Shown: positions 1 through 64,000 of the stretch, piece by piece
How positions within the stretch are numbered: position 1 is the first letter of the stretch
How the letters are laid out: each line of letters opens with the position of its first letter
From: a virus
Virus record (IMG/VR): IMGVR_UViG_3300030101_002520
Span: 51,140 to 115,139 of that record
DNA length: 64,000 nt
Direction: 5' to 3' (one strand)
The notes under the pieces: generated by a model
What the model was told of the DNA's origin: nothing
Database searches by the model: none
The model's input: the letters and a program-made list of their open reading frames with translations, nothing else
Program-made: the position numbers and the translations under genes

Positions 1-3000
1 ACATACTCTCCTGTTTTACTTAGGGTAATGAGTGATTCTAATATGGGTGATATGCAAAACATGCCTGTAATTAAAGTTCAAAGTAAAAAGAATACATTTG
101 CTAAAGAGTATTTACAACAATGGGCAAATCTAATAAAGGATGATTATACAATTATACAAACTAATAGTAAAGAACTAAGAGATGTTACATTATTTCCTGT
201 AAGGAATGTACATAAAGGGTATAATGATATAGAAGCTTCTGATATTGATTTTACAAATGGTAATTTAAATCCTAATCTTGCAGATCCTAATAAAGCTAGA
301 GGTTTTAAAATGGGTTTAGGTACGGCAGATGTATTAACAATAAGAAAGGTTGGAGAGCAAAAAGAGTTTGATGAAAGTTTAAAGTTGCATTTAGAAAAAG
401 TAGCAAGAAGTTTTAAACCTGATGGCAGTCAGTATACTATAGAAGAGGCATATAAATCTTTTGTTAGTACTAAAACTGATGATTCAAGTGAAAGCGCACC
501 AAAAAGAAATGCAGGAAGATTTATACTAGATGCTTTAGAAGCACAGTATAAAAGGTTTGAAAGTGAGCTAGAGGATTTAGGAGCTGATACTTTAGTTGAT
601 AATAGAATAAAAAAAGGTTTAGCAAAAACAGGAAATACAGAATTTAAAAATAATGCAAGATTATCTCAAGCATTATTATTTTTAGGTACAGATGAAAGAT
701 CAAATCTAAGACAAATATATTTTAATAACTGGTTGCAAACTACACGTATTAATGATGTATATCTACCTAATCAAAGCATGTCACTAAAAGATGCAGTAGA
801 TGCTATTAAGAGAGCTAAGATGCAAAATGCTGGTGGAGCAAATACAGAATCATATATATCTGCGCCTGAATTAGGTATAAATAAACCACTTCAAGAATTA
901 CATGTACTTATTGGTACTGATCCTTTAGTTAAGAAAAAGTATGATGTAGATGGTGAAGATCAAAAACCTGGAGAGCAAACAGATGGTCAAGGTTACATGA
1001 CTACTAAAACTTTTAGAGCAACATGGTTTGGTTTAGGTAAGCTTACTGAGAATCAGGCAGATATGTTAAATAAAATAGAAAATAATCAACCAATTACAGA
1101 AGAAGAATTTTTTGGTGCTGTAGAAGAAACAGAAGCAGGTTTAAGTAGTTTAGGTTATAAGGATTATAAATCTCAAATAAACTCTAAGAAGTATGTTTAT
1201 GGAGACGGTAGTTTGTACTTTAAACTATCTTATACAGTTTTAACACCTGCTTTGGATAGTTATGCTGATGGTACACCATTAGAAAGTAGGAGAAGGTTGT
1301 ATAATTTAAGAACTACTTTGGAAGCCAAAGAAAAAAGGGATGATGTGTTTATGATGTATATACCAGAGTCTGCTTCTAAAATGCGTAAGACAGATATACT
1401 TGATAGAGAGACAAGTGAATTATTATTTGATCAAGGTCTTACTATTGGTGAAAGACTTGAAGGTTCACAAGTTATAACAGATATGGGTAAAAAGCTTGAA
1501 GATGCTATAGAAATTGTTCCTGCTAAATATATGAGACTACAACAAATAACTCCATCAAATAAAATGGAAGTTGTTGATCCTAGACAAATACAAAATCTTA
1601 TTCTTAATGAGCAGAATGATGATCAAGATATTACTTATATGGGTGAATCCTTGAAAGTAAAAGATCTTAAAAAAATGTATCAATGGTCTATATCTAATAG
1701 AAAACAAATTAACTACTTTAATAGACATAGTTTAGTTTTTGATTTACAACATGGATTACAATACTTACAAGAAGCTATTGATGAGAATAAAGTAACACCA
1801 GATCTAGATGCATTTGTTGATTATGCACAAAACTCCTTACAAGCATCACAAGCATCTACATTATTATTAGAATACTTTTCTAAAGCTAAGAATGGAGAGT
1901 CTAGGTATGAATTAAATAATCCGGTTACAATACAAAAGTTTACGGAACTTATTATGAGTTTCTTTAGTAAGGGTGTAATTGCAGATAGGCAACCTGGTAA
2001 GGCTGTTGTGCTTGTATCTGATTATGGAATGGATGTGTATAAAAGGGTTGATGCAGTTGATAATAATGGTACTCCTATAGCATGGACAGTGATAACAACA
2101 GAGGGTTGGAAACAATCATCTGCTCAACAAAGAGGTGCGTTAGTAGTAGATCCTACAGTAAATCCAAATGGAGATGTAATAGGTTTATCTGAAGATCAAG
2201 TTTATGTTGATAGGCTAAGACATGATGTAGTTGAATATAAAAGAGATACTAATGGAAAGCTTATTAGAGAGGATGGGGAGTTAGTTTCTACTGGAGAAGT
2301 GTATACAGAGTTTATGTTACCTCCACACTTTAGAGAAGAGATGCAACTAAATCCTGGTGATCCTATACCAGATGTAATAGCTAAACAGTTTGCAGTGCGT
2401 ATACCATCTCAAGATAAACACTCTGCTATTAATTTAAAATTAGTTGATCACCTTCCTGTATTCTATGGGTCATCCGGTGTATTTGCAAGAGAGTTATTAG
2501 AGATAACAGGATCTGACTTTGATATTGATAAATTTTATGTACATCATAAAGAGTTTTATGAAAATGAAAATGGTGAACTTGTAGAATATGGTAAAGGCAG
2601 AACTGCAGAAGAAAGGTATCAAGAATATCTAATGGCATCAGAGAAGGATATGTCAAAATCAGGAACAAATATTTTCTATGCATACAAGAAGTGGAGAGAA
2701 AGAAAAAGAACAGCTGATAAAGAAAAATACACAGATGTACAAGAAAAAATAAATAAAGAGTTTAATGAGTTTATACTTACTAGTGAAACAGGATTATTAC
2801 TTAGTGGTCAAGATCCTAAAACATTAAAAGAAGCTTTTGCAAAAGAAAGAGGATATGATTATGATTCAAAAGCTGATGAGTTTTATTTATCTCCTAACGA
2901 AGAAATTGGTGTTGAAGAACCAAATAAACAAGCAGCACTATTAGGATCTTTAAAGATTTTAAATCTACCGGTTACTATAGAGCAGTATGAACAGTTTAGA

Positions 3001-5943
3001 GAAGAGAATAAGTTTGTAACAGAAAGTGGTGCTACACTATTTAGAGAACCTTATGCACAAGCATATAGTAATAATATATTAGATTTTAAAATGTTATTGT
3101 TGGGTAATGACTCTATGTCAAAAGCTCAAGGTGGACGTTTACATGCTATAAAGAATGAGCCTGCTGTAGATAAACCTTTTGTAAATATATGGAATAGTTG
3201 GAAAGATAAACTACCAAACTACTATGAAAACAATAGAGTAGACTTAAACTTTAGTGTAAATAATATTAATGGTCAAACTAAATATTATAAAGATAGTAAA
3301 GAAGGTGCAAGAAATATTGGAGCTGTAGTTCAACCTAATACATACTTAGGATGGCATAAAATATTTAAAACAAAACTAAGAGATGGTCAACCAAATGAGA
3401 GTGGTATATATATAGGTCCTCCAACACTTAATGGACATACTTATAAAGACTATAATATAAACTACTTTATTGATCCTAGTAATGGAAAACAGCTAAAGGA
3501 TGGTGAAAGAATTCAATATGCTATGTCTGCATTAGTTTCTATTATGGTTGATAATGGAAAAAATCCATATGCAGCAAAGTTAGGTTTGAATAAACAACTT
3601 GTTGTAATGGTTGCAAATGCAATTGCATTAGGTATTAATCTTGAGACAGCATTATTACTTGTTAATCAACCTATTGTTCAGGATGCATTTAAACAATCTA
3701 ATATAACAGGTACTAATGCAATCTCAACTCTTCGGTCAGCTTACAATGGATTTATAAAAGGTGAAAAACCATTAAATACTGTATCTATGGGTACAGAGGT
3801 TACAGATGAATTTTTGGAAGATTTAATACGTAAGGCTAAAAGACCTTTAGATAAAGGAACAAAAAGAAGTGTAGAGAAAGAAATGGCAGGTCTTAGAGAG
3901 TTTTTAAATCTTAGTTATATTACTCAAGCAAATAATAACCTAGGAGCTATAGCTGCATTAGCAGAAAGTATGGGTAGAGATCTAGATGCTGTTGCTAATA
4001 CTAATAAAAATTTAAATGATTTAGGTTTGTTTTTAGACAAAGAAGATTATTTAGATGCTAGAGTAATGGGTAATCCAATACCTTTTGAGTATAATTTTGT
4101 TAAAGGAATAACAAATATAAATAGTATACCTGGTGTTAACACTAACCTATTTAAACACTTTACAGATCTTAGTGTACCGTATTTATTAACTCCAGCAACT
4201 GAAGTTTTCATTGGATTAGAAAACTTTTTGACTAGAGGTCTTAAAGGTATGACTCCTAAAAGAACAGCTGATGCTACATCTAAAATTAGAAAAGATTTAT
4301 TAAGTTATTTGACAATAAAATCTTATATGCATAATCTTAATCTATTAGGTGAGTCTGGTCAAGAATCATTAGCTTCATTGAATAACGCATTGATATATAA
4401 TGAAATGGAGGGCTCTATAAGGATTGACAAAGAAATTGAAAAAGTAAGAGACTTTTTAAAAGCCACTGATCAAAAGAATGAGTTTATTAATTTATTTATT
4501 AGAAATGATAGAACTGGAACTAAAAAGAATAAGACTGGTATTAATAGAGTAAGGACGCAAAATCTTGTTAAACTTAGTAACAATAAAGCTAATAGAATTC
4601 AAACATCCCTTATATCATTATTAAAAGATAAAACAACTAGAGCTGCTGTAACACACTTGATACACTATGAAATGGTTAAGAATGGATTTCAACAAAAAGC
4701 AGGATCATTTTTACAAGTTATAGCACCTGCATTACCAGATATTCAAATGTATTTAGGAGAAGCTAAAAGAGTTAAAGATCTTTTGTCAACTAAGTTTAAA
4801 AATTTAGAAGAGGTAGATGAAGGATTTAAAAATACATTTGGTTTAACACTTGATGAAACATTACAAGATTTAAGTCAATGGTTTAGATCATCTAAAGATT
4901 CTTATTATATTCCACGAATTGGAAAGGGTGTACAATTTAATACATCAAAAGGAGTGAGATCACCAATGTATATAAAAGATAATAAATTTATTGTAGATTA
5001 CCATCAAGGTACAACTGAGATTACAAAGTATAAATCTAAAGATCCAAATGATAAAAGAATAAAAATACCAAAACTAGAAATAGATATTGAAAAGAAGTCA
5101 TATGAAATATTAACAGGAGCAGGTTTTAGACCAAGTGGGTTAGGGTTTATATTTCCACAAGTTACATCAGTTTCCCAAACTTTAGCAGATGGCACCTCAA
5201 CAGTAAAATATTATTATTTAAATAGATTATTTTCTCCATATACAAAAGGTAAGACAAATACTAATTTATATGCTGCTGAGAAAGTTTCTAATGCTTTAGT
5301 TGGTACAACAGCTGAATATATAGAGTTTGATTTATTAGGTAGTAAAGATCAGTGGAAAATGGGTTTCATGTTTAATATTGCAAAGATTAATGGTAAAACT
5401 CAGTTACAACCCACACTTAAAGAGATAGCACAAAAAGAAAGTATGAATCAAACTGATGGAGCACCAATTCCTCCAAGTGATTATGCAGATCAGTCTTATA
5501 CTATTCCAGCTAATGTTGAACCTAGGAATACTGTAAATGATACCAACATTAATAGTATAGAAGCAAACAATGATAAAATAGAATTTAAAAAAGATGATAA
5601 CGTTGTTGGCTCAACTGAAAATCAAGATCCTCAAACTATTATAAATGCTAATGTTATTGTGGATAAAAAGAAGGCAGCTCCAGCATCTGCATTTAGTAAA
5701 GCTGAAGGAGTGGGTGCAAAGTTTTCTAAAGATAAGTTAGGGCCACAAACAAAAAAAGATAATAATTATGTTGATGTAATTAGAGAGTGGTTTCAATCAA
5801 CACCTGTTGGAGAACTTAATAAAGCTGCAGAAGCTAATTTGCTTACTGGTGCTAGATTAAAAGACTTTGTAACATATTATGAAAAGAATAGAAATGTTAC
5901 TAACTTAGATGACTTCATGTATAGACTTAAAAACTGTAAATAA
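1..5943 (+). CDS. Giant virion-packaged DNA-dependent RNA polymerase (crAss-like, phi14:2 gp66 type), 5'-truncated
   Basis: Catalytic GSDFDIDK (DxDxD) at nt 2515-2529, preceded by VRIPSQDKHS; DGQGY motif; >1970 aa. The frame is open from nt 1, so the true start probably lies upstream of the window. Confidence 0.88.
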   Translation, partial: TYSPVLLRVMSDSNMGDMQNMPVIKVQSKKNTFAKEYLQQWANLIKDDYTIIQTNSKELRDVTLFPVRNVHKGYNDIEASDIDFTNGNLNPNLADPNKARGFKMGLGTADVLTIRKVGEQKEFDESLKLHLEKVARSFKPDGSQYTIEEAYKSFVSTKTDDSSESAPKRNAGRFILDALEAQYKRFESELEDLGADTLVDNRIKKGLAKTGNTEFKNNARLSQALLFLGTDERSNLRQIYFNNWLQTTRINDVYLPNQSMSLKDAVDAIKRAKMQNAGGANTESYISAPELGINKPLQELHVLIGTDPLVKKKYDVDGEDQKPGEQTDGQGYMTTKTFRATWFGLGKLTENQADMLNKIENNQPITEEEFFGAVEETEAGLSSLGYKDYKSQINSKKYVYGDGSLYFKLSYTVLTPALDSYADGTPLESRRRLYNLRTTLEAKEKRDDVFMMYIPESASKMRKTDILDRETSELLFDQGLTIGERLEGSQVITDMGKKLEDAIEIVPAKYMRLQQITPSNKMEVVDPRQIQNLILNEQNDDQDITYMGESLKVKDLKKMYQWSISNRKQINYFNRHSLVFDLQHGLQYLQEAIDENKVTPDLDAFVDYAQNSLQASQASTLLLEYFSKAKNGESRYELNNPVTIQKFTELIMSFFSKGVIADRQPGKAVVLVSDYGMDVYKRVDAVDNNGTPIAWTVITTEGWKQSSAQQRGALVVDPTVNPNGDVIGLSEDQVYVDRLRHDVVEYKRDTNGKLIREDGELVSTGEVYTEFMLPPHFREEMQLNPGDPIPDVIAKQFAVRIPSQDKHSAINLKLVDHLPVFYGSSGVFARELLEITGSDFDIDKFYVHHKEFYENENGELVEYGKGRTAEERYQEYLMASEKDMSKSGTNIFYAYKKWRERKRTADKEKYTDVQEKINKEFNEFILTSETGLLLSGQDPKTLKEAFAKERGYDYDSKADEFYLSPNEEIGVEEPNKQAALLGSLKILNLPVTIEQYEQFREENKFVTESGATLFREPYAQAYSNNILDFKMLLLGNDSMSKAQGGRLHAIKNEPAVDKPFVNIWNSWKDKLPNYYENNRVDLNFSVNNINGQTKYYKDSKEGARNIGAVVQPNTYLGWHKIFKTKLRDGQPNESGIYIGPPTLNGHTYKDYNINYFIDPSNGKQLKDGERIQYAMSALVSIMVDNGKNPYAAKLGLNKQLVVMVANAIALGINLETALLLVNQPIVQDAFKQSNITGTNAISTLRSAYNGFIKGEKPLNTVSMGTEVTDEFLEDLIRKAKRPLDKGTKRSVEKEMAGLREFLNLSYITQANNNLGAIAALAESMGRDLDAVANTNKNLNDLGLFLDKEDYLDARVMGNPIPFEYNFVKGITNINSIPGVNTNLFKHFTDLSVPYLLTPATEVFIGLENFLTRGLKGMTPKRTADATSKIRKDLLSYLTIKSYMHNLNLLGESGQESLASLNNALIYNEMEGSIRIDKEIEKVRDFLKATDQKNEFINLFIRNDRTGTKKNKTGINRVRTQNLVKLSNNKANRIQTSLISLLKDKTTRAAVTHLIHYEMVKNGFQQKAGSFLQVIAPALPDIQMYLGEAKRVKDLLSTKFKNLEEVDEGFKNTFGLTLDETLQDLSQWFRSSKDSYYIPRIGKGVQFNTSKGVRSPMYIKDNKFIVDYHQGTTEITKYKSKDPNDKRIKIPKLEIDIEKKSYEILTGAGFRPSGLGFIFPQVTSVSQTLADGTSTVKYYYLNRLFSPYTKGKTNTNLYAAEKVSNALVGTTAEYIEFDLLGSKDQWKMGFMFNIAKINGKTQLQPTLKEIAQKESMNQTDGAPIPPSDYADQSYTIPANVEPRNTVNDTNINSIEANNDKIEFKKDDNVVGSTENQDPQTIINANVIVDKKKAAPASAFSKAEGVGAKFSKDKLGPQTKKDNNYVDVIREWFQSTPVGELNKAAEANLLTGARLKDFVTYYEKNRNVTNLDDFMYRLKNCK

Positions 5944-8900
5944 TGGCAACTTGTTTTAATAGAAATTTACCTGCATATCAAACACTTTTAGAGAAGTATG
6001 ATTCTCCTATGTTTGTAGATGGAGTTATTAATGGATGGCAAAAAGTAAATAGATCTGAACTTATGCCTACTGTACTTGAAGCAGAAGATTTTTTAAAAGA
6101 TCAAAAAGAAGTTGGTGTTTTAGATAAACAAAATTTAAAACAATCTATTCTTACAAACTTGGGTGTAAAAGGTAAAGGGTTAATTAGCAGATTTGGTGAA
6201 TCATATTATATAAATAATACTAATAAAGAAGTAAGAGCAATTAAAGGTGATGTACAAACATTAGAAAGAAATAAGAATAGTGTAGAAAGATTATTAGATT
6301 GGTGGCAAGTAACACCAGAGGCTGTAACAATAACAAAGACAGACAATTCTTATAGGTTAGATATAAATGCTAATCTACTAAATATGCAAGATGTTATAAC
6401 AGAAACGTCAGATGTAACACATTTGCAAGATATACTTCAACATCTAACAAGATTATTTCCTGATGTACAAATTCAAGTGATGAGTGAAACTGATGCAAAA
6501 AGAATGTATAATTCATTACCTCAATTTACATCAGAGTTTCAAAAGCCCATAGATTTTAAAGATATAAAAAGTTTTTATGTAGATGGTCAAGCCATATTAG
6601 TTGAAGGTAGAGTAACATCAGAAACAGCAATAGAAGAAGTATTACATCCATTTGTTAATGCTTTATATGCAGATAAATCAGAGTTGTTTAGAAGATTAAA
6701 AACAGAATCAGAACGTTCTTTTCCTAAACTAGCTCAAGAGATAGCTGGTGCATATACAAAGACTAAAGGTTTTGATAATATAGATAGAGATAAAGAGTTG
6801 GTTACACAAGCAATGGCTAGACACTTTAAGAGAGAGTATGAGCAAAATCCTACAGAAAGTTTTAGATCTAAGATTAGAGAGTTTATGAGATGGCTGATGG
6901 ATGTATTTAGAGATCTTAGTAAGTGGGTTGTAGGTAAAGATTTAGTATTAGCACCGGGTATGATAGACAATGCTAATAACTTAACAAGTCTTTCTAAAAT
7001 TTTGAATACAGGTGATTTAAAATTTGGTCTTGATAGAGCTATAAGACAAGATAGGAAAGTTAGATTTAGTTTAACACCTAAATTTCAAAAGATATACAAT
7101 AAAGTAAAAGGTAAAGCCACTTCACAAAAACAAATTACTAGGCTTGATGATCTTTATAATGTAAGCATTAATAGTCAAAAGCCTATAGATGACTTTACTG
7201 TTTCTATGTCAAAAAAGAAAAATCATCCTCTAGTAATATTAAATAAAAAAACACACAAATACATTAGTGTAGAAAACATTAATGACCCCTTTACAAGTGT
7301 AACTACAAAGATAGGAGGTTTTAGTTCTAAAAGCTATTCTATTAAAAAGGGTGATACTATAGCAAGCATTGCTAAAAGTTTAGGAACAACTATAAAAAAG
7401 ATTAAAGAGTTAAATCCAATAGGTGATAATTTAAATACGCTTACTAAAGCAAATGGTCAACCTATAAAACAATTATATGTGCCACAAGAAGATTTTCAAA
7501 TCAATATGGATATTGGTAATGATTTTGATTCTATAGTAAGTGCTATTGTATTAGATGAAGGTATAGACAGTGTAGACTTAAAAGTTGTTAGTAAAGAAGT
7601 TGCAGAAGATTTTTATAAAAAGATGAAGAAAGATCTTGCAGTATTAACAAGAAATGGTGGAATACTAATACCACAAGTTGTAGTATCAGATAAGCTTAAT
7701 CAAATAGCTGGTACTATAGATCTTTTATTTATGGATGAGAATGGAGCTTTAGAGATTATAGATATTAAAACAAGCAAGGATAGTTTAAATGCTCTTGTCA
7801 ATGGTAAATTAAAATATGAAGAAACTTATTTTCCTGTTACCTATGGTAGTATTTTTTATGATCCTGCTAAGTCTCATGCAGATCAGCAAAAGTTTACTAA
7901 AGAGCAAATGCAAGCATTGCAGGTAAATTCTTATGCTCAGATATTAAGAAATCAAGACTATGATATTGATTCTACTTTTACCTATCATGTGCATACACCC
8001 ACAACAGGGAAAGGTATTAATCAAAAATATACACAGAAATTTGTTATTGAGGGTATTAGAACACAATCAGAGACTGCTGATGTGCTTATTGGTGATCCAG
8101 GTAATAATAACTTTGCTTCTGAAATGATGGTAAAAGATTTTTCAGATCCTACAGCAAATGATAAATTATTTACTTTAGATAAAAAAACAGGAGAGAATGA
8201 GATAGAGGTAGATGAGTCTGAGATAGATGCAATAGCAGAGAATGTAACTTCTAAGATGATGTCAACAGAATCTGTACTTGAACAAATAACAGATTTTAGA
8301 GTTGCAATGAGTACAAGAAAAGAAAACTATCAAAGAGTAAAAAATCAAATTGCTTTTTTTAAAGATGGTAAAGATGTTGTTCAAGAGATTGATAGAACGT
8401 TAGCAATTATAGATGCTGGTGTTGAAGATGGCAATGTAATTCCATTATTTGAAGAGATTGTAAAACAATCAATAAAAGAATTAGATGACTTTATTGAATA
8501 TGTTAACAACCCAGATAGCTATTTACTGGATGATAAATATATATCTAAAGTGTTAAACTATTCAAAAATGGTGAGCACATATGAAAGTTTATCAGAAGTA
8601 GAAAAAGCAAAAGGTTTAACAAAGGCACAACTACAATTACTAGAAGAGTTAAGGGGAAAAATATATACAATTAACGGTAAAAGAGATGGTTTAGGAAATA
8701 TAATAGAGGGTAAAGAAGGTTTGATTAATACTGCTATAGATAATTTTGCTAAACAATTTATAAAAGATAATTCTAAAAGAGATTTTACACAAGAAGATTT
8801 AGAGGACATATTAAGGTGGGGTTCAGATATGGGTATGATAGAGTATCAAACAGGCACACTTGCCACATCAAGTGATACTATTCTAGCTTTAATGGATAAA

Positions 8901-11759
8901 ATATTTAAAAGAAAAAGACAAGAAATATTAGATAGAGTAGAAGAAAGAAATTCAGAAGTAAGAAAGCTAGCTTCTAAAATAGAAAAACTATCTCCGGGTA
9001 GAAAAGCTAATTTTGATTTTATGATTGTGCTTGGTGATGATGGTCAACCAACTGGAACTTATGTTAGAAAAATAGGTGACCAGTATTATAAAATGAAAAG
9101 ACAAAGAACTGACAAACTTAAAAATGCTGATGGTGATCCTTTAGAATATGTAATTAAAGATAAACTTACACCTGAAGAAATTGCTTATAATAAAAAGTTA
9201 TATAAAGATAGACAGGAGTATAGAGATTTTATGAAAGCAGAAAGAGTTATAGATAATAAATTAGAGGAAGGGAAGTATCATAAGTATAGTGATGTGTTTA
9301 AAAAAGAAAGATTGAAGTTTATGTTTTTTGATGGTCAACAATGGCAAAAAAGAGACAGAGTACCATTAAATGAATATCTAGAGTTTAGAACTAAGTATTA
9401 TAATCCATCTAGTTTTTTTAGACCAGAGTTTGATAAAGATGGATTTTCAGGTTATTTAAAAGAAAAGAAACAGGGATGGTTTGTTAAGTCTGAATATGTT
9501 GAAATTAAAGATGAGAGTTCAGAAGATTCAGGATCAGTAAATCTTTTAGACTCAAAGTATCAAAAGATTATGAATCCTACAGATGCATTGGGTAGAGCAC
9601 AAAAAGAGTTCTATGAAATGTATGTTAAGTATTTTGAAGAAGATCTTCTTACAAAACTTCCTATGCGTGTTGTGCAACAAATGCACGGTAGATTACCATT
9701 AATTAAAGATACACAATATCAACAACTTAAAAATGCTCCTAATATGATGTCTGAGTTATGGGCTAAAGTTAAAGGTGTTCCGCGTGGTATATATGATTTC
9801 TTTGCAACTAAAACTCAAAAGTCAAGAGTAGTTTTAACTGATGAGTATGGTAATTTTACAAGCACACTTCCAATATTCTATACAGGTAGTATTCAAACTC
9901 AGCAAGATCTTCAAGAAATATCTGATAAGATAAGAGCTAAAGAGGATGAAATAATTAGAGCTAATGGTGATACAAGAACAACACAAACTAAAATTGATAA
10001 ATTAAAACAGCAGCTTGAAGACCTAAAGGGTAAAAAAAGAAGAATGCAAAATAGACCTGAAGCAAGAGAATTAAGTAGAGATCTTGCTGATAGTTTGATA
10101 AGATTTAGTGCAATGGCTGAAAACTATGAGATTATGTCAGGTGTAGAAGATACTCTTAGTTCATTAATAAAAGTATTGGAAAGAAGAACCTATGATCCAG
10201 CAACTGGTGATGATCTTAAAACTTTTAAAGATGGTGTAATGCAAAAGGCTGGTTTGAAAGGAAACTCAGGTTTAGAAACACCGTTAATTGTTAGGAGAGC
10301 AAAGAAGTGGATGAAGATGGTTTTTTATGATGATGATCAGAAAACAGAGAATGTATTTGAAAAAATATCTAGAGGTTTAATTAGTTATACATCCTTAACA
10401 TATGTTGGTCTTAACCCTTGGGGTAATTTGAATAACTATGCTATAGGTAGATTAAATAATTTAGTAGAGACAGCTGGTGGTAGATGGTTTGATAGAAAAG
10501 CTGCTGTAAGAGCAACAAAAGAATTTAATCAAAGAATGATACCAGACTTTATGAAAAGAATGGGTGGTAGAACTTTTCTTAATGATGCTATAGGTGTAAG
10601 TCCAAGTCAATATGAAAAGTATAAACCAGGTAGTAAGTATGAGGCTCTTGTAGAATTATTTAGAATGATGGATGATAAAGCAGATATACGAGAGCAAAAT
10701 AAAACTGCTGGTAAAGAAAGTCCATTAAGAAAAGCTATGAGTTGGGGTTATATGTTGCAAGATGCTGCTGAGTATAATGTACAAACCAAGCTAGGTATGG
10801 CAATACTAATGTCTACTAAAATATTTAAGAGTGCTGACCCAGATGGAAGTAAAAGTGCTATATCTTTATTTGATGCTTATGAGTACAACCAAGAAACAGG
10901 CAAACTATCTCTACAAGAAGGGTATGATACAGTTATAGATTTTCAAACAGGCAAGCAACAAAAGATGTCTGATAAAGCAAGATATGATATTAGACAATAC
11001 ATACGTGAGGTTAACATACATGTACATGGTAACTATGCCTATGAGGATAGAATGGTATTACAGTCTAGCGCATTAGGACAACTAGCTGCACAGTTTCATA
11101 AATGGATTGCGCCAGCTGTTAAGGCAAGATATAGATCAGAATATTTTGATGAAAATCTAGGTTGGATAGAAGGTAGGTATAGAACCTTTTGGAATTTTAT
11201 GTCTTATACGGCTAAGAATATGACAGATATTAGAACAGCAGCTAAAGACTGGAAAGAGTTGCAGGGAGAGAAAGCAGAAATGAAAGTTAAAAATCTTCAT
11301 AGAGTTGCAGGTGAGTTAATGTTATTTATGATGACAGTAATGTTAAGACAGATGTTTGCTGCAATGTGGGATGATACAGATGAAGATAAAAAAGGAACAA
11401 TGAAAAGATTTCAAAATGCTTTTATGTATCAAATGGATAGACAAAGAAGAGAACTTATTCAGTTTGTAAATCCTGTAGATGCATTTATGTTAATGAAGTC
11501 TCCAATTAGTTCTGTAAGAATGATGAAAGAGATGTCTGAAGCATTAATGACTGGTGTACAAACACCTTTTGTTATTGGATCATATAAACTACGTGGTGAA
11601 GGAGATGTAGAATTAGATAAAAGAATATATTATCAAAGAGGTGCTAAGAAAGGAGATCTTAAACTTTACAAAGAATTTTATGACGCATTCCCAGGTCTCT
11701 ACGCATTAAACAGATGGATGTCATATGACAATGTAAAAAACTTCTGGGTAGGAGAATAA
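5943..11759 (+). CDS. Giant virion cargo protein: degenerate zincin-like motif, LysM, PD-(D/E)xK nuclease, long helical C-terminus
   Basis: TAATG-coupled to the RNAP gene. TAIEEVLHPF (~6633); YSIKKGDTIASIAKSLGTTIKKIKELNP (LysM, ~7335-7484); IAGTIDLL...IIDIKTSK (~7707-7775). Confidence 0.75.
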   Translation: MATCFNRNLPAYQTLLEKYDSPMFVDGVINGWQKVNRSELMPTVLEAEDFLKDQKEVGVLDKQNLKQSILTNLGVKGKGLISRFGESYYINNTNKEVRAIKGDVQTLERNKNSVERLLDWWQVTPEAVTITKTDNSYRLDINANLLNMQDVITETSDVTHLQDILQHLTRLFPDVQIQVMSETDAKRMYNSLPQFTSEFQKPIDFKDIKSFYVDGQAILVEGRVTSETAIEEVLHPFVNALYADKSELFRRLKTESERSFPKLAQEIAGAYTKTKGFDNIDRDKELVTQAMARHFKREYEQNPTESFRSKIREFMRWLMDVFRDLSKWVVGKDLVLAPGMIDNANNLTSLSKILNTGDLKFGLDRAIRQDRKVRFSLTPKFQKIYNKVKGKATSQKQITRLDDLYNVSINSQKPIDDFTVSMSKKKNHPLVILNKKTHKYISVENINDPFTSVTTKIGGFSSKSYSIKKGDTIASIAKSLGTTIKKIKELNPIGDNLNTLTKANGQPIKQLYVPQEDFQINMDIGNDFDSIVSAIVLDEGIDSVDLKVVSKEVAEDFYKKMKKDLAVLTRNGGILIPQVVVSDKLNQIAGTIDLLFMDENGALEIIDIKTSKDSLNALVNGKLKYEETYFPVTYGSIFYDPAKSHADQQKFTKEQMQALQVNSYAQILRNQDYDIDSTFTYHVHTPTTGKGINQKYTQKFVIEGIRTQSETADVLIGDPGNNNFASEMMVKDFSDPTANDKLFTLDKKTGENEIEVDESEIDAIAENVTSKMMSTESVLEQITDFRVAMSTRKENYQRVKNQIAFFKDGKDVVQEIDRTLAIIDAGVEDGNVIPLFEEIVKQSIKELDDFIEYVNNPDSYLLDDKYISKVLNYSKMVSTYESLSEVEKAKGLTKAQLQLLEELRGKIYTINGKRDGLGNIIEGKEGLINTAIDNFAKQFIKDNSKRDFTQEDLEDILRWGSDMGMIEYQTGTLATSSDTILALMDKIFKRKRQEILDRVEERNSEVRKLASKIEKLSPGRKANFDFMIVLGDDGQPTGTYVRKIGDQYYKMKRQRTDKLKNADGDPLEYVIKDKLTPEEIAYNKKLYKDRQEYRDFMKAERVIDNKLEEGKYHKYSDVFKKERLKFMFFDGQQWQKRDRVPLNEYLEFRTKYYNPSSFFRPEFDKDGFSGYLKEKKQGWFVKSEYVEIKDESSEDSGSVNLLDSKYQKIMNPTDALGRAQKEFYEMYVKYFEEDLLTKLPMRVVQQMHGRLPLIKDTQYQQLKNAPNMMSELWAKVKGVPRGIYDFFATKTQKSRVVLTDEYGNFTSTLPIFYTGSIQTQQDLQEISDKIRAKEDEIIRANGDTRTTQTKIDKLKQQLEDLKGKKRRMQNRPEARELSRDLADSLIRFSAMAENYEIMSGVEDTLSSLIKVLERRTYDPATGDDLKTFKDGVMQKAGLKGNSGLETPLIVRRAKKWMKMVFYDDDQKTENVFEKISRGLISYTSLTYVGLNPWGNLNNYAIGRLNNLVETAGGRWFDRKAAVRATKEFNQRMIPDFMKRMGGRTFLNDAIGVSPSQYEKYKPGSKYEALVELFRMMDDKADIREQNKTAGKESPLRKAMSWGYMLQDAAEYNVQTKLGMAILMSTKIFKSADPDGSKSAISLFDAYEYNQETGKLSLQEGYDTVIDFQTGKQQKMSDKARYDIRQYIREVNIHVHGNYAYEDRMVLQSSALGQLAAQFHKWIAPAVKARYRSEYFDENLGWIEGRYRTFWNFMSYTAKNMTDIRTAAKDWKELQGEKAEMKVKNLHRVAGELMLFMMTVMLRQMFAAMWDDTDEDKKGTMKRFQNAFMYQMDRQRRELIQFVNPVDAFMLMKSPISSVRMMKEMSEALMTGVQTPFVIGSYKLRGEGDVELDKRIYYQRGAKKGDLKLYKEFYDAFPGLYALNRWMSYDNVKNFWVGE

Positions 11760-11819
11760 TTAATATTTCCTTAACAGTTACTTAATATTTACTTAATATT
11801 AGAGTTGTATATTATTAGT

Positions 11820-11894
11820 ATGAGAATAAACGTTACTAATTATATATATATAGCAATAATGATCACTGCTTTTGCTTTTGGTCTTTTGTTTTAA
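11820..11894 (+). CDS. Putative 24-aa hydrophobic micro-protein
   Basis: Hand-translated MRINVTNYIYIAIMITAFAFGLLF; starts 4 nt after a GTATATTAT motif. Confidence 0.35.
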   Translation: MRINVTNYIYIAIMITAFAFGLLF

Positions 11895-12015
11895 AAGGAC
11901 AATGCTTACAACCACTGTTACAACAGTATCCTCTTTCTAAATGGTATGCTGCAGTCATGACTGTATTACCATCTTTATCTTTGTAAAAGTATGGACTAAA
12001 CTCAGTTGACTTCAC
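11863..12015 (-). CDS. Small Cys-rich protein, DUF5522-like
   Basis: GTG start overlapping the nrdJ stop; MKSTEFSPYFYKDKDGNTVMTAAYHLERGYCCNSGCKHCPF..., matching the YHLxRGYCCxSGCxHCP pattern. Not in the ORF track. Confidence 0.7.
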   Translation of the reverse strand: MKSTEFSPYFYKDKDGNTVMTAAYHLERGYCCNSGCKHCPFKTKDQKQKQ

Positions 12016-13867
12016 AAGCACCACCAGCACACGCCAGCTCTCCCATTAAATTAGTTTCATCATCATCTTCTATAACCTTAGAAAGATCTATATCCATTAT
12101 TGATGTAACCATTGTATTAAACTTATGCTCATCTATATCTTCAAATGGAGCTTGAGTATAAGTACCACCATCATAAGGTAGTACAGCTAGTCCATTGTAG
12201 TGATCTCTATTATTCCACATCCATTCACCTGCATCATTCCAGTCTTCATCCTTTAAACTAATAGTAGCAGAAACATTATGACTGTTAGATCCTGTTCTAT
12301 GTCCAGGTTTTACCCATTCAGTTGCAACTTTTTTTACTCTTTCTAATAATTGAAAAGCAGATTCAGTTCTTAATATAGATCCTCCTGGTGCTTTTTGTGG
12401 TATACTTATTACAGCAGTATCATGACCACGGAACACACAGTCTTCTACAAGATCAGGGTGGTTCTTAGCAAGATATCCATATATAGATTCATTTTTACCA
12501 ACACGTATTCTTCTTACATAATAATCATTATGCCATGCATGAATCCCGGAACTAGTTCCTAATGTTAATGATGTTGTACCAGCAGGTTTTACTGTTGTTG
12601 TTCTAGCAGCCTTTCTGATACCAATTAAGTTAGCAACACGTGCATTTTCTTTATTTACAATTTTTGCTGCAGCTGTCATGTCTATATAGTCAGCAAGAAC
12701 TTTTTTAGATCCTATACCTGTCATAGATACACCAATTAGTGCATCTTTTTCTGTAGTCTCTTGCCATACTGGTCTGAGATAGTGGAAGTTAGTATATCCT
12801 GCTTGAAGTGTTCCTATAAATGCAGCAGCTTTAACTCTTGCTTCTAAATCTTCTTGAGCTTCAACATTACTAACATTAACTTCACAAAGGTTGCAGAACT
12901 GAAAAGGTCTTAGTGCTATCTCACAACAAGGATTAGTTCCCCAGTCTTTATCATTATTAAAGTAAATACCAGGCTCACCAGCTTTACTTAGTTCAACTCT
13001 TTTCCATAAGTCCATAAAGAAAGACTTAGTTATCTTATGTCTCATAAGCACAGCAGAGTTATTTGCTCTACCACGTTGTGGATTTAGTTCCCACCAAGAA
13101 CCAGCTTTGCAAGCTATCATTTCATTATCATCTGCGCTAAATAAACTAATTAAAGCAGCACGTCTAATACCACCAGCCAATACAGCATCAGCTATGTGAC
13201 AAACAATATCATGCACTTCTAATGTAGATAGTGCATCACCATCTTCTTTATTTTCTAAAACTCCTGTTACTTTTAGTATACATTCTTTTAATGGTTGTGG
13301 ACCAGGTGCTTTACCACCTGATGTTACAAGTCTAGCACCTTTTGGTCTTATGTCTGAATAGTCAAATACTATACGTGAACTTTTACCATTTAAATAAGAT
13401 TTCATTAATATCTTAATAGCATCAGCCCATCCTTCAATTGAATCACTAATTAGATAACGTCTAGTTCTTTTCTTATATGGTTTATTAATTAATGGAAGTT
13501 TTTCAACATGGTGCTGTTGAACCGAATAACCTACACCTGTTCCACCAAGCAACAAGAACATGGTTTCACTAAATGCATCTACATGATCTATAGGAAGGTA
13601 TGCACAATTATATATTCTGTTAGGACTTATCTCTATTGGCTTGCCAGCAAACTGCATAGATCTCATAGAAGGTAAAATCTTTTTATCATAAACATAAGTA
13701 TATGCATCTAGTATATCACTCTTTAATTTAGGATATTTTTTAATATGCATTGCCATATTTCTTGTTACTAATTCTTCCCAAGTTTCTCTACGTTTTAACT
13801 CTGGTAAGTATTTTGCATATTTCATATAGACAGTGATATCACTAAGGATCTTGTTATTCAATTCCAT
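12002..13867 (-). CDS. nrdJ: Class II (adenosylcobalamin-dependent) ribonucleotide reductase
   Basis: PSMRSMQFAG, YNCAY, GTGVGYS, TNPCCEI active site, TTVKPAGT, C-terminal CAGGAC redox pair; no beta subunit nearby. Confidence 0.93.
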   Translation of the reverse strand: MELNNKILSDITVYMKYAKYLPELKRRETWEELVTRNMAMHIKKYPKLKSDILDAYTYVYDKKILPSMRSMQFAGKPIEISPNRIYNCAYLPIDHVDAFSETMFLLLGGTGVGYSVQQHHVEKLPLINKPYKKRTRRYLISDSIEGWADAIKILMKSYLNGKSSRIVFDYSDIRPKGARLVTSGGKAPGPQPLKECILKVTGVLENKEDGDALSTLEVHDIVCHIADAVLAGGIRRAALISLFSADDNEMIACKAGSWWELNPQRGRANNSAVLMRHKITKSFFMDLWKRVELSKAGEPGIYFNNDKDWGTNPCCEIALRPFQFCNLCEVNVSNVEAQEDLEARVKAAAFIGTLQAGYTNFHYLRPVWQETTEKDALIGVSMTGIGSKKVLADYIDMTAAAKIVNKENARVANLIGIRKAARTTTVKPAGTTSLTLGTSSGIHAWHNDYYVRRIRVGKNESIYGYLAKNHPDLVEDCVFRGHDTAVISIPQKAPGGSILRTESAFQLLERVKKVATEWVKPGHRTGSNSHNVSATISLKDEDWNDAGEWMWNNRDHYNGLAVLPYDGGTYTQAPFEDIDEHKFNTMVTSIMDIDLSKVIEDDDETNLMGELACAGGACEVN

Positions 13868-13937
13868 TTTTTTGTTATTTAATAGTTAATAAATGTAGAC
13901 ACCTGAGATGAACAGGTAATTATAATATAATTAAAAA

Positions 13938-14117
13938 TTATGACTTAGAATGTAAGTATGTAAAAGAAATAGTAAAAAATAAAAATCCAAAAGATACTAT
14001 CATTGCAGGTTCCCATTTCTTAACAAACTGTACCTCACATTGTTGTATGTATATTCCTAATAAAGGAGATTCTGAAAGCATCTCAATTCCAAAGCTAAAT
14101 CTTTTCATATTTGTCAT
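13938..14117 (-). CDS. Small hypothetical protein (59 aa, hydrophobic C-terminus)
   Basis: Hand-translated MTNMKRFSFGIEMLSESPLLGIY...FGFLFFTISFTYLHSKS; lies downstream of a minus-strand TATATTTG. Confidence 0.5.
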   Translation of the reverse strand: MTNMKRFSFGIEMLSESPLLGIYIQQCEVQFVKKWEPAMIVSFGFLFFTISFTYLHSKS

Positions 14118-14139
14118 TTTTAATTGGTTATATTTTTTT

Positions 14140-14150
14140 GTATATTATAA
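14140..14150 (+). promoter_or_regulatory. Putative phage late promoter motif GTATATTATAA
   Basis: The same core occurs in intergenic gaps at 11807, 15465, 22171 and 51284 (+) and ~13919-13929 (-). Confidence 0.55.
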
Positions 14151-14157
14151 TAGTATA

Positions 14158-14165
14158 CAAATATA
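14158..14165 (-). promoter_or_regulatory. Bacteroidota sigma70 -7 element TAnnTTTG
   Basis: TATATTTG on the minus strand upstream of the small ORF and nrdJ. Confidence 0.55.
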
Positions 14166-14180
14166 ATAAAAATAAATACT

Positions 14181-14492
14181 ATGGCAAATTCACCTTCAGG
14201 ATTAAATTCAGATCCTAAATTTAAAATGATGATTGATGTCCTGAGAGACACAATGATACAAGGTTATGCTAAACAAGGAGCAACTTTTATTAATGATACA
14301 GCTCAACATACAGCAGGATATTATGCAATACAAGGTATAAGTGCTGCAAAGTTAGATGTTAGTGACTGTGTTTTTGGTTCTGGTATGACAGACTTTGATG
14401 CAGATTTTACTATACCAAATGGAGCAATTATATATGGAAACTTTAGTACACTAAGTTTAGAAAGTGGTTCATGTATAGCTTATAAAAAATAA
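14181..14492 (+). CDS. Hypothetical protein, probably virion structural
   Basis: Beta-rich; C-terminal TIPNGAIIYGNFSTLSLESGSCIAY pattern of small phage structural proteins; first gene after the late motif. Confidence 0.55.
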   Translation: MANSPSGLNSDPKFKMMIDVLRDTMIQGYAKQGATFINDTAQHTAGYYAIQGISAAKLDVSDCVFGSGMTDFDADFTIPNGAIIYGNFSTLSLESGSCIAYKK

Positions 14493-14494
14493 TT

Positions 14495-15442
14495 ATGATT
14501 GGTATAGGTACATCAATATCTAAAGGTCAAGTAATTAATGACCCCTCATCAATATCTGACTTAGTTGTTTGGTATAATTTTACTGATGTAAGCAGCTTGC
14601 GTAAAAATAGAGATGGAACTACTGCTGTAACTACTAACAATGATGTTGTTCATTGGGCACAAAACCTTGCAAACGGTGATGCAAATGGAATACTAGGAAA
14701 TTTTATACGCTCAGAGGCAGATGGTTCTCAATATGGTGGTATATTTAAAACTGGTGGAATAAATGGTCAATCTTATTTACAATTTGCAGAAACTGATTCA
14801 GATAACTCACATGGGTTAAGATCTGGTTTTATAGCTGCTGATGCTACAGATGATGGTGGTGTTGCCTCTGATAAATTTAGTGATGTAAGTTTTAACGTAT
14901 CTGATCTTACAATTATTCAGGTTTTAAAACATGATGATACTGTTATAGAAGAAGATGATAATGCTTTTTTTATACAAGGTTATCCTGCAGTTGGTGGAGA
15001 TACTAACAGTTTTCAATATGCTGGCTCTAAGAGTCAGTCTACTGAAAAATTTGCTCTAGGATATGTAGTTTCTGCTGGAGGAATTGATTTTGAAAGTAAT
15101 GTAACAAATGATACTCTTGATGCAAGTATACATGCAATGGTTATGAGATCTACACCAGGAGCAAATAATATGACACTACAAGTTGACGGAGTTGTACAAA
15201 CAGATACAGATACACCAGATGATAGAACAATGAAATTTGATAGATCAACTGGAGTAACTACTAATTTAGCTGGAGCTGCTCTGTTAAGTATAGGTGGTAA
15301 TTTTACAGGTGGTGCTAATCTAACAAAGTCTTGGAGAGGTGCTATATATGAAACTATAATATATAGTAGATTTATAACTGATGAAGAATTAGCAAGTTTA
15401 GAGGTGTATTTTGCAGGTAAATATGGAATAACCTTCAGTTAA
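14495..15442 (+). CDS. LamG/concanavalin-like lectin-fold virion protein
   Basis: N-terminal MIGIGTSI, LVVWYNFTD, C-terminal WRGAIYETIIYSRFITDEELASLEVYFAGKYGI typical of LamG-like phage domains. Confidence 0.65.
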   Translation: MIGIGTSISKGQVINDPSSISDLVVWYNFTDVSSLRKNRDGTTAVTTNNDVVHWAQNLANGDANGILGNFIRSEADGSQYGGIFKTGGINGQSYLQFAETDSDNSHGLRSGFIAADATDDGGVASDKFSDVSFNVSDLTIIQVLKHDDTVIEEDDNAFFIQGYPAVGGDTNSFQYAGSKSQSTEKFALGYVVSAGGIDFESNVTNDTLDASIHAMVMRSTPGANNMTLQVDGVVQTDTDTPDDRTMKFDRSTGVTTNLAGAALLSIGGNFTGGANLTKSWRGAIYETIIYSRFITDEELASLEVYFAGKYGITFS

Positions 15443-15464
15443 TTTTAAAAATCATAAAAAATTA

Positions 15465-15475
15465 GTATATTATAA
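15465..15475 (+). promoter_or_regulatory. Putative late promoter motif GTATATTATAA
   Basis: Exact repeat of the 14140 motif, 16 nt before ATG 15492. Confidence 0.55.
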
Positions 15476-15491
15476 TATAAAGTAATTTATA

Positions 15492-15728
15492 ATGGCAAGT
15501 AAAAAAGATATGGAAATGATGGCTGCGAACATGTTTCGTAAGCAACAAGAAGAGTCAATTATAGGTACTATTATGGATGAAATGGCAACTGAAAATATAC
15601 AGTTAAAAAATGCTATTCAACAAATGCAACTCAAAACCTCAAAAGAAAACTTAATAAACCAAGGTAGAACTAAACCTATAGATCTTAGTGTAAGAAGATC
15701 AGGTAAGAGAAAAGGAGGAACAATATAA
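15492..15728 (+). CDS. Hypothetical protein with basic KRKGG tail
   Basis: ORF track; ends RRSGKRKGGTI. Confidence 0.6.
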   Translation: MASKKDMEMMAANMFRKQQEESIIGTIMDEMATENIQLKNAIQQMQLKTSKENLINQGRTKPIDLSVRRSGKRKGGTI

Positions 15729-15741
15729 ATAAATATTTAAT

Positions 15742-16149
15742 ATGGCAACTACTACAGCACAGTTAAAATTAGATAGTGCAGCTGGAAGTTTATTAACTTC
15801 TGTATTGGCTATTGATGATACAGCAACACTAACTAAATTAGGAACAGCAACTGGTTTAGAAAAAACTACCGGTTTAGCTAGGCAAACATTTGCAGCAGCA
15901 ACTGAAACTCAGTTAATAAACGCTGCTAATTATACAGCAGCTAAAGGACATAAACTGTATATAAAAAATACGGATACTTCAGGTACTGATACTGTAAAAT
16001 TGACATCAGGAACAATAGGTGATGTAAAGTCAATAGGCTATCTAGATCCAGATGATTGGGCTTTTATACCTTTTGGAGGAGAAAATGATATAAATGTAAT
16101 ATGTACATCTGCAACAACTGTAGTTGAATGGATGTTAATTTTTGAATAA
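15742..16149 (+). CDS. Small beta-sandwich structural protein, paralog 1
   Basis: MATTT start, LYIKN, LDPDDWAFIPF, VEWMLIF; shares these motifs with three neighbours. Confidence 0.65.
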   Translation: MATTTAQLKLDSAAGSLLTSVLAIDDTATLTKLGTATGLEKTTGLARQTFAAATETQLINAANYTAAKGHKLYIKNTDTSGTDTVKLTSGTIGDVKSIGYLDPDDWAFIPFGGENDINVICTSATTVVEWMLIFE

Positions 16150-16167
16150 TAAATAAAAAAATAAGAT

Positions 16168-16545
16168 ATGGCAACTTTAACCGCGCAAACTAAATTAACA
16201 GTATCAGATATAGTAGCTGATGCTATTGCATTAGATGTATCAATGACTCCTACTGTATTAGCAGGAGGTATTACAAGTAAAACTTTAACATCTGCAAGAG
16301 CAACAGGTTCTGCTTTAACTATTGTAGAAGCAACTCACTATAGTGCAGGTACTATAATTTATTTAAGAAATATGAGTAGTACAGAAACTATAGATGTAGA
16401 ATTAACGTCAGGTACAACGCATATTCAATTAAGTCCTTTACAGTTTGCATTGTTTCCTTGGGAAGCAGCAACTGATATAGAAGTATATTCAACTAATGGA
16501 AGTGAAGTTCCTCAGTTAGAAGTAGGGATATTCTCTGCAGCATAA
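16168..16545 (+). CDS. Small beta-sandwich structural protein, paralog 2
   Basis: MATLT, IYLRN, LSPLQFALFPW, LEVGIFSAA. Confidence 0.65.
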   Translation: MATLTAQTKLTVSDIVADAIALDVSMTPTVLAGGITSKTLTSARATGSALTIVEATHYSAGTIIYLRNMSSTETIDVELTSGTTHIQLSPLQFALFPWEAATDIEVYSTNGSEVPQLEVGIFSAA

Positions 16546-16569
16546 TAATAATTAATAAAAAGTAATAAT

Positions 16570-16953
16570 ATGGCAACTTTAACAAGTCAAGTAAAATTAG
16601 ATATTTCAGGAGTAACTTCTGATCCTATTTCAATAGATAAGAGTTTTTCATATACTGCATTATCTGGAGGTGTAACTAGTAGATCTATTGATGCTACAGC
16701 TCATGGTTCTGCAGAGAAAATTTTAGAATCTAGTGAGTATTCAACAGGATGTGTTGTTTATGTAAGAAATAGAGAAGCTGCAGGAGGTAAATCAATAACA
16801 ATTATGTTATCAGCAGCAGCAAATGGAGAAATAGTATTACAAGGTCAGCAGTGGGCAGTATTTCCTTGGCCAGCTGCAGTAGATGTATTAGCCTTTGCTT
16901 CATCTGCTACTCCAGGACCTATATTAGAAGTAGGAATATTTTCAGCAGCATAG
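16570..16953 (+). CDS. Small beta-sandwich structural protein, paralog 3
   Basis: MATLT, VYVRN, LQGQQWAVFPW, LEVGIFSAA. Confidence 0.65.
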   Translation: MATLTSQVKLDISGVTSDPISIDKSFSYTALSGGVTSRSIDATAHGSAEKILESSEYSTGCVVYVRNREAAGGKSITIMLSAAANGEIVLQGQQWAVFPWPAAVDVLAFASSATPGPILEVGIFSAA

Positions 16954-16956
16954 GTT

Positions 16957-17241
16957 ATGGCAAAAGAATTATCAGAAGATTCAAAGTTTGAAATAAGTCT
17001 AAAGACACTTGGTGGTATAGGTTTTCTAATTACTACACTTGTAAGTATGTGGTTTGTATTACAAGCAGATATTGCTGAAGCTAAAGAACTTCCTGTACCC
17101 CCTCCGCCTGATGTTACTAGGATGGAGTTTCAGATGAAAGATGAAAACATAAGACTATCAATAAAGAACACAGAAGAGAATGTAAAGAAATTGGAGGATA
17201 GACTTATAAGGATAGAGGATAAAATAGATGACATGAAATGA
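16957..17241 (+). CDS. Single-TM protein with C-terminal coiled coil
   Basis: Hydrophobic LGGIGFLITTLVSMWFVL followed by a heptad-like tail. Confidence 0.6.
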   Translation: MAKELSEDSKFEISLKTLGGIGFLITTLVSMWFVLQADIAEAKELPVPPPPDVTRMEFQMKDENIRLSIKNTEENVKKLEDRLIRIEDKIDDMK

Positions 17242-17603
17242 AATGGATAGTTTTAATATGCCTATTATTTTCTTATATATGTAGTGGGCAAGAAGTGCTG
17301 ACTGATAAAACATTTAGTGATAGTCAAGAAGGTGTAACAGTTGTAGAATTTTGGGCAGATTGGAATGCAAAAAATGAATGTGCATGGTTACAAGATTTAG
17401 AAGATGCAGAAGTATATAGAATAGATCTTAATACAAATGCTGCTAAAGAAAATAAAATAACAGTTTTACCTACTGTTATAGTTTTTGATGATGGAGAAGA
17501 GGTTGAAAGGTTTGAAGGAGATATTTCTTTTAGTCTTTGTCCAGAAAAAACACCTAAAAAGGTACAAAAAGAGATTAATGAATTAGTATTAAATAAATTT
17601 TAA
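17238..17603 (+). CDS. Exported thioredoxin-fold protein lacking CxxC
   Basis: Signal peptide; VVEFWADWN in place of FWAxWCxxC; cis-Pro loop ITVLPTVIVFDDGEEVERF. Confidence 0.75.
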   Translation: MKWIVLICLLFSYICSGQEVLTDKTFSDSQEGVTVVEFWADWNAKNECAWLQDLEDAEVYRIDLNTNAAKENKITVLPTVIVFDDGEEVERFEGDISFSLCPEKTPKKVQKEINELVLNKF

Positions 17604-17604
17604 T

Positions 17605-17703
17605 ATGAAAAAATTTTTATGTAAATTATTATGTATAGTTAGTTTTAACTATATATGTTTAAAATGGTGTGATGACAAATCATGCTGCAAAGACAAGTGT
17701 TAA
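17605..17703 (+). CDS. Putative 32-aa Cys-rich peptide
   Basis: Hand-translated MKKFLCKLLCIVSFNYICLKWCDDKSCCKDKC (7 Cys); fills the gap between neighbouring genes. Confidence 0.5.
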   Translation: MKKFLCKLLCIVSFNYICLKWCDDKSCCKDKC

Positions 17704-17723
17704 ATTAAATAAATTTAAGAAAT

Positions 17724-18095
17724 ATGGCAACTTTAACGAGTATAATTCAACTTTCTACAAGTGGTGTAGCAAAAGATAGAGTAAATTTTACATGTTCTAA
17801 AATATCAAATGTAAAAAATCCTGCTATCCAAACTGGTACTTTAGATATTTCAACTATTGCTACTATAGCTACTGCACCGGCAGGAACAAGTTCAAGTGAT
17901 GGAATGTACATGTATGTAAGAAATTTAGACCCTACAGCTCATTTAGATCTTACTTTTGATAGTAACAATACATTAAAAGTAGGACCAGGTGAAATGAGTT
18001 TTTTCTGTGTACATGATTCTAGAGTAGTAAAAGGTACTGCTAGTACTGGAACTATAAAGGTTGAATACGGCACATGGACATTAGATAAGTATTAA
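17724..18095 (+). CDS. Small beta-sandwich structural protein, paralog 4
   Basis: MATLT, MYVRN, VGPGEMSFF, VEYGTW. Confidence 0.62.
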   Translation: MATLTSIIQLSTSGVAKDRVNFTCSKISNVKNPAIQTGTLDISTIATIATAPAGTSSSDGMYMYVRNLDPTAHLDLTFDSNNTLKVGPGEMSFFCVHDSRVVKGTASTGTIKVEYGTWTLDKY

Positions 18096-18113
18096 AAGTA
18101 ATACTTATTTAAT

Positions 18114-21095
18114 ATGAGACAACTAATATTCTTTTTATTAGTTCCTTTTCTCTTGTTTTCACAAGAGTCTTGGATAAATGTGCAGTTATTAACAGATGAT
18201 TATCCAGAAGAAACATCTTGGACTATAACTCCTCCAGGTGGATCACCAATTATTGCACAGTCTGATTCTATAATGCAAGATCAAACTTTGTATGATACAA
18301 TAGTTGATCTTGGAGGAACTATTATTTTTTCTTTATTTGATGAATATGGAGATGGATTAGGTGGCTTTAATGGTTCACCAGAAGGATGGCTTTTAGTACA
18401 AAATGATTGTCAAGATACTATATTATATGTAGCAGGTGATTTTGGTTTTGATTATATAGATACATTAACCATAGCTCCCTGTGCTCCCCCTCTTGCTGGA
18501 TGTCTAGATTCTTTAGCAATAAACTTTAATCCTCTTGCAACTGTAGATGATGGCTCATGTGAGTATCCAGGTTGTGATGGGATTCTTACATCTAATGCAT
18601 ATGATATATGTATAGGTGGAGGAACACAAACACAAATTATATTTGAATGGACATTAGATGATTACAATCCTAATTGTGAAGTAACTAATGTTATTGTATC
18701 AAATGAAGAAGGTTTAGGTCCTCTAAATCTTCCACCAGCTCCCGTAAATAACTTTGGCTTTATAGCAGGTAATGGACAAATGCCACCTAACTGGAGTGTA
18801 GAGCACTACTGTGTATTAGAATTTCTAGATGGTTCTATATCTGATACAATAGTTTATACACCATCTCCATGTATTGCTGGTTGCACAGATCCCACACAAA
18901 TAGCTTATAACCCATGGGCAACATTTGATGATGGTACTTGTACAGGAACATCTTGTGATACAACATCTCAGTATCAGATTACAATGGAGATTATGTTTGA
19001 CAACTGGCCAGGTGAAACAGGTTGGACAATGGTAACCAATTCTGGACAAGATATGCAAATGCCAAATGGGTCATATAACTTTCAAGATATAGGACAAACA
19101 TATACTTATACATTTTGTGTAGATCAAGTTGCACCATGGGAATTAATTGTTACAGATGATTATGGTGATGGTATGGCTGGATCTTCTTCAGGAGGTAATA
19201 TGGATGGTACAATTGTAGTTTATGATTGTGCTGGAGATACTTTATGGAATATGGATAATCCTGGTTTTGGTGATGTATTATACTCAGGAGCACAAAATGC
19301 AAACCCCTGTCCTACTGTACCAACAATACCCGGTTGTGTAGATGATGATTATGTTGAGTTTAACCCAGAAGCCAATGAAGATGATGGATCATGTGCTACA
19401 CTACATACTTATGGTTGTATTAATCCAAATGCTTTTAATTATGATCCTAGCGCAACTATAATGGATTTAGTTCCAGACTGCAACTATGAACTATGGATAG
19501 GTGATGCAGGTGGTGATGGTTGGGGTAATTCTTACTTGGGAATTATGCAGAATGGTCTCATAATAGGTACATATACAATGGGTCCAGGATCTTATGAACA
19601 AACATTTGGTCTTATACTAGATCCAGGTGTGCCAGTTGAAGTATATTACTTTGAGGTAGGAGGGCCACAGCAACCACCTCAAGAAGTAGAGTTTCAAACC
19701 TGGCACAATTCATTTAAGCTAACCAATGCTAATGGTGTTGAGCTAATGTATGAAGGTTATAATCCATTTGCAGATAATGGTCAAGGTGCTTTACAAAACT
19801 TTACATCTCCTTTCTGGACAAAGTATATAGAGATACCCTTTTGTGGGACATACTGTATACCTACAGTTGTTGGTTGTTTAGATCCAACAGCATATAATTA
19901 TAATGAAGAAGCTAACACTGATGACGGATCATGTGAACCTATAGTAGAGGGATGTACAAATGATTTAGCATTTAACTACAATCCAGAAGCTAATGTAGAT
20001 GATGATTCTTGTGTAGCTCTTGTAGTTGGATGTACTGATTCTTCTGCTTGGAACTACAATGCAGATGCAAATGAGGATGACGGTGCTTGTATATACCTAG
20101 GTTGCACTGACTCTTCAGCATGTAACTATAATCCAGGTGCAAATGCAGATAGTGGAGGATGCACTTATCCTGATCAATACTATAATTGCAGTGATGTATG
20201 CATAAATGATACTGACTCAGATGGAATTTGTGATGAGCTTGAAATACTAGGGTGTACTAGTGTAGCTGCTATTAACTATATGCCGGAAGCAACTGATGAT
20301 GACGGCAGTTGTGTTGGTATAGTATACGGTTGTACAGATCCCACTGCTTTTAATTATGACGCTACAGCTAATACAGACAATGGTTCATGTGTGCCTGTAA
20401 TATATGGATGTATAGATAGTACAGCATTCAACTATGATCCAACTGCTAACACAGATAATGGCACTTGTATAGAATTTGTATATGGTTGCATAGATGAAAC
20501 AGCTCTTAACTATGATCCACTAGCAAATACTTTAGATAACTCTTGTTGTTATCTTGGAGGTTGTACTGATGCTACTGCACTAAACTATGATGAAGATGCT
20601 TGTTTTGATGATGGTAGTTGTGTAGTTATAATAGAAGGATGTGCTGACCCTAATGCATACAACTATGATCCGCTAGTTAACTTACCAGACAATAGTGTTT
20701 GTTTATATGATGCTGGTTGCTATGGTGGACCTGGAGAACCTTATTGGTTAAATGATCCTTGTTATGCTTGGGTTATAGATATAGATGGCTATTGTTGTAC
20801 TGAACTATGGGATGAAACTTGTCAATCAATGTATAACTACTGTGAAGATGGTTGGCCTGTAGATCTAGATGAGTTATCAGGTAGTGATATAATTGTTTAT
20901 CCTAACCCTACAGCAAACACATTTACTATAGAAACAAGATTAAATGTAGATGTAGAACTTTATAACATAGTAGGAGAGCTTATACAAACAAATAATATTA
21001 AAAGAATAGATTTATCAGATTATCCAAATGGTATGTATAATTTGATTATTACATATGATAAAATAAGAATAACTAAGAAGATAATTAAACTATAA
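18114..21095 (+). CDS. Secreted Cys/Asp-repeat protein with type IX secretion (Por) type A C-terminal sorting domain
   Basis: Sec signal peptide; ~14 GCxDxxAxNYxxxAxxDDGSC repeats; C-terminal IVYPNPT...VELYNIVGELI...IDLSDYPNGMYNLII...TKKIIKL. Confidence 0.88.
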   Translation: MRQLIFFLLVPFLLFSQESWINVQLLTDDYPEETSWTITPPGGSPIIAQSDSIMQDQTLYDTIVDLGGTIIFSLFDEYGDGLGGFNGSPEGWLLVQNDCQDTILYVAGDFGFDYIDTLTIAPCAPPLAGCLDSLAINFNPLATVDDGSCEYPGCDGILTSNAYDICIGGGTQTQIIFEWTLDDYNPNCEVTNVIVSNEEGLGPLNLPPAPVNNFGFIAGNGQMPPNWSVEHYCVLEFLDGSISDTIVYTPSPCIAGCTDPTQIAYNPWATFDDGTCTGTSCDTTSQYQITMEIMFDNWPGETGWTMVTNSGQDMQMPNGSYNFQDIGQTYTYTFCVDQVAPWELIVTDDYGDGMAGSSSGGNMDGTIVVYDCAGDTLWNMDNPGFGDVLYSGAQNANPCPTVPTIPGCVDDDYVEFNPEANEDDGSCATLHTYGCINPNAFNYDPSATIMDLVPDCNYELWIGDAGGDGWGNSYLGIMQNGLIIGTYTMGPGSYEQTFGLILDPGVPVEVYYFEVGGPQQPPQEVEFQTWHNSFKLTNANGVELMYEGYNPFADNGQGALQNFTSPFWTKYIEIPFCGTYCIPTVVGCLDPTAYNYNEEANTDDGSCEPIVEGCTNDLAFNYNPEANVDDDSCVALVVGCTDSSAWNYNADANEDDGACIYLGCTDSSACNYNPGANADSGGCTYPDQYYNCSDVCINDTDSDGICDELEILGCTSVAAINYMPEATDDDGSCVGIVYGCTDPTAFNYDATANTDNGSCVPVIYGCIDSTAFNYDPTANTDNGTCIEFVYGCIDETALNYDPLANTLDNSCCYLGGCTDATALNYDEDACFDDGSCVVIIEGCADPNAYNYDPLVNLPDNSVCLYDAGCYGGPGEPYWLNDPCYAWVIDIDGYCCTELWDETCQSMYNYCEDGWPVDLDELSGSDIIVYPNPTANTFTIETRLNVDVELYNIVGELIQTNNIKRIDLSDYPNGMYNLIITYDKIRITKKIIKL
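19870..20705 (+). repeat. Tandem coding repeat, ~78 nt (26 aa) GCTD unit
   Basis: About ten near-consecutive GCxDxxAxNY...C units with divergent codons. Confidence 0.85.
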
Positions 21096-22153
21096 TGAGA
21101 ACAGTTCTTTACATATTACTACTTCTATCATTCACGATAAACGCACAAGAAGAAAATAAATTTAAAAAAGAACTTAAAAAAACTTTTAAATTCTCTACAT
21201 TCTATGCTGCAGTAAACGGTGGTACTTCTATTTCAGATCAGAATACATATTCTATATTAGATGGACTTCAAACCGATGTAATAGAAACTCCATTTGATTA
21301 CGCACTAACTTTAGGTGTAAGAAAGATACAAAGATTTGGATACGAGAACAAGGCTAACACATTCAAGGATGGCACAGAGTCTTCATACTCTGATGCCGCT
21401 ACTATTGGACGAACTAGAGGGTTTGAGTTTTTGTTTGAGGCAGATTACAAAAGACAACAAGGTGACTCTTATGTAGACCAACATCACTTCTTACGATACC
21501 TAGCAGACAAATGGGTTGTTAAGGTAGAGTATCTACAAGACGGTTTTGCTGATGTAGAGTATCTAGAAGCATCACAACGATATAGACAAAAGATAGGCAA
21601 AAGATTTTCACTTACTGCAGGGGCAGCACAAAGGATATCCGAACCATATGGTTATGATCCTCTAGCTGAATGGGTATTATCTAACGGAAACATACACTAC
21701 ACAAACCTTGCTTTAGAAGAAGGGTACACCATTGCATTTGACCCAACAGGAATAGAGTATCTATCTCCTAATGGATCTGTTGCAGCTACAAGTACAGAAG
21801 TCTGGGAAGAGGTTGTTATACCTCAAGTTATAGATGACTATGTTAAAGCAAGCAAAGATGCACTCCCTGTACAATGGTGTCACTCTCTTGTAGTAGGTCT
21901 TGATTATTACTACTACACTAAGAAGATCTGGTTACACTCATGGGCAAATGTGCTCCCTTATCACCTCAATACTGGGGGTGAATACTCATATCATAATTTC
22001 AATGGTGGTAATTGGATAGATTATTCTGGCGGATTAATCTTTGGATATAAGATTAACAGGAACCTTGGAATCTTTATTGAAGGTAAATACAATAAGTATT
22101 GGAATAGAGATTGGCATGACTTCAAGTTTGGAATAAATTATATCATTCTTTAA
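21095..22153 (+). CDS. Putative outer-membrane beta-barrel protein
   Basis: Signal peptide; many alternating amphipathic strands rich in aromatic residues; terminal strand DFKFGINYIIL; TAATG-coupled to the T9SS cargo gene. Confidence 0.65.
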   Translation: MRTVLYILLLLSFTINAQEENKFKKELKKTFKFSTFYAAVNGGTSISDQNTYSILDGLQTDVIETPFDYALTLGVRKIQRFGYENKANTFKDGTESSYSDAATIGRTRGFEFLFEADYKRQQGDSYVDQHHFLRYLADKWVVKVEYLQDGFADVEYLEASQRYRQKIGKRFSLTAGAAQRISEPYGYDPLAEWVLSNGNIHYTNLALEEGYTIAFDPTGIEYLSPNGSVAATSTEVWEEVVIPQVIDDYVKASKDALPVQWCHSLVVGLDYYYYTKKIWLHSWANVLPYHLNTGGEYSYHNFNGGNWIDYSGGLIFGYKINRNLGIFIEGKYNKYWNRDWHDFKFGINYIIL

Positions 22154-22170
22154 TTTCTAGGTATTTTTTT

Positions 22171-22179
22171 GTATATTAT
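22171..22179 (+). promoter_or_regulatory. Putative late promoter motif GTATATTAT
   Basis: TTTTTTTGTATATTAT is identical to the 14133-14148 context. Confidence 0.55.
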
Positions 22180-22202
22180 TATATAACCAAAACCGTATTT
22201 AT

Positions 22203-22352
22203 ATGAACTGGATAAACAGTTGGCGTGAGGGAAACAAGAAGAATATTGTTGATCTTACATTTAGATTTGGGGTATTAACCCTGTTTGAATTAAATTGGAA
22301 CCCGAAGAAAAGCTTCAGGTTAATAGTATTAAACTTTGGATTTGAAATATAA
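22203..22352 (+). CDS. Small hypothetical protein (49 aa)
   Basis: Hand-translated MNWINSWREGNKKNIVDLTFRFGVLTLFELNWNPKKSFRLIVLNFGFEI. Confidence 0.55.
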   Translation: MNWINSWREGNKKNIVDLTFRFGVLTLFELNWNPKKSFRLIVLNFGFEI

Positions 22353-22423
22353 TGTGTGTGTGCCCAATATGTGTTATAGTAGCAGCTGTTGCTATAGTAA
22401 GTTATAAGCTAATTAAAACATAA
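22352..22423 (+). CDS. Putative 23-aa CxCxxC plus TM micro-protein
   Basis: TAATG overlap; MCVCPICVIVAAVAIVSYKLIKT. Confidence 0.4.
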   Translation: MCVCPICVIVAAVAIVSYKLIKT

Positions 22424-22427
22424 TATT

Positions 22428-22658
22428 ATGATGAAAGGATTAAAAAATGTTATGGTCACTGATCAAAGAACTCAGATGACTTTTTGTGCAAGCTGTAAAA
22501 GCTGTCCTGCAATTGATATTTCCAAAGACTCAGACAAAGTTATTGTTGGAGGTGATGACGAAGGTTACACTGAGTTCACCAAAGATCAATTTGCTTTGTT
22601 TGTGAAAACAGTTAAGGAAGGTATGTATGATAAGTACCTTCCTGAAACTAAAGATTAA
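22428..22658 (+). CDS. Small CxxCxxC protein, DUF397-like
   Basis: CASCKSCPAIDI...VIVGGDD...FTKDQFALFVKTVKEG resembles the DUF397 layout. Confidence 0.45.
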   Translation: MMKGLKNVMVTDQRTQMTFCASCKSCPAIDISKDSDKVIVGGDDEGYTEFTKDQFALFVKTVKEGMYDKYLPETKD

Positions 22659-22660
22659 AG

Positions 22661-22921
22661 ATGGCAAAAAAGTGGATACAGGATGCAATAAAGAAACCGG
22701 GATCTTTAACAGCAGCAGCTAAAAGAGAGGGTAAAAGTATTACAGAATATTGTAAGACACCACCTTCCACTAAAGCAAAACAAAGGTGTAATTTAGCTAA
22801 TACCTTAAGAAAAATAGCTAAGAAAAGAAAAAAGAAAGCTTGTGGCGGATCAGTTATGTTTTGTGGTGGAGAATATCATTCACCAGTTAAACAAGCTGTA
22901 GGCCCAAATAAAATTTTATAA
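22661..22921 (+). CDS. Small basic protein with C-terminal GPNxxL
   Basis: MAKKWIQDAIKKPGSL...LANTLRK; CGG twice; ends AVGPNKIL. Confidence 0.75.
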   Translation: MAKKWIQDAIKKPGSLTAAAKREGKSITEYCKTPPSTKAKQRCNLANTLRKIAKKRKKKACGGSVMFCGGEYHSPVKQAVGPNKIL

Positions 22922-22923
22922 CT

Positions 22924-23298
22924 ATGGCAGCAAAAGGCCCACTAAGAAATATGTTACTTAGGCTTTTAGGTAAAAGTAAAAATGTTACTACAAACGTTCC
23001 TACAGGCCCTATTAAAGGAAGTCTTGATGAAAGTTTTCAAAAATTTGTTATAAAAAATAACATGTTAAATCAAAAAGGATTTTTTGGACCAGGTGGTTAT
23101 AGAGGAGGTGTAGATAATTTTCAAAAAAGAATAGATCAATTAAAACTTAATACAAAACCTAAAATGACTTTGGAGGAGTATCAAAGGAGTATTGATAACT
23201 TAAGATTACCAGATAATCCACCAAATTCAGGTAAACAATTGGATTTATTTAAAGATAAAAAAAAGGGTGGAAGCGTAGGACCAAATGGAGTGTTATGA
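22924..23298 (+). CDS. Basic protein with C-terminal GPNxxL
   Basis: Ends KKKGGSVGPNGVL. Confidence 0.7.
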   Translation: MAAKGPLRNMLLRLLGKSKNVTTNVPTGPIKGSLDESFQKFVIKNNMLNQKGFFGPGGYRGGVDNFQKRIDQLKLNTKPKMTLEEYQRSIDNLRLPDNPPNSGKQLDLFKDKKKGGSVGPNGVL

Positions 23299-23546
23299 AA
23301 CTATTTAATAAGTTAAGGAAAAGAAGAATAAGTAATAAGATTAATAAACTTAATCAGGAGACTGAAAATCTTCAAGGTAAAGGTTATGGTGTATTTCAAC
23401 CTGCATGGAATGAAGGTGGTAAACAAATTGTAAAGAATACAAAGAAAGTAATGGATTTACAAGATAAATTAAAAAAGTTAAGTAAAAAACATTGCGGTGG
23501 AGGTATGATGTGTGGAGGTGCTGTAGGACCAAATGGTATATTATGA
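23295..23546 (+). CDS. Small basic protein with C-terminal GPNxxL
   Basis: Ends KKHCGGGMMCGGAVGPNGIL. Confidence 0.7.
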   Translation: MKLFNKLRKRRISNKINKLNQETENLQGKGYGVFQPAWNEGGKQIVKNTKKVMDLQDKLKKLSKKHCGGGMMCGGAVGPNGIL

Positions 23547-24043
23547 AAAAATTAATTACATTTTTATTACTAGCACTAACTGCACTAGTTTATGGGCAAG
23601 ATAAAAATGTAAGACCAATAGATGTAGTAGAGAATATAAGTGTATACTTTGTAGACACAGCTTATTATAAGTCTTTGACACTTGACTCACTACATATACA
23701 AAATGTAACTGAGTTTGTTTATGTATCAAACGCAGTAGCTGACACACTAGTTGTGCCTGTTATAGAATTTGTTGAGAGAGTTACAGTTGATACGCTACAC
23801 ATACACGTACCTGAATGCAGAGTAGAATATGTAGAAGTGTATGTAACCGAAGAATTATTGATGCAGGATACTATTGTAGAGATAGAATTTAAAAATGCAC
23901 TTATAAGTTCTAACTCAGGAGTTCAAGAGATTTTAGATAAATCTTTTGGTAATAATATACTATATGATCTTCAAGGTAATCAAATAAGAAGACCAATGGG
24001 AGTTTATATAGAGAATGGTAAAATAAAGTATATAAAAATTTAA
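23543..24043 (+). CDS. Exported protein with short T9SS-CTD-like tail
   Basis: True start probably ATG 23543 (MKKLITFLLLALTALVYGQ signal peptide); C-terminal GVQEI...LYDLQGNQI...GVYIENGKIKYIK. Confidence 0.7.
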   Translation: MKKLITFLLLALTALVYGQDKNVRPIDVVENISVYFVDTAYYKSLTLDSLHIQNVTEFVYVSNAVADTLVVPVIEFVERVTVDTLHIHVPECRVEYVEVYVTEELLMQDTIVEIEFKNALISSNSGVQEILDKSFGNNILYDLQGNQIRRPMGVYIENGKIKYIKI

Positions 24044-24054
24044 AATTTAAAGTT

Positions 24055-24777
24055 ATGCCCGCAAATATGAAAAAATCTGGAATGTCATACAAGAAAGGAG
24101 GTTCCAAAAAAATGTACGGAGGTACAATGAAAAAAAAGAAAATGTATGGAGGAACCATGAAAAAGAAAATGTATGGTGGCTCCAAAAAGAAAATGATGAA
24201 GAAAGGTGGAATGATGAAAGCTAATAAAGGTTTAGAGAAATTAGCTGAAGCAAATCCTGAGCTTACGTATACAAAAAAAATGTATGGTGGTATGGCTAAT
24301 CCAAACAAAGATGAAATGATGATGTATGGTGGTGCTATGTATAAAAAGATGATGAAGATGGCAGGTGGTCCAATGATGAATGAAGAAGGAATGAAAGTAC
24401 CAGGTATGATGAAAGCTGGTGGTGGATTAAGAAAAATGCCAGGTGGTGGTTACATGAGAGATATGGATCTACCTAAAGCACAGTCTGGACTTTTTACAAA
24501 AGGTCTTAAAGGAATAGCAAAAAAATTGGGAAAAGGTAAAATAACAAATCCAAGCACAATAGATAATGTGAATGTGAAGAAAACTCTTTTTCAAGGTGTA
24601 AATAAGAAAGGTGAACAGGTTTTTAAATTAGGAACAGATGGTAATGTATTTACAAAAAAAGATAATGCAATGGCTCCTTTTTTACAGAATAAGGCAAAGA
24701 TCTTAGAAATATTAAGGGGAAACAATCCTACAAAAAATAAAGTTTATAAAAAAGGAACTTTATATGGTCCTAAATAA
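24055..24777 (+). CDS. Met/Lys/Gly-rich basic protein with MYGG/KKGG repeats
   Basis: About a dozen xxGG motifs; LPKAQSG; very basic. Confidence 0.75.
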   Translation: MPANMKKSGMSYKKGGSKKMYGGTMKKKKMYGGTMKKKMYGGSKKKMMKKGGMMKANKGLEKLAEANPELTYTKKMYGGMANPNKDEMMMYGGAMYKKMMKMAGGPMMNEEGMKVPGMMKAGGGLRKMPGGGYMRDMDLPKAQSGLFTKGLKGIAKKLGKGKITNPSTIDNVNVKKTLFQGVNKKGEQVFKLGTDGNVFTKKDNAMAPFLQNKAKILEILRGNNPTKNKVYKKGTLYGPK

Positions 24778-24789
24778 AAAAAATAAACT

Positions 24790-25185
24790 ATGAGTATACT
24801 AAAAAAGATTTTTTCAGGTGCCGGAAGCAACCTGGTAGAATCAGTTGGCGGTGTGATTGATAATTTAGTAACAACAGATGAGGAAAAATTAGAAGCCAAA
24901 AGAAAACTAAAAGAACTCATTATGAGTCATGAGGCTCAGATGGAGAAGAACATAACTGACCGTTGGACAGCAGATATGAACTCTGACTCCTGGCTGAGTA
25001 AAAATGTAAGACCCATGGTTCTTATATTTTTAATTGTATGTACTATGCTATTGATCTTTATTGATGCTGGTGCACTTACGTTTACAGTAGAAGAGAAGTG
25101 GACAGATCTTTTACAATTAGTTTTAATTACAGTAATAGGTGCATATTTTGGTGGCCGTTCTGTAGAAAAATTTAAAAAGAAATGA
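24790..25185 (+). CDS. Holin (GTA 3TM-holin-like)
   Basis: TTDEEK...RWTADMNSDSWLSKNVRP, two TM segments, GAYFGGRSVEK. Confidence 0.75.
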   Translation: MSILKKIFSGAGSNLVESVGGVIDNLVTTDEEKLEAKRKLKELIMSHEAQMEKNITDRWTADMNSDSWLSKNVRPMVLIFLIVCTMLLIFIDAGALTFTVEEKWTDLLQLVLITVIGAYFGGRSVEKFKKK

Positions 25186-25799
25186 GAAAAATAAAAAAAG
25201 AATTACCTAAAGCACAGAGAGGTTATCTTGGGAGACAAGTTGCAAAAATTCTTGGTTTTAGTGATGAAGCTTTAGAAGCAGCTAGAAAAAAACAAGCACA
25301 AATAAATAAGAGGAAGCCTACTAATAAGAATACTAATAAAAGTAAAATTAATACAAATAAAAAGAAGAAGAGTAATAAACAATCTTTTCTTGATAAGCAA
25401 TTTGAGTTTAAAAGTCCTAGTTTACGTCAACTAAATCCACTTAGGATAATTAACCCAGGAATACCAAATACTGCTAGGTTTATTAAAAAAAATCCTCTTG
25501 GTACTGGTGCACTTGGCCTTTCTTTAGCGGCATATTTAAGATCAAGACAACCTGGTATTGATCCAGTACAACCTATAGAAAATTTTAATATTCCAAGTAA
25601 CTTTAGTAATGATTTTAATATAAGCAGAAATACTGAAGCTCCAAATGTAAATTTAGATAGTATTTTGCGTAGTCAAGACTTGTTAAATTTTGATAAGAAA
25701 GGTGGACGTGTTAAAGCTAGAGGTGGTAAAACAGCTCCGGGTATGAGAAAACAAGGTGGTGGTCTTAAGATAGACCGTAATGGTAAATACTACAGGTAA
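25182..25799 (+). CDS. Basic protein with LPKAQxG and terminal GG motifs
   Basis: ELPKAQRG at the N-terminus; KKGG/ARGG/KQGG at the C-terminus. Confidence 0.7.
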   Translation: MRKIKKELPKAQRGYLGRQVAKILGFSDEALEAARKKQAQINKRKPTNKNTNKSKINTNKKKKSNKQSFLDKQFEFKSPSLRQLNPLRIINPGIPNTARFIKKNPLGTGALGLSLAAYLRSRQPGIDPVQPIENFNIPSNFSNDFNISRNTEAPNVNLDSILRSQDLLNFDKKGGRVKARGGKTAPGMRKQGGGLKIDRNGKYYR

Positions 25800-25924
25800 T
25801 GGCAGCTAGAAACACGTTTACATTTAGAAGCAATGGTGGTAAGAAAAGAAGAGGTGTCCACAGTAAAAATGCTAGCAAATCTCAAAATGCCTATAAGAAA
25901 CCCTATAGAGGGCAAGGAAGATAA
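25799..25924 (+). CDS. 41-aa basic peptide ending YRGQGR
   Basis: Hand-translated MAARNTFTFRSNGGKKRRGVHSKNASKSQNAYKKPYRGQGR; TAATG-coupled. Confidence 0.7.
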   Translation: MAARNTFTFRSNGGKKRRGVHSKNASKSQNAYKKPYRGQGR

Positions 25925-25935
25925 AAAAGAGGAGA

Positions 25936-26256
25936 CTATTGATCTCCTCTTTCTTTTATAAGCCCCTCAAGAATTATAAGATAGTTTATGGCATCTCCTA
26001 TTTTTTCTTCTAACAGTTCATCTGTTGGGACCTCTCCGGGACATTTGCTTATAATGGTTTTAATACATTCAAAATGTTTGCAAGCATATTCCCAAGCTAC
26101 ACCTTCTGGTGTATCATGAAAAGAAAAACCTACACCATTTTTAAATGATTGGAATACATCTAGGTCAGTAGCATATTCGTTCATCTTAATAGCATAAGTT
26201 TCTCTAGTTTTAGTGAACCTCTGTTCTAGAAGTTCCATGAATTTGTCATAAGTCAT
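25936..26256 (-). CDS. All-alpha nucleotide pyrophosphatase-like protein (DUF1599/MazG-like)
   Basis: KMNEYA..D...F, KH, EEKIGDAINYLIIL pattern. Confidence 0.5.
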   Translation of the reverse strand: MTYDKFMELLEQRFTKTRETYAIKMNEYATDLDVFQSFKNGVGFSFHDTPEGVAWEYACKHFECIKTIISKCPGEVPTDELLEEKIGDAINYLIILEGLIKERGDQ

Positions 26257-26369
26257 ACTTCTTTTTCAAGCTTTCTTAAGACTTCAGGATCAACAATTGG
26301 CATGCCATCCTCATTCACATTATTAGGAACAGTTGGTTCCTCCATAGAAATCATTTTTTCTAAATCCAT
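26253..26369 (-). CDS. Small acidic hypothetical protein (38 aa)
   Basis: Hand-translated MDLEKMISMEEPTVPNNVNEDGMPIVDPEVLRKLEKEV; ATGA overlap with the next gene. Confidence 0.45.
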   Translation of the reverse strand: MDLEKMISMEEPTVPNNVNEDGMPIVDPEVLRKLEKEV

Positions 26370-26386
26370 AAATAAATAATTAAAAA

Positions 26387-26560
26387 TTAAAGTTCTTCAC
26401 CAAAACATTTTTTCATTAATCTTGTTAATCTTAACTCAATGCTGGTGATTAATTCAGTTAAAGTGGTTAAAGCTAATGCTGTAACCCAGAATATTATAAT
26501 GATAATTAGTAGCATAGAACCGCTAATCATCTTAATGCAATTTAATAAAAATTTTCCCAT
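26387..26560 (-). CDS. Small membrane protein (57 aa)
   Basis: Hand-translated MGKFLLNCIKMISGSMLLIIIIIFWVTALALTTL...; starts right after the radical SAM stop. Confidence 0.45.
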   Translation of the reverse strand: MGKFLLNCIKMISGSMLLIIIIIFWVTALALTTLTELITSIELRLTRLMKKCFGEEL

Positions 26561-26561
26561 T

Positions 26562-27440
26562 TTAAAATATATATCTAATTTTATTCCAAGGTATTACGTT
26601 ATCATGTTCTTTTATAAATGCATCAATAAATTGTTCTTTTAATTTATGTTTATATCTAACGTTTCTACCTCCATACTGTGATGTTTTACTCTCCTGCAGA
26701 CTAGGTGTCCACAAATCTATTTCTTGTTTTTCTTTATGATCTATTAAGTTTTTATAATGTTTATTCTTGTTATGTGTTAAAAATATACACTCAGCATAAA
26801 CACCTTCTTCATATCTTACATTGTTATTTATTAAAGCAAATAACTCTTCATAGTCATCTAACCAGCCTTCATAAACTAATATGGGACTAAAGTTAATATG
26901 AACATCATATCCTGCTTCTTTAAACTTATCTATTGCTTGTACTCTTTCTAATATTGTTGATGTATTGGGTTCATGTAATGCACGTTTCTTTTCAGGCATC
27001 ATACTAAACCGTATTCTAATCTTCTTGTTTGGATTGTATTTAAGTAATTCTTTGTTAACATATTTAGTTGCAAAGCTTCCCATTATATCTTCATTATACT
27101 TGAAAAAATCAAATATAAATTGCCAATCATGGTATTTACAATGAAGAGCAAAGTCTTCATTACAACTAATATCATATGTAATATATTTTGGATGTGTTTG
27201 ATTTGGTTTTTTTGTTTCTAGTTTTGCAAATATAGAATGGTTGTTTATCTCTGTAAGTATTTGGTTTGCATTTGTTGCTATTGATAATCCTTCAGGCTTG
27301 TGCCTTTTCATATAACAATATGAACAATCATATAAACATCCCCAACCAAAGCTTGGAGATATAAAGTCTGTAGATCTACCCGAAGGTCTAATCTTCAGAC
27401 TTTTTCTAATATCTCTAGTGACTAATGTCATATCTTCCAC
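26562..27440 (-). CDS. Spore photoproduct lyase (SplB)-family radical SAM protein
   Basis: GCLYDCSYCYM (CxxxCxxC); FATK, RIRFSMMP, EPNTSTILERV, GYDVHINFSPI and YGGRNVRY motifs of the SPL family. Confidence 0.85.
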   Translation of the reverse strand: MEDMTLVTRDIRKSLKIRPSGRSTDFISPSFGWGCLYDCSYCYMKRHKPEGLSIATNANQILTEINNHSIFAKLETKKPNQTHPKYITYDISCNEDFALHCKYHDWQFIFDFFKYNEDIMGSFATKYVNKELLKYNPNKKIRIRFSMMPEKKRALHEPNTSTILERVQAIDKFKEAGYDVHINFSPILVYEGWLDDYEELFALINNNVRYEEGVYAECIFLTHNKNKHYKNLIDHKEKQEIDLWTPSLQESKTSQYGGRNVRYKHKLKEQFIDAFIKEHDNVIPWNKIRYIF

Positions 27441-28264
27441 TCTTCAAATGTGTCATAATCTTGCGCTTCAAGATCTGCAAATAACCCATCAGTAGTGTCA
27501 ATTGTAGGTGTAACCCAAGTTGTATCTTTCTGATGTAATCCTGCTTGACTTAATAACTCTGCAGTCATAAACTCATGAAATCTAACTTGATCACTCATCC
27601 AGGTACGTGGATGTGACTTCTTAAAAGAATGTGTAACATGATTGTAAAATGTCCATGCATTATTAAGATCAGCTGAATAATGATATGATGGATCTTTCAT
27701 CTCTGCTTTTATAACAGAAACTTGTGATGCATCAATAATCTCTTCATCTAAGAATAATCTTCCAACTAGTTCTGCCTGACTCTTTTTAGGTAGAAATATT
27801 TGTCTCATCTTATTCTTATCATCAATTAACTTATCAAAGTATTTGTTGGCTGACTTAATTTGTGAACTTATTTGAGTATGAATGTCATGATCTGCTTTAC
27901 CTGTATGTTTTCTAGCATAGTTTGCCATGTCTCCACATAACATACCATTGCTACATACATTTACGAAAGCTCCTACAGCACACTGAAACCGTGTACTTTT
28001 ATCATAAGAGTTAGTCCAGGCAAACATCATGCCCATTTCTTCATCTTTGGTAGAGGCAAGGTGATATACACCCTGCGCTACCTTTGCATTCATATTAGCT
28101 CTATATAGCTCTTTTGTGATTCTAAATCCATTATTGTCTAATAGAGTTTTAGTTGTCTCTATGACATCTTTATGAGGAATAACTGTGTAAGTTTTTCCAT
28201 GATTAGGTAGTGGAGCTGCCACTAAAAAATCTTTTGTAGTATTTATTGGTCTTGTGTATCCCAT
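27428..28264 (-). CDS. DUF932-like protein
   Basis: TYTVIPH, NSYDKS...VGAFVNVCSNGM...RKHTG, AWTFYNHVT. Confidence 0.75.
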   Translation of the reverse strand: MGYTRPINTTKDFLVAAPLPNHGKTYTVIPHKDVIETTKTLLDNNGFRITKELYRANMNAKVAQGVYHLASTKDEEMGMMFAWTNSYDKSTRFQCAVGAFVNVCSNGMLCGDMANYARKHTGKADHDIHTQISSQIKSANKYFDKLIDDKNKMRQIFLPKKSQAELVGRLFLDEEIIDASQVSVIKAEMKDPSYHYSADLNNAWTFYNHVTHSFKKSHPRTWMSDQVRFHEFMTAELLSQAGLHQKDTTWVTPTIDTTDGLFADLEAQDYDTFEEWKI

Positions 28265-28286
28265 AATTTGTTGATTTTAATGCCAG

Positions 28287-28323
28287 AGGGGAGCCGTGCA
28301 CGAACGAAATCCTTGGCTCCCTT
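28287..28323 (-). promoter_or_regulatory. GC-rich hairpin in the 5' UTR of the DUF932 gene
   Basis: 9-bp stem AGGGGAGCC/GGCTCCCCT with no U-tract, between promoter 28347 and ATG 28264. Confidence 0.5.
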
Positions 28324-28346
28324 GGACTTTATGAATTATAACATTA

Positions 28347-28354
28347 CAAATATA
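28347..28354 (-). promoter_or_regulatory. Bacteroidota -7 element TATATTTG
   Basis: Intergenic, upstream of the DUF932-SPL operon. Confidence 0.6.
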
Positions 28355-28364
28355 ATAATAAAAC

Positions 28365-30269
28365 TTATTGAAACAATAACAATTGGTTATTTTTTACACC
28401 AATTATGTTATTTATTTCTTTCTCAATTGCATTTAGATAATATTTCTCATTAATGTCATAGTCTGACCATTTTTTATTTTCTATCTTATTCATTACAGTT
28501 TGGACCCATTGCCCAGACTCTAACTGTATTTCTCTCTTATCATTCTTATTTATCTTGACTATCTTACAACCTTTATTTGAAATATAATATCTATTAATTT
28601 TTTGCAATTCATCTTGTTTAGCAACACCTTTATCTACATATATAGCATGTTGCCTCCATGCACCTTTAGATTTTGCTCCTATACAATAATCAAGAATATT
28701 TCTATTATGTTTTATTGTATATTCTGGTAAAGTTCCATCAACAAAGTAGGCATACAATGCTTTTGGAATGATCAGTTTAGACTTGTTCTTATGAAGTGCT
28801 AACCCCTCAAACTCAAATCTACCTTTACATTTAGCTTTACCATTAGTATCCACTGCTATATAGTTGTTAACATCAGCTAACACTAGTTTACTATATTGAT
28901 CATGTTCAAGATTAAGACCGGTTATCTGTTCCCACTCTTTACAAACTTCCATATAAGTATCTATATACTCACGTGGTATGATAGTTTCTACACCATCAGT
29001 ATTTTGCATGAGTGCTACAGCATCTGGTATTCTTGTCATAATCATTTCATACAACATCATTAATGTTAATTGACCATTAACAGTAATAAACATAGTAAAC
29101 TGAGGATCATATAGAAAAGAGTTCTTATCATTACTTAACCCATAGGTTGAGTTTAAGATAATTTTATATACATAGTTCATTGGATCACTCTTTGGTATCT
29201 TCTTTCTTTCATCAAAGAACCATTGATATAATTCACAAAACTTTTCTTTAGGTATATGAGCTGGTGCATACTTATTAACAATAGCTAAGTTAGGATAGAA
29301 GCTAGTAACATCCGAAGACATTATAACTCTCTGAGCATCAGACTCATATACTCCAGGTTTAGTAGCACCATGAGCACCGCCTAATCCAAAGTCAGTCTTT
29401 ACACCTTTATATATAACAGAAGATTTGAATCCTCCTTTAGTATAATTAGGATTTATTTCTACAGTTTTAAACCTTTCTAATAAATTTTTAAACTCAGGTG
29501 TTTCAAACTTAACATAGTCTAATATAAGATCCTTAACTTTAATTACATTTCTAAATGTTCTTAACTTCTTAACTTCATGTCTTGGCATGTCTAGTTCTTT
29601 ACTAAGATAGTAAGCAAAGATTTCTTTACTTATCCTTGGTTCAGATGCACTAAATAGATTAATATCATATCTTTCAGTTAAGTTCTTTCTTAATGCAATT
29701 AAAGGTTTACATCTATTAAAAACTTCTTTAGTAGCTTCTACATCATTGATACAGTATTCAATAACTAAATCTAACTGATTCTGTGTATTTATCTCTGTAT
29801 TATGATGTATAGGCATGTCTAATATATTATCCCAGTCCATGGTATATTCTATCCATTTAAGACTAGATCTCTTAGCCATATTATCCCAATGATTTAGCTT
29901 AAACACATCTATCTGTTTAATGCACATATGCCATTCAGGAAATTCTTGAAACTCATGGTTATGTGCTTTCTCTATACATTGTTGCGCATAACTATATATC
30001 TCACCGGCAATGTCTTCTCCCTCCATTAAGTCCCATTCTTTGTAATGTTTTATAATATAGTGAGTGATCTGTGCATCAAATGCTAATCCGTTATAGGATA
30101 TATGCCACTCTTTATTTTCCGTATTTTCTTTAAGAAACTCTAGGAACTTACTAAAGTCATTACGCTGTTTGCATATTGCAAAGACTTTAGTTTCTTCAGT
30201 CTTGTAGTGTTTAAATACACCAACAAAACAGTTCACTAGGGTTTCATAATCCATTACCCAGTGATTCAT
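28365..30269 (-). CDS. polB: Family B DNA polymerase with 3'-5' exonuclease
   Basis: ExoI DYE, YNGLAFD, YCINDV; Pol motifs SDVTSFYP, KIILNSTYG, NTDG. Confidence 0.92.
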   Translation of the reverse strand: MNHWVMDYETLVNCFVGVFKHYKTEETKVFAICKQRNDFSKFLEFLKENTENKEWHISYNGLAFDAQITHYIIKHYKEWDLMEGEDIAGEIYSYAQQCIEKAHNHEFQEFPEWHMCIKQIDVFKLNHWDNMAKRSSLKWIEYTMDWDNILDMPIHHNTEINTQNQLDLVIEYCINDVEATKEVFNRCKPLIALRKNLTERYDINLFSASEPRISKEIFAYYLSKELDMPRHEVKKLRTFRNVIKVKDLILDYVKFETPEFKNLLERFKTVEINPNYTKGGFKSSVIYKGVKTDFGLGGAHGATKPGVYESDAQRVIMSSDVTSFYPNLAIVNKYAPAHIPKEKFCELYQWFFDERKKIPKSDPMNYVYKIILNSTYGLSNDKNSFLYDPQFTMFITVNGQLTLMMLYEMIMTRIPDAVALMQNTDGVETIIPREYIDTYMEVCKEWEQITGLNLEHDQYSKLVLADVNNYIAVDTNGKAKCKGRFEFEGLALHKNKSKLIIPKALYAYFVDGTLPEYTIKHNRNILDYCIGAKSKGAWRQHAIYVDKGVAKQDELQKINRYYISNKGCKIVKINKNDKREIQLESGQWVQTVMNKIENKKWSDYDINEKYYLNAIEKEINNIIGVKNNQLLLFQ

Positions 30270-30271
30270 AT

Positions 30272-30460
30272 TTAATAGTTTTCATAAATACAAACATTAT
30301 CATTACATAATGAACTGTTTGTAAAATATAGTTGATTTACATTGTGACCATTATAGTTAGGATCAAAGTTTATTGCATCCCAATCACAACAAACTTGATC
30401 CTCTAACTCTCTTTCACAACTTGTAAATATTAATAATAAAAGTATTATATATTTATACAT
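30272..30460 (-). CDS. Small lipoprotein with one GCTD-like unit
   Basis: MYKYIILLLLIFTSC lipobox; CCDWDAINFDP...VCIY. Confidence 0.6.
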   Translation of the reverse strand: MYKYIILLLLIFTSCERELEDQVCCDWDAINFDPNYNGHNVNQLYFTNSSLCNDNVCIYENY

Positions 30461-30462
30461 AG

Positions 30463-31173
30463 CTACCAATTTATTGGTTCTTCACCATTATTAATTAAGT
30501 TTTCATTTATTTTTTTAAATACATTGTCTGAATCCCATTTGCCACCACGGTATGCAGCAGCTGCAGGATGTGCAACAAAATGTTTATTGTGATCATTAGG
30601 AATCATCTTTGCAAAAGGTTTAGCTTTAGCACCCATAAATACAAACTCAAGTATTTTAGGATAATCAGCTAAAGTATGTGCAAAAATAGATGAACTCCAA
30701 TTTTTCCATATCTTAACATGAGCACCAATGTTATCTACCTCACATGTTAGTGCAGTATTTAACATAAGCACGCCTTGCTTAGACCATCTACTTAGATCAC
30801 AGTCTCTGGTTGCATCTGGATACTGTGTTTGTAGTTCATCAAATATATATCTCAATGATGGTTGTTCTTTATTAGTCTTTGAACAACTAAATGCTATACC
30901 ATCAGCAACACCTTCTTGAGGATATGGATCTTGACCAACAATTATAACTTTAAGTTTTTTATATGGGCACATCTCATACGCTTTGAGTAGATCACGAAAT
31001 TTAGGTGTAAACTTCTTGCCATTATCAACTTCTTTAGCTAATTCTAATAGTGGATCAGAAAATGCTTTTGAATGTATTGTATTCCAAAGTGTTTCTGCCC
31101 AACTTGTATATGGACTTTCAGAAGCATCTGAAAGCTTATTCATAAATTTTTCTTGTATTTCTTTTATATTCAT
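30463..31173 (-). CDS. ung: Uracil-DNA glycosylase, family 1
   Basis: VIIVGQDPY, ADGIAFS, QPSL, WSKQGVLMLN, HPAA; start placed at MNIKE (31173). Confidence 0.92.
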   Translation of the reverse strand: MNIKEIQEKFMNKLSDASESPYTSWAETLWNTIHSKAFSDPLLELAKEVDNGKKFTPKFRDLLKAYEMCPYKKLKVIIVGQDPYPQEGVADGIAFSCSKTNKEQPSLRYIFDELQTQYPDATRDCDLSRWSKQGVLMLNTALTCEVDNIGAHVKIWKNWSSSIFAHTLADYPKILEFVFMGAKAKPFAKMIPNDHNKHFVAHPAAAAYRGGKWDSDNVFKKINENLINNGEEPINW

Positions 31174-31189
31174 AATGTGATTTTTGTGT

Positions 31190-31224
31190 AAAAAAAAGGG
31201 AGCCGTCACACAAACCAGCTCCCT
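31190..31224 (-). terminator. Rho-independent terminator
   Basis: AGGGAGC/GCTCCCT stem followed by a T-run on the minus strand. Confidence 0.65.
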
Positions 31225-31262
31225 AGAAAACAAAGACAGGACATTTTTAGGCTGTCCTACAC

Positions 31263-31700
31263 CTATGCCTTTTCAACTATATCAGGTTTTCCAACCGGAA
31301 TAATTTTATCTTTATCCTCTTTAGGATATAAGAAAGACTTATAATCAAATGTTTTTGAATTGATTGCAAAAGATTCTACAAATCCTTCAATCTCTTCTGG
31401 GGTAAGCAAATAGAATTCTGAAAAAGTATCAACTAATCTTCTTTCTTCCTTGTATTCTTTACCATTTGGTCTTTTACTTTTTGCTTTGATAGGATCACCA
31501 TTGTCATCTAACTTAGCTACCATGTGGTAAGATTGCTTCATTGTTTTAGTGATAACTGCCATTACATTATCTTTTTCTGAGTATATACACTCAACAAAAG
31601 GACAGCTGTTAGTTACAGGTATCATCTTAAATGCTTTAGCCATACTTTGAAAGTCTGGTGCATTTATTAATATCATATTTTTGCCAATTTTTTCGCTCAT
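31263..31700 (-). CDS. Hypothetical protein
   Basis: ORF track; has its own promoter at 31719. Confidence 0.7.
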   Translation of the reverse strand: MSEKIGKNMILINAPDFQSMAKAFKMIPVTNSCPFVECIYSEKDNVMAVITKTMKQSYHMVAKLDDNGDPIKAKSKRPNGKEYKEERRLVDTFSEFYLLTPEEIEGFVESFAINSKTFDYKSFLYPKEDKDKIIPVGKPDIVEKA

Positions 31701-31718
31701 AATATATTATTTAAAAAG

Positions 31719-31726
31719 CAAATATA
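31719..31726 (-). promoter_or_regulatory. Bacteroidota -7 element TATATTTG
   Basis: Intergenic, 18 nt before ATG 31700. Confidence 0.6.
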
Positions 31727-31731
31727 ATAAA

Positions 31732-32310
31732 TTATTTAAATAATTGAAGTTCTAGTACTTGTTTTTTAAAATCCTCTTTATCCAAATCCGGTTTATCACA
31801 TAGCTCTACAGTTTCTATTAACAGAGATACAGGTACATTTAAAATTTCAGAGTAAACATCATAATATTTTTCAGGAAATAAATAACTCTCCATATATTTA
31901 GATATAGTTCCTATATCACCAAAAAAGTCTAATATAATATCTTTAGTTAACCCAGCAAACTTTGAATATTTCCCAGCTCTAAACATTTTTATATCATGTT
32001 TAAAATAATCTAAATTAAATACAATTATTTCTAAATCATCTGTATGATGTCTTGAGTGGTAGAATTTATTAGTCTCTAAATACTTTGTAACAAATGCATT
32101 AAACTCTTGTTTGGTTCGTACCTCTTCTTCATTCTTAGTTACTTTACTAATTTGATATGCACATATTAATACATTTTCAGAATCAATAAGATCATGATTC
32201 CAAGTTATATATGTTTCTGCAGGAACAAATCTTATACCCTTTTTAATTCCTAATAAAGGGTATAAGAATACTTTGCTCTTTTGAAAATAAGATTTATAAA
32301 TTTGTTTCAT
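31732..32310 (-). CDS. Hypothetical protein
   Basis: ORF track; ATGA-coupled to the exonuclease gene. Confidence 0.7.
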   Translation of the reverse strand: MKQIYKSYFQKSKVFLYPLLGIKKGIRFVPAETYITWNHDLIDSENVLICAYQISKVTKNEEEVRTKQEFNAFVTKYLETNKFYHSRHHTDDLEIIVFNLDYFKHDIKMFRAGKYSKFAGLTKDIILDFFGDIGTISKYMESYLFPEKYYDVYSEILNVPVSLLIETVELCDKPDLDKEDFKKQVLELQLFK

Positions 32311-33299
32311 AGTGTTACATTACCGTTTGCAAAATCATATGGCAAGTCATATTTTCTTTCACTGTAGTGATAATTTGCTAACTGTAGTGCTCTATTTAAT
32401 TCATTCATCCATCTTAGTAAGGTTTCTTCTGATACAGGAAATACATAGACTTGATCATACTTATCTATAACAACAAATTTAAAAATAATTTTGTAATCTT
32501 GCTGCTTTTCATCAACATTTTTAATAACAAGTAGTGAATATACAGCTGCTTGTAGCCAATAATTGTAAAAATCTACAGTTTCTGCAAAGTTTTCTAATGG
32601 TTTTGCAGTAGTTTTAAGATCTACAATAGTTATTGTCTTTGACTCATCATCAACTATATACTTATCAACAATACCTTTTAATCCAAATTTATAATCAGAT
32701 AAATCACATTGTAATTTTTTCTCATTGTATACTTGAATGGTATCCATTTCAAAATCAGTGGCTTCTTGCATTAGTAACTTAGTTACATCATCATTAGCCC
32801 GGATTATAACAACACGATCCATACAACGTGCAAATGTATCCGCATCAATTATAGTTTTACCTGTTGTTTGTAGAAATTTAAAATACTCCTCACTCTCCTC
32901 TGTTATTATTTTATCTAGTCTTTTACTATCTTCCTTAAACGATTGATATAAATTCTCTTCTTTCAAAGCTTTTAATATCTGATCATCTAAATCTTTTAAT
33001 TTTATATAATTTTTTGGATCAACAATTTTACTGCTGACATTTCTTAATACTCTTTTTACAGAATCCGATGGCATCTTTAGTGGTGTCATCACGAATTCTT
33101 CATTAAACCTATCTGGTTCTAATAGTAGCAGGTGTATTAGTCTACCTTCTATTAGATGTTTATCCATCTTAGTTTCCCTTTCTTTAAGGATATAATCTCT
33201 ATAAAAGAGTTTGGGTGAGAATAACAATCTGTTCAAGGAAGAGTAGCTGAAGCTAAACTCTCCCTTATAAAACAGATCTTCTTTGACTTTATCTATCAT
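32307..33299 (-). CDS. PD-(D/E)xK exonuclease (RecE/ExoVIII-like)
   Basis: SYSSL, GRLIHLLLLEP, KGIVD...IVDLKTT, YWLQAAVY. Confidence 0.85.
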   Translation of the reverse strand: MIDKVKEDLFYKGEFSFSYSSLNRLLFSPKLFYRDYILKERETKMDKHLIEGRLIHLLLLEPDRFNEEFVMTPLKMPSDSVKRVLRNVSSKIVDPKNYIKLKDLDDQILKALKEENLYQSFKEDSKRLDKIITEESEEYFKFLQTTGKTIIDADTFARCMDRVVIIRANDDVTKLLMQEATDFEMDTIQVYNEKKLQCDLSDYKFGLKGIVDKYIVDDESKTITIVDLKTTAKPLENFAETVDFYNYWLQAAVYSLLVIKNVDEKQQDYKIIFKFVVIDKYDQVYVFPVSEETLLRWMNELNRALQLANYHYSERKYDLPYDFANGNVTL

Positions 33300-34558
33300 A
33301 ATCTATGTGATTCAGTATGCATATCAACAAGATCTTCCATATACTGTAGATCTTCTTGAGTTGGAATTATCTTCTCTTTAAGTTCCGGTTTTAGTTGGAT
33401 ACTTTCAGGACTGATACTAAATACATTTTTACTATCAATACCCATCTGAGATGACAATACATCATCATACATTTTTTGAGCAACTTCTTTCCAAGCAATT
33501 TCAGTTAATGCATTATCTTTAATTAGATATTCAATCAAGTAATTATAATTATGACACCAGTTCCAACCATTCATTTGTATATACTTATCAAACTTTTTCC
33601 TCACGGATTTAAAGTTAACAGTATTCCAAACAGATGAATCTCTCATAGAGTCACTTAAGAATGAAAATAATAATGCTATATATGTATGAGACTTTTGAAT
33701 ATTACAATTAGCAATGATGCTCAAAGCTAAGTTCATATTCTCTTTGTCCCTAGTACCTTGCCAACCACAACCACTTTCGGTCTTTTCCCAACCAAGCATA
33801 GTTTTAAGTTGTATATACATCTCTTCTGTTAATACTTCAGAGTCTTCTGTAGCAACATCATTAATATTACTGTCCCAAACAAGTTTTGATAGATTAGCTT
33901 GTATATCATTCCACTGATCTAATGATTCAATGTAATAATGATATTTAGTATTTCTACCTATATCTCTTGCTTTTTCACACATCTTAGAGTATCTATCAAT
34001 ATTACTAGCACCATCGTGGTAATATGAACTAAACCATTCTGATTCATATACAATATGAGCATCTGCAGGTATTTTTTTTAGTGCATTTACAACTTCATCA
34101 AAAAGATCCTCTTCAAAACAATCTTGATAAATTTGTGCCCAAGAAAGTACATCTGCAGGATCTGCTTGTGCAAGCCATCTGCTAACAAATAATCCATCAA
34201 AATACTTTTCAGATACAATACCATAGTCTGCCTGGTGAAAATCTCTTTTCAATTTAAGATCAAACTTTTCTTGTAGTATCTTTACCTTATCTCTTGATAA
34301 ACTAAGTCTAGGAAATCTATATAATGAATCAGCATTTTTAAGATCATCAGATGTAATAGTTCCAATACCATTCATTATTTCTTTGATCTTTGTGTTATTA
34401 CTTTTATTTCTATATCTACCACCACTATCACCTGATTCTATATAATGACCCAATTGTTTTACTTTAAGGCAGCCACTTTGCATTATTAAAGCATTATTTA
34501 TTTTATCCATTTTATTTGGGTCAATATCAATTAACCACAGTTGTTTTAAATCTGTCAT
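33296..34558 (-). CDS. Hypothetical protein in MoxR-vWA operon (paralog B)
   Basis: LYRFPRLSLSRDKVK...KLKRDFHQADYGIV aligns by eye with the neighbouring gene. Confidence 0.65.
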   Translation of the reverse strand: MTDLKQLWLIDIDPNKMDKINNALIMQSGCLKVKQLGHYIESGDSGGRYRNKSNNTKIKEIMNGIGTITSDDLKNADSLYRFPRLSLSRDKVKILQEKFDLKLKRDFHQADYGIVSEKYFDGLFVSRWLAQADPADVLSWAQIYQDCFEEDLFDEVVNALKKIPADAHIVYESEWFSSYYHDGASNIDRYSKMCEKARDIGRNTKYHYYIESLDQWNDIQANLSKLVWDSNINDVATEDSEVLTEEMYIQLKTMLGWEKTESGCGWQGTRDKENMNLALSIIANCNIQKSHTYIALLFSFLSDSMRDSSVWNTVNFKSVRKKFDKYIQMNGWNWCHNYNYLIEYLIKDNALTEIAWKEVAQKMYDDVLSSQMGIDSKNVFSISPESIQLKPELKEKIIPTQEDLQYMEDLVDMHTESHRL

Positions 34559-35613
34559 TTCTTAATTTTTAAATATTTTCTATACTCCTCTTTAACTTGT
34601 ACTTTAAAGGTATATAGTTCTCTATTATTAATACTAATTTCTTTACGAACAATAGGTTCAAGATACCTAAATGATTCTGCATCAAGACATTCTTCTTCCT
34701 CTAATGCTTTAATCATATCCTCAGCACTATGGCGAGCATAAGAATTAAAGTTAGCTTTATCTGCCCAATAGTTCATATCTTTATCTCTATTAAATCTATA
34801 CATATAACCATTAACTTCTTTTGCTAGTTTCCATATAAGATGTTTCTTCTTTCTATAGTCAATAGCAGGAATCATTTTTTTAACTAGTTCTCTTTCTTCC
34901 TCACTACCATGTTGAATCATTCTAATAAGATCATCCAGTAGTTGTTGATCAAGAATTGTTTTATTTGCTGACTCATTTAAACATGTCTCAGCATATATAA
35001 CAGGTATTTGTTCATGTCTAATACGATAAGCAATTTGTATAGCTAATGGTGTAATAACCCATTTTTCATACAAATCAGCATCATAATCCATAGAGTTTCT
35101 ACTATATGTTTCTGCCATCTTATCATCAAATACAATTTGAATATTAGGATCTACATTTGGTTCACCATCTTTATTAGCTAAGTTTTCACTTACACTAATA
35201 TCCATAGCTTCATAGTTCATGGCCTTAAACATCATGGTGTTAGTTCTAATTGACTCACCATCACAATGATATTTACTCCACTCATCATGGGTTACAAAGA
35301 AATCAGCTGCACTGTAATCATTTGTTACAGTAATCTTGTGCTCTCTTAATGCTTCCTTTAACCTAGGTAATGATACCGGGCATCCTGGAATTATAAAAGC
35401 TTTTTTATATTGAGTTAGATCTACTACATCTATCTCATCTTGAAACATATTTCTCATTACTTTGTAGGTATTGTTCATGTCAGAGAATATGGCTTGACCC
35501 ATATCCCAACTTTGTCTAGAAAGAGCAACCTGATATACAGGCTGCCCTTCTAAACCAAAGTCTTCTAACTGCTCTTTAATAGCACCCAAAGTACAATTAT
35601 AAACTTTACTCAT
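34555..35613 (-). CDS. Hypothetical protein in MoxR-vWA operon (paralog A)
   Basis: AFIIPGCPVSLPRLK...ITVTNDYSAADFFV (BRCT-like pattern). Confidence 0.65.
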   Translation of the reverse strand: MSKVYNCTLGAIKEQLEDFGLEGQPVYQVALSRQSWDMGQAIFSDMNNTYKVMRNMFQDEIDVVDLTQYKKAFIIPGCPVSLPRLKEALREHKITVTNDYSAADFFVTHDEWSKYHCDGESIRTNTMMFKAMNYEAMDISVSENLANKDGEPNVDPNIQIVFDDKMAETYSRNSMDYDADLYEKWVITPLAIQIAYRIRHEQIPVIYAETCLNESANKTILDQQLLDDLIRMIQHGSEEERELVKKMIPAIDYRKKKHLIWKLAKEVNGYMYRFNRDKDMNYWADKANFNSYARHSAEDMIKALEEEECLDAESFRYLEPIVRKEISINNRELYTFKVQVKEEYRKYLKIKK

Positions 35614-35614
35614 T

Positions 35615-36877
35615 TTATTTCATTGTCATTTTGATGATTTCTGGATTCATCATCATTTTGTTAAACTTAGTTTTATTACCATTAAAAATAGTTCTAACAA
35701 TAAGATACTTCAGATCATTAGCAAATACATCTTTAGTACATAATGCTATCAATCTTTCATTAATCTTTGGTGTTACAGTATTTTCATTAGCATAAACAAC
35801 TGAATAGTTAGCTAGTCTTGTTGCAAGAGTAGATGCAATATCCGCTCTATATGTGTCACCTTTTCCTAGAACACTATTTAATTCTCCAATAATGTAATCT
35901 TGGTTTTCATGTGTTAACATATCTTTAGGTGTGACCAGCTTGTCTAGTTTGTTGTTAATAAACGTAGTAAACATAGAAGCAAATGTGTCCCCAACAGAAC
36001 CTTCACCAATCATTTGGATCATGCTTAGGTCATCTTCAAACTTTTCAAAACTTGAAATAGAATTAAAGAATGCTGTGATGGATCTTGCATTAGTTTCTTT
36101 ATTAACTAACTCAGGATGCAGTAACAGGAAGTTAATACAACGTGTGTCTATGTGCTGCTCTTCAGCCCATCTTGCCCATACGTTTGCATCAAACTTCAGG
36201 TTAGCAGTAATATACCTAGTCTTTTGTGCTGAGTCAACACTATTAACCATATAGTCACCATTATCTGGATTACTAGTTAGTATAATATGCCAATCAGCCG
36301 GTAAAGACCATGATATATACTGTTGTCTGTCAACCAATTCCATTACTGCTTGAATAAATCTAACATCTGCACGGTTCCAGTCATCAAGAAGCAAGATACC
36401 ACCTTTTTTCTTATCAGCAATCCACTCTGGTGCACAGTAAGACATTCTATTCTTACCAGTCATCTTCCATCCTTTTCTTAGATACTCTTCAACTGCAAGT
36501 TCATCAACCCATTGGCCAATCTTCTTAGTTATAGTAGAGTCTGCAACTTGTGCAGATGCTGCAGCTTTCTGAGCTACTGTATAAGAAAGATCATCTATCT
36601 TCTTAGGAACTTGTTTTTCTCTAAACATTTGAAACTGTCTAACAGGAAAACCAACTAAGTCACCTAATTCTTCTATCTGTGCAAGATTAAGCTTAACAAA
36701 ATCTAATTCATTTTCTTTAGCTAAATCTAGTACAGCAGATGTCTTACCAATACCTGATTCACCAACTACTTCTACAGCAACTGGGTTCTTCCCTTGCTCT
36801 TGTAAGAATCTATTATTCTTTATTATATGGTTTACAAAACCTTTTAATTCATCAATATTTAAATTTACTTGTGCCAT
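35615..36877 (-). CDS. MoxR-like AAA+ ATPase
   Basis: Walker A GESGIGKT, EELGDLVGFP, Walker B LLLDDWNRA, TSNP, DSAQKTR, NARS. Confidence 0.88.
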   Translation of the reverse strand: MAQVNLNIDELKGFVNHIIKNNRFLQEQGKNPVAVEVVGESGIGKTSAVLDLAKENELDFVKLNLAQIEELGDLVGFPVRQFQMFREKQVPKKIDDLSYTVAQKAAASAQVADSTITKKIGQWVDELAVEEYLRKGWKMTGKNRMSYCAPEWIADKKKGGILLLDDWNRADVRFIQAVMELVDRQQYISWSLPADWHIILTSNPDNGDYMVNSVDSAQKTRYITANLKFDANVWARWAEEQHIDTRCINFLLLHPELVNKETNARSITAFFNSISSFEKFEDDLSMIQMIGEGSVGDTFASMFTTFINNKLDKLVTPKDMLTHENQDYIIGELNSVLGKGDTYRADIASTLATRLANYSVVYANENTVTPKINERLIALCTKDVFANDLKYLIVRTIFNGNKTKFNKMMMNPEIIKMTMK

Positions 36878-36878
36878 T

Positions 36879-38045
36879 TTAATGTGTGTTTAATTGTATT
36901 GTTTTCCCTGGTAAATGATCAGTCCAATTAGATCTTGCACTAAGAACCCACAATGTGTTCTTTGGACAATCTTCTGGAGCTGGTGCTTCACCATCTGTTA
37001 AATATATAAGGGCAGTATATCTACCTCTCATTTCATTGAAGTGGTCAATAACCGGTTGGAAGCATGTACCTCCTCTACCTTTTATTTGCCAATCCTTTCT
37101 ACTATTGAAAGGGGATATATCACTAATACCTGTATCACATTGTGCTACAGTTATTTGATGTCCCGTTTTCTGAACATGAACCATTTCACTCATAAAGTGT
37201 TCTAGTTCCTTCGTGTTAACAGATGCAGAAGTATCAACACCAATCAATATATGATTTTTGTGTTTGATCTTAAGACCTGGATTATCTGTATACCTTTTGT
37301 TGAATTTTCTTCTCAACTTCTTTGTGAAAGTAAACACGGAGTTACCCACAAATCTTTTTAAATAACCCTTCCAATCAAATGATGGAGGGAGCACGGTTCT
37401 TAGTTTACTAATTAATTCAGCTAATTCACCTGGAATAGTTCCTCTTCTCTTTTCAGTTTGCTCTGCAGTTTCTTTTAGTTGATGTTCAATCTGTCTTTCA
37501 ACTAGCTTCTTCTCTGCTTCTGTAAGATCTTCAAACTCTTCCCATGTTTTATGATCATATTGACTGTCACCATCCATCTGATCTAGTATAGATTCTAGTG
37601 ACTGACAAGGATTATCCTTGCACTCTTGTTCCAATAAATCATAATACTTTTTAGTACCGGCTTTCTTTGGTAGCTTTAGTTCAGCAAAACTATCTAAAGT
37701 CAAACCACCTTCAGGAAGCATGTTTGCATCTATATACTGATTGATCTCAAGATCTGCAGCAATATTAAACAACTTCTTGTTAGGATAAGAGTCTCTCATC
37801 ATAAGATGACCAAATGATACATGCAATAGTTCATGTTTAAGTAAACCTATCTGGTGTTCATCTGGTAACTTCATAAAGAAATCCGGGTTAATAGATAGTT
37901 GTATACCTATACCATTTTTACTGACACCCGCTGTTGGGACGTCTTTTCTTATTTTCTTGTTAAGTCCAATAAGAAAGAGCCCATAAAAGGGCTCTCTTAA
38001 TATTAGTGACTTACAAGCTCTTGCTAATTTATCCTGTATGTCCAT
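36879..38045 (-). CDS. Metallopeptidase plus vWA protein (DUF2201-like)
   Basis: HELLH, NIAADLEIN, MIDAS VDTSAS, GRGGT, YLTDG. Confidence 0.88.
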   Translation of the reverse strand: MDIQDKLARACKSLILREPFYGLFLIGLNKKIRKDVPTAGVSKNGIGIQLSINPDFFMKLPDEHQIGLLKHELLHVSFGHLMMRDSYPNKKLFNIAADLEINQYIDANMLPEGGLTLDSFAELKLPKKAGTKKYYDLLEQECKDNPCQSLESILDQMDGDSQYDHKTWEEFEDLTEAEKKLVERQIEHQLKETAEQTEKRRGTIPGELAELISKLRTVLPPSFDWKGYLKRFVGNSVFTFTKKLRRKFNKRYTDNPGLKIKHKNHILIGVDTSASVNTKELEHFMSEMVHVQKTGHQITVAQCDTGISDISPFNSRKDWQIKGRGGTCFQPVIDHFNEMRGRYTALIYLTDGEAPAPEDCPKNTLWVLSARSNWTDHLPGKTIQLNTH

Positions 38046-38388
38046 TCCAATTTAATTTTATATCAACGTTACTAATAAATGACCAAGTATTTTTAAAGAC
38101 AGGAAGCATCTGCTCATGTACTTCATATTCTACTATATCTCTTTCAGTATGATGTAAACTTTTCTTTAAATTTTTAAACATATCATTCCATTCTTTAATA
38201 GCATAACTATCTAACTTAAATTTTTCACAAAAGTCTTGTCTTCTACCAAACATTAAAGATTTAGCAAACATCATTAATACTATATTATTTAGTTTTAGAT
38301 TTTTTATATTCTCACATGCAACTGTATAATCTTCATCAGATGCATGTAGTAGTTCTCTTAATTTTATATATTCTTCTAATTTAATCAT
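38029..38388 (-). CDS. Hypothetical protein
   Basis: ORF track; overlaps both neighbours as in an operon. Confidence 0.6.
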   Translation of the reverse strand: MIKLEEYIKLRELLHASDEDYTVACENIKNLKLNNIVLMMFAKSLMFGRRQDFCEKFKLDSYAIKEWNDMFKNLKKSLHHTERDIVEYEVHEQMLPVFKNTWSFISNVDIKLNWNGHTG

Positions 38389-38728
38389 TGATTTTCATTG
38401 TTTTAATCATCCACAAGGGTAGTTTTTTCTTGTGTATGTTATCTAACCATTCTTTGGCAGAGGGAATGTAGTTATTACAATCCTCTCTTACATGCTGCTC
38501 TGCAACATATCTTGTATAAACAGGTTTACCATCTGAATTTGTAAATACTGGCCCGAATTTTCTTTCACATTCAAATATACCTTCACTATGATGACGAAAC
38601 ATTCTGTGTAAGTGATTGCCCACCCAACTTTTTGTTGCATCTAACCAGTTATGTATATGTATGTAATCATCAGGACACCCACCAAACTTCTTTACAGAAG
38701 ATTTGGCATGAATATTTGGATGTGCCAT
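38381..38728 (-). CDS. His-rich conserved protein, DUF6915-like
   Basis: MAHPNIHAKSSVKKFGG...IHNWLD.TK...HRMFRHHSEG...AEQHVREDC. Confidence 0.7.
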   Translation of the reverse strand: MAHPNIHAKSSVKKFGGCPDDYIHIHNWLDATKSWVGNHLHRMFRHHSEGIFECERKFGPVFTNSDGKPVYTRYVAEQHVREDCNNYIPSAKEWLDNIHKKKLPLWMIKTMKIND

Positions 38729-39105
38729 TAAAAGAAATGTTGTTTATTATCAGTACTAAAATCTATATCATCATAATAATGATCTTCACAAACACGTTGT
38801 GTATGATTAATATTAACTTTCCATGGAGTTTTTGTACAATCAATTATCATTTGACCGTATCCTCCATCATTATTAATCCAATCCCATTCTATATGCTGAC
38901 TTAACGTATCATATAATAAGTCATCCCACTCTGCTTCTACTTCACCATCTAATTTAACATCAATAGTATCACCATTAATGTCTTCATATCTAACTTCATC
39001 TAAACATCCGTCATCACCACCACCATTATAATCTACTTCTATTTTTGCTATATTGTGATCTTTAATCACTTGAACTGCTAGGTTTCTTTTTAACTTTGTT
39101 TCCAT
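38728..39105 (-). CDS. Acidic conserved protein, DUF6878-like
   Basis: YNGGGDDG and DWINNDGGYG motifs. Confidence 0.65.
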   Translation of the reverse strand: METKLKRNLAVQVIKDHNIAKIEVDYNGGGDDGCLDEVRYEDINGDTIDVKLDGEVEAEWDDLLYDTLSQHIEWDWINNDGGYGQMIIDCTKTPWKVNINHTQRVCEDHYYDDIDFSTDNKQHFF

Positions 39106-39469
39106 TTTTAATTAACTTAATTTCTACACCGGGGTTTTCCTTATCATATTCATAAGGTTCAAATACGGGTAGAATGTTTTCACAATTGTCATCATCAATC
39201 CAATTATGTTTAACCATATCATCTTGCACTGTCTGTGCAGGATTAATATAATCAAACTTGTGTTTAGATCCTCTGATGAATTTAAATGATATCTTAACAG
39301 GTAACTCAAGTTTAGATAGTTGTTTTCTAAACCCTTTTCTATACATATCATAGTATTTGGCTGTTGCTTTTCTATACTTAGTTGTTGCTTTGCTGGACAC
39401 AAAATACCTTCCTGTCCATCTACGTCCATTTTTACTACTTGGTACGTTACCTGGTATAAACCATTTCAT
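39062..39469 (-). CDS. RusA-like Holliday junction resolvase
   Basis: IPGNVPSSKN, FDYINPAQTVQD.MV...IDDDN, DKENPGVEI. Confidence 0.75.
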   Translation of the reverse strand: MKWFIPGNVPSSKNGRRWTGRYFVSSKATTKYRKATAKYYDMYRKGFRKQLSKLELPVKISFKFIRGSKHKFDYINPAQTVQDDMVKHNWIDDDNCENILPVFEPYEYDKENPGVEIKLIKNGNKVKKKPSSSSD

Positions 39470-40422
39470 AAAATACTTTTAAGTTTAACTTTTATTTCTT
39501 TATGAGCATCATCAAAGCCTTTCTCTTTTACAAGATCAGCAATGTCTTTGCTACTGTCTAACCATGTCCCGGATATGTTATACAGCTCTTTATACTTCTT
39601 AACTGCATTATGTCCAGCAACATCATTATCAAATAAAGTTACAACTTTTTTATAATTTTTCTTAAAATTTTCAATCATATAAGGTTTTATTACAGTATTC
39701 TCTGAGTCAGGTGCAACAACTTCAATGTTATATCCAAATTGTTTTAAACACATTGCATCTTTCAAAGAAGAACATATAATAAGATAAGGTTGTTTAAATT
39801 CTAATTGATCTAATCCTTGAAGCCAAGGTTTAACTTTAATAAATTTAAACTTCTTATTTCTTGGTTGATAAATTTTATAAACTTCACCTACACTAGCCCA
39901 GTATCCATATATATAAGGTTGTTGTATAGTAATTCTGTCATTCTCTTTAACCATATGATAATAATCTATAGCCGTTACATTGTATTTATTTAATATATCT
40001 TCACCAATATTAAATTGTAACCAAAACTTCTTATCATATTTATTCCATGCTCTTACTACTACACCATCAACTTTATACTTTGCTTCTGGTTTTAATGTAG
40101 ACTGTGTGTATGCACCTTTATCTGTAATAAACTTGTTATAGTCCTGACCTATTTTAAATACAGCTTTAGAATAATCTATATTAAATAACTCTTTGACTAA
40201 GTCAATTCTATTACCACCTTTACCTGTAGAAAAATCTTTAAATTTATATTGACCCTTGTCTACAAATACCCACATGCTTGGAGTTCTTTCTGATGGGTGA
40301 AATACAGATTTAATCTGTACATTCTGCCCATTTAGTCTTTCTGGTAAATCCAAATAGAACTCAAACACCCATGTACTTGGAACTTTAGATCCATCTAATA
40401 TGAGATTCTTTGTACTTATCAT
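39466..40422 (-). CDS. DNA primase (TOPRIM)
   Basis: ERTPSM, FKDFSTGKGG, SSLKDAMCL, FDNDVAG, KDIAD. Confidence 0.85.
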   Translation of the reverse strand: MISTKNLILDGSKVPSTWVFEFYLDLPERLNGQNVQIKSVFHPSERTPSMWVFVDKGQYKFKDFSTGKGGNRIDLVKELFNIDYSKAVFKIGQDYNKFITDKGAYTQSTLKPEAKYKVDGVVVRAWNKYDKKFWLQFNIGEDILNKYNVTAIDYYHMVKENDRITIQQPYIYGYWASVGEVYKIYQPRNKKFKFIKVKPWLQGLDQLEFKQPYLIICSSLKDAMCLKQFGYNIEVVAPDSENTVIKPYMIENFKKNYKKVVTLFDNDVAGHNAVKKYKELYNISGTWLDSSKDIADLVKEKGFDDAHKEIKVKLKSIL

Positions 40423-40430
40423 AGTTAATA

Positions 40431-40457
40431 GAAAAGGGAGGACGTGCCTCCCCTTTC
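40431..40457 (-). terminator. Probable terminator hairpin
   Basis: GGGAGG/CCTCCC stem flanked by A/T runs after the 40484 gene. Confidence 0.55.
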
Positions 40458-40483
40458 AGTGTTAACTTAATAATAACTAATTA

Positions 40484-41179
40484 TTAAAGCTCAAAATCAG
40501 AACCTGATCCTGAGTTTGCTTTAAATGGTGTTTCATCATTAGAAGACTCTTTCTTAACTAAAGCTTTTACATGCACAGCACGATCAAACTTAAGTAATCT
40601 AGAATTTTCTTTGTCTAATGCTTCCATTGCAATTCCATCTTTAGATATACGTGGTAAGTAAAGATCATTATTTACATAACCTTCTTTGTTTTCCCACTCA
40701 CGGCCACCAATGCACATATTAATAAGTTTAGAAGCACCCATTAATCTGTCACATTCAGTCATAAACTCTTCTATAGTTTGTGCTTCAATAGAATCTAATC
40801 CATCTCTCATATCTAATGTTTCAGCAAGAGTAATCATATGCTTTAAGATCTCTTGATCTCTACTAATTTCTCTACCACTTGGTAATGTAGTATCTTTAAA
40901 TGGAAAAGGACTAATCCTTACTCTACCAATTTGACCGTCATATCTACCTTTAGATTGATCATTATAGTCTCTAAAGAAACCTTCAAAGCCACCTCCAATA
41001 GGTGCAGTTTCTACATGTAAATGTATATTGTATGACTCTGAATCATACGGTGTTTGATCTAATGTAATAGAATTAATCTTTACTACATGGTTACCTGGAT
41101 CTAATACAGGCTTTGTGCGTCCGCTTCCAGCAGACATGTCTTTAGTATTTAGCATAACTTTATTTTTTACTTCATTCAT
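40484..41179 (-). CDS. Putative ssDNA-binding protein
   Basis: Follows the Sak4-like ATPase; beta-rich, with an acidic/aromatic tail (SDFEL). Inferred from context. Confidence 0.5.
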   Translation of the reverse strand: MNEVKNKVMLNTKDMSAGSGRTKPVLDPGNHVVKINSITLDQTPYDSESYNIHLHVETAPIGGGFEGFFRDYNDQSKGRYDGQIGRVRISPFPFKDTTLPSGREISRDQEILKHMITLAETLDMRDGLDSIEAQTIEEFMTECDRLMGASKLINMCIGGREWENKEGYVNNDLYLPRISKDGIAMEALDKENSRLLKFDRAVHVKALVKKESSNDETPFKANSGSGSDFEL

Positions 41180-41184
41180 TTTTA

Positions 41185-41868
41185 TTAATTTTCATATTCA
41201 ATAATAGCATCTTTAACAACTTGTAATGAATTATTTATACGTGCATCAGCAAACATACCGTCTGGTGACTTACAAGTATTTTCTCCATTATTAACTGTTT
41301 CAAATACATAACTTAACTTATCATCTTCTCCTTTGACAACTTTGCCAAATAGAACTATAGAGAATAGACCTTCCAAAGTTAAAGCATTATCTATCATTTT
41401 ACCTACAGTTTTTGCTTTTACTTTTCTGTGTCCATTCACATCTGTTGATTCTTCAGAGTGTGTAAGAAAGAATATATATAAGTCATCTCTCATGTCTTTA
41501 GGCATCTTAGCAACTTGTGCAAGATTCTTTGCAATAGAGGTAAACTTATCATAACCTTTCTCATCAGCTCTATCAAAGTACTCAAAGCTGGACATATACT
41601 GCCAGTCATCAATTACTAAATTTTTAATATGAGGCATTTTATCATTAACATGCATCATAGCTTTCATAATCCCTGCAGCAGTAGCTGTAGCAGCCATATT
41701 GCCTTTTGGATTATCTTTACCAATCATTGCATAATTCTTTTTCCATCCTTTAAATGGTAAAGGTTTATTAGCAATGTTAATTATAAACGTCTCTTTAGGA
41801 TCTAAATCCCTAATTGATGTTGATTTACCTGACCCGGAGTCAGCTATAACTAATACAGATTGTGCCAT
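41185..41868 (-). CDS. Sak4-like (AAA_24) ATPase/recombinase
   Basis: ADSGSGKSTS, KPLPF, LVIDD.QY, GYDKF, KTVGKMID, EGLFSIVL, KSP.GMF. Confidence 0.82.
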   Translation of the reverse strand: MAQSVLVIADSGSGKSTSIRDLDPKETFIINIANKPLPFKGWKKNYAMIGKDNPKGNMAATATAAGIMKAMMHVNDKMPHIKNLVIDDWQYMSSFEYFDRADEKGYDKFTSIAKNLAQVAKMPKDMRDDLYIFFLTHSEESTDVNGHRKVKAKTVGKMIDNALTLEGLFSIVLFGKVVKGEDDKLSYVFETVNNGENTCKSPDGMFADARINNSLQVVKDAIIEYEN

Positions 41869-41869
41869 T

Positions 41870-42343
41870 TTATTTACTTAATTTTTGGTTTATACTTAAT
41901 AATGCTCTTTCAATTCCTTTAAGAACATCTACTATATCTCTTTCATCTGGATTCTTAATTGCAACTTTTTCTTCAATTGCACTTGATCTATCAGTTACAT
42001 CATTAATAACTTTAAGTTCACTTACAGGTACAATATGTCTCTCAAATCCAGAACTACTAATAACTTTTTCATATTCTTCAGCCCAATGTTTATTGTGCTT
42101 TAGTAAATATAGTGTTCTTTTAGGATCTTCTGATTCATATTCAATACTTACAAATTCAGTAAATATATCTTTACCTTTTTGAAATTCACTTGGAAAGAAT
42201 GATACATGTAGTTCATCTTTACCGGATGGCCTGTATGCCATCTTAGGAATATATAATGCATTTGTATTATCTGTTCTTTCAAAATAATTTAAATGCTCTT
42301 TTTTTAATTCTAATACTTTTGCTTTACGCTCTTGTGGTGTCAT
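41870..42343 (-). CDS. Hypothetical protein
   Basis: ORF track; located between the helicase and the AAA gene. Confidence 0.65.
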   Translation of the reverse strand: MTPQERKAKVLELKKEHLNYFERTDNTNALYIPKMAYRPSGKDELHVSFFPSEFQKGKDIFTEFVSIEYESEDPKRTLYLLKHNKHWAEEYEKVISSSGFERHIVPVSELKVINDVTDRSSAIEEKVAIKNPDERDIVDVLKGIERALLSINQKLSK

Positions 42344-42346
42344 ATA

Positions 42347-43303
42347 TTATCTTCTTTGTTGTTGAGGTGGTGTATCCATCTCAGTTATTTGCATTCTTTC
42401 AAATTGTGCTTTGAAGAAACTCATACGTGTATCACCATTTCTTGCTTTTAGAAAGTGTAATACAAGAGTTCTATCATCTTCTATTATATATCTATCAGGA
42501 CCATAATATCTAATCTTTTGTTTAGCAGGCCGGTTGATACCAATTAAAGTATCAGCATGTTGTAACATTGCATCTGAACCAAATATATCTGATTCTAATA
42601 CATAGTTACCATACTTACCATCTTGTGCTCTGTCTGGATTATCTATGTTCCTATTTAATTGTGATAAACATATAAACATACATGGATAGTCTCTTTTACA
42701 TTGTGTAAAGAACTCACCTAATTCAAATAACATATCTAATCTGTTATTCTGATATGGTGCTCTCTTTACTAAAATACTATGATCAAGAGTTATAATAGTT
42801 TTTTTACCTTGATGTAAATTCATATAGATATCTACTTGATCTCTCATTTGATTTACAGTCATTGGTGTAGTAATTATATCTACAGGACTTTTAACTCTAT
42901 TCTTTGCATACGCATGACATTTGTCAAATGTATCCTTCTGTAAAGTTGTTCCTGCACTACATAATTCTTTATATGTTTTACCAGTTAGAGACGAAAATTC
43001 TCTTAATGCTGATGTTCTACCAACCATTTCAAAGCTAAATTCTAATACTCTATACTCTTCAGCTGGATTTAGAATGAAAGATTCTCTTACTATCTGATCC
43101 TTGATCAAAGTTTTACCTGATCCAGGTCTTCCCCCAATGACTGTAAGAGTATTCCATTCTAATCCATCTGTAATAGCATCATTAAACTTAGGCCATGGAG
43201 TTTGTATAGATTTCTCTTTACCACTCTGCCTAGCAAGCATATATTTCAGTGCTTCATTAAAAGACTGATATTGTCCGTCCCATGCTGGTTTAATTTTGCT
43301 CAT
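42347..43303 (-). CDS. dnaB: DnaB-like replicative helicase (C-terminal ATPase domain)
   Basis: GGRPGSGKT, FSFEM, LDH, LSQLNR, KARNG. Confidence 0.9.
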   Translation of the reverse strand: MSKIKPAWDGQYQSFNEALKYMLARQSGKEKSIQTPWPKFNDAITDGLEWNTLTVIGGRPGSGKTLIKDQIVRESFILNPAEEYRVLEFSFEMVGRTSALREFSSLTGKTYKELCSAGTTLQKDTFDKCHAYAKNRVKSPVDIITTPMTVNQMRDQVDIYMNLHQGKKTIITLDHSILVKRAPYQNNRLDMLFELGEFFTQCKRDYPCMFICLSQLNRNIDNPDRAQDGKYGNYVLESDIFGSDAMLQHADTLIGINRPAKQKIRYYGPDRYIIEDDRTLVLHFLKARNGDTRMSFFKAQFERMQITEMDTPPQQQRR

Positions 43304-43902
43304 ACTACTTTCTCTTTAAAATGATCTTTAGTTTCTGGCTCAACACCATCTCTAACCATATCACAATAATCAGCTAACTCTGAATGCTTTACCTTATGTT
43401 TATCTGATTTACAAATAAAATATTGACTTGTCTTCATATACATATAATCTTTATCTCTATATTCATCTATGTACATTACTGTTGCTTGTGTAACCTCATC
43501 CCATGAATAATCATAAGTATCAAAGAACCATCTAAATGCATTTTCTAACGTTTTAACATTCTGCCTACCTGGTTTACCACTTGGTAATTTACCTGCAGGC
43601 CATGCTTCTCTATATAACTTAAGCATATCTGCATAACCTTTACCAAGCAATTGTGTTGTGGTTCTTTTCTTTGCTACTCTAAAGTACTGATCATATTTAA
43701 CACATAAACTCTTACCTTTTTTAGTTAAAATTAACTTGTTATCTTTATTATATACTGCTAACTCTAAACTAAATATTTGTGATGCATCTTTTGCATTTAC
43801 TCCATTAGGAAAGAAAGTAATACTATTCTTTATCCCATACAAGAGAAGTAATTGGTTCGGTGTAAGCTTGTCCTTTAATATCTTCTGGAATAGTTCTAAC
43901 AT
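43300..43902 (-). CDS. Putative replication initiator / helicase-loader-like protein
   Basis: N-terminal winged-helix-like LTPNQ...LTKKG; coupled to dnaB. Inferred from context. Confidence 0.45.
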   Translation of the reverse strand: MLELFQKILKDKLTPNQLLLLYGIKNSITFFPNGVNAKDASQIFSLELAVYNKDNKLILTKKGKSLCVKYDQYFRVAKKRTTTQLLGKGYADMLKLYREAWPAGKLPSGKPGRQNVKTLENAFRWFFDTYDYSWDEVTQATVMYIDEYRDKDYMYMKTSQYFICKSDKHKVKHSELADYCDMVRDGVEPETKDHFKEKVV

Positions 43903-44374
43903 AATTTCTAATATTTTCTTTTAATTTTTTATAAGCCTGACAAACTATAGGATCACCTATATCTAATAAAGTTGTAGCTTGTCTAATGCTATGTAATACA
44001 CTAGCATGATGTTTATTAATATGAGAACCTGTATATTGTAAAGTAAACCCCATCTTATTACATATATAACAAAATAACTGTTTAAATACTACAAACTCTC
44101 TAATTCTACAATCTTTACCTAAAGATCTCCATCCTTTAAAATCAGGATATTGTTCTCTCATTGTCTTTAATACTAGTTTTTCTAGTATCTCTATAGTTTT
44201 AATCTGATGTGCCTCTTTCATTGCATGTATTTCATCTTCCCATTGTTTGACGTTAAATACAACACTAGATTTATCACTGACTAAAATATTCAAATATTTT
44301 TTATATTTATTTTCAAATTTTTTTTTGAATGACTGTATATCATTAGTCATTTCAATTATATCTTCTTTAAACAT
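43823..44374 (-). CDS. Protein with DnaA C-terminal (domain IV)-like HTH
   Basis: REFVVFKQLFCYI...TLQYTGSHINKHHASVLHSIR resembles DnaA RQxAMYL...IG..F.RDHTTVxH. Confidence 0.7.
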   Translation of the reverse strand: MFKEDIIEMTNDIQSFKKKFENKYKKYLNILVSDKSSVVFNVKQWEDEIHAMKEAHQIKTIEILEKLVLKTMREQYPDFKGWRSLGKDCRIREFVVFKQLFCYICNKMGFTLQYTGSHINKHHASVLHSIRQATTLLDIGDPIVCQAYKKLKENIRNYVRTIPEDIKGQAYTEPITSLVWDKE

Positions 44375-44387
44375 AATACGTGGTTTG

Positions 44388-44395
44388 CAAAGATA
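44388..44395 (-). promoter_or_regulatory. Bacteroidota -7 element TATCTTTG
   Basis: 13 nt before ATG 44374, at the head of the replication operon. Confidence 0.6.
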
Positions 44396-44442
44396 ACAAA
44401 AATTGTGTATCTTTAATTATATAATTATAAAAACTTATAGCA

Positions 44443-44940
44443 ATGGCTAAGAAAAAATCATCACCAAAGTCAAAGGAAAAAAAAGTATCTAATGTTCCTG
44501 ATCCAATAGAACTAACTGATAAAGATAGAGAAAAAACAGTTGATAAGATAAAGAAACTTAGAGGTAGTCAAGTAATGACTCTACCTGATGAAGCTATTGT
44601 AAGTATACCTGTATCAGGATCATATCATAAAGCCATAGAAGGTTTATTTTTCTACTTAATGGAACCTATGAATGCATCTGAAGTTATTGCAACAATGCAA
44701 CATATTAAAAATAATTTTAAAGATGTACCTGAAGAAAAGATCTCAAATAGACAAAAAGCTATTTGGACTATTATGACGTTATTATCTGAAATTCAATGGC
44801 AAGCTGATGCTCAAGGAAAATTAGTTAAAACAGAACAAAAAGTTGGTAATCTTATTCAAGATCTTTTAACTGGTGTTGATGGTGCATCAGGTGCAGTTGC
44901 TGCAACAATTGAAGCTGCAAAGAAATCTAACGAAGATTAA
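44443..44940 (+). CDS. Hypothetical protein, lone plus-strand gene in the minus block
   Basis: ORF track; basic N-terminus; no competing minus-strand ORF. Confidence 0.7.
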   Translation: MAKKKSSPKSKEKKVSNVPDPIELTDKDREKTVDKIKKLRGSQVMTLPDEAIVSIPVSGSYHKAIEGLFFYLMEPMNASEVIATMQHIKNNFKDVPEEKISNRQKAIWTIMTLLSEIQWQADAQGKLVKTEQKVGNLIQDLLTGVDGASGAVAATIEAAKKSNED

Positions 44941-45310
44941 CCCCCGTAAAATCCCCCATTTCAATTAAGGACTGTATAACTAGATTTAGTTCTTGTTTAC
45001 TGCAGTCCTTAAATGATTTACAATATTCTTGCTTGTCTCTAACAAAACATAAACCTGTTTTTCTTTTAGCTTCAAGTTTAAGTTCTGCAAATGTGTGACC
45101 TACTTCATTTGCTAATTCTCTGATCATAGCATGGATCTTTGCAAGTTGTGCATTAGTTCCATCCTCTCCAGCTACACTAACAAATATCTCTACCTTTGTA
45201 CCTTCAGGTAACTCTTTAATCCAATTTTTATAAAGAGTACCTTTAGCTTTTATAGTGTGAACTAGATCACCATCTACCTTTTTTAATATTGAAAAGAAGT
45301 TATTTTTCAT
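44927..45310 (-). CDS. NinB/Orf-like recombination protein
   Basis: TNAQLAKIHAMIRELANEVGHT..ELK...KSFKDCSKQEL..I. Confidence 0.55.
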   Translation of the reverse strand: MKNNFFSILKKVDGDLVHTIKAKGTLYKNWIKELPEGTKVEIFVSVAGEDGTNAQLAKIHAMIRELANEVGHTFAELKLEAKRKTGLCFVRDKQEYCKSFKDCSKQELNLVIQSLIEMGDFTGVNLR

Positions 45311-45438
45311 ATACTTTAATTATAATTCTATTAGTAAACTTATTAAAGTAATGTTTACATACAACTCCTGTTTCTAGTTTAATAGTTTCAATTAGTATTT
45401 CATTTTTAAAACTATTCAGTATCCAATTTCTAAATTGT

Positions 45439-45696
45439 TTAAATATTCTCATGATAATCAGTTATTTCTTTTTCTAATTCATACATAACATCCGGACATA
45501 ATTCATAGAAGAAATCAGCCATATCCACAGGTTCATCAGTGGATACATTAACGTGTTCATTCCATAAATAAATAGCAAGTACTTCTACTGTTGATCCTGT
45601 ACCAGGATGATCATGTGTAGCTTCTTCAGCTGGTATATAATTATAGTCTATATTTAGATCCCATTCATATATTTTTTTTGTATAACTCTTCAACAT
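45439..45696 (-). CDS. Acidic hypothetical protein
   Basis: ORF track. Confidence 0.55.
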   Translation of the reverse strand: MLKSYTKKIYEWDLNIDYNYIPAEEATHDHPGTGSTVEVLAIYLWNEHVNVSTDEPVDMADFFYELCPDVMYELEKEITDYHENI

Positions 45697-45802
45697 GTTT
45701 TCTGTATTCTTTTTCTTTTAATATTTTCTTAAGGTATTCTGCAGGAGTTCCCTCCCATTTTTCATTTTTCATTTGAATGTAAATGTTTTTCATTTTTCCC
45801 AT
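45665..45802 (-). CDS. Small hypothetical protein (45 aa)
   Basis: Hand-translated MGKMKNIYIQMKNEKWEGTPAEYLKK... Confidence 0.5.
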   Translation of the reverse strand: MGKMKNIYIQMKNEKWEGTPAEYLKKILKEKEYRKHVEELYKKNI

Positions 45803-45913
45803 TACTTATTCTTTTTTTTATCCAATAATCTATTTGTGTACAAAAGTACATACCTGCACAGAAGGATGCTGCCATTCCTAAGACGGCAGCAACTCCTATA
45901 ACATAAATTTCTA

Positions 45914-46399
45914 TTATCTCCATCTACGTATATTATTTTTAACTTTTTTACTAAAATATCTTCTAAGAGATTCAGGACAATCATATTCCCAATAACCATC
46001 TCTATGTACTATAATGCTATAATCATGCATAAGATCAACATCATACATTGGATTCTCAAATGTTGCAACAACATTAGGTTTACCATAATCATTAAAATAT
46101 GGTGCTTGATAGTTTTTTCTTCTACTTTCAAGTACCCATTCATCTCTTCTTGGTATGTATCTAAAATGTAATTCTAATACAGTATTATCATTCCAACCAT
46201 AATCATTATAATAATAGTTTGGTCTATTGTTATTACCTATTACATCTAGTAGTGCCATACCAAACCAAAAATTATAGTTAGGTTTATGAACATGATGGTT
46301 ATGGTGTTTACCTTTATGACCATGTTTATTCTTATGCTTTGGCTTCTGTGCAAAACTAATACTAGTTATTAGTAATGCTAATAAAATTATTTTTTTCAT
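45914..46399 (-). CDS. Exported protein with His/Lys-rich N-terminus
   Basis: Signal peptide MKKIILLALLITSISFAQ followed by KHKNKHGHKGKHHNHHVH. Confidence 0.7.
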   Translation of the reverse strand: MKKIILLALLITSISFAQKPKHKNKHGHKGKHHNHHVHKPNYNFWFGMALLDVIGNNNRPNYYYNDYGWNDNTVLELHFRYIPRRDEWVLESRRKNYQAPYFNDYGKPNVVATFENPMYDVDLMHDYSIIVHRDGYWEYDCPESLRRYFSKKVKNNIRRWR

Positions 46400-47502
46400 T
46401 TATTTAACGGATTATAAAATTTAACTTTAGTTTGATCAAATGTGCTAAGTGCAGAATTAACCCACTTAACATCCTGAGTATTTTTATAACATAATATATG
46501 ACATGTAGCAGTCTCAGTAGGATTAAGACGTAACAAACGCCCTATTCTTTGTGCAGACTTACGCTCATTACCATATGCATGCATAATGATACCCTGTTTT
46601 AGATTAGGTATAGTAACACCCTCACTTAATTGTAATACACAAGATAGCTTATCTATCCTGCCATCAGAAAATAACTGTAGGTTATCTTCTGAGTCAGGAT
46701 TTTTAGAGTGATAACTATGATCACACATTCTATCAGCTTGTTTTTGTGTGTTAGCAAATACAATACACTTATGTCCTATATTTCTAATTAAACCTTTAGC
46801 ATAATTTTCTTTTGTAGGATAATCCATCATGGCTTTCATACGCATGATAGATAGGTATTGTCTTTGCTTTGGTGTTTGAGCATCACCCAATGCACCTGTA
46901 AAGTACTGATAGTCAGATAGTTCTGATGTATACCATGTTCTTCCATCTTTTGCAGACTTCTTAACATTCTTTATTTTAGATAGTTCAAGTTCATGTACTA
47001 TGATTTGATAGTCATTAAGTATATCATTATCAGCTGCATCATCTACACTAAATGTATATCTAACAGGACAATATCTATTAACCATCTTTAGTTTTTCACC
47101 AGATTTAGGTGGTGTACCAGTTAAACCTAATATTCTACCTTTAAACTGATTTAAAAACTCATCATGACTTTCTAATAAACTATGACATTCATCTAAATAG
47201 ACTGTATCATAATCATTTGCTCTCTTCTTATTTAATGACAAGTATGTTGTAAACTCTATATGTGGTAATAAAGATTGTTTACCCATTAAATTTATCTCAT
47301 TGACCCATGAGTCTTTAACAGACCATTTTGGAACAACAACTAAAACTCTTGTAAAAGCATCAAAGAGTTTTTCTAAATGATATAGTGCAATTCTAGTTTT
47401 ACCAACACCCATTGATATTGCTAGTGTGCCTCTTTCATATTCAAGTGCTTTGTGTAAAGCCTTGAGTTGTACTTCTTCTCTTGATATTTCTTTCACTTCC
47501 AT
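46396..47502 (-). CDS. Superfamily 2 DNA helicase
   Basis: MGVGKT, LDECH, GLTGT, LSEGVTIP, QRIGRLLR. Confidence 0.9.
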   Translation of the reverse strand: MEVKEISREEVQLKALHKALEYERGTLAISMGVGKTRIALYHLEKLFDAFTRVLVVVPKWSVKDSWVNEINLMGKQSLLPHIEFTTYLSLNKKRANDYDTVYLDECHSLLESHDEFLNQFKGRILGLTGTPPKSGEKLKMVNRYCPVRYTFSVDDAADNDILNDYQIIVHELELSKIKNVKKSAKDGRTWYTSELSDYQYFTGALGDAQTPKQRQYLSIMRMKAMMDYPTKENYAKGLIRNIGHKCIVFANTQKQADRMCDHSYHSKNPDSEDNLQLFSDGRIDKLSCVLQLSEGVTIPNLKQGIIMHAYGNERKSAQRIGRLLRLNPTETATCHILCYKNTQDVKWVNSALSTFDQTKVKFYNPLNK

Positions 47503-47765
47503 TAGTTTAAGCCTATATTATTATCTTTTAATAGTTTATGTAATTCATGATGAGCATCCATCTCATCAAAATGCTGCTTAATATTGTCAAGTTTAGCATT
47601 TATTTCTGGTGGTAATGAAGTTACTTCAAACCCATTAACATCATTTATTATATGCAATAGTGTTTCTTGATCTATAACATCAGGGTTATTTGATAGAAAC
47701 ATTGCAAGATCATATAAATCTTCTTTTTGTAAATTATCTGCTAGATATTTTAATAATTTTATCAT
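47502..47765 (-). CDS. Hypothetical protein
   Basis: ORF track; coupled overlaps with neighbours. Confidence 0.6.
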   Translation of the reverse strand: MIKLLKYLADNLQKEDLYDLAMFLSNNPDVIDQETLLHIINDVNGFEVTSLPPEINAKLDNIKQHFDEMDAHHELHKLLKDNNIGLN

Positions 47766-48025
47766 ATTCTTTTTATTGAAAATCCTAATTCTTCTGCGTC
47801 TACTGGATTAAGTTCAATCCAATTGTGACAAGTTCTACATACTGATAGCCAAGTGTTTACATCATTGTGATATATACCTCTACCTTTCTTATGATGGACA
47901 TCTGTGGACTTATTTGTACATTTAGGCAATGCAGCTTGACACAAAGGATACTCAGCCAAGAATTCTCTTCTTAGCTGACTATACTTTGCCTCAATCTTTT
48001 GCATTTTTTTAGATCTTTGTCTCAT
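47762..48025 (-). CDS. Small HNH/zinc-finger endonuclease-like protein
   Basis: CQ...C...DVHH.KGRG...WLSVCRTCH. Confidence 0.75.
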   Translation of the reverse strand: MRQRSKKMQKIEAKYSQLRREFLAEYPLCQAALPKCTNKSTDVHHKKGRGIYHNDVNTWLSVCRTCHNWIELNPVDAEELGFSIKRI

Positions 48026-48531
48026 TTTAAACTTAAATAGTTTTTAGGTAATAAACCTGTACCCATAAATTTGATTACTAAATCTTCATAAGTTAAACCT
48101 AAATCCTTTAAGTACATTTTATTTTTATAGTCAGGTAAATATTCAAAAGGCATTTCATAAATATCCTTACCTAATTCTGACTGTGCAAATATACGAAATA
48201 AAGGCTTAACTTGTTGCCATGTAACAAATTGTTTTAGTTCATTAACAACATGTTGACCACGCTTCCATACTTTGGTGATTCTTCTTTTCTTATCCCAATG
48301 CATTTTAGCTATCTCTTCTCTGTCATACATCTTTAAACCATGCAATACTCTCTTAAATAAGAAGTGTTGTACTGGATTAAGTTTTGTATACACAAGAGTT
48401 TGCTTTGGTTCTTTAATAAATAATTGATATTCAGATAGCATACCTAAGTATGTGTATCTTGCTTCTTCTCTTTGTATTTTAAATTGTTCTAACTTTGGTT
48501 TTAATTTTATAATTTGTTCTTTACTAAGCAT
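48022..48531 (-). CDS. Hypothetical protein
   Basis: ORF track. Confidence 0.65.
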   Translation of the reverse strand: MLSKEQIIKLKPKLEQFKIQREEARYTYLGMLSEYQLFIKEPKQTLVYTKLNPVQHFLFKRVLHGLKMYDREEIAKMHWDKKRRITKVWKRGQHVVNELKQFVTWQQVKPLFRIFAQSELGKDIYEMPFEYLPDYKNKMYLKDLGLTYEDLVIKFMGTGLLPKNYLSLK

Positions 48532-48563
48532 AATATATTCTATTAGTGAGTTATTGATAAATA

Positions 48564-48593
48564 GAAAAGGGCCCCCATGACAAGAGCCCTTCT
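48564..48593 (-). terminator. Probable terminator hairpin
   Basis: AAGGGC/GCCCTT stem plus TTTTCTATTT on the minus strand; two further hairpins at 48617-48641 and 48651-48670. Confidence 0.5.
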
Positions 48594-48673
48594 CAAATGA
48601 AAAATTTATTTAAAAAGATGCGAGGTAACAAAGTCCGCATCAAATCAAATTGACCAGTTAAGGTTGGTCATTC

Positions 48674-49243
48674 CTATAATTCAAAAGTTTCTTCTTCCAT
48701 TTCTACTTCTTGTTCTACAACTTCCTCTACCTCCTCTACTTTTTCTGCTTTCTTCTTATCTTTCTTAGCCATTAGCTTGTTAAGATCTTCTTGAGTTACA
48801 GTTTTCTTAGAGTCAGTACCATTAGCTTCTCTAATAGCATCAGCATTAGTATGTGCTACTAATACATCTTGTTCTTTACCTGAAGCATCATAGAAAGTTC
48901 TTCTGTAGATAGGTTCACCATGTGCACAGCAAATTATACCTGTATCACCTGCTTTTTTAAGATCTCTATCAGGATTACTGCTGTTAAATGGTTCAGTTTG
49001 TTCTCTAATAACTATGTTACCAGAAAGTTCTTGACCTGGCTCAAAGCCCATAGCTTTAAGGTCTTCTAATTTACCATGTACTAATGTAGATCTACTTTTA
49101 TTGTCTACCCAACCTTGTGTATTAAAGAATACTTTTTGTTGAACTAATCTAATGTGAGCATATTCTGCATTAGTTTTTGATACTCTGATTGCGTTACCTT
49201 GTTCATCCGGAACAATAGTAACAGATTGTGAATTTGAATTCAT
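48674..49243 (-). CDS. Hypothetical protein with acidic tail (possible OB-fold/SSB-like)
   Basis: Beta-rich core; EEVEEVVEQEVEMEEETFEL tail. Confidence 0.6.
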   Translation of the reverse strand: MNSNSQSVTIVPDEQGNAIRVSKTNAEYAHIRLVQQKVFFNTQGWVDNKSRSTLVHGKLEDLKAMGFEPGQELSGNIVIREQTEPFNSSNPDRDLKKAGDTGIICCAHGEPIYRRTFYDASGKEQDVLVAHTNADAIREANGTDSKKTVTQEDLNKLMAKKDKKKAEKVEEVEEVVEQEVEMEEETFEL

Positions 49244-49286
49244 GTCTTTGTTTTTGTTTTAATTAATTATTTGTGTTAACTATGAC

Positions 49287-49553
49287 TTATACGTCATCTC
49301 TATGAAAGTAGGAATCATCCATCTTCTCTATATCCTTGATCTCATCAAGGTTTGGTTCACGTTCATGTGAGTCCAATATTTTTTTATCTATTTTCTGCTT
49401 ACTTTTTAAAGCAGATTTATAAAAAGGATTAGTGATATCTGAAGTATAATCATTACCAAGACCATTTAGATCTCTGATCTCATCATCAGTTAAAGCTAAG
49501 TACTCTTCAATACTAAGTTCAATGATGCGTCCATTTGGTAATTGATAAATCAT
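49287..49553 (-). CDS. Hypothetical protein
   Basis: MIYQLPNGRIIELSIEEYL; TATATTTG immediately upstream (49557-49564). Confidence 0.65.
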   Translation of the reverse strand: MIYQLPNGRIIELSIEEYLALTDDEIRDLNGLGNDYTSDITNPFYKSALKSKQKIDKKILDSHEREPNLDEIKDIEKMDDSYFHRDDV

Positions 49554-49632
49554 ATGCAAATATATGTGATTCAGTTATTATACCCTAATGATTTTGAATC
49601 AGCACTAATAATAATTTACAGTAGTATAGCTA

Positions 49633-49872
49633 TCATACTAATAGAAATTTTCTACCAATCCTCTTTATATATCCTTTTTGCTTTAATTTATTAAGATTTC
49701 TATGTATTGTACTTGGATTTACATCACATAAATCAGCCAATGTATTAATAGAAGGATAACAAGTTCTATTTTTATTTGCGTAAGTACATAACAAAGCATA
49801 CAAACCTTTAGCTTGCATAGATAGCTCTGGATCAGTTAATATATCTTTATTAACTATGCCAAAGGCTTCCAT
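49633..49872 (-). CDS. Helix-turn-helix protein (HTH_36-like)
   Basis: LSMQAKGLYALL...CYPSINTLAD...STIHRNLNKLKQKGYI. Confidence 0.82.
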   Translation of the reverse strand: MEAFGIVNKDILTDPELSMQAKGLYALLCTYANKNRTCYPSINTLADLCDVNPSTIHRNLNKLKQKGYIKRIGRKFLLV

Positions 49873-50282
49873 AACTCTATAATGTTAGATCTCTTTACCC
49901 TTACTTCTTTATATTGTACATCTTCATTACCTTTAATTCTTAAGTGAGCATGTATTTTATATTCAGTTGCATAAGGATTACATTCATCTCTATAACCACA
50001 ATCACTTATAATTTTACCTTTTATATAACCATATTCATTCATAAGTTTTGCATCTTTCATTATATCTTCTTGGATTAAATCTTTAAGATCATACTTGTTA
50101 TCTATAGGATCAAACCAAACTATATCATTTTTTTTAAGTAATTCATGCTTCCTTTCATTAACTATCTCATCCATTACAGCGCCCTTTTGTTCATCACTTA
50201 AATACGATATCATCATCTTTAGTATAAACTCATCATCTATTGAGTCTTTTATTATCTTATATGTTATTCTTTCTAAATTCAT
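49854..50282 (-). CDS. Hypothetical protein
   Basis: ORF track. Confidence 0.6.
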   Translation of the reverse strand: MNLERITYKIIKDSIDDEFILKMMISYLSDEQKGAVMDEIVNERKHELLKKNDIVWFDPIDNKYDLKDLIQEDIMKDAKLMNEYGYIKGKIISDCGYRDECNPYATEYKIHAHLRIKGNEDVQYKEVRVKRSNIIELWKPLA

Positions 50283-50793
50283 ATCAATTATTATTATGGA
50301 CCAAGAGGATGACGTAGCTATATATCATCCCCTTAATCACTACTCACTTAATAGAATAGATATTACCTATTCAAATAATAAACATTATACCCCTATAATG
50401 CTATGGTACTGTTTGTATTGCATACATGCAACAAAAAACAATTATACTTGCCTAACCCAAATAGGTTAGGACTTTGGTAGGTTGTTTGATTTTATACAGT
50501 TTACTCTGCTAAGTTGCGGTTACTATGTCTCTTATCCTATAGAGAGAGAACATAAGACTATAACAAGAGTAGTTACATTGGTCTGCATTATCATTAACCT
50601 CTGCAATTACTCTAGTTATAGCTATATTATTTATTATGGTGTTAACCATGTTGGTTTATGGTAGAAAGTGGTAATATGTGGGAATTGAGACCTCACACAC
50701 ACAACTTAACGCACATAATTTGTTTTTTTTATGCACGGTAACCAAATTATTATGGACTCTGTAACCAAATGTGGTTGCTGACGCCCATAAAAG

Positions 50794-50830
50794 AATAAAG
50801 TGTAGCTACTATTGTTCACTACACTTTATT
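50794..50830. terminator. 12-bp inverted repeat after the 50839 gene
   Basis: AATAAAGTGTAG / CTACACTTTATT. Confidence 0.5.
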
Positions 50831-50838
50831 TAGAACTC

Positions 50839-51144
50839 TTATCCTACAAACTCTGCCCAGTTCAGTCCAGTTGGTTCCTTGGTATCTCTGTCTAATACAG
50901 GAGAACCAGAATCAACTACACCTTCAAGTTCTTGATCTGCTTGGAAATCATAGTCACGAGGATCAACAGTGTTACCTTCTGAATCCGTAATTATGAGTAA
51001 GCAGAACTGAGCTTGGTTTCTAACGAAAGCTTCTTGCCCGTTGATCATTCTTTTTGTTCTACTTGCTGAAGTCTTGCAGATCACACTGTTTAAAGGATTA
51101 CCCTGTGCATCTACTGCATACTTGTGGAAAAATAAATTTTGCAT
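50839..51144 (-). CDS. Hypothetical protein, first gene of the minus block
   Basis: ORF track; AT-rich leader. Confidence 0.65.
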   Translation of the reverse strand: MQNLFFHKYAVDAQGNPLNSVICKTSASRTKRMINGQEAFVRNQAQFCLLIITDSEGNTVDPRDYDFQADQELEGVVDSGSPVLDRDTKEPTGLNWAEFVG

Positions 51145-51292
51145 CTTTGTTTTAATTTTAAGTTAATATTCTACGAAGCAACACAGGGGGTACCTGCGCT
51201 GCACATTCTAGTAGGGGAGCAGAAATATAGAACGTCTCTAGAACTTAATGCATACAAAATTTCAATTTAGGTGAGAAATTTGTTATATTATA

Positions 51293-51366
51293 TATGTAGG
51301 GGGATTTAGGTATACAGCCCCATCCTTTACAAAAAGGTATGTGCAGTAACTTACCATCCCTACATA
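51293..51366 (+). ncRNA. Candidate small structured RNA or leader element
   Basis: Closing stem TATGTAGGG/CCCTACATA with possible internal stems; begins directly after TATATTAT (51284-51291). Confidence 0.3.
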
Positions 51367-51511
51367 AACACACCCAAGTATATTAATTATTGCTTATTGG
51401 GTAATGATAAATGTCGTAAGTATATGTAAGGTTCGTGTTTATAATGTTTAGGGATAGTGTTTAGGAAAGTCCTTTATGCCCCTTTATGTTTAATTTTTAA
51501 ATTTTTTAATT

Positions 51512-51949
51512 ATGGCAATTTCAAGTATGTCGGGCGCAAAGCCTTATTTATATTTCTTAGATGGAGCAAACACGGATGTAACTTTTAAAGCAGAAGATTT
51601 ATTATGGATGGAAAAAGATGGTGCAGCGGCACTTAACATTTATTTTAGATCACCTAAGTTTAACTCGGTTTTATTAACTGATGATAGTGATGTTACAGCA
51701 GCTCAAGCTTATCAAACAAGAGCTAACTGTAAAATTGTATTAGCAGTAGCTACAGGTTTAGGTAAACAAGTAATGAAGTCTATTATTGCTGCATTGAACT
51801 CTCCAGTTTCAGTTGGAGATCCTAATGCTAGATTTGATAGAGGATTTATTACTGTAGCTGATGATGTTAATAGTAGTTATGTAGATGCTGGAATTACAGC
51901 AGTAACATCAATTACATTTGATGCTAAAGCTACTGACGCAATAGCATAG
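51512..51949 (+). CDS. Hypothetical protein, probably virion-associated
   Basis: Ala/Thr/Asp-rich; first gene of the plus-strand block. Confidence 0.6.
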   Translation: MAISSMSGAKPYLYFLDGANTDVTFKAEDLLWMEKDGAAALNIYFRSPKFNSVLLTDDSDVTAAQAYQTRANCKIVLAVATGLGKQVMKSIIAALNSPVSVGDPNARFDRGFITVADDVNSSYVDAGITAVTSITFDAKATDAIA

Positions 51950-52053
51950 TAGTTTTTTGAAGAGTACAGGGACCTCTGTTGGTTTGGGCCCAATCTTGTT
52001 ATCACGCACTATCAAGTCCCTTTTCTTCTTTAATTAAATTAAAAATAAATAAT

Positions 52054-52362
52054 ATGAAAGATCAAAATCCAGATGACTTCTTACCAGAAATGAGTGAGTC
52101 AGAAAAATATGAGGTTGAACAGATGATGATAGATAAAGCGTTTGATAATTCGTACTTGGTATTAACTAATAGAGCTACTATAGAAGAATTATTAGAAAGA
52201 AAATCTAAGTATGGAATGAAAGGTATAATGATGTTTGACCCAGGTGATGAGCCGGATGAGGATTTATTTGATGATGTAATATATTATTATGAGGATCTTG
52301 AAGAGTATGAACGTTGTGCGGAATTATTGAAGATTAAGAAAAAGAAATTTAAAAATGTATAG
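52054..52362 (+). CDS. Acidic protein with UVR (UvrB/C)-like tail
   Basis: YYEDLEEYERCAELLK; start placed at MKDQ. Confidence 0.6.
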   Translation: MKDQNPDDFLPEMSESEKYEVEQMMIDKAFDNSYLVLTNRATIEELLERKSKYGMKGIMMFDPGDEPDEDLFDDVIYYYEDLEEYERCAELLKIKKKKFKNV

Positions 52363-52726
52363 TTATAATGCAAAGTGCATAAGAGTAGTAGATGGAGATA
52401 CTATAGATGCAGAAATAGATCTTGGCTTTGATGTTAAGATTAAAAAAAGAATAAGGCTAGCTGGTATTAATGCACCAGAGTCTAGAACTAGAAATAAGGT
52501 TGAAAAGAAGTTAGGCTTAGCAGCAAAGGAAAGATTAATTGAAATGTTAGATGGTGCTGCTAATTATTTTGAATTAGAATCACAAGAACTTGGTAAGTAT
52601 GGTAGAGTTCTTGGTAGATTACACATAGATAAAATAGCAGGCAAAGATACAATTACTAAAGTATGTGTAAATGATTGCCTCGTAAAAGAAGGACACGCCG
52701 TAGAATATAACGGTGGTAAACGTTAA
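52355..52726 (+). CDS. Thermonuclease (SNase) family nuclease
   Basis: RVVDGDTID, RIRLAGINAPE, GKYGRVLG, VN..LVKEGHA. Confidence 0.9.
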   Translation: MYSYNAKCIRVVDGDTIDAEIDLGFDVKIKKRIRLAGINAPESRTRNKVEKKLGLAAKERLIEMLDGAANYFELESQELGKYGRVLGRLHIDKIAGKDTITKVCVNDCLVKEGHAVEYNGGKR

Positions 52727-52749
52727 TATTAACAATTAAAATTAAAATT

Positions 52750-53013
52750 ATGCCAAAACATGGAATGAAATATCACAAGGGTGGTTCAAATGCTAAAATG
52801 CCAAAATCAGTTATTAAAAAAGGTGGGGCAACTTGCATAGGTAAAGTTAAAGGTGTTGATGTATGTGCTTTAACATTAAGACAACAAAAAACATTAAAAA
52901 AACATTCTGTACACCATACAAAGAAACATATGCAAATGATGGTTAATGCTATGAAAAATGGTGCATCATTTGGAGCTTCTCATAAAATGGCACAGAAAAA
53001 AGTAGGAAAATAA
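52750..53013 (+). CDS. Small basic protein
   Basis: KGG twice; LTLRQQKTLKKHSVHHTKKHM...SHKMAQKKVGK. Confidence 0.7.
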   Translation: MPKHGMKYHKGGSNAKMPKSVIKKGGATCIGKVKGVDVCALTLRQQKTLKKHSVHHTKKHMQMMVNAMKNGASFGASHKMAQKKVGK

Positions 53014-53324
53014 TGCCTAAGAAAAAAAAGGATCCTAGAGTAGGGACTGGAAAAAAACCAAAAGGTAGTGGTAGAAGACTATATACGGATGAAAATCCTA
53101 AAGATACTGTACGTATAAAGTTTGCTACACCTGCAGATGCAAGAGCAACTGTAGCTAAAGTTAAGAAGATTAGTAAACCTTATGCTAGAAAGATTCAAAT
53201 ACTAACTGTAGGAGAACAAAGAGCAAAGGTTATGAAAAAAACACAGGTTGCTGCAATATTTAAAAGAGGTAAAGAAGCAATAAGAAAGAAGCATAAAAAA
53301 AAGAAAGATGTCAAAAAGAAGTAA
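53013..53324 (+). CDS. Small basic protein
   Basis: GTGKKPKGSGRRLYTDENPKDTVRIKFAT; TAATG-coupled. Confidence 0.7.
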   Translation: MPKKKKDPRVGTGKKPKGSGRRLYTDENPKDTVRIKFATPADARATVAKVKKISKPYARKIQILTVGEQRAKVMKKTQVAAIFKRGKEAIRKKHKKKKDVKKK

Positions 53325-53574
53325 AAAAGGTGGAATGTCAGGATGTACAATCAAAAATGGTTGTAAAAGTAAATCTGGTGGTCTTACAGCTAAAGGGCGT
53401 AAGATGATTAACCGTAAAACAGGATCTAAACTAAAAGCTCCACAGCCAGGAGGAGGTCCACGTAAAAGATCTTTTTGTGCTAGAAATCTTGGGCAAATAA
53501 AAAAGTTTAATATTGATTGCAGGAAGACTCCTAAAAAAAGAGCATGTCTTGCAAGAAAACGTTGGAAATGTTAA
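53308..53574 (+). CDS. Small basic Cys-containing protein (DUF6321-like)
   Basis: GGLTAKGR...GSKLKAPQ...RKRSFCAR...ARKRWKC. Confidence 0.65.
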   Translation: MSKRSKKGGMSGCTIKNGCKSKSGGLTAKGRKMINRKTGSKLKAPQPGGGPRKRSFCARNLGQIKKFNIDCRKTPKKRACLARKRWKC

Positions 53575-53585
53575 AATAAATAATT

Positions 53586-53750
53586 ATGGCAAAGAAAAAA
53601 AAGAAAAAAGCTAAAAGAGATGCTTGTTACAGTAAAGTAAGAGCAAGATATAGTGTATGGCCTTCAGCTTATGCATCCGGTGCATTGGTAAGATGTAGAA
53701 AGGTAGGAGCTGCCAATTGGGGTAATAAGTCTAAAAAGAAAAAGAAATAA
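53586..53750 (+). CDS. Small basic protein (54 aa)
   Basis: Hand-translated MAKKKKKKAKRDACYSKVRARYSVWPSAYASGALVRCRKVGAANWGNKSKKKKK. Confidence 0.75.
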   Translation: MAKKKKKKAKRDACYSKVRARYSVWPSAYASGALVRCRKVGAANWGNKSKKKKK

Positions 53751-53965
53751 TGGCTAAAGAAAGCTTACATAAGTGGTTTAGTAGAAACAAAGGTAAAGGT
53801 TGGATAGATTGTAAAACTGGTAAACCTTGTGGAAGGAAGTCAGCAAAAGGTGGATCTAAAAGACCTTATCCTGCTTGCAGACCTACTAAAGCACAATGTA
53901 CATCTGCAGCTAGAAAAAAAACTAGTTCAAAAAGAATTAGCTGGAAAAAACGTAAAAAGAAATAG
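53750..53965 (+). CDS. Small basic Cys-containing protein
   Basis: SLHKWF...WIDCKTGKPCGR...RPYPACRP. Confidence 0.7.
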   Translation: MAKESLHKWFSRNKGKGWIDCKTGKPCGRKSAKGGSKRPYPACRPTKAQCTSAARKKTSSKRISWKKRKKK

Positions 53966-53967
53966 TT

Positions 53968-54111
53968 ATGAAAATTAATAAAAAAGATAAATCTTCTAAA
54001 GTAAAAGAAGATAAAATTGAAAAAGCTAAACAAAAATATAGAAGTGGTGGACAAGTGCAAGGTTGTGGTTGTCCTTATGGAATGAATATGGGACCTAATA
54101 GTGTATTATAA
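53968..54111 (+). CDS. Small basic protein with C-terminal GPNxxL (47 aa)
   Basis: Hand-translated MKINKKDKSSKVKEDKIEKAKQKYRSGGQVQGCGCPYGMNMGPNSVL. Confidence 0.65.
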   Translation: MKINKKDKSSKVKEDKIEKAKQKYRSGGQVQGCGCPYGMNMGPNSVL

Positions 54112-54122
54112 ATTATATAAAT

Positions 54123-54698
54123 ATGTCATATCATAATAATCAAAGTAGTAATAGTAATTTAAGAGTAAATAGAGGTGCAAGACGTACGGTCAACCCATCA
54201 GCTTTATCAGAATCAGGAGCAATTTATCAAGATCCAACTGTAAGAAACACTAGAGTTACTTCACAGATTCAAACAATTAATCAAGAATTAATACCTTATG
54301 ATAATCAATTACAATCAGAATTATCTACAAGTGTAGCTATTAATAATAGTGGTGCAAAATCTAAATCACAAGATCTTCTTTTTATTTTAACTAATAATAA
54401 TTTAGAAATGGGTGTTAGATTTATTTTTGAAACATTAGCAAATAAAAGAGGTAAGAAAACTCAAGATATGTTAAAAGATGGATTAACTTTTAATAGTTTA
54501 TATAATCAACTACAAGATATATTAAGTTTAGCAAAACAAGTTGTTGAAGGTACAGCTGGTGATGATAGAAAAAATTTTGGTACATGTAAATGCACAAATC
54601 CTCCATCATTAGGTTTTTGTGTAGAAGGGCTATGTATTAAAGCTAATTTTAATTTTACTAAACTAGAAGGAAGTTTATCAATAACAATACCTTTTTAA
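54123..54698 (+). CDS. Hypothetical protein with Cys-rich C-terminus
   Basis: ORF track. Confidence 0.6.
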   Translation: MSYHNNQSSNSNLRVNRGARRTVNPSALSESGAIYQDPTVRNTRVTSQIQTINQELIPYDNQLQSELSTSVAINNSGAKSKSQDLLFILTNNNLEMGVRFIFETLANKRGKKTQDMLKDGLTFNSLYNQLQDILSLAKQVVEGTAGDDRKNFGTCKCTNPPSLGFCVEGLCIKANFNFTKLEGSLSITIPF

Positions 54699-54700
54699 TT

Positions 54701-54913
54701 ATGAATATATTTAAAGATAATAATGATTGGAATGAAAAAGCTATAATAGGTTTTGTAGCATTTGTCATTATGTGTATAATAATGGTTGCTGATCTAGTAA
54801 CAGGCTGGGTAGGTAAAGACTTAGTAATTAATGAGTTTGTTTATGATTCATTTGTTTGGGTGGTTCTCGGCTGCTTTGGTATCAGTGGCGTTGAGAAATT
54901 TGCCAAAAAATGA
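54701..54913 (+). CDS. Two-TM holin-like membrane protein
   Basis: Two hydrophobic segments; ends GCFGISGVEKFAKK. Confidence 0.6.
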   Translation: MNIFKDNNDWNEKAIIGFVAFVIMCIIMVADLVTGWVGKDLVINEFVYDSFVWVVLGCFGISGVEKFAKK

Positions 54914-57837
54914 AATGGATAGGAAAACACCCAGTATTTAGTGATCTAATGATAGGAAGTGTTCTTCTTACACCTCCTGATAATCAATATGAATATGAGT
55001 TAACATTACCTGATAATGATGGTACTGCAGGTCAAGTACTAACCACGGATGGAAATGGTTTACTTACTTGGACTACGGTTAGTTCTGGTAGTGGAACTGT
55101 CACCTCTATTACTCCAGCTGCAGATGTAGGATCAGGAACAGCAATTACAACTTCAGGTACTCTTACATTTACGGGAGGTACAAATGTTACAACAGTAGTA
55201 TCAGGAACAACAGTAACATTTGATGCAGCTGGTACCGGTGTGTCTATGACTAATGGTGTTGATAACCGGGTTATGACTGCTACAAATGCATCATCTATAA
55301 CTGGAGATTCTGCATTAACTTTTGATAATACGAATGAGCTTTTAACTATAGGTGATATGCAACTTAGAGGTGAAAGTAATACTTATAATGGATCACTTGT
55401 TGCAAGTTATATACAACTTCCATCTGATACTTCATTTGGTGCTGGTGTAGGATCTGTTATTAAAGTTGAAGATACAAGTAGTTCTACAGGAGCTAATTTA
55501 CAACTTGAGGGAGGAGATGCTGATGGCACAGATAAAGCTGGGGGTAATATGATTTTTAAACTAGGAGCAAAAACTGGTACTGGTGCTACTGGTATATTTG
55601 ATTTTATAGGGGGCAGTGGAAGTCAAATTGCTAAAATATATGATACTGGTATTAGACTACCTATTGCAGATCAAGCAATAGTATTTGAAGGTGGTTCACA
55701 TGATACTACATTTAAAGCACAAACAACTGCAGGAGCTGCAAGAACAATAACATTACCTGATGCTACTGGAACTGTTGCTTTAACAAGTGATATACCTGCA
55801 TTATCAGTTCCAGTTACTATAGGTCAAGGAGGAACAGGGCAAACAACGGCTCAAGCGGCTATGAATGCTTTAGCGGGTAGTGTTTTGAGTGGTAAATACT
55901 TAAGAGGAGATGGTGCTGATGTTACTTTAACAAACATACAAGCTGGTGATGTACCAACATTAAATCAAGACACAACTGGTAATGCTAACACTGCAACTGC
56001 GTTAGAAACAGCAAGGAATATTGCAGGTGTGTCCTTTGATGGAACTGCTGATATTTCATTAAATAATAATGCTATTACTAATGGCGCAGGTTATACAACT
56101 AATACGGGTACTGTAACTTCTGTTAGTGGTACTGGAACAGAAAATGGATTAACATTAACAGGTACTGTAACTTCATCAGGCAATCTAACTCTTGGTGGAA
56201 CTCTTGCAATTAGTAATGATGATTGGTCAGGAACTGATCTAGCTATTGCTAATGGTGGAACAGGATCAAGTACAGCACAAGCAGCAATAGATGCTTTGTC
56301 ACAAGTAAGTGGAGCAACAGCAGGTCATGTGTTAACTAAAGATGGTAGTGGTAATGCTACATTTCAAGCACCAGTGGATACAAAGATAACATTAACTGGC
56401 ACAACAGTTGGTGGTTTAGCTACATATGCTAGTGCTGATAATCTTAATATTAATGCTTTTGGAACATTTAATTTTAGTCCTATAACATCTACTTTAAAGT
56501 TAATGTCACCACAAGATACAGGTGATCTTCTTCAAATAGATGTAACAACACATGGAGCTACTACTTTTACAACAACAGATGATAATGCTACAGCAGCAGA
56601 TTTAATTTTTACTCCTGATGGAGATGTTCGTTTTAATATATTAGATGCTGATGTTGATTCTTTGTTTAAAATAGCAACTGTTGGTGGAACCAATCATTTT
56701 TTAGAAATTTCTGGAGAATCTGGTAATTATTCTAAATTTAAAATGTATGAAGCTGGTGGAGATAGTACAGATGATTACTTTGAAATTGATGTTCAAGAAC
56801 ATGGAGCAACTACAATTAAAGCTGAAGATGCTTCTGGTGGCCAAGCATCATCTTTACATTTAGATACTGATGGGTTAATAATTCTTGATGCTGATAGATC
56901 AGGTATAATAAAAATACAAGATTCAAGTGCACATTATGCAGGATTTTCTACTGCAGGTACTTTATCTAATTTTACTTTATATGAAGCAGCTGGTGCTAGT
57001 TTAAATGATTTTTTTGAAATATCTACTGCTGCAGCAGGTGCTACAACAATAAGTACAGTTGATGCTGCAGGAACTGCAGCTAATTTAACTTTAGATATTG
57101 ATGGAACTATAATAATAGATTCAACTGATGGTGTAATAAATTTTGAGGATGATGGAGCTTCTATGGCACAAATTCAAAATAATCTAGGTACTAATTTAAC
57201 TGTACATGGAACTAATCTTGGACCTGCTAAATTAAGATTAAGAGAAGTTACAACCAATGGTACAAATGATATTGAAATAAGACCTCCTAATTCAATAGCT
57301 AGTGATAAAGTTCAGTCATTGCAAGATAAAGATGGAACTATAGCTTTAACTGATACAGCAAGATCATTTATTGATTTAAGAAAAGATGATTTATATATTC
57401 AGTTTATGTCTTCACAAAATAGGTGGTATGGAACAGGTAGGGCAGGTACAAGTATAGGTACAGGTAGTACATTAGATGGTGTTGCTATTAATAATAGAAC
57501 TGCTATAAGCAACGGAGCGTTTACGGCTACAAGAAACTGTACACTACATTCTGTTCAAATAACATTTTATCCAACTCAAACAAATGATTATGAATTTGAA
57601 ATACTTAAAGTACCTTTTGTTGATGATTCTACTTCTAGTATCACTTTGGCTAAAATGACACACACAGATCATAATGCTAGTTATACAGCAAATAGAAATT
57701 ATACTAAAACATTTACAATAACAGGTGGTAACACATTAACAGCTGGACAAGGTATTATTTTTGCTTTAAGAAGAACAGCAGCAGGTAGTACACCTTTTAT
57801 TAATGGTATGTTAGTAGGAGAAATAGAAATGACTTAA
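54910..57837 (+). CDS. Tail fibre / receptor-binding protein
   Basis: Gly/Thr/Ala-rich mosaic of fibre motifs: LPDNDGTAGQVLTTDGNG, TITLPDATGTVAL, GGTGxTTAQAA twice, ATALETARNIAGVSFDGTADI. Confidence 0.8.
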   Translation: MKWIGKHPVFSDLMIGSVLLTPPDNQYEYELTLPDNDGTAGQVLTTDGNGLLTWTTVSSGSGTVTSITPAADVGSGTAITTSGTLTFTGGTNVTTVVSGTTVTFDAAGTGVSMTNGVDNRVMTATNASSITGDSALTFDNTNELLTIGDMQLRGESNTYNGSLVASYIQLPSDTSFGAGVGSVIKVEDTSSSTGANLQLEGGDADGTDKAGGNMIFKLGAKTGTGATGIFDFIGGSGSQIAKIYDTGIRLPIADQAIVFEGGSHDTTFKAQTTAGAARTITLPDATGTVALTSDIPALSVPVTIGQGGTGQTTAQAAMNALAGSVLSGKYLRGDGADVTLTNIQAGDVPTLNQDTTGNANTATALETARNIAGVSFDGTADISLNNNAITNGAGYTTNTGTVTSVSGTGTENGLTLTGTVTSSGNLTLGGTLAISNDDWSGTDLAIANGGTGSSTAQAAIDALSQVSGATAGHVLTKDGSGNATFQAPVDTKITLTGTTVGGLATYASADNLNINAFGTFNFSPITSTLKLMSPQDTGDLLQIDVTTHGATTFTTTDDNATAADLIFTPDGDVRFNILDADVDSLFKIATVGGTNHFLEISGESGNYSKFKMYEAGGDSTDDYFEIDVQEHGATTIKAEDASGGQASSLHLDTDGLIILDADRSGIIKIQDSSAHYAGFSTAGTLSNFTLYEAAGASLNDFFEISTAAAGATTISTVDAAGTAANLTLDIDGTIIIDSTDGVINFEDDGASMAQIQNNLGTNLTVHGTNLGPAKLRLREVTTNGTNDIEIRPPNSIASDKVQSLQDKDGTIALTDTARSFIDLRKDDLYIQFMSSQNRWYGTGRAGTSIGTGSTLDGVAINNRTAISNGAFTATRNCTLHSVQITFYPTQTNDYEFEILKVPFVDDSTSSITLAKMTHTDHNASYTANRNYTKTFTITGGNTLTAGQGIIFALRRTAAGSTPFINGMLVGEIEMT

Positions 57838-57848
57838 AACAATTAATT

Positions 57849-58427
57849 ATGGCACTAGCAGATAAAAAATTTACAGAATTATATGGATCAAGTAAAAAAA
57901 CAGCTATAGAGGCTGTTCATGCAGAAGGTTTACTATCACATATGGCAGATAATCCAGAAGATGATCCTTTTTTATCATCTGTTTTAAAAGAAATAAAAGA
58001 CTTACAAGAAGAGATAGATGCTCTTAGAACAGAGATCTCAACTAATAAAGATAAATCTGGAATAACAACTAGTCAAGCTAATGCTATTACAGCTAATACG
58101 GCTAAAGTTAGTTTTCCAGGATTTGGCTCTAAAAATAGTCAAGCGTTAGCAGGTAATACAACAACTATATCTACAGCACAAGCTAACGCTATAACTGCTA
58201 ATACAGCTAAAACTACATTTCCAGGTTTAGGCACTACTAGCACTACAGCATTAGCAGGAAATACTAATTTAGTTGGTATAGGTGCTAAGACAACATTATC
58301 ATTTGGAGATATGGTTGCTACAACAGTAAAAGGTAAAACAACATATAGTATAGTATTATCTGTGACTACAGATTTTGGAGGTAAAACAGGAAAGTTAACT
58401 AAATCAACAACATTAACACTAATATAA
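57849..58427 (+). CDS. Fibre-associated protein with coiled coil and 35-aa tandem repeat
   Basis: QANAITANTAK..FPG.G....ALAGNT twice, 105 nt apart (58074 and 58179). Confidence 0.6.
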   Translation: MALADKKFTELYGSSKKTAIEAVHAEGLLSHMADNPEDDPFLSSVLKEIKDLQEEIDALRTEISTNKDKSGITTSQANAITANTAKVSFPGFGSKNSQALAGNTTTISTAQANAITANTAKTTFPGLGTTSTTALAGNTNLVGIGAKTTLSFGDMVATTVKGKTTYSIVLSVTTDFGGKTGKLTKSTTLTLI

Positions 58428-58428
58428 C

Positions 58429-58773
58429 ATGATATATAATATAAAACAGAATCACACTGGCACTACAGATAATACACTACTTGGTCATGCTAAACAAGCA
58501 AATGGATTTACTTATAAGGTACATTCTTGTAAGATAGCTAATACAGATACAACTAGTGTATATGTTGCTGTAAAATTACATGACGGTACAAATACTATAG
58601 ATATTTTAAAAACATTTTATATAAGAAAAGGTTATACACTAGAATTATTTAATGAACCATTTGAATATCCGGATAAGTATGATTTAATGATTTCATTAGA
58701 TAATGCAGCATATCAAGTAAGTTGGGTTTGTAAAACCGAAGTATTAGAAGATATTGCTAAAATAGAATCATAA
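58429..58773 (+). CDS. Small structural beta protein
   Basis: VHSCKIANTD...V.V.L pattern; follows the fibre genes. Confidence 0.5.
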   Translation: MIYNIKQNHTGTTDNTLLGHAKQANGFTYKVHSCKIANTDTTSVYVAVKLHDGTNTIDILKTFYIRKGYTLELFNEPFEYPDKYDLMISLDNAAYQVSWVCKTEVLEDIAKIES

Positions 58774-58813
58774 AAAAATACTTTAAACTTCTTTTATTTA
58801 AATTTTTTTTATT

Positions 58814-58821
58814 TATATTTG
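58814..58821 (+). promoter_or_regulatory. Bacteroidota -7 element TATATTTG
   Basis: Intergenic, 29 nt before ATG 58851. Confidence 0.55.
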
Positions 58822-58850
58822 CCTAATTATTAATTTTAAAATATATTAAA

Positions 58851-59147
58851 ATGGCAAAAAATGAAAATATAGTTGAGCAAGATGAAAAAGATCTTGTTGA
58901 AAAAAGAGAGGAAATAACAAAATATTATGAAGAAAATATTCCTCATTTAAAAACTCAGCTTGAATATGAATCTATATTAAGAGATATTGAAAAAACTAGA
59001 GCTGAAAGATTACAAGCACAAATGTTTATGGCTAAGAGTCAAGCTGCTCCACCTGTACCACAAGCACCTCAAACTGGACAGACTCCAGAAAAAGCTGCTT
59101 CAACACCAGCTAAAAGAACCTTAAAAAAAGCAGAAACTAATGACTAA
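58851..59147 (+). CDS. Hypothetical coiled-coil protein
   Basis: ORF track. Confidence 0.65.
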   Translation: MAKNENIVEQDEKDLVEKREEITKYYEENIPHLKTQLEYESILRDIEKTRAERLQAQMFMAKSQAAPPVPQAPQTGQTPEKAASTPAKRTLKKAETND

Positions 59148-59808
59148 ACCAATTAATATAACAAGGGAACAAATAGAGCAGACTATAAAGCAAATGACTG
59201 ATTACTTATGGTTTGAGAAAGGAAACTATAATCTTAATATTGTAGGTATCAGAAATTCTAGTACTGGCGCTAATGTTACTAATAGGTTTGATGATAAAAT
59301 TACATTATCATATAAAACTGGTGAGGTTAAAGATGACAATGGAAATATAATTACTCCTGGAGTATGGAAATTTCATTGTTATGACTGTACTACAGATCCT
59401 GGAACTCATTGGGTAGAAAACATAATGAGAAAAGCTGGAGTTGCAATTCTTAAACCTGGTCAATATAGAGGTAGTCACATTATAAGAAAACATCAAGGTA
59501 GATATGATGCATTAGGTCAAGATAGACCTGTAAAGGTTTATAGAGATAACAATAGAGATGGTCAATATAATCTTTATGAAGAATCTGTGCAAGAAGGTTT
59601 ATTTGGTATTAATATACATAGAGCTACTAAGTATGCAGGTAAAAAATCTACACAAGTAGATAAGTGGTCTGCTGGTTGTCAAGTAATAGCAGCCAATGAT
59701 GATTGGAAAGAGTTTATGAGTATTTGCAGAAAGTCAAAAAAAATATGGGGTAATAGATTTACCTATACTTTATTAGAGAGTGATAAAATATTAACTACAT
59801 GGCTTTAG
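59140..59808 (+). CDS. Putative endolysin, YkuD/L,D-transpeptidase-like cysteine enzyme
   Basis: NIVGIR, TTDPG, GINIHRA...WSAGCQV (H...SxGC). Confidence 0.6.
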   Translation: MTKPINITREQIEQTIKQMTDYLWFEKGNYNLNIVGIRNSSTGANVTNRFDDKITLSYKTGEVKDDNGNIITPGVWKFHCYDCTTDPGTHWVENIMRKAGVAILKPGQYRGSHIIRKHQGRYDALGQDRPVKVYRDNNRDGQYNLYEESVQEGLFGINIHRATKYAGKKSTQVDKWSAGCQVIAANDDWKEFMSICRKSKKIWGNRFTYTLLESDKILTTWL

Positions 59809-60170
59809 TAAATAAAGTAGACAAGAAAGTTAAAATGAGTAAGGATGAGGTTATTAAATATCAAATCCTTACTTATTGCTTTTTAAATGATATACAAATT
59901 AGCAATTCTGATTTAATATGTTTATCAATTTTAGCAAAGAATAGTAATGTAGAACTTACTAAATTTTGTGAACTTATATCTACAAATGGTATTTTTAAAA
60001 GTGCTCAATCTTGTAGAAATGCATTGACAAAAGCAGAGAAAAAAAATTTAATAGTTAAAAATGGATCTAATAAAAAAACTATATGTATAAATCCTATTAT
60101 GAATATACAAACAAATGGTATAATATTATTAGATTATAAAATTTTAGGGTTTGAAGCCAAAGAGTCATAA
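59799..60170 (+). CDS. Winged-helix-like DNA-binding protein
   Basis: SAQSCRNALTKAEKKNLI...ICINP. Confidence 0.55.
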   Translation: MALVNKVDKKVKMSKDEVIKYQILTYCFLNDIQISNSDLICLSILAKNSNVELTKFCELISTNGIFKSAQSCRNALTKAEKKNLIVKNGSNKKTICINPIMNIQTNGIILLDYKILGFEAKES

Positions 60171-60510
60171 AAGTTTTTTTAATGATGTTGCAAAAGAAGT
60201 GGGTGTACATAAAGATGTAGTTGAAGATTTAATTGCTTTTTATTATGGTAAAATAAGAAAAAATTTATCTAACTTAACAGATACACATATTAATATTTCT
60301 AATCTTGGTACTTTTAAGTTAAGAAAAAAAAGATTAGAAAAAAATATAAAAAGAAATAAAGATATTATAGGTAATCTTGAAAAAATGACCTATAAAGGTT
60401 ATGATAAGTATATACCTGTTAAAAATAAATTGCAAAAAATGGAACAAGCTTTAAGCATGTTAAATAAAAAATTAGAAAATAAAAAAAAATTTAGAAATGA
60501 GAATAAATAA
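60151..60510 (+). CDS. HU/IHF-like DNA-binding protein
   Basis: VAKEVGV....VEDLI...INISNLGTFKL. Confidence 0.65.
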   Translation: MKPKSHKSFFNDVAKEVGVHKDVVEDLIAFYYGKIRKNLSNLTDTHINISNLGTFKLRKKRLEKNIKRNKDIIGNLEKMTYKGYDKYIPVKNKLQKMEQALSMLNKKLENKKKFRNENK

Positions 60511-60823
60511 AATTATTGGAGCTTTTGGAAATTTAGATCAAATCTTAGAAGGTGTAAAAAATAAAATATTTAAAAAGGAAGATGTTGAACAGATAGCTGA
60601 TTTAAGATGGATGAAATGTGTTACTTGTAAAGCTTTAGATGAAACAGGTAAAGATTGTGCAGTAAGAGGAACTCAACCATGTTGTAGTGATTGTGGTTGC
60701 AGTTTAGGTTTAAAATTAAGAGCATTATCATCTAGTTGTCCTCAAGGTAAATGGCATGCAGTTACAACAAGTGATGGAGAAAAAGCTATTAAAAAACAAA
60801 TTAAAGATGGCAGTAATATTTAA
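60497..60823 (+). CDS. Small Cys-rich zinc-binding protein
   Basis: R...CVTC...CCSDCGC.L.LK.R.LSSSCPQGKW. Confidence 0.65.
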   Translation: MRINKIIGAFGNLDQILEGVKNKIFKKEDVEQIADLRWMKCVTCKALDETGKDCAVRGTQPCCSDCGCSLGLKLRALSSSCPQGKWHAVTTSDGEKAIKKQIKDGSNI

Positions 60824-61637
60824 ACAAGATGGTCACATATATGAAAGTCTAACTGATGATCTTGAAAAAGATAAGATAAAATGGACTAGTGTTACATCAT
60901 TTGTAGGAATGTTTAAACCTAAATTTAATGCTGAATCTCAAGCTAAAAAATCATCTAAAAATAAAAGATCTAAGTGGTATAAAATACCACCAAAAAAAAT
61001 ATTAGAAATTTGGAATAAAGAATCAGAAAGAGCTATTGAGTTAGGTAATTGGTATCATGATGAAAGAGAAAAAAGATTATTAGAATTTTCAACAATAGAA
61101 AGAGATGGCGTTGAAGTACCAATAATAAAACCTATAACTGATAATAATGGTATTAAAATAGCACCAAAACAAAAATTACTTGATGGTGTTTATCCAGAAC
61201 ATTTTGTGTATTTAAAATCTGCAGGTTTATGTGGTCAAGCAGATCTTGTAAGTATAGTAAATGGAAAAATTAATATACTTGATTATAAAACAAATAAAGA
61301 AATTAAGAAAAAAGGATTTACTAATTGGGAAGGTATAACATCTAAAATGTATAATCCTGTTAGCCATTTGGATGATTGTAATTTAAAACATTATAATTTA
61401 CAATTAAGTTTATATGCTTATATAATTAAAAAACATAATCCTAAACTTAAAATAGGTGAGTTAAAAATACAGCATGTTATATTTGAAGAAGAAGGTAAAG
61501 ATAAATATGGTTATCCTATAAGTAAATATGTAAACGGAGAACCTGTTGTAAAAGAAGTTATTATATATAAATTACCATACTTAAAAGATGAAATACAAAG
61601 TCTTATAATGTGGCTAAAAGATAATCCTCTATGCTAA
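60807..61637 (+). CDS. PD-(D/E)xK nuclease
   Basis: H.Y...SVT, GNWYH, LCGQADLV...ILDYKTN, YNLQLSLY; start placed at MAVIF. Confidence 0.82.
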   Translation: MAVIFKQDGHIYESLTDDLEKDKIKWTSVTSFVGMFKPKFNAESQAKKSSKNKRSKWYKIPPKKILEIWNKESERAIELGNWYHDEREKRLLEFSTIERDGVEVPIIKPITDNNGIKIAPKQKLLDGVYPEHFVYLKSAGLCGQADLVSIVNGKINILDYKTNKEIKKKGFTNWEGITSKMYNPVSHLDDCNLKHYNLQLSLYAYIIKKHNPKLKIGELKIQHVIFEEEGKDKYGYPISKYVNGEPVVKEVIIYKLPYLKDEIQSLIMWLKDNPLC

Positions 61638-62149
61638 TAAAATTATTTGATATACAGAATAATAAAGTTGTACCTACAGAACATTGTTATACACTAAAGT
61701 CTTTAAAAACTATTATGGATCAATATCCTAATACATATCTTTCCATATATCAGTATATATTTTATATGACGTGTCCTGATCCTGATATGAATCCTTTTTT
61801 CAATATGCCTGAACATGAGAAAGAAGATATGATTATAGAAGAAATAGGATTAGAAGACTCTCCAGAAGATGGTGCTATAAGACATGGTTTAGATACATGC
61901 AAAGAATTATATCAAACACCTACATATAGAGCATATAAAGGAATTAAAACAATGTTAGATAGATTAGCTAGATATATGGAAACTACATCTATTGAGCATG
62001 GAAGAGATGGTAATCTTACATCTCTTGTTAATACTGCTGCTAAATTTGATCAAATAAGACAATCATTTAAAGGAGCGTATAATGATATGAAAGATGAACA
62101 AAAAAGCTCTGTCCGCGGTGGGCAAGGGTTAGCATATGATCAATTATAA
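61631..62149 (+). CDS. Conserved hypothetical protein upstream of terminase (small-subunit candidate)
   Basis: Helical; position two genes before terL. Inferred from context. Confidence 0.45.
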   Translation: MLIKLFDIQNNKVVPTEHCYTLKSLKTIMDQYPNTYLSIYQYIFYMTCPDPDMNPFFNMPEHEKEDMIIEEIGLEDSPEDGAIRHGLDTCKELYQTPTYRAYKGIKTMLDRLARYMETTSIEHGRDGNLTSLVNTAAKFDQIRQSFKGAYNDMKDEQKSSVRGGQGLAYDQL

Positions 62150-62159
62150 ATTTAAAACT

Positions 62160-62459
62160 ATGATAAAAGAAAACGTAAAAAGTTATAAAGTTATTCCTAT
62201 TGGTAAAAGAATTTTATTAAAACCAGTAGAAGTTGTTGCAGAGACTACAACAGGTATTTTATTACCAGAATCTCAGATTCAACAAAAACCACAGGGAACA
62301 GTAGTAGCTGTAGGTCCTGATGTAAAAGAAATAGAAGTTGGTGATTTTATTCAATGGGTTATTGGAATGTCAGTAGATGATAAAGAATTTATACATGAAG
62401 GAGAGCGCCACATACTGTTACATCAAGATGCAATAGTATGTAAACTACAAGATGTATAA
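62160..62459 (+). CDS. groES: GroES-like co-chaperonin
   Basis: PIGKRILLK...TTTGILLP...GTVVAVGP.V.E.EVGD. Confidence 0.88.
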   Translation: MIKENVKSYKVIPIGKRILLKPVEVVAETTTGILLPESQIQQKPQGTVVAVGPDVKEIEVGDFIQWVIGMSVDDKEFIHEGERHILLHQDAIVCKLQDV

Positions 62460-64000
62460 AAAAGTACCTACATATAAAAATAATAAATGGGGCTATAAAG
62501 AGTTTGAAACTAGAGAAAGTTTTATACAATTTATATACACTTTATTTAAAGAACCAGGGCAGTATGATTTTGATGATACTGCCTATCTTTTTAATAAACA
62601 AGCTCAGATATTTAATGATCAAGGATTTTATTGTGATAAGCCTTTTAGATCTAAAGATTATATTGCTTATTGGAATGATCAAAAGGAAAAGTGTCAAGAA
62701 GGTGTTATATACTATGGATCAAAAAATGTATTCTATATAACCAGAGATTACTATATGTGGTTAAACTTCTTACCTATATTTGATAAAGAAGAAAAAAAAT
62801 ATGGCTTTGCTAAAGTAAGAGATGCTCAATATCATATGGCACTATATGAGTTATTAGCTGAACTACATTATAAGCATGCAGCAATATTAAAGAAAAGACA
62901 GATAGCTTCTTCATATTTTCATATGGCAAAACTAATAAATCAATTTTGGTTTGAAGAAGGATCTATATGTAAGATGGGTGCATCACTTAAAGATTATATT
63001 AATGATAAAGGATCTTGGAAGTTTTTAGATGAATATAAAACTTTTCTTAATGAACATACAGCATGGTATAGACCATGTACTCCTGAAAAAGTATTACTAT
63101 GGGAGCAAAAAATAGAAGTAAGAATAAATAATAGAAAAACCAATAAAGGATTAATGTCTAAAATACAAGGTGCATCTTTTGAAAAAAACCCAACAACTGG
63201 TGTAGGTGGACCTTGTACTTACTTCTTTCATGAGGAGGCTGGTATTGCTCCTAAGATGGATCAGACATATGAATATATTAGACCTGCTATGACATCAGGT
63301 ATGATGACTACAGGTATGTTTATTGCTGCAGGATCAGTGGGTGATCTTGATCAGTGTGAACCATTAAAGAACATGGTATTATCACCAGAAGCAAATGATA
63401 TATTTGCTGTTGAAACTGATCTTATGGATGATAAAGGTATGATAGGTAAAGCAGGATTATTTATTCCTGAACAATGGTCTATGCCTCCTTTTATTGATAA
63501 GTATGGTAATTCTCTAATTAAAGAAGCAATAGAGGCTATTAAAAATGAAAGAAGTCAATGGCAAAAAGAATTAAACCCAGAACAATATCAACTTAGAATT
63601 TCACAGAAACCAATGAATATTGCAGAAGCATTTGCTTACAGAAAAGCAGCAATATTTCCTCAAGCTATAATATCTAAACAATTAAAAAGAATAGAAGATA
63701 AAGAATATGCATATGAATTTATAAACTTAGAAAGAGAGAATAATAAAATAAAGGCAACTAAAACTAGTAAACTTCCTATATTACAGTTCCCTGTTAAAAA
63801 GAAATTAGAAGATAAATCTGGATCTATAGTAATGTGGGAGAAACCTGTAAAAGATCCAAAGTTTGGAATGTATTATGCATCTATTGACCCTGTATCAGAG
63901 GGTAAGACAACTACATCAGATTCTTTATGTAGTATATTTGTTTATAAGAATGCTGTTGAAGTAACAAGAGAAACAAAGGATGGATTAGAAACATTTATAT
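62452..64000 (+). CDS. terL: Terminase large subunit, 3'-truncated
   Basis: Open frame from ATG 62452 to the window end (absent from the ORF track); Walker A LKKRQIASSY, Walker B FFHEEAG, nuclease ASIDPVSEGK. Confidence 0.9.
   Translation, partial: MYKKVPTYKNNKWGYKEFETRESFIQFIYTLFKEPGQYDFDDTAYLFNKQAQIFNDQGFYCDKPFRSKDYIAYWNDQKEKCQEGVIYYGSKNVFYITRDYYMWLNFLPIFDKEEKKYGFAKVRDAQYHMALYELLAELHYKHAAILKKRQIASSYFHMAKLINQFWFEEGSICKMGASLKDYINDKGSWKFLDEYKTFLNEHTAWYRPCTPEKVLLWEQKIEVRINNRKTNKGLMSKIQGASFEKNPTTGVGGPCTYFFHEEAGIAPKMDQTYEYIRPAMTSGMMTTGMFIAAGSVGDLDQCEPLKNMVLSPEANDIFAVETDLMDDKGMIGKAGLFIPEQWSMPPFIDKYGNSLIKEAIEAIKNERSQWQKELNPEQYQLRISQKPMNIAEAFAYRKAAIFPQAIISKQLKRIEDKEYAYEFINLERENNKIKATKTSKLPILQFPVKKKLEDKSGSIVMWEKPVKDPKFGMYYASIDPVSEGKTTTSDSLCSIFVYKNAVEVTRETKDGLETFI

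What the first reader, a model, noticed from the sequence alone, without database searches (positions are those of the whole stretch)
16957..24043. Phage-encoded cell-surface module using the host type IX secretion system
Seen: a 993-aa protein with a Sec signal, ~14 Cys/Asp repeats and a full YPNP...KKIIK C-terminal domain is translationally coupled to a signal-bearing, beta-barrel-like protein. Nearby are an exported thioredoxin-fold protein, a TM coiled-coil protein and a second exported protein with a YDLQG...GVYI.NGK tail. Known: such C-terminal domains route cargo through the Bacteroidota T9SS to the cell surface. Inference: the phage remodels the infected cell's surface (superinfection exclusion, adhesion/aggregation, grazing defence or T9SS jamming), with the barrel as a dedicated anchor or shuttle and the thioredoxin fold helping to fold the disulfide-rich cargo. 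Exported cargo of this kind is not expected among the late genes of a lytic phage.
Basis: partly seen in the sequence, partly recalled or inferred. Interest (0 to 1): 0.82.

Follow-up and report, generated by a model that had tools for sequence, protein, structure and literature searches.

The report
Phage envelope trio plus T9SS fibre
An uncultured 115-kb marine crAss-like phage carries, near its holin, a cysteine-rich protein tagged for the host's type IX secretion system plus a phage-only trio (outer-membrane barrel, inner-membrane coiled-coil protein, inactive periplasmic thioredoxin) that recurs without the tagged protein in other ocean phages and may act at cell lysis; nothing has been tested at the bench.

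Summary
ORF 18114-21095 (993 aa) has a Sec-type signal, 14 Cys/Asp loop repeats and a type A T9SS sorting domain above both curated cut-offs. It overlaps by one base (TAATG) a 352-aa protein whose alignment-based AlphaFold model is a 12-strand outer-membrane barrel.

The stretch is a composite.

1. The barrel, the 94-aa membrane coiled-coil protein and the exported thioredoxin fold form a trio. It is complete in 88 of 88 well-flanked viral loci from three barrel clades. A holin lies within 3 kb in 62 of them.
2. The 993-aa family accompanies the trio in 41/41 loci of the window's clade, 3/38 of a second and 0/9 of a third.

The thioredoxin fold lacks CxxC in 170 of 173 sequences, so it cannot make disulfides. 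The barrel shows no PorP/SprF similarity. The second "tail" (23543-24043) fails every CTD model.

No canonical spanin is present, so I read the trio as a lysis-linked, spanin-like complex. I read the 993-aa protein as a host-derived, variable T9SS-exported fibre. Both functions are inferred.

Contigs from other samples bridge the gene junctions, so the block is not chimeric. This scan has already reported the same cassette on other genomes.

The parts
16957..17241 (+). tm94: 94-aa inner-membrane protein with an N-terminal TM segment, a Pro-rich linker and a ~45-aa periplasmic helix. Trio member 1.
   Evidence: Sequence. 56 distinct homologues share conserved MAKELxED…MWFxLQADIxEAK…TRMEFDMKD. 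Present in 88/88 well-flanked loci. A 228-aa homologue lies directly upstream of the barrel in clade D, with the alignment covering the TM region.
17238..17603 (+). trx121: Sec-exported thioredoxin-fold protein without the catalytic CxxC. Trio member 2. Its start overlaps tm94 by 4 nt.
   Evidence: PF00085 E 1.3e-5, 25.6 bits against a cut-off of 23.5. A relative, L123, scores E 3.7e-9. 170/173 distinct family members lack CxxC; the A-x-W-N-x-x-N motif and the cis-Pro 'PT' are kept.
17605..17703 (+). 32-aa Cys-rich micro-ORF (7 Cys), a possible fifth cassette member.
   Evidence: The frame stays open, with conserved Cys and in-frame indels, in at least 25 related loci. It always lies inside the cassette, either after trx or between barrel and tm94.
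18114..21095 (+). p993: Sec-signal, acidic, Cys-loop repeat protein with a type A T9SS sorting domain (predicted T9SS cargo or fibre).
   Evidence: At least 5477 homologue clusters, most carrying PF18962 and some also MAM PF00629. PDB profile hits only to CTDs: 7pzj, 8glk, 8glj.
18501..20702 (+). Region holding the 14 Cys/Asp loop repeats (aa 130-863), interleaved with two beta-rich D-x-YGDG domains.
   Evidence: Regex and sequence. 48% identity over 301 aa (E 2e-60) to a 1036-aa Sec protein of a Flavobacteriales MAG that lies next to a GH16 laminarinase.
20718..20843 (+). Conserved Cys-rich motif before the tail (…CYAWVIDxDxYCCxxxWDxxCQxxYxYC), nearly invariant in all p993 homologues.
   Evidence: Alignments A1 and A5. 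This segment has the highest contig depth in four metagenomes.
20895..21089 (+). Type A T9SS C-terminal sorting domain (aa 928-992).
   Evidence: PF18962 E 6.1e-11, and 1.7e-12 on the isolated 100 aa. TIGR04183 E 1.2e-10. 28 of 62 homologue C-termini hit PF18962 at E <= 0.01 (best 2.5e-16); the other 34 carry a ~50-aa short tail instead.
21095..22153 (+). p352: phage-only outer-membrane beta-barrel (12 predicted strands) with a conserved 78-108 segment and a 183-259 insert. Trio member 3.
   Evidence: AF2 model. Fold searches. 3644 unannotated homologue clusters. No Pfam hit in 48 members. Nearest named ESM Atlas clusters are all OM barrels. Conservation profile.
23543..24043 (+). p166: small exported protein with a ~28-aa C-terminal tail (YDLQG…GVYIENGKIKY). 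It belongs to a tail-sharing group of small exported proteins.
   Evidence: Homologues in 6 close loci. 35 distinct 157-310-aa proteins share the same tail; in the loci inspected they lie next to or within ~1 kb downstream of the barrel gene in clade B. No CTD HMM hit.
24790..25185 (+). 3-TM holin (GTA_holin_3TM type), the lysis gene linked to the cassette.
   Evidence: phrog_3427 'holin' E 1.4e-32. PF11351 25.1 bits against a cut-off of 24.8. Lies within 3 kb of the cassette in 62/88 loci.
25923..25955 (.). Bidirectional terminator-like hairpin that ends the late (+) block.
59140..59808 (+). Endolysin-like gene of this genome. It is not adjacent here, but its homologues follow the holin in relatives.
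   Evidence: tblastn 67% identity to L123:15827-16435, which matches phrog_3000 (E 1.3e-35) and phrog_33083 'endolysin' (E 1.4e-14).

Best explanation
The stretch is a composite late-gene envelope cassette of an uncultured marine crAss-like phage. The host is probably a flavobacterium-type Bacteroidota.

Part 1 is a phage-only trio spanning the envelope:
- a type-II inner-membrane protein whose Pro linker and coiled coil reach into the periplasm (16957-17241);
- a Sec-exported, redox-dead thioredoxin-fold protein (17238-17603);
- a 12-strand outer-membrane barrel with conserved non-barrel segments (21095-22153).

I infer that the three form a trans-envelope complex made late in infection and acting at lysis. 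The most likely role is the outer-membrane step that spanins perform in other phages. A canonical spanin is absent here.

Part 2 is an add-on specific to this clade: a 993-aa acidic, disulfide-looped repeat protein. It would be exported by Sec, fold in the periplasm, and be carried out by the host T9SS through its type A C-terminal domain. It would then be displayed on or released from the infected cell as a variable fibre derived from host-type surface proteins.

Shown: the sequence features, the predicted fold, the co-occurrence and the holin linkage. Inferred: the complex, the lysis role, T9SS dependence and surface display.
For: - CTD above both curated cut-offs.
- Barrel fold.
- Trio complete in 41/41, 38/38 and 9/9 well-flanked loci of three barrel clades (about 30-98% barrel identity to the window). 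p993-like proteins occur in 41/41, 3/38 and 0/9.
- In clade D a longer tm94 homologue lies directly upstream of the barrel, with no cargo or trx.
- Holin within 3 kb in 25/41, 29/38 and 8/9 loci. The clade C holin is confirmed by Pfam at E 2.8e-14.
- An endolysin-like gene directly follows the holin in several clade A loci and sits beside it in L123.
- Only one lipobox ORF in all six frames of the 115-kb genome. It lies in the replication block next to a UDG-like gene, so there is no canonical two-component or unimolecular spanin.
- Only 6 of 160 holin-bearing loci have a same-strand lipobox ORF within 3 kb of the holin.
- All four exported proteins have Gln after the predicted cleavage site, the Bacteroidetes Q-rule of PMC5837995.
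- The p993 repeats are 48% identical to a cellular Flavobacteriales protein encoded beside a GH16 laminarinase.
- p993 diverges much faster than the barrel among close relatives, for example 54% against 98% in L001.
- The barrel's non-strand segment 78-108 is as conserved as its strands, which fits a protein-contact surface.
Against: - No experiment exists and no cultured member is known: 'phages' holds no p352 match.
- No spanin is known to use a beta-barrel or a thioredoxin fold, and membrane fusion by a barrel has no precedent.
- Holin proximity could simply reflect packing of late accessory genes. In this genome the holin is 2.6 kb from the barrel, with small unrelated genes between, and the endolysin-like gene is 34 kb away.
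- In 79 of 88 loci (clades A and B) the cassette includes an exported protein with a CTD or a CTD-like tail (p993-like in A, the p166-type tail group in B). In the loci inspected it lies next to or near the barrel gene, which fits the cargo-partner reading.
- 34 of 62 p993 homologues have lost the canonical CTD, so T9SS dependence is not general.
- The portal's best cultured relative is a cyanophage (Leptolyngbya phage, 34% identity), so host assignment rests on indirect signs.
Confidence: 0.5

Rival explanations
1. All members form one surface-display module. The barrel is the dedicated anchor or shuttle (PorV- or PorP/SprF-like) for the T9SS cargo and for the small tail-bearing proteins. The inner-membrane and thioredoxin-fold proteins assist export. 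The purpose is to remodel the infected cell's surface for exclusion, adhesion or grazing defence.
For: - One-base translational coupling of cargo and barrel.
- In clade B loci, small exported proteins with the p166-type tail lie next to or near the barrel gene (35 distinct sequences).
- Canonical CTD and short tail occupy the same C-terminal position in p993 homologues.
- The barrel has a conserved 75-aa insert in what would be an outer loop.
- PorV is among the structural matches, Z 7.2.
Against: - The trio exists without any tail-bearing protein in clade C (9/9) and in the small clade D sample, within the +/-10 kb fetched.
- hhalign against PorP/SprF aligns only the signal peptide.
- The PorV match is no better than generic barrel matches.
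- The short tails fail PF18962 even at E 10.
- The thioredoxin fold has no redox cysteines.
Confidence: 0.22
2. The trio is a superinfection-exclusion or envelope-guard system, comparable in logic to T4 Imm/Sp or T5 Llp. Proteins placed in each envelope layer late in infection block DNA entry or adsorption by other phages, or stop progeny re-adsorbing. The variable fibre contributes by masking receptors.
For: - The proteins are predicted to sit in all envelope layers.
- The fibre is hypervariable.
- From my own knowledge, not checked here: T9SS/gliding surface proteins have been linked to phage susceptibility in flavobacteria.
Against: - Exclusion genes are usually early or lysogeny-expressed, small and sporadic. 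Here the trio is universal within each clade and lies in the late block beside lysis genes.
- There is no similarity to any known exclusion protein: PHROG and Pfam give nothing.
Confidence: 0.12
3. The block is an assembly chimera or a recent host insert with no role in the phage.
For: GC is slightly higher over 18-22 kb (0.36 against ~0.31). The repeats have cellular homologues.
Against: - The same genes in the same phage context occur in 41/41 well-flanked IMG/VR loci.
- Contigs from four runs of three studies cover all of 14000-27000 and bridge the junctions at 16953/16957, 18095/18114 and 21095.
- Barrel homologues were recovered only from viral or metagenomic contigs and carry no cellular annotation.
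Confidence: 0.02

Closest known systems
Phage-encoded T9SS type A cargo genes: 'Cryophage' (Bellas et al. 2020, PMC7468147) and T9SS sorting domains near crAss-BACON ORFs (de Jonge et al. 2019, PMC6949934)
   Same: A phage of Bacteroidota encodes proteins ending in the type A sorting domain. The cargo varies strongly between phage variants. Both papers propose hijack of the host T9SS.
   Different: The published cases have recognisable enzyme or BACON bodies (endoglucanase, GH39, PA14). Neither paper, in the passages I read, mentions a partner barrel, membrane protein or thioredoxin fold, or a link to lysis genes. Here the body is a Cys-loop repeat fibre with no Pfam domain, and it sits inside a conserved envelope cassette.
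Two-component spanins (lambda Rz/Rz1, T4 PseT.3/PseT.2; Kongari et al. 2018, PMC6139136)
   Same: - An N-terminally anchored inner-membrane protein with a periplasmic coiled coil, of similar size (T4 i-spanin is 117 aa).
- It is encoded beside an outer-membrane partner and near the holin and endolysin.
- The genome otherwise lacks a spanin. Kongari et al. found no spanin in 91/677 phages, including Bacteroides and Croceibacter phages.
   Different: The outer-membrane partner is a 352-aa beta-barrel, not a small lipoprotein. A third, periplasmic thioredoxin-fold protein is always present. There is no sequence similarity to any spanin family, and no function has been shown.
PorP/SprF-like and PorV outer-membrane partners of T9SS cargo
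   Same: A barrel of about 350 aa in a Bacteroidota setting, encoded next to a T9SS-tagged protein.
   Different: No Pfam PF11751 hit in 48 members, and hhalign aligns only the signal peptide. From my own knowledge, not checked here, PorP/SprF partners serve type B CTDs, whereas this cargo is type A. The PorV structural match (Z 7.2) is not above generic barrels.
Cellular Flavobacteriales Cys-loop repeat surface proteins (e.g. the 1036-aa protein at L280:180-3290, beside a GH16 laminarinase)
   Same: Sec signal with Gln at +1, 13 copies of the same ~20-aa Cys/Asp loop (48% identity over 301 aa), and a C-terminal tail that looks T9SS-like by eye (…KKIIKSK; not tested with an HMM).
   Different: The cellular gene sits in a glycan-utilisation neighbourhood with no barrel, TM protein or trx partners. 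Its N-terminal domains differ.

Membership tests
T9SS type A cargo (PF18962 / TIGR04183) | C-terminal sorting domain scoring above the curated cut-off and placed at the extreme C-terminus | tested here: met
   p993 aa 928-992 of 993: PF18962 42.9 bits (cut-off 27) and TIGR04183 41.2 bits (cut-off 23). The profile also hits solved CTDs 8glk and 8glj.
T9SS type A cargo (PF18962 / TIGR04183) | N-terminal Sec signal peptide | tested here: met
   MRQLIFFLLVPFLLFS|QESW: a hydrophobic core followed by Gln (Q-rule). Judged by eye and a crude script only, without SignalP.
T9SS type A cargo (PF18962 / TIGR04183) | The host possesses a T9SS and secretion depends on it | not testable with these tools
   The host is unknown. 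Indirect signs: three Bacteroidota MAGs that hold related phage contigs each have 6 PorP/SprF genes, and a Flavobacteriales MAG holds a cellular homologue of the repeats. Binning of phage contigs is unreliable.
T9SS type A cargo, second candidate (p166, 23543-24043) | C-terminal sorting domain recognised by the family model | tested here: not met
   No PF18962 or TIGR04183 hit on the whole protein (E<=0.1) or on the last 60 aa (E<=10). No hit to my own full-CTD or short-tail HMMs. Only motif-level resemblance remains.
PorP/SprF (PF11751) | Sequence or profile similarity to the family | tested here: not met
   No Pfam hit in any of 48 barrel homologues. hhalign of A2 against 10 PorP/SprF proteins aligns only the 28-column signal peptide.
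PorV / FadL-like T9SS shuttle | Structural similarity clearly above generic barrels | tested here: inconclusive
   6h3i_F scores Z 7.2, rmsd 6.6, 191 aligned residues, ranking below OmpG, NanC, Tsx and autotransporter barrels.
Outer-membrane beta-barrel protein | Signal peptide, closed antiparallel barrel of amphipathic strands, and a C-terminal strand ending in an aromatic or hydrophobic residue | tested here: met
   The AF2 model has 12 strands (pLDDT 77.6). All top fold hits are OM barrels. The family consensus ends …NYxIF.
Thioredoxin (PF00085) | Thioredoxin fold recognised by the model | tested here: met
   25.6 bits against a cut-off of 23.5. Relative L123 scores 36.9 bits.
Thioredoxin (PF00085) | Catalytic CxxC (WCGPC) motif | tested here: not met
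   The motif is replaced by W-N-x-x-N. 170/173 distinct homologues have no CxxC.
Two-component spanin | i-spanin: N-terminal TM domain plus periplasmic coiled coil | tested here: met
   tm94 has a TM segment at about aa 17-36, a PVPPPP linker and a heptad-rich helix to the C-terminus. Judged by sequence inspection, not by a coiled-coil predictor.
Two-component spanin | o-spanin: small outer-membrane lipoprotein with a lipobox, encoded within or beside the i-spanin gene | tested here: not met
   The only lipobox ORF in six frames of the genome is at 30272-30460 (-), in the replication block. The gene beside tm94 is an SPI-type thioredoxin fold.
Two-component spanin | Location in the lysis cassette | tested here: inconclusive
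   A holin lies within 3 kb in 62/88 loci, and an endolysin-like gene is adjacent in some relatives. In this genome the holin is 2.6 kb away and the endolysin-like gene 34 kb away.
Two-component spanin | Required for outer-membrane disruption at lysis | not testable with these tools
   No cultured member is known.
GTA_holin_3TM holin (PF11351 / phrog_3427) | Match to the family models | tested here: met
   24790-25185: phrog_3427 E 1.4e-32 and PF11351 25.1 bits against a cut-off of 24.8.

The most novel reading that the evidence does not exclude
The barrel, membrane coiled-coil and dead-thioredoxin trio is a new class of phage outer-membrane disruption device. It would be a three-part, barrel-based equivalent of spanins used by many marine Bacteroidota phages. 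The CTD-like short tails of the accompanying exported proteins would dock on the phage barrel rather than on, or in addition to, the host T9SS.
Probability: 0.3. Interest if true: 0.85.

Novelty: new variant of a known kind. Interest (0 to 1): 0.62.

Why it matters
How phages of Bacteroidota breach the outer membrane is largely unknown, and many such phages have no recognisable spanin.

- The trio is phage-only. The barrel family alone has at least 3644 clusters at 90% identity, none annotated.
- It lies beside holins in several unrelated ocean phage lineages.
- It is a concrete, testable candidate for the missing outer-membrane step, or for a new kind of late envelope function.

Separately, the T9SS-tagged hypervariable fibre has more than 5000 clusters. 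This suggests that use of the host T9SS by lytic marine phages is common rather than the "unique occurrence" reported in 2020. It also offers a natural system for asking what a T9SS signal minimally needs, by comparing the full CTD with the ~50-aa short tail on otherwise homologous proteins.

Tried and rejected
**Searches and models that gave nothing**
- Single-sequence AlphaFold of the barrel was useless (pLDDT 37.7).
- Pfam, NCBIfam and PHROGs gave nothing for the barrel, tm94 (only phrog_12220, unknown function, E 0.001) or p166, nor for the p993 body cut into six pieces at E<=10. The only p993 result was a sub-threshold T4_Y03C hit at E 0.011.
- The PDB sequence search of p993 and of its profile found only CTDs.
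- The ESM Atlas on p993 aa 286-580 was uninformative.
- The 'phages' collection has no DNA match, no p352 match and only one weak p993 repeat match.
- Alignment A2 was too diverse for the genome-contig scan. A3 found only 9 MAG contigs with scattered taxonomy, which are probably mis-binned phage contigs.
- P0222 and P0184 found no viral loci.

**Tests with negative results**
- Short tail against my full-CTD HMM gave only E 0.01-1 over the last ~20 residues, which is not significant. The short-tail HMM does not hit p166.
- Amidase_2, Phage_lysozyme, Peptidase_M15_4 and SLT are absent from the genome.
- The proteins downstream of the holin in this and several related loci have no Pfam match.
- The sigma-70 promoter scan found fewer sites than shuffles, so it says nothing.
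- No RNA holder was listed among public runs, so expression is untested.

**Ideas dropped**
- That the acidic fibre chelates divalent cations to loosen LPS. I rejected this on my own reasoning, because seawater Ca/Mg is in the millimolar range.
- That the 62-aa lipoprotein at 30272-30460 pairs with an i-spanin. Its upstream neighbour is UDG-like (GQDPYP motif).

Full report
**Setting**

The window is the last 64 kb of a 115,139-bp IMG/VR virus record rated 98% complete.
- The record encodes a portal (phrog_6547, E 1.3e-90) and a major head protein.
- It also encodes DNA polymerase, ribonucleotide reductase and a helicase, and giant proteins of 2979, 4979 and 1938 aa.
- Portal relatives are a Leptolyngbya phage (34%), Cellulophaga phages phi17:2/phi4:1 (25%) and Bacteroides crAss-like phages (23%). 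It is therefore a distant marine crAss-like phage.
- The finding lies in the last 9 kb of a long + strand block. That block is continuous with the structural genes and ends at a bidirectional terminator-like hairpin at 25923-25955.

**Observation**

All the described elements are present.

*The 993-aa protein (18114-21095)*
- It starts with a hydrophobic signal followed by Gln.
- It holds 53 Cys, 102 Asp and 11 Lys+Arg.
- It carries 14 copies of a ~20-residue Cys/Asp loop.
- It ends in a type A sorting domain: PF18962 42.9 bits (cut-off 27) and TIGR04183 41.2 bits (cut-off 23).
- A profile of the family hits solved CTDs and nothing else in the PDB.
- Its stop shares one base with the start of the 352-aa ORF.

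*The 352-aa protein (21095-22153)*
- It has no Pfam, NCBIfam or PHROG match.
- A single-sequence fold failed.
- A fold on 48 homologues gave pLDDT 77.6 and 12 long strands.
- Foldseek and VIA-align returned only outer-membrane barrels: NanC, FapF, OmpG, Tsx and autotransporter beta-domains, with Z up to 10.4.
- The nearest named ESM Atlas clusters are also OM barrels.

*The other members*
- The 121-aa protein passes the thioredoxin model.
- The 94-aa protein has a TM segment, a PPPP linker and a long helix.
- The 166-aa protein (true start 23543) has a signal and the quoted tail, but no CTD model recognises it at any threshold tried.

**Not a chimera**
- 93 IMG/VR stretches encode a barrel relative.
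- All 41 loci with at least 5.5 kb on both sides carry the four genes, in three circular permutations of one order.
- Contigs from four marine runs of three studies cover all of 14000-27000. They bridge the junctions at 16953/16957, 18095/18114 and 21095.

**The turn in the analysis**

The barrel family has 3644 clusters at 90% identity, none annotated. It has 336 representatives at 50% identity. I fetched loci around three distant branches and scored them with HMMs built here.

| Clade | Barrel identity to window | Trio complete | p993-like protein | Holin within 3 kb |
|---|---|---|---|---|
| A (window's clade) | 54-98% | 41/41 | 41/41 | 25/41 |
| B | ~35% | 38/38 | 3/38 | 29/38 |
| C | ~30% | 9/9 | 0/9 | 8/9 |

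- In clade D (~28%) a 228-233-aa protein lies directly upstream of the barrel, with no trx and no cargo. Its middle part aligns to tm94, TM segment included. Only three clade D loci had adequate flanks.
- The barrel's constant partners are therefore the membrane protein and the thioredoxin fold, not the T9SS cargo.
- The clade C holin was confirmed by Pfam (E 2.8e-14).
- A 202-205-aa protein matches phrog_3000 (unknown function, E 1.3e-35) and phrog_33083 'endolysin' (E 1.4e-14). It directly follows the holin in several clade A loci and sits beside it in L123.
- In the window's genome the homologue of that protein is at 59140-59808.

**The thioredoxin fold is not a redox enzyme**

Of 173 distinct sequences from clades A-C, 170 have no CxxC. 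The WCGPC position reads W-N-x-x-N, while the cis-Pro loop is kept.

**The barrel is not PorP/SprF by sequence**
- None of 48 members hits any Pfam family.
- hhalign against ten PorP/SprF proteins taken from Bacteroidota MAGs aligns only the signal peptide.
- Its non-strand segment 78-108 is as conserved as the strands, and the 183-259 insert is moderately conserved. This fits protein-protein contacts better than exposed, fast-evolving loops.

**No canonical spanin**
- A six-frame scan of the genome finds one lipobox ORF, at 30272-30460 (-). It lies in the replication block, downstream of a UDG-like gene.
- Of 160 holin-bearing loci, 6 have a same-strand lipobox ORF within 3 kb of the holin.
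- Kongari et al. (PMC6139136) found no spanin in 91 of 677 phages, including Bacteroides and Croceibacter phages. They give 117 aa for the T4 i-spanin.
- Candidate spanins have been reported in Porphyromonas phages (PMC10367356), so the phylum is not devoid of them.

**The cargo**
- At least 5477 clusters resemble p993 aa 286-930. Most carry PF18962 and some also carry a MAM domain.
- Among 62 distinct C-termini from the loci, 28 have the full CTD. The other 34 have a ~50-residue tail (…LPKR…ITDLLGRP…LFYIYDDGTVEKKIIK) at the same position.
- The short tail resembles the last strands of a CTD by eye but not statistically.
- In clade B, 35 distinct small exported proteins carry the p166-type tail. 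In the loci inspected they lie next to or within ~1 kb downstream of the barrel gene. A link between the barrel and tail-bearing proteins therefore cannot be dismissed.
- Among close relatives p993 diverges far faster than the barrel, for example 54% against 98% in L001.
- Its repeats are 48% identical over 301 aa (E 2e-60) to a 1036-aa Sec protein of a Flavobacteriales MAG. That protein is encoded beside a GH16 laminarinase (PDB 3azx, E 2e-45) on a contig with bacterial genes. The fibre is thus built from host-type surface-protein modules.

**Host**

A Bacteroidota host is indicated by four signs:
- the CTD itself;
- Gln after every predicted signal cleavage site (Q-rule, PMC5837995);
- the cellular homologue of the repeats;
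- Bacteroidota MAG bins for 3 of the 9 MAG contigs that hold the barrel.

The cyanophage as best portal relative is a caution.

**Reading**

Shown:
- a real type A CTD cargo in a phage;
- a predicted OM barrel;
- a strictly co-inherited trio predicted to sit in the inner membrane, periplasm and outer membrane;
- linkage to a holin;
- a redox-dead thioredoxin fold;
- absence of a canonical spanin.

Inferred:
- the trio forms a trans-envelope complex that acts at lysis;
- the fibre is exported by the host T9SS and displayed or released.

Its claims about the thioredoxin fold and the second CTD fail. Its barrel-as-anchor claim is weakened.

**Literature and earlier notes**
- Phage-encoded T9SS cargo has been noted twice: PMC7468147 and PMC6949934. 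I found no paper describing the trio.
- After I had reached the trio and holin result, earlier notes of this scan showed the same cassette reported on many other genomes with similar readings. These are not independent evidence.

Noticed in passing
window 16168-16545, 16570-16953, 17724-18095: Three paralogous 123-127-aa proteins start MATLT… and end …EVGIFSAA in two cases. They are interleaved with the cassette and have no family match. Small proteins with similar 'MAT…' N-termini sit beside the trio in clades B and D (L103, L107, L123), though I did not test whether they are homologous.
   Followed up: partly
window 17605-17703: A 32-aa micro-ORF with 7 Cys (MKKFLCKLLC…CCKDKC). The frame is open and the Cys are conserved in at least 25 related loci, always inside the cassette. 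It is missing from a standard 60-aa ORF list.
   Followed up: partly
window 30272-30460 (-): The only canonical lipobox ORF of the whole genome (62 aa, …LIFTSC…). It contains one copy of the Cys-loop motif (CCDWDAINFDPNYNG) and lies between the DNA polymerase gene and a UDG-like gene (30463-31233, GQDPYP motif).
   Followed up: partly
window 45914-46399 (-): A 161-aa protein in the replication block. It has a Sec-type signal with Gln at +1, followed by a His/Lys-rich run (KPKHKNKHGHKGKHHNHHVHKP).
   Followed up: no
L011:9813-10004, L020:8198-8389, L018:6553-6753, L010:12874-13440: In L011 and L020 a 63-aa Pro-rich lipoprotein (…VGCGLFNPAKYNPNPTP…) is inserted between the p993 and barrel genes. 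L018 has a similar 66-aa lipoprotein just upstream of its holin. In L010 the p166 homologue itself has a lipoprotein signal. Small Pro-rich lipoproteins are what o-spanins look like.
   Followed up: no
L204, L218, L229, L248 (clade C loci): Near the holin these loci encode 182-217-aa proteins with an N-terminal hydrophobic segment and a C-terminal …YWKEHYNT..GAG..EHF motif. They are possible signal-anchor-release endolysins. I did not test them.
   Followed up: no
L011 and L013 (IMGVR_UViG_3300030098_004828, 245,646 bp): One contig holds two diverged copies of the whole cassette about 119 kb apart. It is probably a join of two related ~115-kb phage genomes.
   Followed up: no
window 24055-24777: A 240-aa low-complexity protein rich in Lys, Gly and Met (KKMYGG repeats) lies between p166 and the holin. 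It has no family match.
   Followed up: no
window 18001-22000: GC is 0.36 over the p993 and barrel genes against ~0.31 in the flanks. This could reflect amino-acid composition or foreign origin of the repeats.
   Followed up: no
L001-L022 (close relatives): The thioredoxin-fold gene comes in two forms, 121 aa and 107 aa. They are only 35-44% identical, and they occur among phages whose barrels are 85-98% identical. This indicates module swapping within the cassette.
   Followed up: no

What the first reader, a model, noticed from the sequence alone, without database searches (positions are those of the whole stretch)
22661..27440. Possible spore-like UV-protection system: SP-lyase-family enzyme plus many small basic DNA-binding candidates
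Seen: an SplB-family radical SAM gene (26562-27440) lies at the end of the early block, converging on a cluster of small K/R-rich proteins; a second such cluster lies at 52750-54111 (about a dozen proteins in all). Known: spore photoproduct forms in dehydrated, A-like DNA, such as SASP-coated spore DNA, and SplB reverses it without light. Inference: densely packed capsid DNA, perhaps coated with these basic proteins, accumulates spore photoproduct in sunlight and is repaired after injection, making the virion analogous to an endospore. The link between the two gene sets is my hypothesis and rests only on co-occurrence in this genome.
Basis: inference. Interest (0 to 1): 0.75.

Follow-up and report, generated by a model that had tools for sequence, protein, structure and literature searches.

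The report
Short phage photoproduct lyase, unlinked basic proteins
A marine crAss-like phage carries a shortened but catalytically intact relative of the enzyme that repairs UV-damaged spore DNA, and it probably repairs a thymine cross-link in phage DNA without light; the dozen small basic proteins encoded nearby are fast-changing accessory genes that show no specific tie to it.

Summary
Observation confirmed. The gene at 26562-27440(-) is an SPL-family radical SAM gene (Pfam SPL 5.8e-26; TIGR03886 4.7e-84; model TM 0.83 to PDB 4FHE/4FHF). Twelve small ORFs with pI 9.7-12.0 lie in two late-strand clusters.

The enzyme lacks the N-terminal domain of spore SplB. It keeps the Fe-S cysteines, both relay tyrosines, the H-donor cysteine, the thymine-binding Arg/Glu/Tyr triad and the hairpin tyrosine. 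This roughly 285-aa form occurs in at least 600 marine viral contigs, always among replication genes, but in none of 50,697 deposited phage genomes. Light-independent repair of a spore-photoproduct-type thymine dimer is therefore the best reading. It is untested.

The proposed link to the basic proteins is not supported:
- None is SASP-like.
- Two of the families occur in 173 and 365 phage genomes that lack the lyase.
- Four of six complete lyase-bearing genomes lack one of those families, and five of six lack the other.
- A 94%-complete relative without the lyase has as many small basic ORFs (9) as this phage.
- The C-terminally tagged family follows phylogeny, not the lyase.
- The clusters are hypervariable islands.

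This scan has already reported the short phage lyase on other DNA (e1-5948939, e1-6010558, e1-6009837).

The parts
26562..27440 (-). Short-form SPL-family radical SAM enzyme, 292 aa (289 aa from the ATG at 27431). Cluster cysteines C35/C39/C42. Relay tyrosines Y41/Y43. H-donor C93. SAM contacts K126/S146. Thymine-binding triad R144/E217/Y290. Beta-hairpin 249-263 with Y256 at its tip.
27428..28264 (-). DUF932 protein (278 aa). Its end overlaps the SPL start by 13 nt. It is the commonest SPL neighbour: 33 of 82 loci, immediately upstream in 22. Function unknown.
26387..26560 (-). 57-aa hydrophobic (transmembrane-like) protein directly downstream of SPL. Present in 19-22 SPL loci.
25936..26256 (-). 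106-aa acidic protein (phrog_6802, 1.1e-19), the last gene of the minus-strand block. There is a weak lead to DUF1599. Marine metatranscriptome contigs cover it.
25923..25955 (.). Bidirectional terminator-like hairpin (10-14 bp stem, T runs on both strands) between the two converging blocks.
22661..22921 (+). 86-aa basic protein (pI 10.2) ending in AVGPNKIL. Its N-terminal motif matches phrog_20603.
22924..23298 (+). 124-aa basic protein (pI 10.2) ending in GGSVGPNGVL.
23295..23546 (+). 83-aa basic protein (pI 10.2) ending in GGAVGPNGIL. Absent from the close relative L002.
24055..24777 (+). 240-aa basic protein (pI 10.2, net +40) with five MYGG repeats and an LPKAQSG motif that is shared with cargo-like proteins.
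24790..25185 (+). Holin (phrog_3427 1.4e-32; Pfam GTA_holin_3TM), placed between the basic genes.
25182..25799 (+). 205-aa basic protein (pI 10.9) with an LPKAQRG motif. Only 33-34% identical in relatives whose flanking genes are 96-100% identical.
25799..25924 (+). 41-aa very basic protein (pI 12.0). phrog_516 at 1.5e-4. Conserved in 16 SPL loci.
52355..52726 (+). SNase-type nuclease (Pfam PF00565, 3.1e-11) immediately upstream of cluster 2. In other phages it is fused to the 54-aa basic module (P0342).
52750..53013 (+). 87-aa basic protein (pI 10.6); phrog_31838 at 4.1e-7.
53013..53324 (+). 103-aa basic protein (pI 11.0); no family match.
53308..53574 (+). 88-aa DUF6321 protein (PF19846, 4.9e-15; pI 11.5; 6 Cys). 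Homologues in 173 cyanophage and pelagiphage records.
53586..53750 (+). 54-aa basic module (pI 10.8). Its core is 86-89% identical to ORFs of T4-like cyanophages, with 365 phage records and at least 7,993 longer proteins. Predicted as a two-helix hairpin.
53750..53965 (+). 71-aa basic, Cys-rich protein (pI 11.0). It resembles a module of the polyprotein P0282.
53968..54111 (+). 47-aa protein (pI 9.7) ending in NMGPNSVL: the fourth tagged ORF.

Best explanation
There are two separate things here.

(1) The gene at 26562-27440(-) encodes a minimal, roughly 285-aa, virus-borne form of spore photoproduct lyase. It is made together with the replication genes. It most likely uses a [4Fe-4S] cluster and SAM to abstract an H atom from a methylene-bridged thymine dimer (5-thyminyl-5,6-dihydrothymine or a very similar lesion) that is flipped out of DNA. 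It would then split the bridge and finish the reaction by H-atom donation from Cys93, with relay through Tyr43/Tyr41. That would repair UV damage, carried in by the AT-rich phage genome or arising in it, without light. The shown parts are family membership, fold, conservation of the catalytic and thymine-binding residues, and a constant replication/recombination gene context. The inferred parts are the substrate, the timing, and whether the lesion forms in virions at all.

(2) The twelve small basic proteins are not a partner system. They form two hypervariable accessory-gene islands at the two ends of the late strand. One island is a lineage-specific family marked by a C-terminal GG-x-x-GPN-x-(I/V)L tag. 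The other is a set of free-standing copies of small Cys-containing basic modules (DUF6321, a 54-aa module and others). These modules circulate among marine cyanophages, pelagiphages and flavobacterial phages, and elsewhere they are strung into polyproteins or fused to an SNase nuclease. Their most likely role is as nucleic-acid-binding or packaged/injected accessory proteins. This is inference only.
For: SPL, sequence and fold.
- Pfam SPL 5.8e-26; TIGR03886 282 bits over profile positions 61-346; TIGR04070 84.7 bits.
- PDB 4FHC at 1.8e-14.
- AlphaFold model with pLDDT 92.9 and pTM 0.91.
- Foldseek TM 0.83-0.84 and rmsd 2.8-3.0 A to 4FHE/4FHF/4FHC; the next radical SAM enzyme scores TM 0.5.

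SPL, residues. The roles are taken from PMC3467042. Conservation was counted in 116 close homologues.
- Cluster cysteines C90/C94/C97 = C35/C39/C42: 116/116.
- Y96 = Y41: 116/116. Y98 = Y43: 114/116.
- H-donor C140 = C93: 112/116.
- K174 = K126 and S195 = S146: 116/116 each.
- R193 = R144: 115/116.
- E268 = E217 and Y339 = Y290: 116/116 each.
- Hairpin-tip Y305 = Y256: 110/116.

SPL, distribution.
- At least 600 IMG/VR stretches and 3,117 protein clusters, nearly all 284-289 aa.
- 35 of 40 PolB-anchored relatives keep an SPL-family gene at the same site. Fifteen of these are a divergent type at 28-33% identity.
- Neighbours are PolB, DUF932, PD-(D/E)XK nucleases and helicases.
- The genome has no photolyase and no T4 endonuclease V-type gene.
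- About 237 TpT sites per kb.

No link to the basic proteins.
- SASP model: no match at E<=1.
- DUF6321 occurs in 173 deposited phage records and the 54-aa module in 365. SPL occurs in none of 50,697 records at E<=1e-5.
- Of six complete SPL-bearing genomes, 2/6 have DUF6321 and 1/6 has the 54-aa module.
- Small basic ORF counts: SPL+ genomes 9, 5, 6, 4, 2, 3 and 7; the SPL-minus relative G728 (94% complete) has 9.
- Tagged ORFs occur only where PolB identity is at least 78%. This includes L156, which has no SPL.
- Close relatives differ by gene gain, loss and replacement across 22650-25690.
- The 54-aa module is fused to SNase, DUF6321, DUF5661, DUF5872 and DUF192 in other proteins.
Against: - No enzyme of this short clade, nor of TIGR03886, has been assayed to my knowledge. 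None was found in the library.
- The protein scores below the curated cut-offs of both NCBIfam equivalogs.
- The equivalents of Arg273 and Lys309 (intra-lesion phosphate contacts) could not be placed with confidence.
- COG1533-type proteins also occur in organisms with little UV exposure (PMC11383801).
- A distant SPL-like radical SAM enzyme of phage M6 is a DNA-modification isomerase (PMC8989533).
- From my own knowledge, not checked here: Raman studies of P22 and T7 found packaged DNA in the B form. Spore photoproduct formation in capsids is therefore unproven.
- All five large records that carry the tagged family also carry SPL. A lineage-level association therefore cannot be excluded.
- The comparison with lyase-free relatives rests on one near-complete genome and a few fragments.
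Confidence: 0.55

Rival explanations
1. The basic proteins coat the packaged DNA as SASPs do. This drives it to an A-like, dehydrated state in which UV makes spore photoproduct instead of cyclobutane dimers. The lyase then removes the lesion after injection.
For: The lyase is intact. Twelve strongly cationic small proteins are encoded on the late strand. Two of them share an LPK[A/Y/F]Q-x-G motif with cargo-like virion proteins. All five large records that carry the tagged family also carry the lyase.
Against: - No SASP homology.
- The families occur in hundreds of lyase-free phages.
- Most complete lyase-bearing genomes lack them and have only 2-4 small basic ORFs.
- A lyase-free relative has as many basic ORFs as this phage.
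- The islands are hypervariable between near-identical phages.
- The tagged family tracks PolB identity, not the lyase.
- True alpha/beta SASPs are highly conserved and are not notably basic (my own knowledge).
Confidence: 0.07
2. The enzyme is not a repair lyase. It is a DNA base-modification or tailoring enzyme, like the SPL-like radical SAM isomerase gp53 of Pseudomonas phage M6, and it acts on newly replicated phage DNA.
For: M6 gp53 is a precedent: it models on SPL at 13% identity (PMC8989533). The gene sits in the replication block. The downstream 106-aa protein has a weak language-model lead to DUF1599, a domain I recall being linked to nucleotide modification. The host phylum sample lacks the family (0 of 300 other genomes), so this is a virus-maintained gene.
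Against: - The genome has no thymidylate-synthase-like hydroxymethylase and no ThyX.
- None of the SPL neighbours annotated by Pfam is a kinase, a PLP enzyme or a glycosylase-like transferase.
- No BLAST similarity to any deposited phage protein, M6 included.
- The SP-specific H-donor Cys, the relay tyrosines and the thymine-binding triad are all conserved.
Confidence: 0.12
3. The enzyme is a genuine radical DNA-repair lyase, but its natural lesion is not the classical UV spore photoproduct of condensed virion DNA. It could be, for example, a related thymine or pyrimidine cross-link formed in replicating, single-stranded or host DNA, or damage unrelated to sunlight.
For: Bona fide long-form TIGR03886 genes occur sporadically in non-sporulating bacteria (5 of 400 sampled genomes) and have no repair-specific neighbours. 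The wider family is found in taxa with little UV exposure (PMC11383801). The N-terminal domain is missing and two phosphate-contact residues could not be placed.
Against: All residues that contact the two thymines of 5R-SP in 4FHF are kept. The carriers are marine phages with about 31-34% G+C. The contigs come from marine, seawater, estuary and sponge metagenomes.
Confidence: 0.2
4. The tagged small proteins are ribosomal peptide (RiPP-type) substrates of the radical SAM enzyme. The conserved GG...GPNGIL tail would be the recognition or cleavage element.
For: Several paralogous small ORFs combine hypervariable bodies with a conserved terminal motif that includes Gly-Gly. They lie within 4 kb of a radical SAM gene.
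Against: - The enzyme is an SPL in fold and active site and has no SPASM/twitch or peptide-binding domain.
- The two gene sets are on opposite strands in different modules.
- The lyase occurs in many lineages without tagged ORFs.
- L156 has a tagged ORF but no lyase.
Confidence: 0.02

Closest known systems
Spore photoproduct lyase SplB/SPL of Bacillus and Geobacillus (TIGR04070; PDB 4FHC/4FHD/4FHE/4FHF)
   Same: Same partial TIM-barrel radical SAM fold (TM 0.83). Same CX3CX2C cluster. It keeps Tyr96/Tyr98, the H-donor Cys140, the SAM contacts Lys174/Ser195, the thymine-binding Arg193/Glu268/Tyr339 and the beta-hairpin with an aromatic tip.
   Different: Only about 22% identical, and 84.7 bits against a cut-off of 400. 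It lacks about 57 N-terminal residues, which is most of the alpha/beta domain. It is encoded by a phage of non-sporulating marine bacteria in a replication operon, with no SASPs and no sporulation control. Its activity is untested.
NCBIfam TIGR03886, 'spore photoproduct lyase family protein' of non-sporulating bacteria
   Same: This is the best-scoring family (4.7e-84, colinear over profile positions 61-346). In the tree the bona fide long forms sit inside the same radiation as the viral forms.
   Different: The score (282 bits) is below the equivalog cut-off (437.55) because the N-terminal 60 positions are absent. Bona fide members are about 346-365 aa, rare (5 of 400 sampled genomes of one phylum) and themselves uncharacterised. 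At least one (P0152) has Thr where the phage enzyme keeps the H-donor Cys.
Radical SAM isomerase gp53 of Pseudomonas phage M6 (thymidine hypermodification; PMC8989533)
   Same: A phage-encoded, SPL-like radical SAM enzyme that acts on thymine derivatives in DNA.
   Different: M6 gp53 is only remotely SPL-like (13% identity to SPL) and sits in a cluster with a 5-hmdU kinase, an aGPT-Pplase and a PLP enzyme. None of these was found here, and no sequence similarity to any deposited phage genome was detected.
Phage-encoded UV repair such as T4 endonuclease V (DenV)
   Same: The same logic: a phage brings its own light-independent repair of UV dimers in its genome.
   Different: The fold and chemistry are unrelated (glycosylase/AP lyase versus radical direct reversal). 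No Pyr_excise homologue is present in this genome.
Alpha/beta-type small acid-soluble spore proteins (SASP, PF00269)
   Different: There is no sequence match. The phage proteins are strongly cationic, Cys-containing, hypervariable, and spread among phages of non-sporulating hosts.
T4 internal proteins (IPI-III) with a capsid-targeting sequence
   Same: This is a possible analogy for the tagged family: small basic accessory proteins with variable bodies and a short conserved terminal signal.
   Different: The T4 signal is N-terminal and is cleaved by the prohead protease. Here the tag is C-terminal and packaging has not been shown. The comparison rests on my own knowledge, not on a test.

Membership tests
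Spore photoproduct lyase proper (SplB, TIGR04070) | Radical SAM CX3CX2C [4Fe-4S] motif | tested here: met
   C35/C39/C42 align with Gt C90/C94/C97. Invariant in 116/116 close homologues.
Spore photoproduct lyase proper (SplB, TIGR04070) | Score above the curated equivalog cut-off (400 bits) | tested here: not met
   84.7 bits.
Spore photoproduct lyase proper (SplB, TIGR04070) | H-atom donor cysteine (Cys140 in Gt, Cys141 in Bs) and relay tyrosines (Tyr96/Tyr98) | tested here: met
   C93, Y41 and Y43. Conserved in 112/116, 116/116 and 114/116 close homologues.
Spore photoproduct lyase proper (SplB, TIGR04070) | Thymine-binding residues Arg193, Glu268 and Tyr339 | tested here: met
   R144, E217 and Y290 by multiple alignment. 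Their roles are taken from PMC3467042. The pairwise phmmer alignment places Glu268 two residues away from E217, so that one assignment rests on the multiple alignment.
Spore photoproduct lyase proper (SplB, TIGR04070) | Beta-hairpin with an aromatic tip (Tyr305) for lesion flipping | tested here: met
   The model has strands 249-253 and 259-263 with Y256 at the tip. Y256 is conserved in 110/116.
Spore photoproduct lyase proper (SplB, TIGR04070) | N-terminal alpha/beta domain (four-stranded sheet with three helices) | tested here: not met
   The alignment starts at about Gt residue 63 and at profile position 59-61. Homologues are 284-289 aa.
Spore photoproduct lyase proper (SplB, TIGR04070) | Overall SPL fold | tested here: met
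   Foldseek TM 0.83-0.84 to 4FHE/4FHF/4FHC, E 4e-19.
Spore photoproduct lyase proper (SplB, TIGR04070) | SAM-dependent cleavage of 5R-spore photoproduct | not testable with these tools
   This needs anaerobic reconstitution and an assay.
TIGR03886 SPL-family protein | Score above the curated cut-off (437.55 bits) over the full-length profile | tested here: not met
   282.5 bits over positions 61-346 only. Bona fide members score 566-631 bits.
Alpha/beta-type SASP (PF00269) | Match to the SASP profile in any of the basic proteins or anywhere in the genome | tested here: not met
   No match at E<=1 in six frames of the whole 115-kb genome. No SASP hit in the Pfam scans.
Thymidine hypermodification cluster (M6/ViI type) | Companion genes: dUMP hydroxymethylase (thymidylate-synthase fold), 5-hmdU kinase, aGPT-Pplase, PLP enzyme | tested here: not met
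   PF00303 and PF02511 are absent from the genome. The Pfam scans of the larger replication-block genes and of recurrent SPL neighbours found no such genes. The kinase and the aGPT-Pplase were not searched with dedicated models.
DUF6321 (PF19846) | Score above the Pfam gathering threshold | tested here: met
   53308-53574 scores 56.4 bits against 28.5.
   The only positive association (5/5 tagged records with the lyase) lies within one lineage.

The most novel reading that the evidence does not exclude
The short viral lyase clade exists because condensed, AT-rich DNA inside sunlit marine virions forms spore-photoproduct-type thymine dimers in meaningful amounts. Phages would then bring their own radical, light-independent direct-reversal enzyme to undo the damage on entry. 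That would be a hitherto unmeasured UV lesion and repair route in ocean viruses, whether or not basic internal proteins contribute.
Probability: 0.3. Interest if true: 0.8.

Novelty: new variant of a known kind. Interest (0 to 1): 0.5.

Why it matters
Sunlight is a main cause of loss of infectivity of marine viruses. The known rescue routes are host photoreactivation and excision repair.

A large, uncultivated clade of phage-borne minimal SP lyases would point to a different lesion chemistry in packaged DNA and to a phage-owned dark repair step. The clade has at least 600 viral contigs, and the gene is near-core in this crAss-like lineage. Both ideas can be tested directly by photoproduct LC-MS on virions and by an in vitro lyase assay.

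The enzyme would also be the smallest natural SPL, which is useful for mechanistic work.

The negative result matters too. The 'virion as endospore' idea with SASP-like coats is not backed by comparative genomics, so effort should go to the enzyme and the lesion.

The small basic modules are a separate puzzle. They are 86-89% identical between a flavobacterial crAss-like phage and T4-like cyanophages.

Tried and rejected
I therefore could not read the contexts of individual homologues and used loci and genome handles instead.
The single-protein scan found only four MAG contigs, probably phage DNA binned into MAGs.
- Neighbours of bona fide cellular TIGR03886 genes (deaminase, SHOCT protein, isoamylase, acyltransferase) gave no functional clue.
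- The fold of the 54-aa module is a two-helix hairpin with pLDDT 71 and has no Foldseek match in the PDB. There is therefore no structural evidence for or against DNA binding.
- PDB sequence search with the 106-aa neighbour found nothing.
- Marine metatranscriptome contigs cover only 25945-26348 and 27449-27609, not the body of the lyase gene. Expression is therefore not shown.
- TpT odds ratios are about 1.0 in lyase-bearing and lyase-free genomes alike, so there is no sign of TT avoidance.
- Literature searches for a viral SPL, for spore photoproduct in capsids, and for the DUF families found nothing relevant.
- The careful tree search did not finish. Only a quick, midpoint-rooted tree was obtained, so no claim is made about the origin or direction of the N-terminal loss.
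- The RiPP-substrate idea for the tagged proteins was considered and rejected (see rival explanations).
- Depth and light distribution of the family could not be tested because sample metadata are not available here.

Full report
**What the DNA is.** The window is bases 51140-115139 of a 115,139-bp IMG/VR virus record estimated 98% complete. It has giant late-strand proteins of 4979, 2979 and 1938 aa. It also has a minus-strand replication block at 25936-51144 with PolB, UDG, a PD-(D/E)XK nuclease, a DUF2201 protein, DnaG primase, an AAA_24 ATPase, DnaB and an SNF2 helicase. This is the layout of a marine crAss-like phage, as earlier notes of this scan on the same genome also say. Near-identical DNA is held by marine, seawater, estuary and sponge metagenomes of about nine studies. 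No close cultured relative exists: the best PolB match in deposited phages is 38% identical.

**Checking the observation.** The ORF at 26562-27440(-) matches Pfam SPL (5.8e-26), NCBIfam TIGR03886 (4.7e-84, 282.5 bits, profile positions 61-346) and TIGR04070 (5.8e-24). It matches Geobacillus SPL, PDB 4FHC, at 1.8e-14. It is the fourth-from-last gene of the minus-strand block. That block meets the plus-strand late block at a bidirectional terminator-like hairpin at 25923-25955. One addition: a holin (24790-25185, phrog_3427 1.4e-32) and a non-basic exported protein sit among the cluster-1 genes.

**The enzyme.**
- An AlphaFold model built from 18 homologues is confident (pLDDT 92.9, pTM 0.91). 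Its only strong structural neighbours are the SPL entries 4FHE/4FHF/4FHC (TM 0.83-0.84, rmsd 2.8-3.0 A). The next radical SAM enzymes score TM about 0.5.
- I took residue roles from the SPL structure paper (PMC3467042) and mapped them to the phage protein. The cluster cysteines are C35/C39/C42. Tyr96/Tyr98 correspond to Y41/Y43. The H-donor Cys140 is C93. The SAM contacts Lys174/Ser195 are K126/S146. The residues that hydrogen-bond the 5'-dihydrothymine (Arg193, Glu268, Tyr339) are R144/E217/Y290. The hairpin-tip Tyr305 is Y256.
- In 116 close homologues these positions are conserved in 110-116 sequences. In 63 more distant representatives most are kept, but the H-donor Cys is kept in only 35.
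- The intra-lesion phosphate contacts Arg273 and Lys309 could not be placed with confidence.
- About 57 N-terminal residues, most of the alpha/beta domain of SplB, are missing. This is the norm for the clade: homologues are 284-289 aa.
- The protein therefore fails the curated cut-offs of both NCBIfam equivalogs and should not be filed as SplB proper. It nevertheless has what SP-lyase chemistry needs.

**Distribution and context of the lyase.**
- tblastn against 50,697 deposited phage genomes finds nothing at E<=1e-5. The only weaker hit is 1e-4, in a faecal metagenomic fragment.
- Among 185,579 species genomes only four MAG contigs carry close relatives. A Lewinella/Neolewinella cluster shows that short forms also occur in cellular genomes.
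- None of 300 other sampled genomes of the phylum of the Kordia MAG that carries the short form has a TIGR03886 homologue. Five of 400 genomes of another phylum have bona fide long forms.
- In 82 lyase-bearing loci the recurrent neighbours are DUF932 (33 loci, 22 directly upstream), the 106-aa and 57-aa proteins, PolB, PD-(D/E)XK nucleases, helicases and GroES.
- In 40 PolB-anchored relatives, 20 carry this lyase type. Fifteen carry a divergent SPL-family gene (28-33% identity) at the same site. Five carry none.
- A gene that is kept, or replaced by a distant allele, at one site in a replication operon fits a DNA-repair role.
- The genome has no photolyase, no T4 endonuclease V-type gene, no thymidylate-synthase-like hydroxymethylase and no ThyX. 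This weakens the DNA-hypermodification rival, for which M6 gp53 is the precedent (PMC8989533).

**The basic proteins.**
- None resembles SASPs.
- Cluster 1 holds a family defined by a C-terminal GG-x-x-GPN-x-(I/V)L tag. There are four ORFs in this genome and 30 ORFs in 900 kb of related loci, all on the late strand and nearly all with pI about 10.
- An independent DNA-pattern scan of IMG/VR found the tag on 30 stretches of DNA. Up to six tagged ORFs stand in tandem.
- The 240-aa and 205-aa proteins that flank the holin share an LPK[A/Y/F]Q-x-G motif. Elsewhere in the genome it is found only in two large cargo-like proteins. This is a lead towards packaging, not evidence.
- Cluster 2 consists of free-standing modules that are widespread in marine phages. 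DUF6321 (53308-53574) occurs in 173 deposited cyanophage and pelagiphage genomes.
- The core of the 54-aa protein is 86-89% identical to ORFs of T4-like cyanophages (365 records). In P-SSM2 it lies inside a gene between gp15 and the small terminase.
- At least 7,993 longer proteins contain the 54-aa module. They include polyproteins that combine it with DUF6321, DUF5661, DUF5872 or DUF192, and one fusion to an SNase nuclease. In the window an SNase gene (52355-52726) directly precedes cluster 2.
- In relatives L013, L066 and L073 the cluster-2 genes sit beside the holin, where cluster 1 lies here.
- Phages with 93-96% identical flanks differ by deletions, insertions and replacements across 22650-25690.
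- These are hypervariable accessory islands.

**Testing the proposed link.**
1. The basic families do not need the lyase: hundreds of deposited phages have them, and none has the lyase.
2. The lyase does not need them. Of six complete lyase-bearing records, two have DUF6321 and one has the 54-aa module. By one fixed criterion (up to 250 aa, pI at least 10, K+R at least 0.2), complete lyase-bearing genomes have 9, 5, 6, 4, 2, 3 and 7 small basic ORFs.
3. Within the lineage, the 94%-complete relative G728 has no SPL-family gene but has 9 small basic ORFs.
4. Tagged ORFs occur only where PolB identity is at least 78%. One of these contigs, L156, has only 591 bp between DUF932 and the 106-aa gene, which is too short for the lyase.
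5. The one positive signal is that all five large records with tagged ORFs also have the lyase. It lies within one lineage and counts as a single observation.

**What remains open.** No assay exists for this clade. The wider family is not confined to UV-exposed organisms (PMC11383801). Whether spore photoproduct forms in capsids is unknown. From my own knowledge, packaged DNA of model phages is B-form, which speaks against the A-like premise but not against altered photochemistry at very high DNA density. Expression was not shown.

**Verdict.**
- The enzyme is a new, shortened, virus-borne variant of a known kind of repair enzyme. The same short phage lyase was already reported by this scan on other DNA (e1-5948939, e1-6010558, e1-6009837).
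- The 'spore-like system' that joins it to the basic proteins is not supported.
- The probability that virions really accumulate an SP-type lesion repaired by this enzyme is about 0.3.
- The probability that the basic proteins are part of that story is about 0.07.

Noticed in passing
window 22661-23546 and 53968-54111; loci L003, L004, L017, L018, L127, L130, L142: Small basic proteins with unrelated bodies share a strict C-terminal GG-x-x-GPN-x-(I/V)L-stop tag. There are 30 such ORFs in related contigs and up to six in tandem (L127). The tag is confined to the sub-lineage with PolB identity of at least 78%. It could be a packaging, processing or docking signal.
   Followed up: partly
loci L152, L153, L165, L167, L188-L193, L195, L196, L199, L200, L202, L205 (site downstream of DUF932): Fifteen of 40 PolB-anchored relatives carry a divergent SPL-family gene at the same site as the window's lyase. 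It is 28-33% identical to the window's gene, and the two such genes scored whole (in records G722 and G723) reach about 134 bits to TIGR03886. Five relatives carry none. This looks like allele replacement rather than simple loss.
   Followed up: partly
window 52355-53750; proteins P0342, P0282, P0393: The 54-aa basic module is fused to an SNase nuclease in P0342. In polyproteins of up to about 1000 aa it is strung together with DUF6321 and other small Cys-containing modules. Here the same parts are separate adjacent genes.
   Followed up: partly
window 24055-24777 and 25182-25799; G000 proteins of 910 and 1027 aa upstream of the window: The motif (L/I)PK[A/Y/F]Q-x-(A)G occurs in only four proteins of the genome: two large cargo-like proteins and the two basic proteins that flank the holin.
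   Followed up: partly
window 25923-25955: A bidirectional terminator-like hairpin sits exactly where the late and replication blocks converge. It overlaps the last codons of the 106-aa gene.
   Followed up: yes
window 54701-54913: A 70-aa membrane protein ends in GVEKFAKK, much like the holin's C-terminus (SVEKFKKK). Homologues lie next to the holin in relatives L066, L073, L074 and L078. There is no BLAST-level similarity to the holin itself.
   Followed up: partly
window 25936-26256: The 106-aa acidic protein downstream of the lyase (phrog_6802) has a language-model lead to DUF1599. It is the only part of the region covered by marine metatranscriptome contigs at depth 5-12.
   Followed up: partly
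window 12002-13867 (-): A class II (B12-dependent) ribonucleotide-reductase-like gene stands on the minus strand inside the plus-strand late block.
   Followed up: no
protein P0121 (451 aa): A homologue of the short lyase carries a 156-aa N-terminal extension. From memory, its motifs resemble DUF4326. This was not tested.
   Followed up: no
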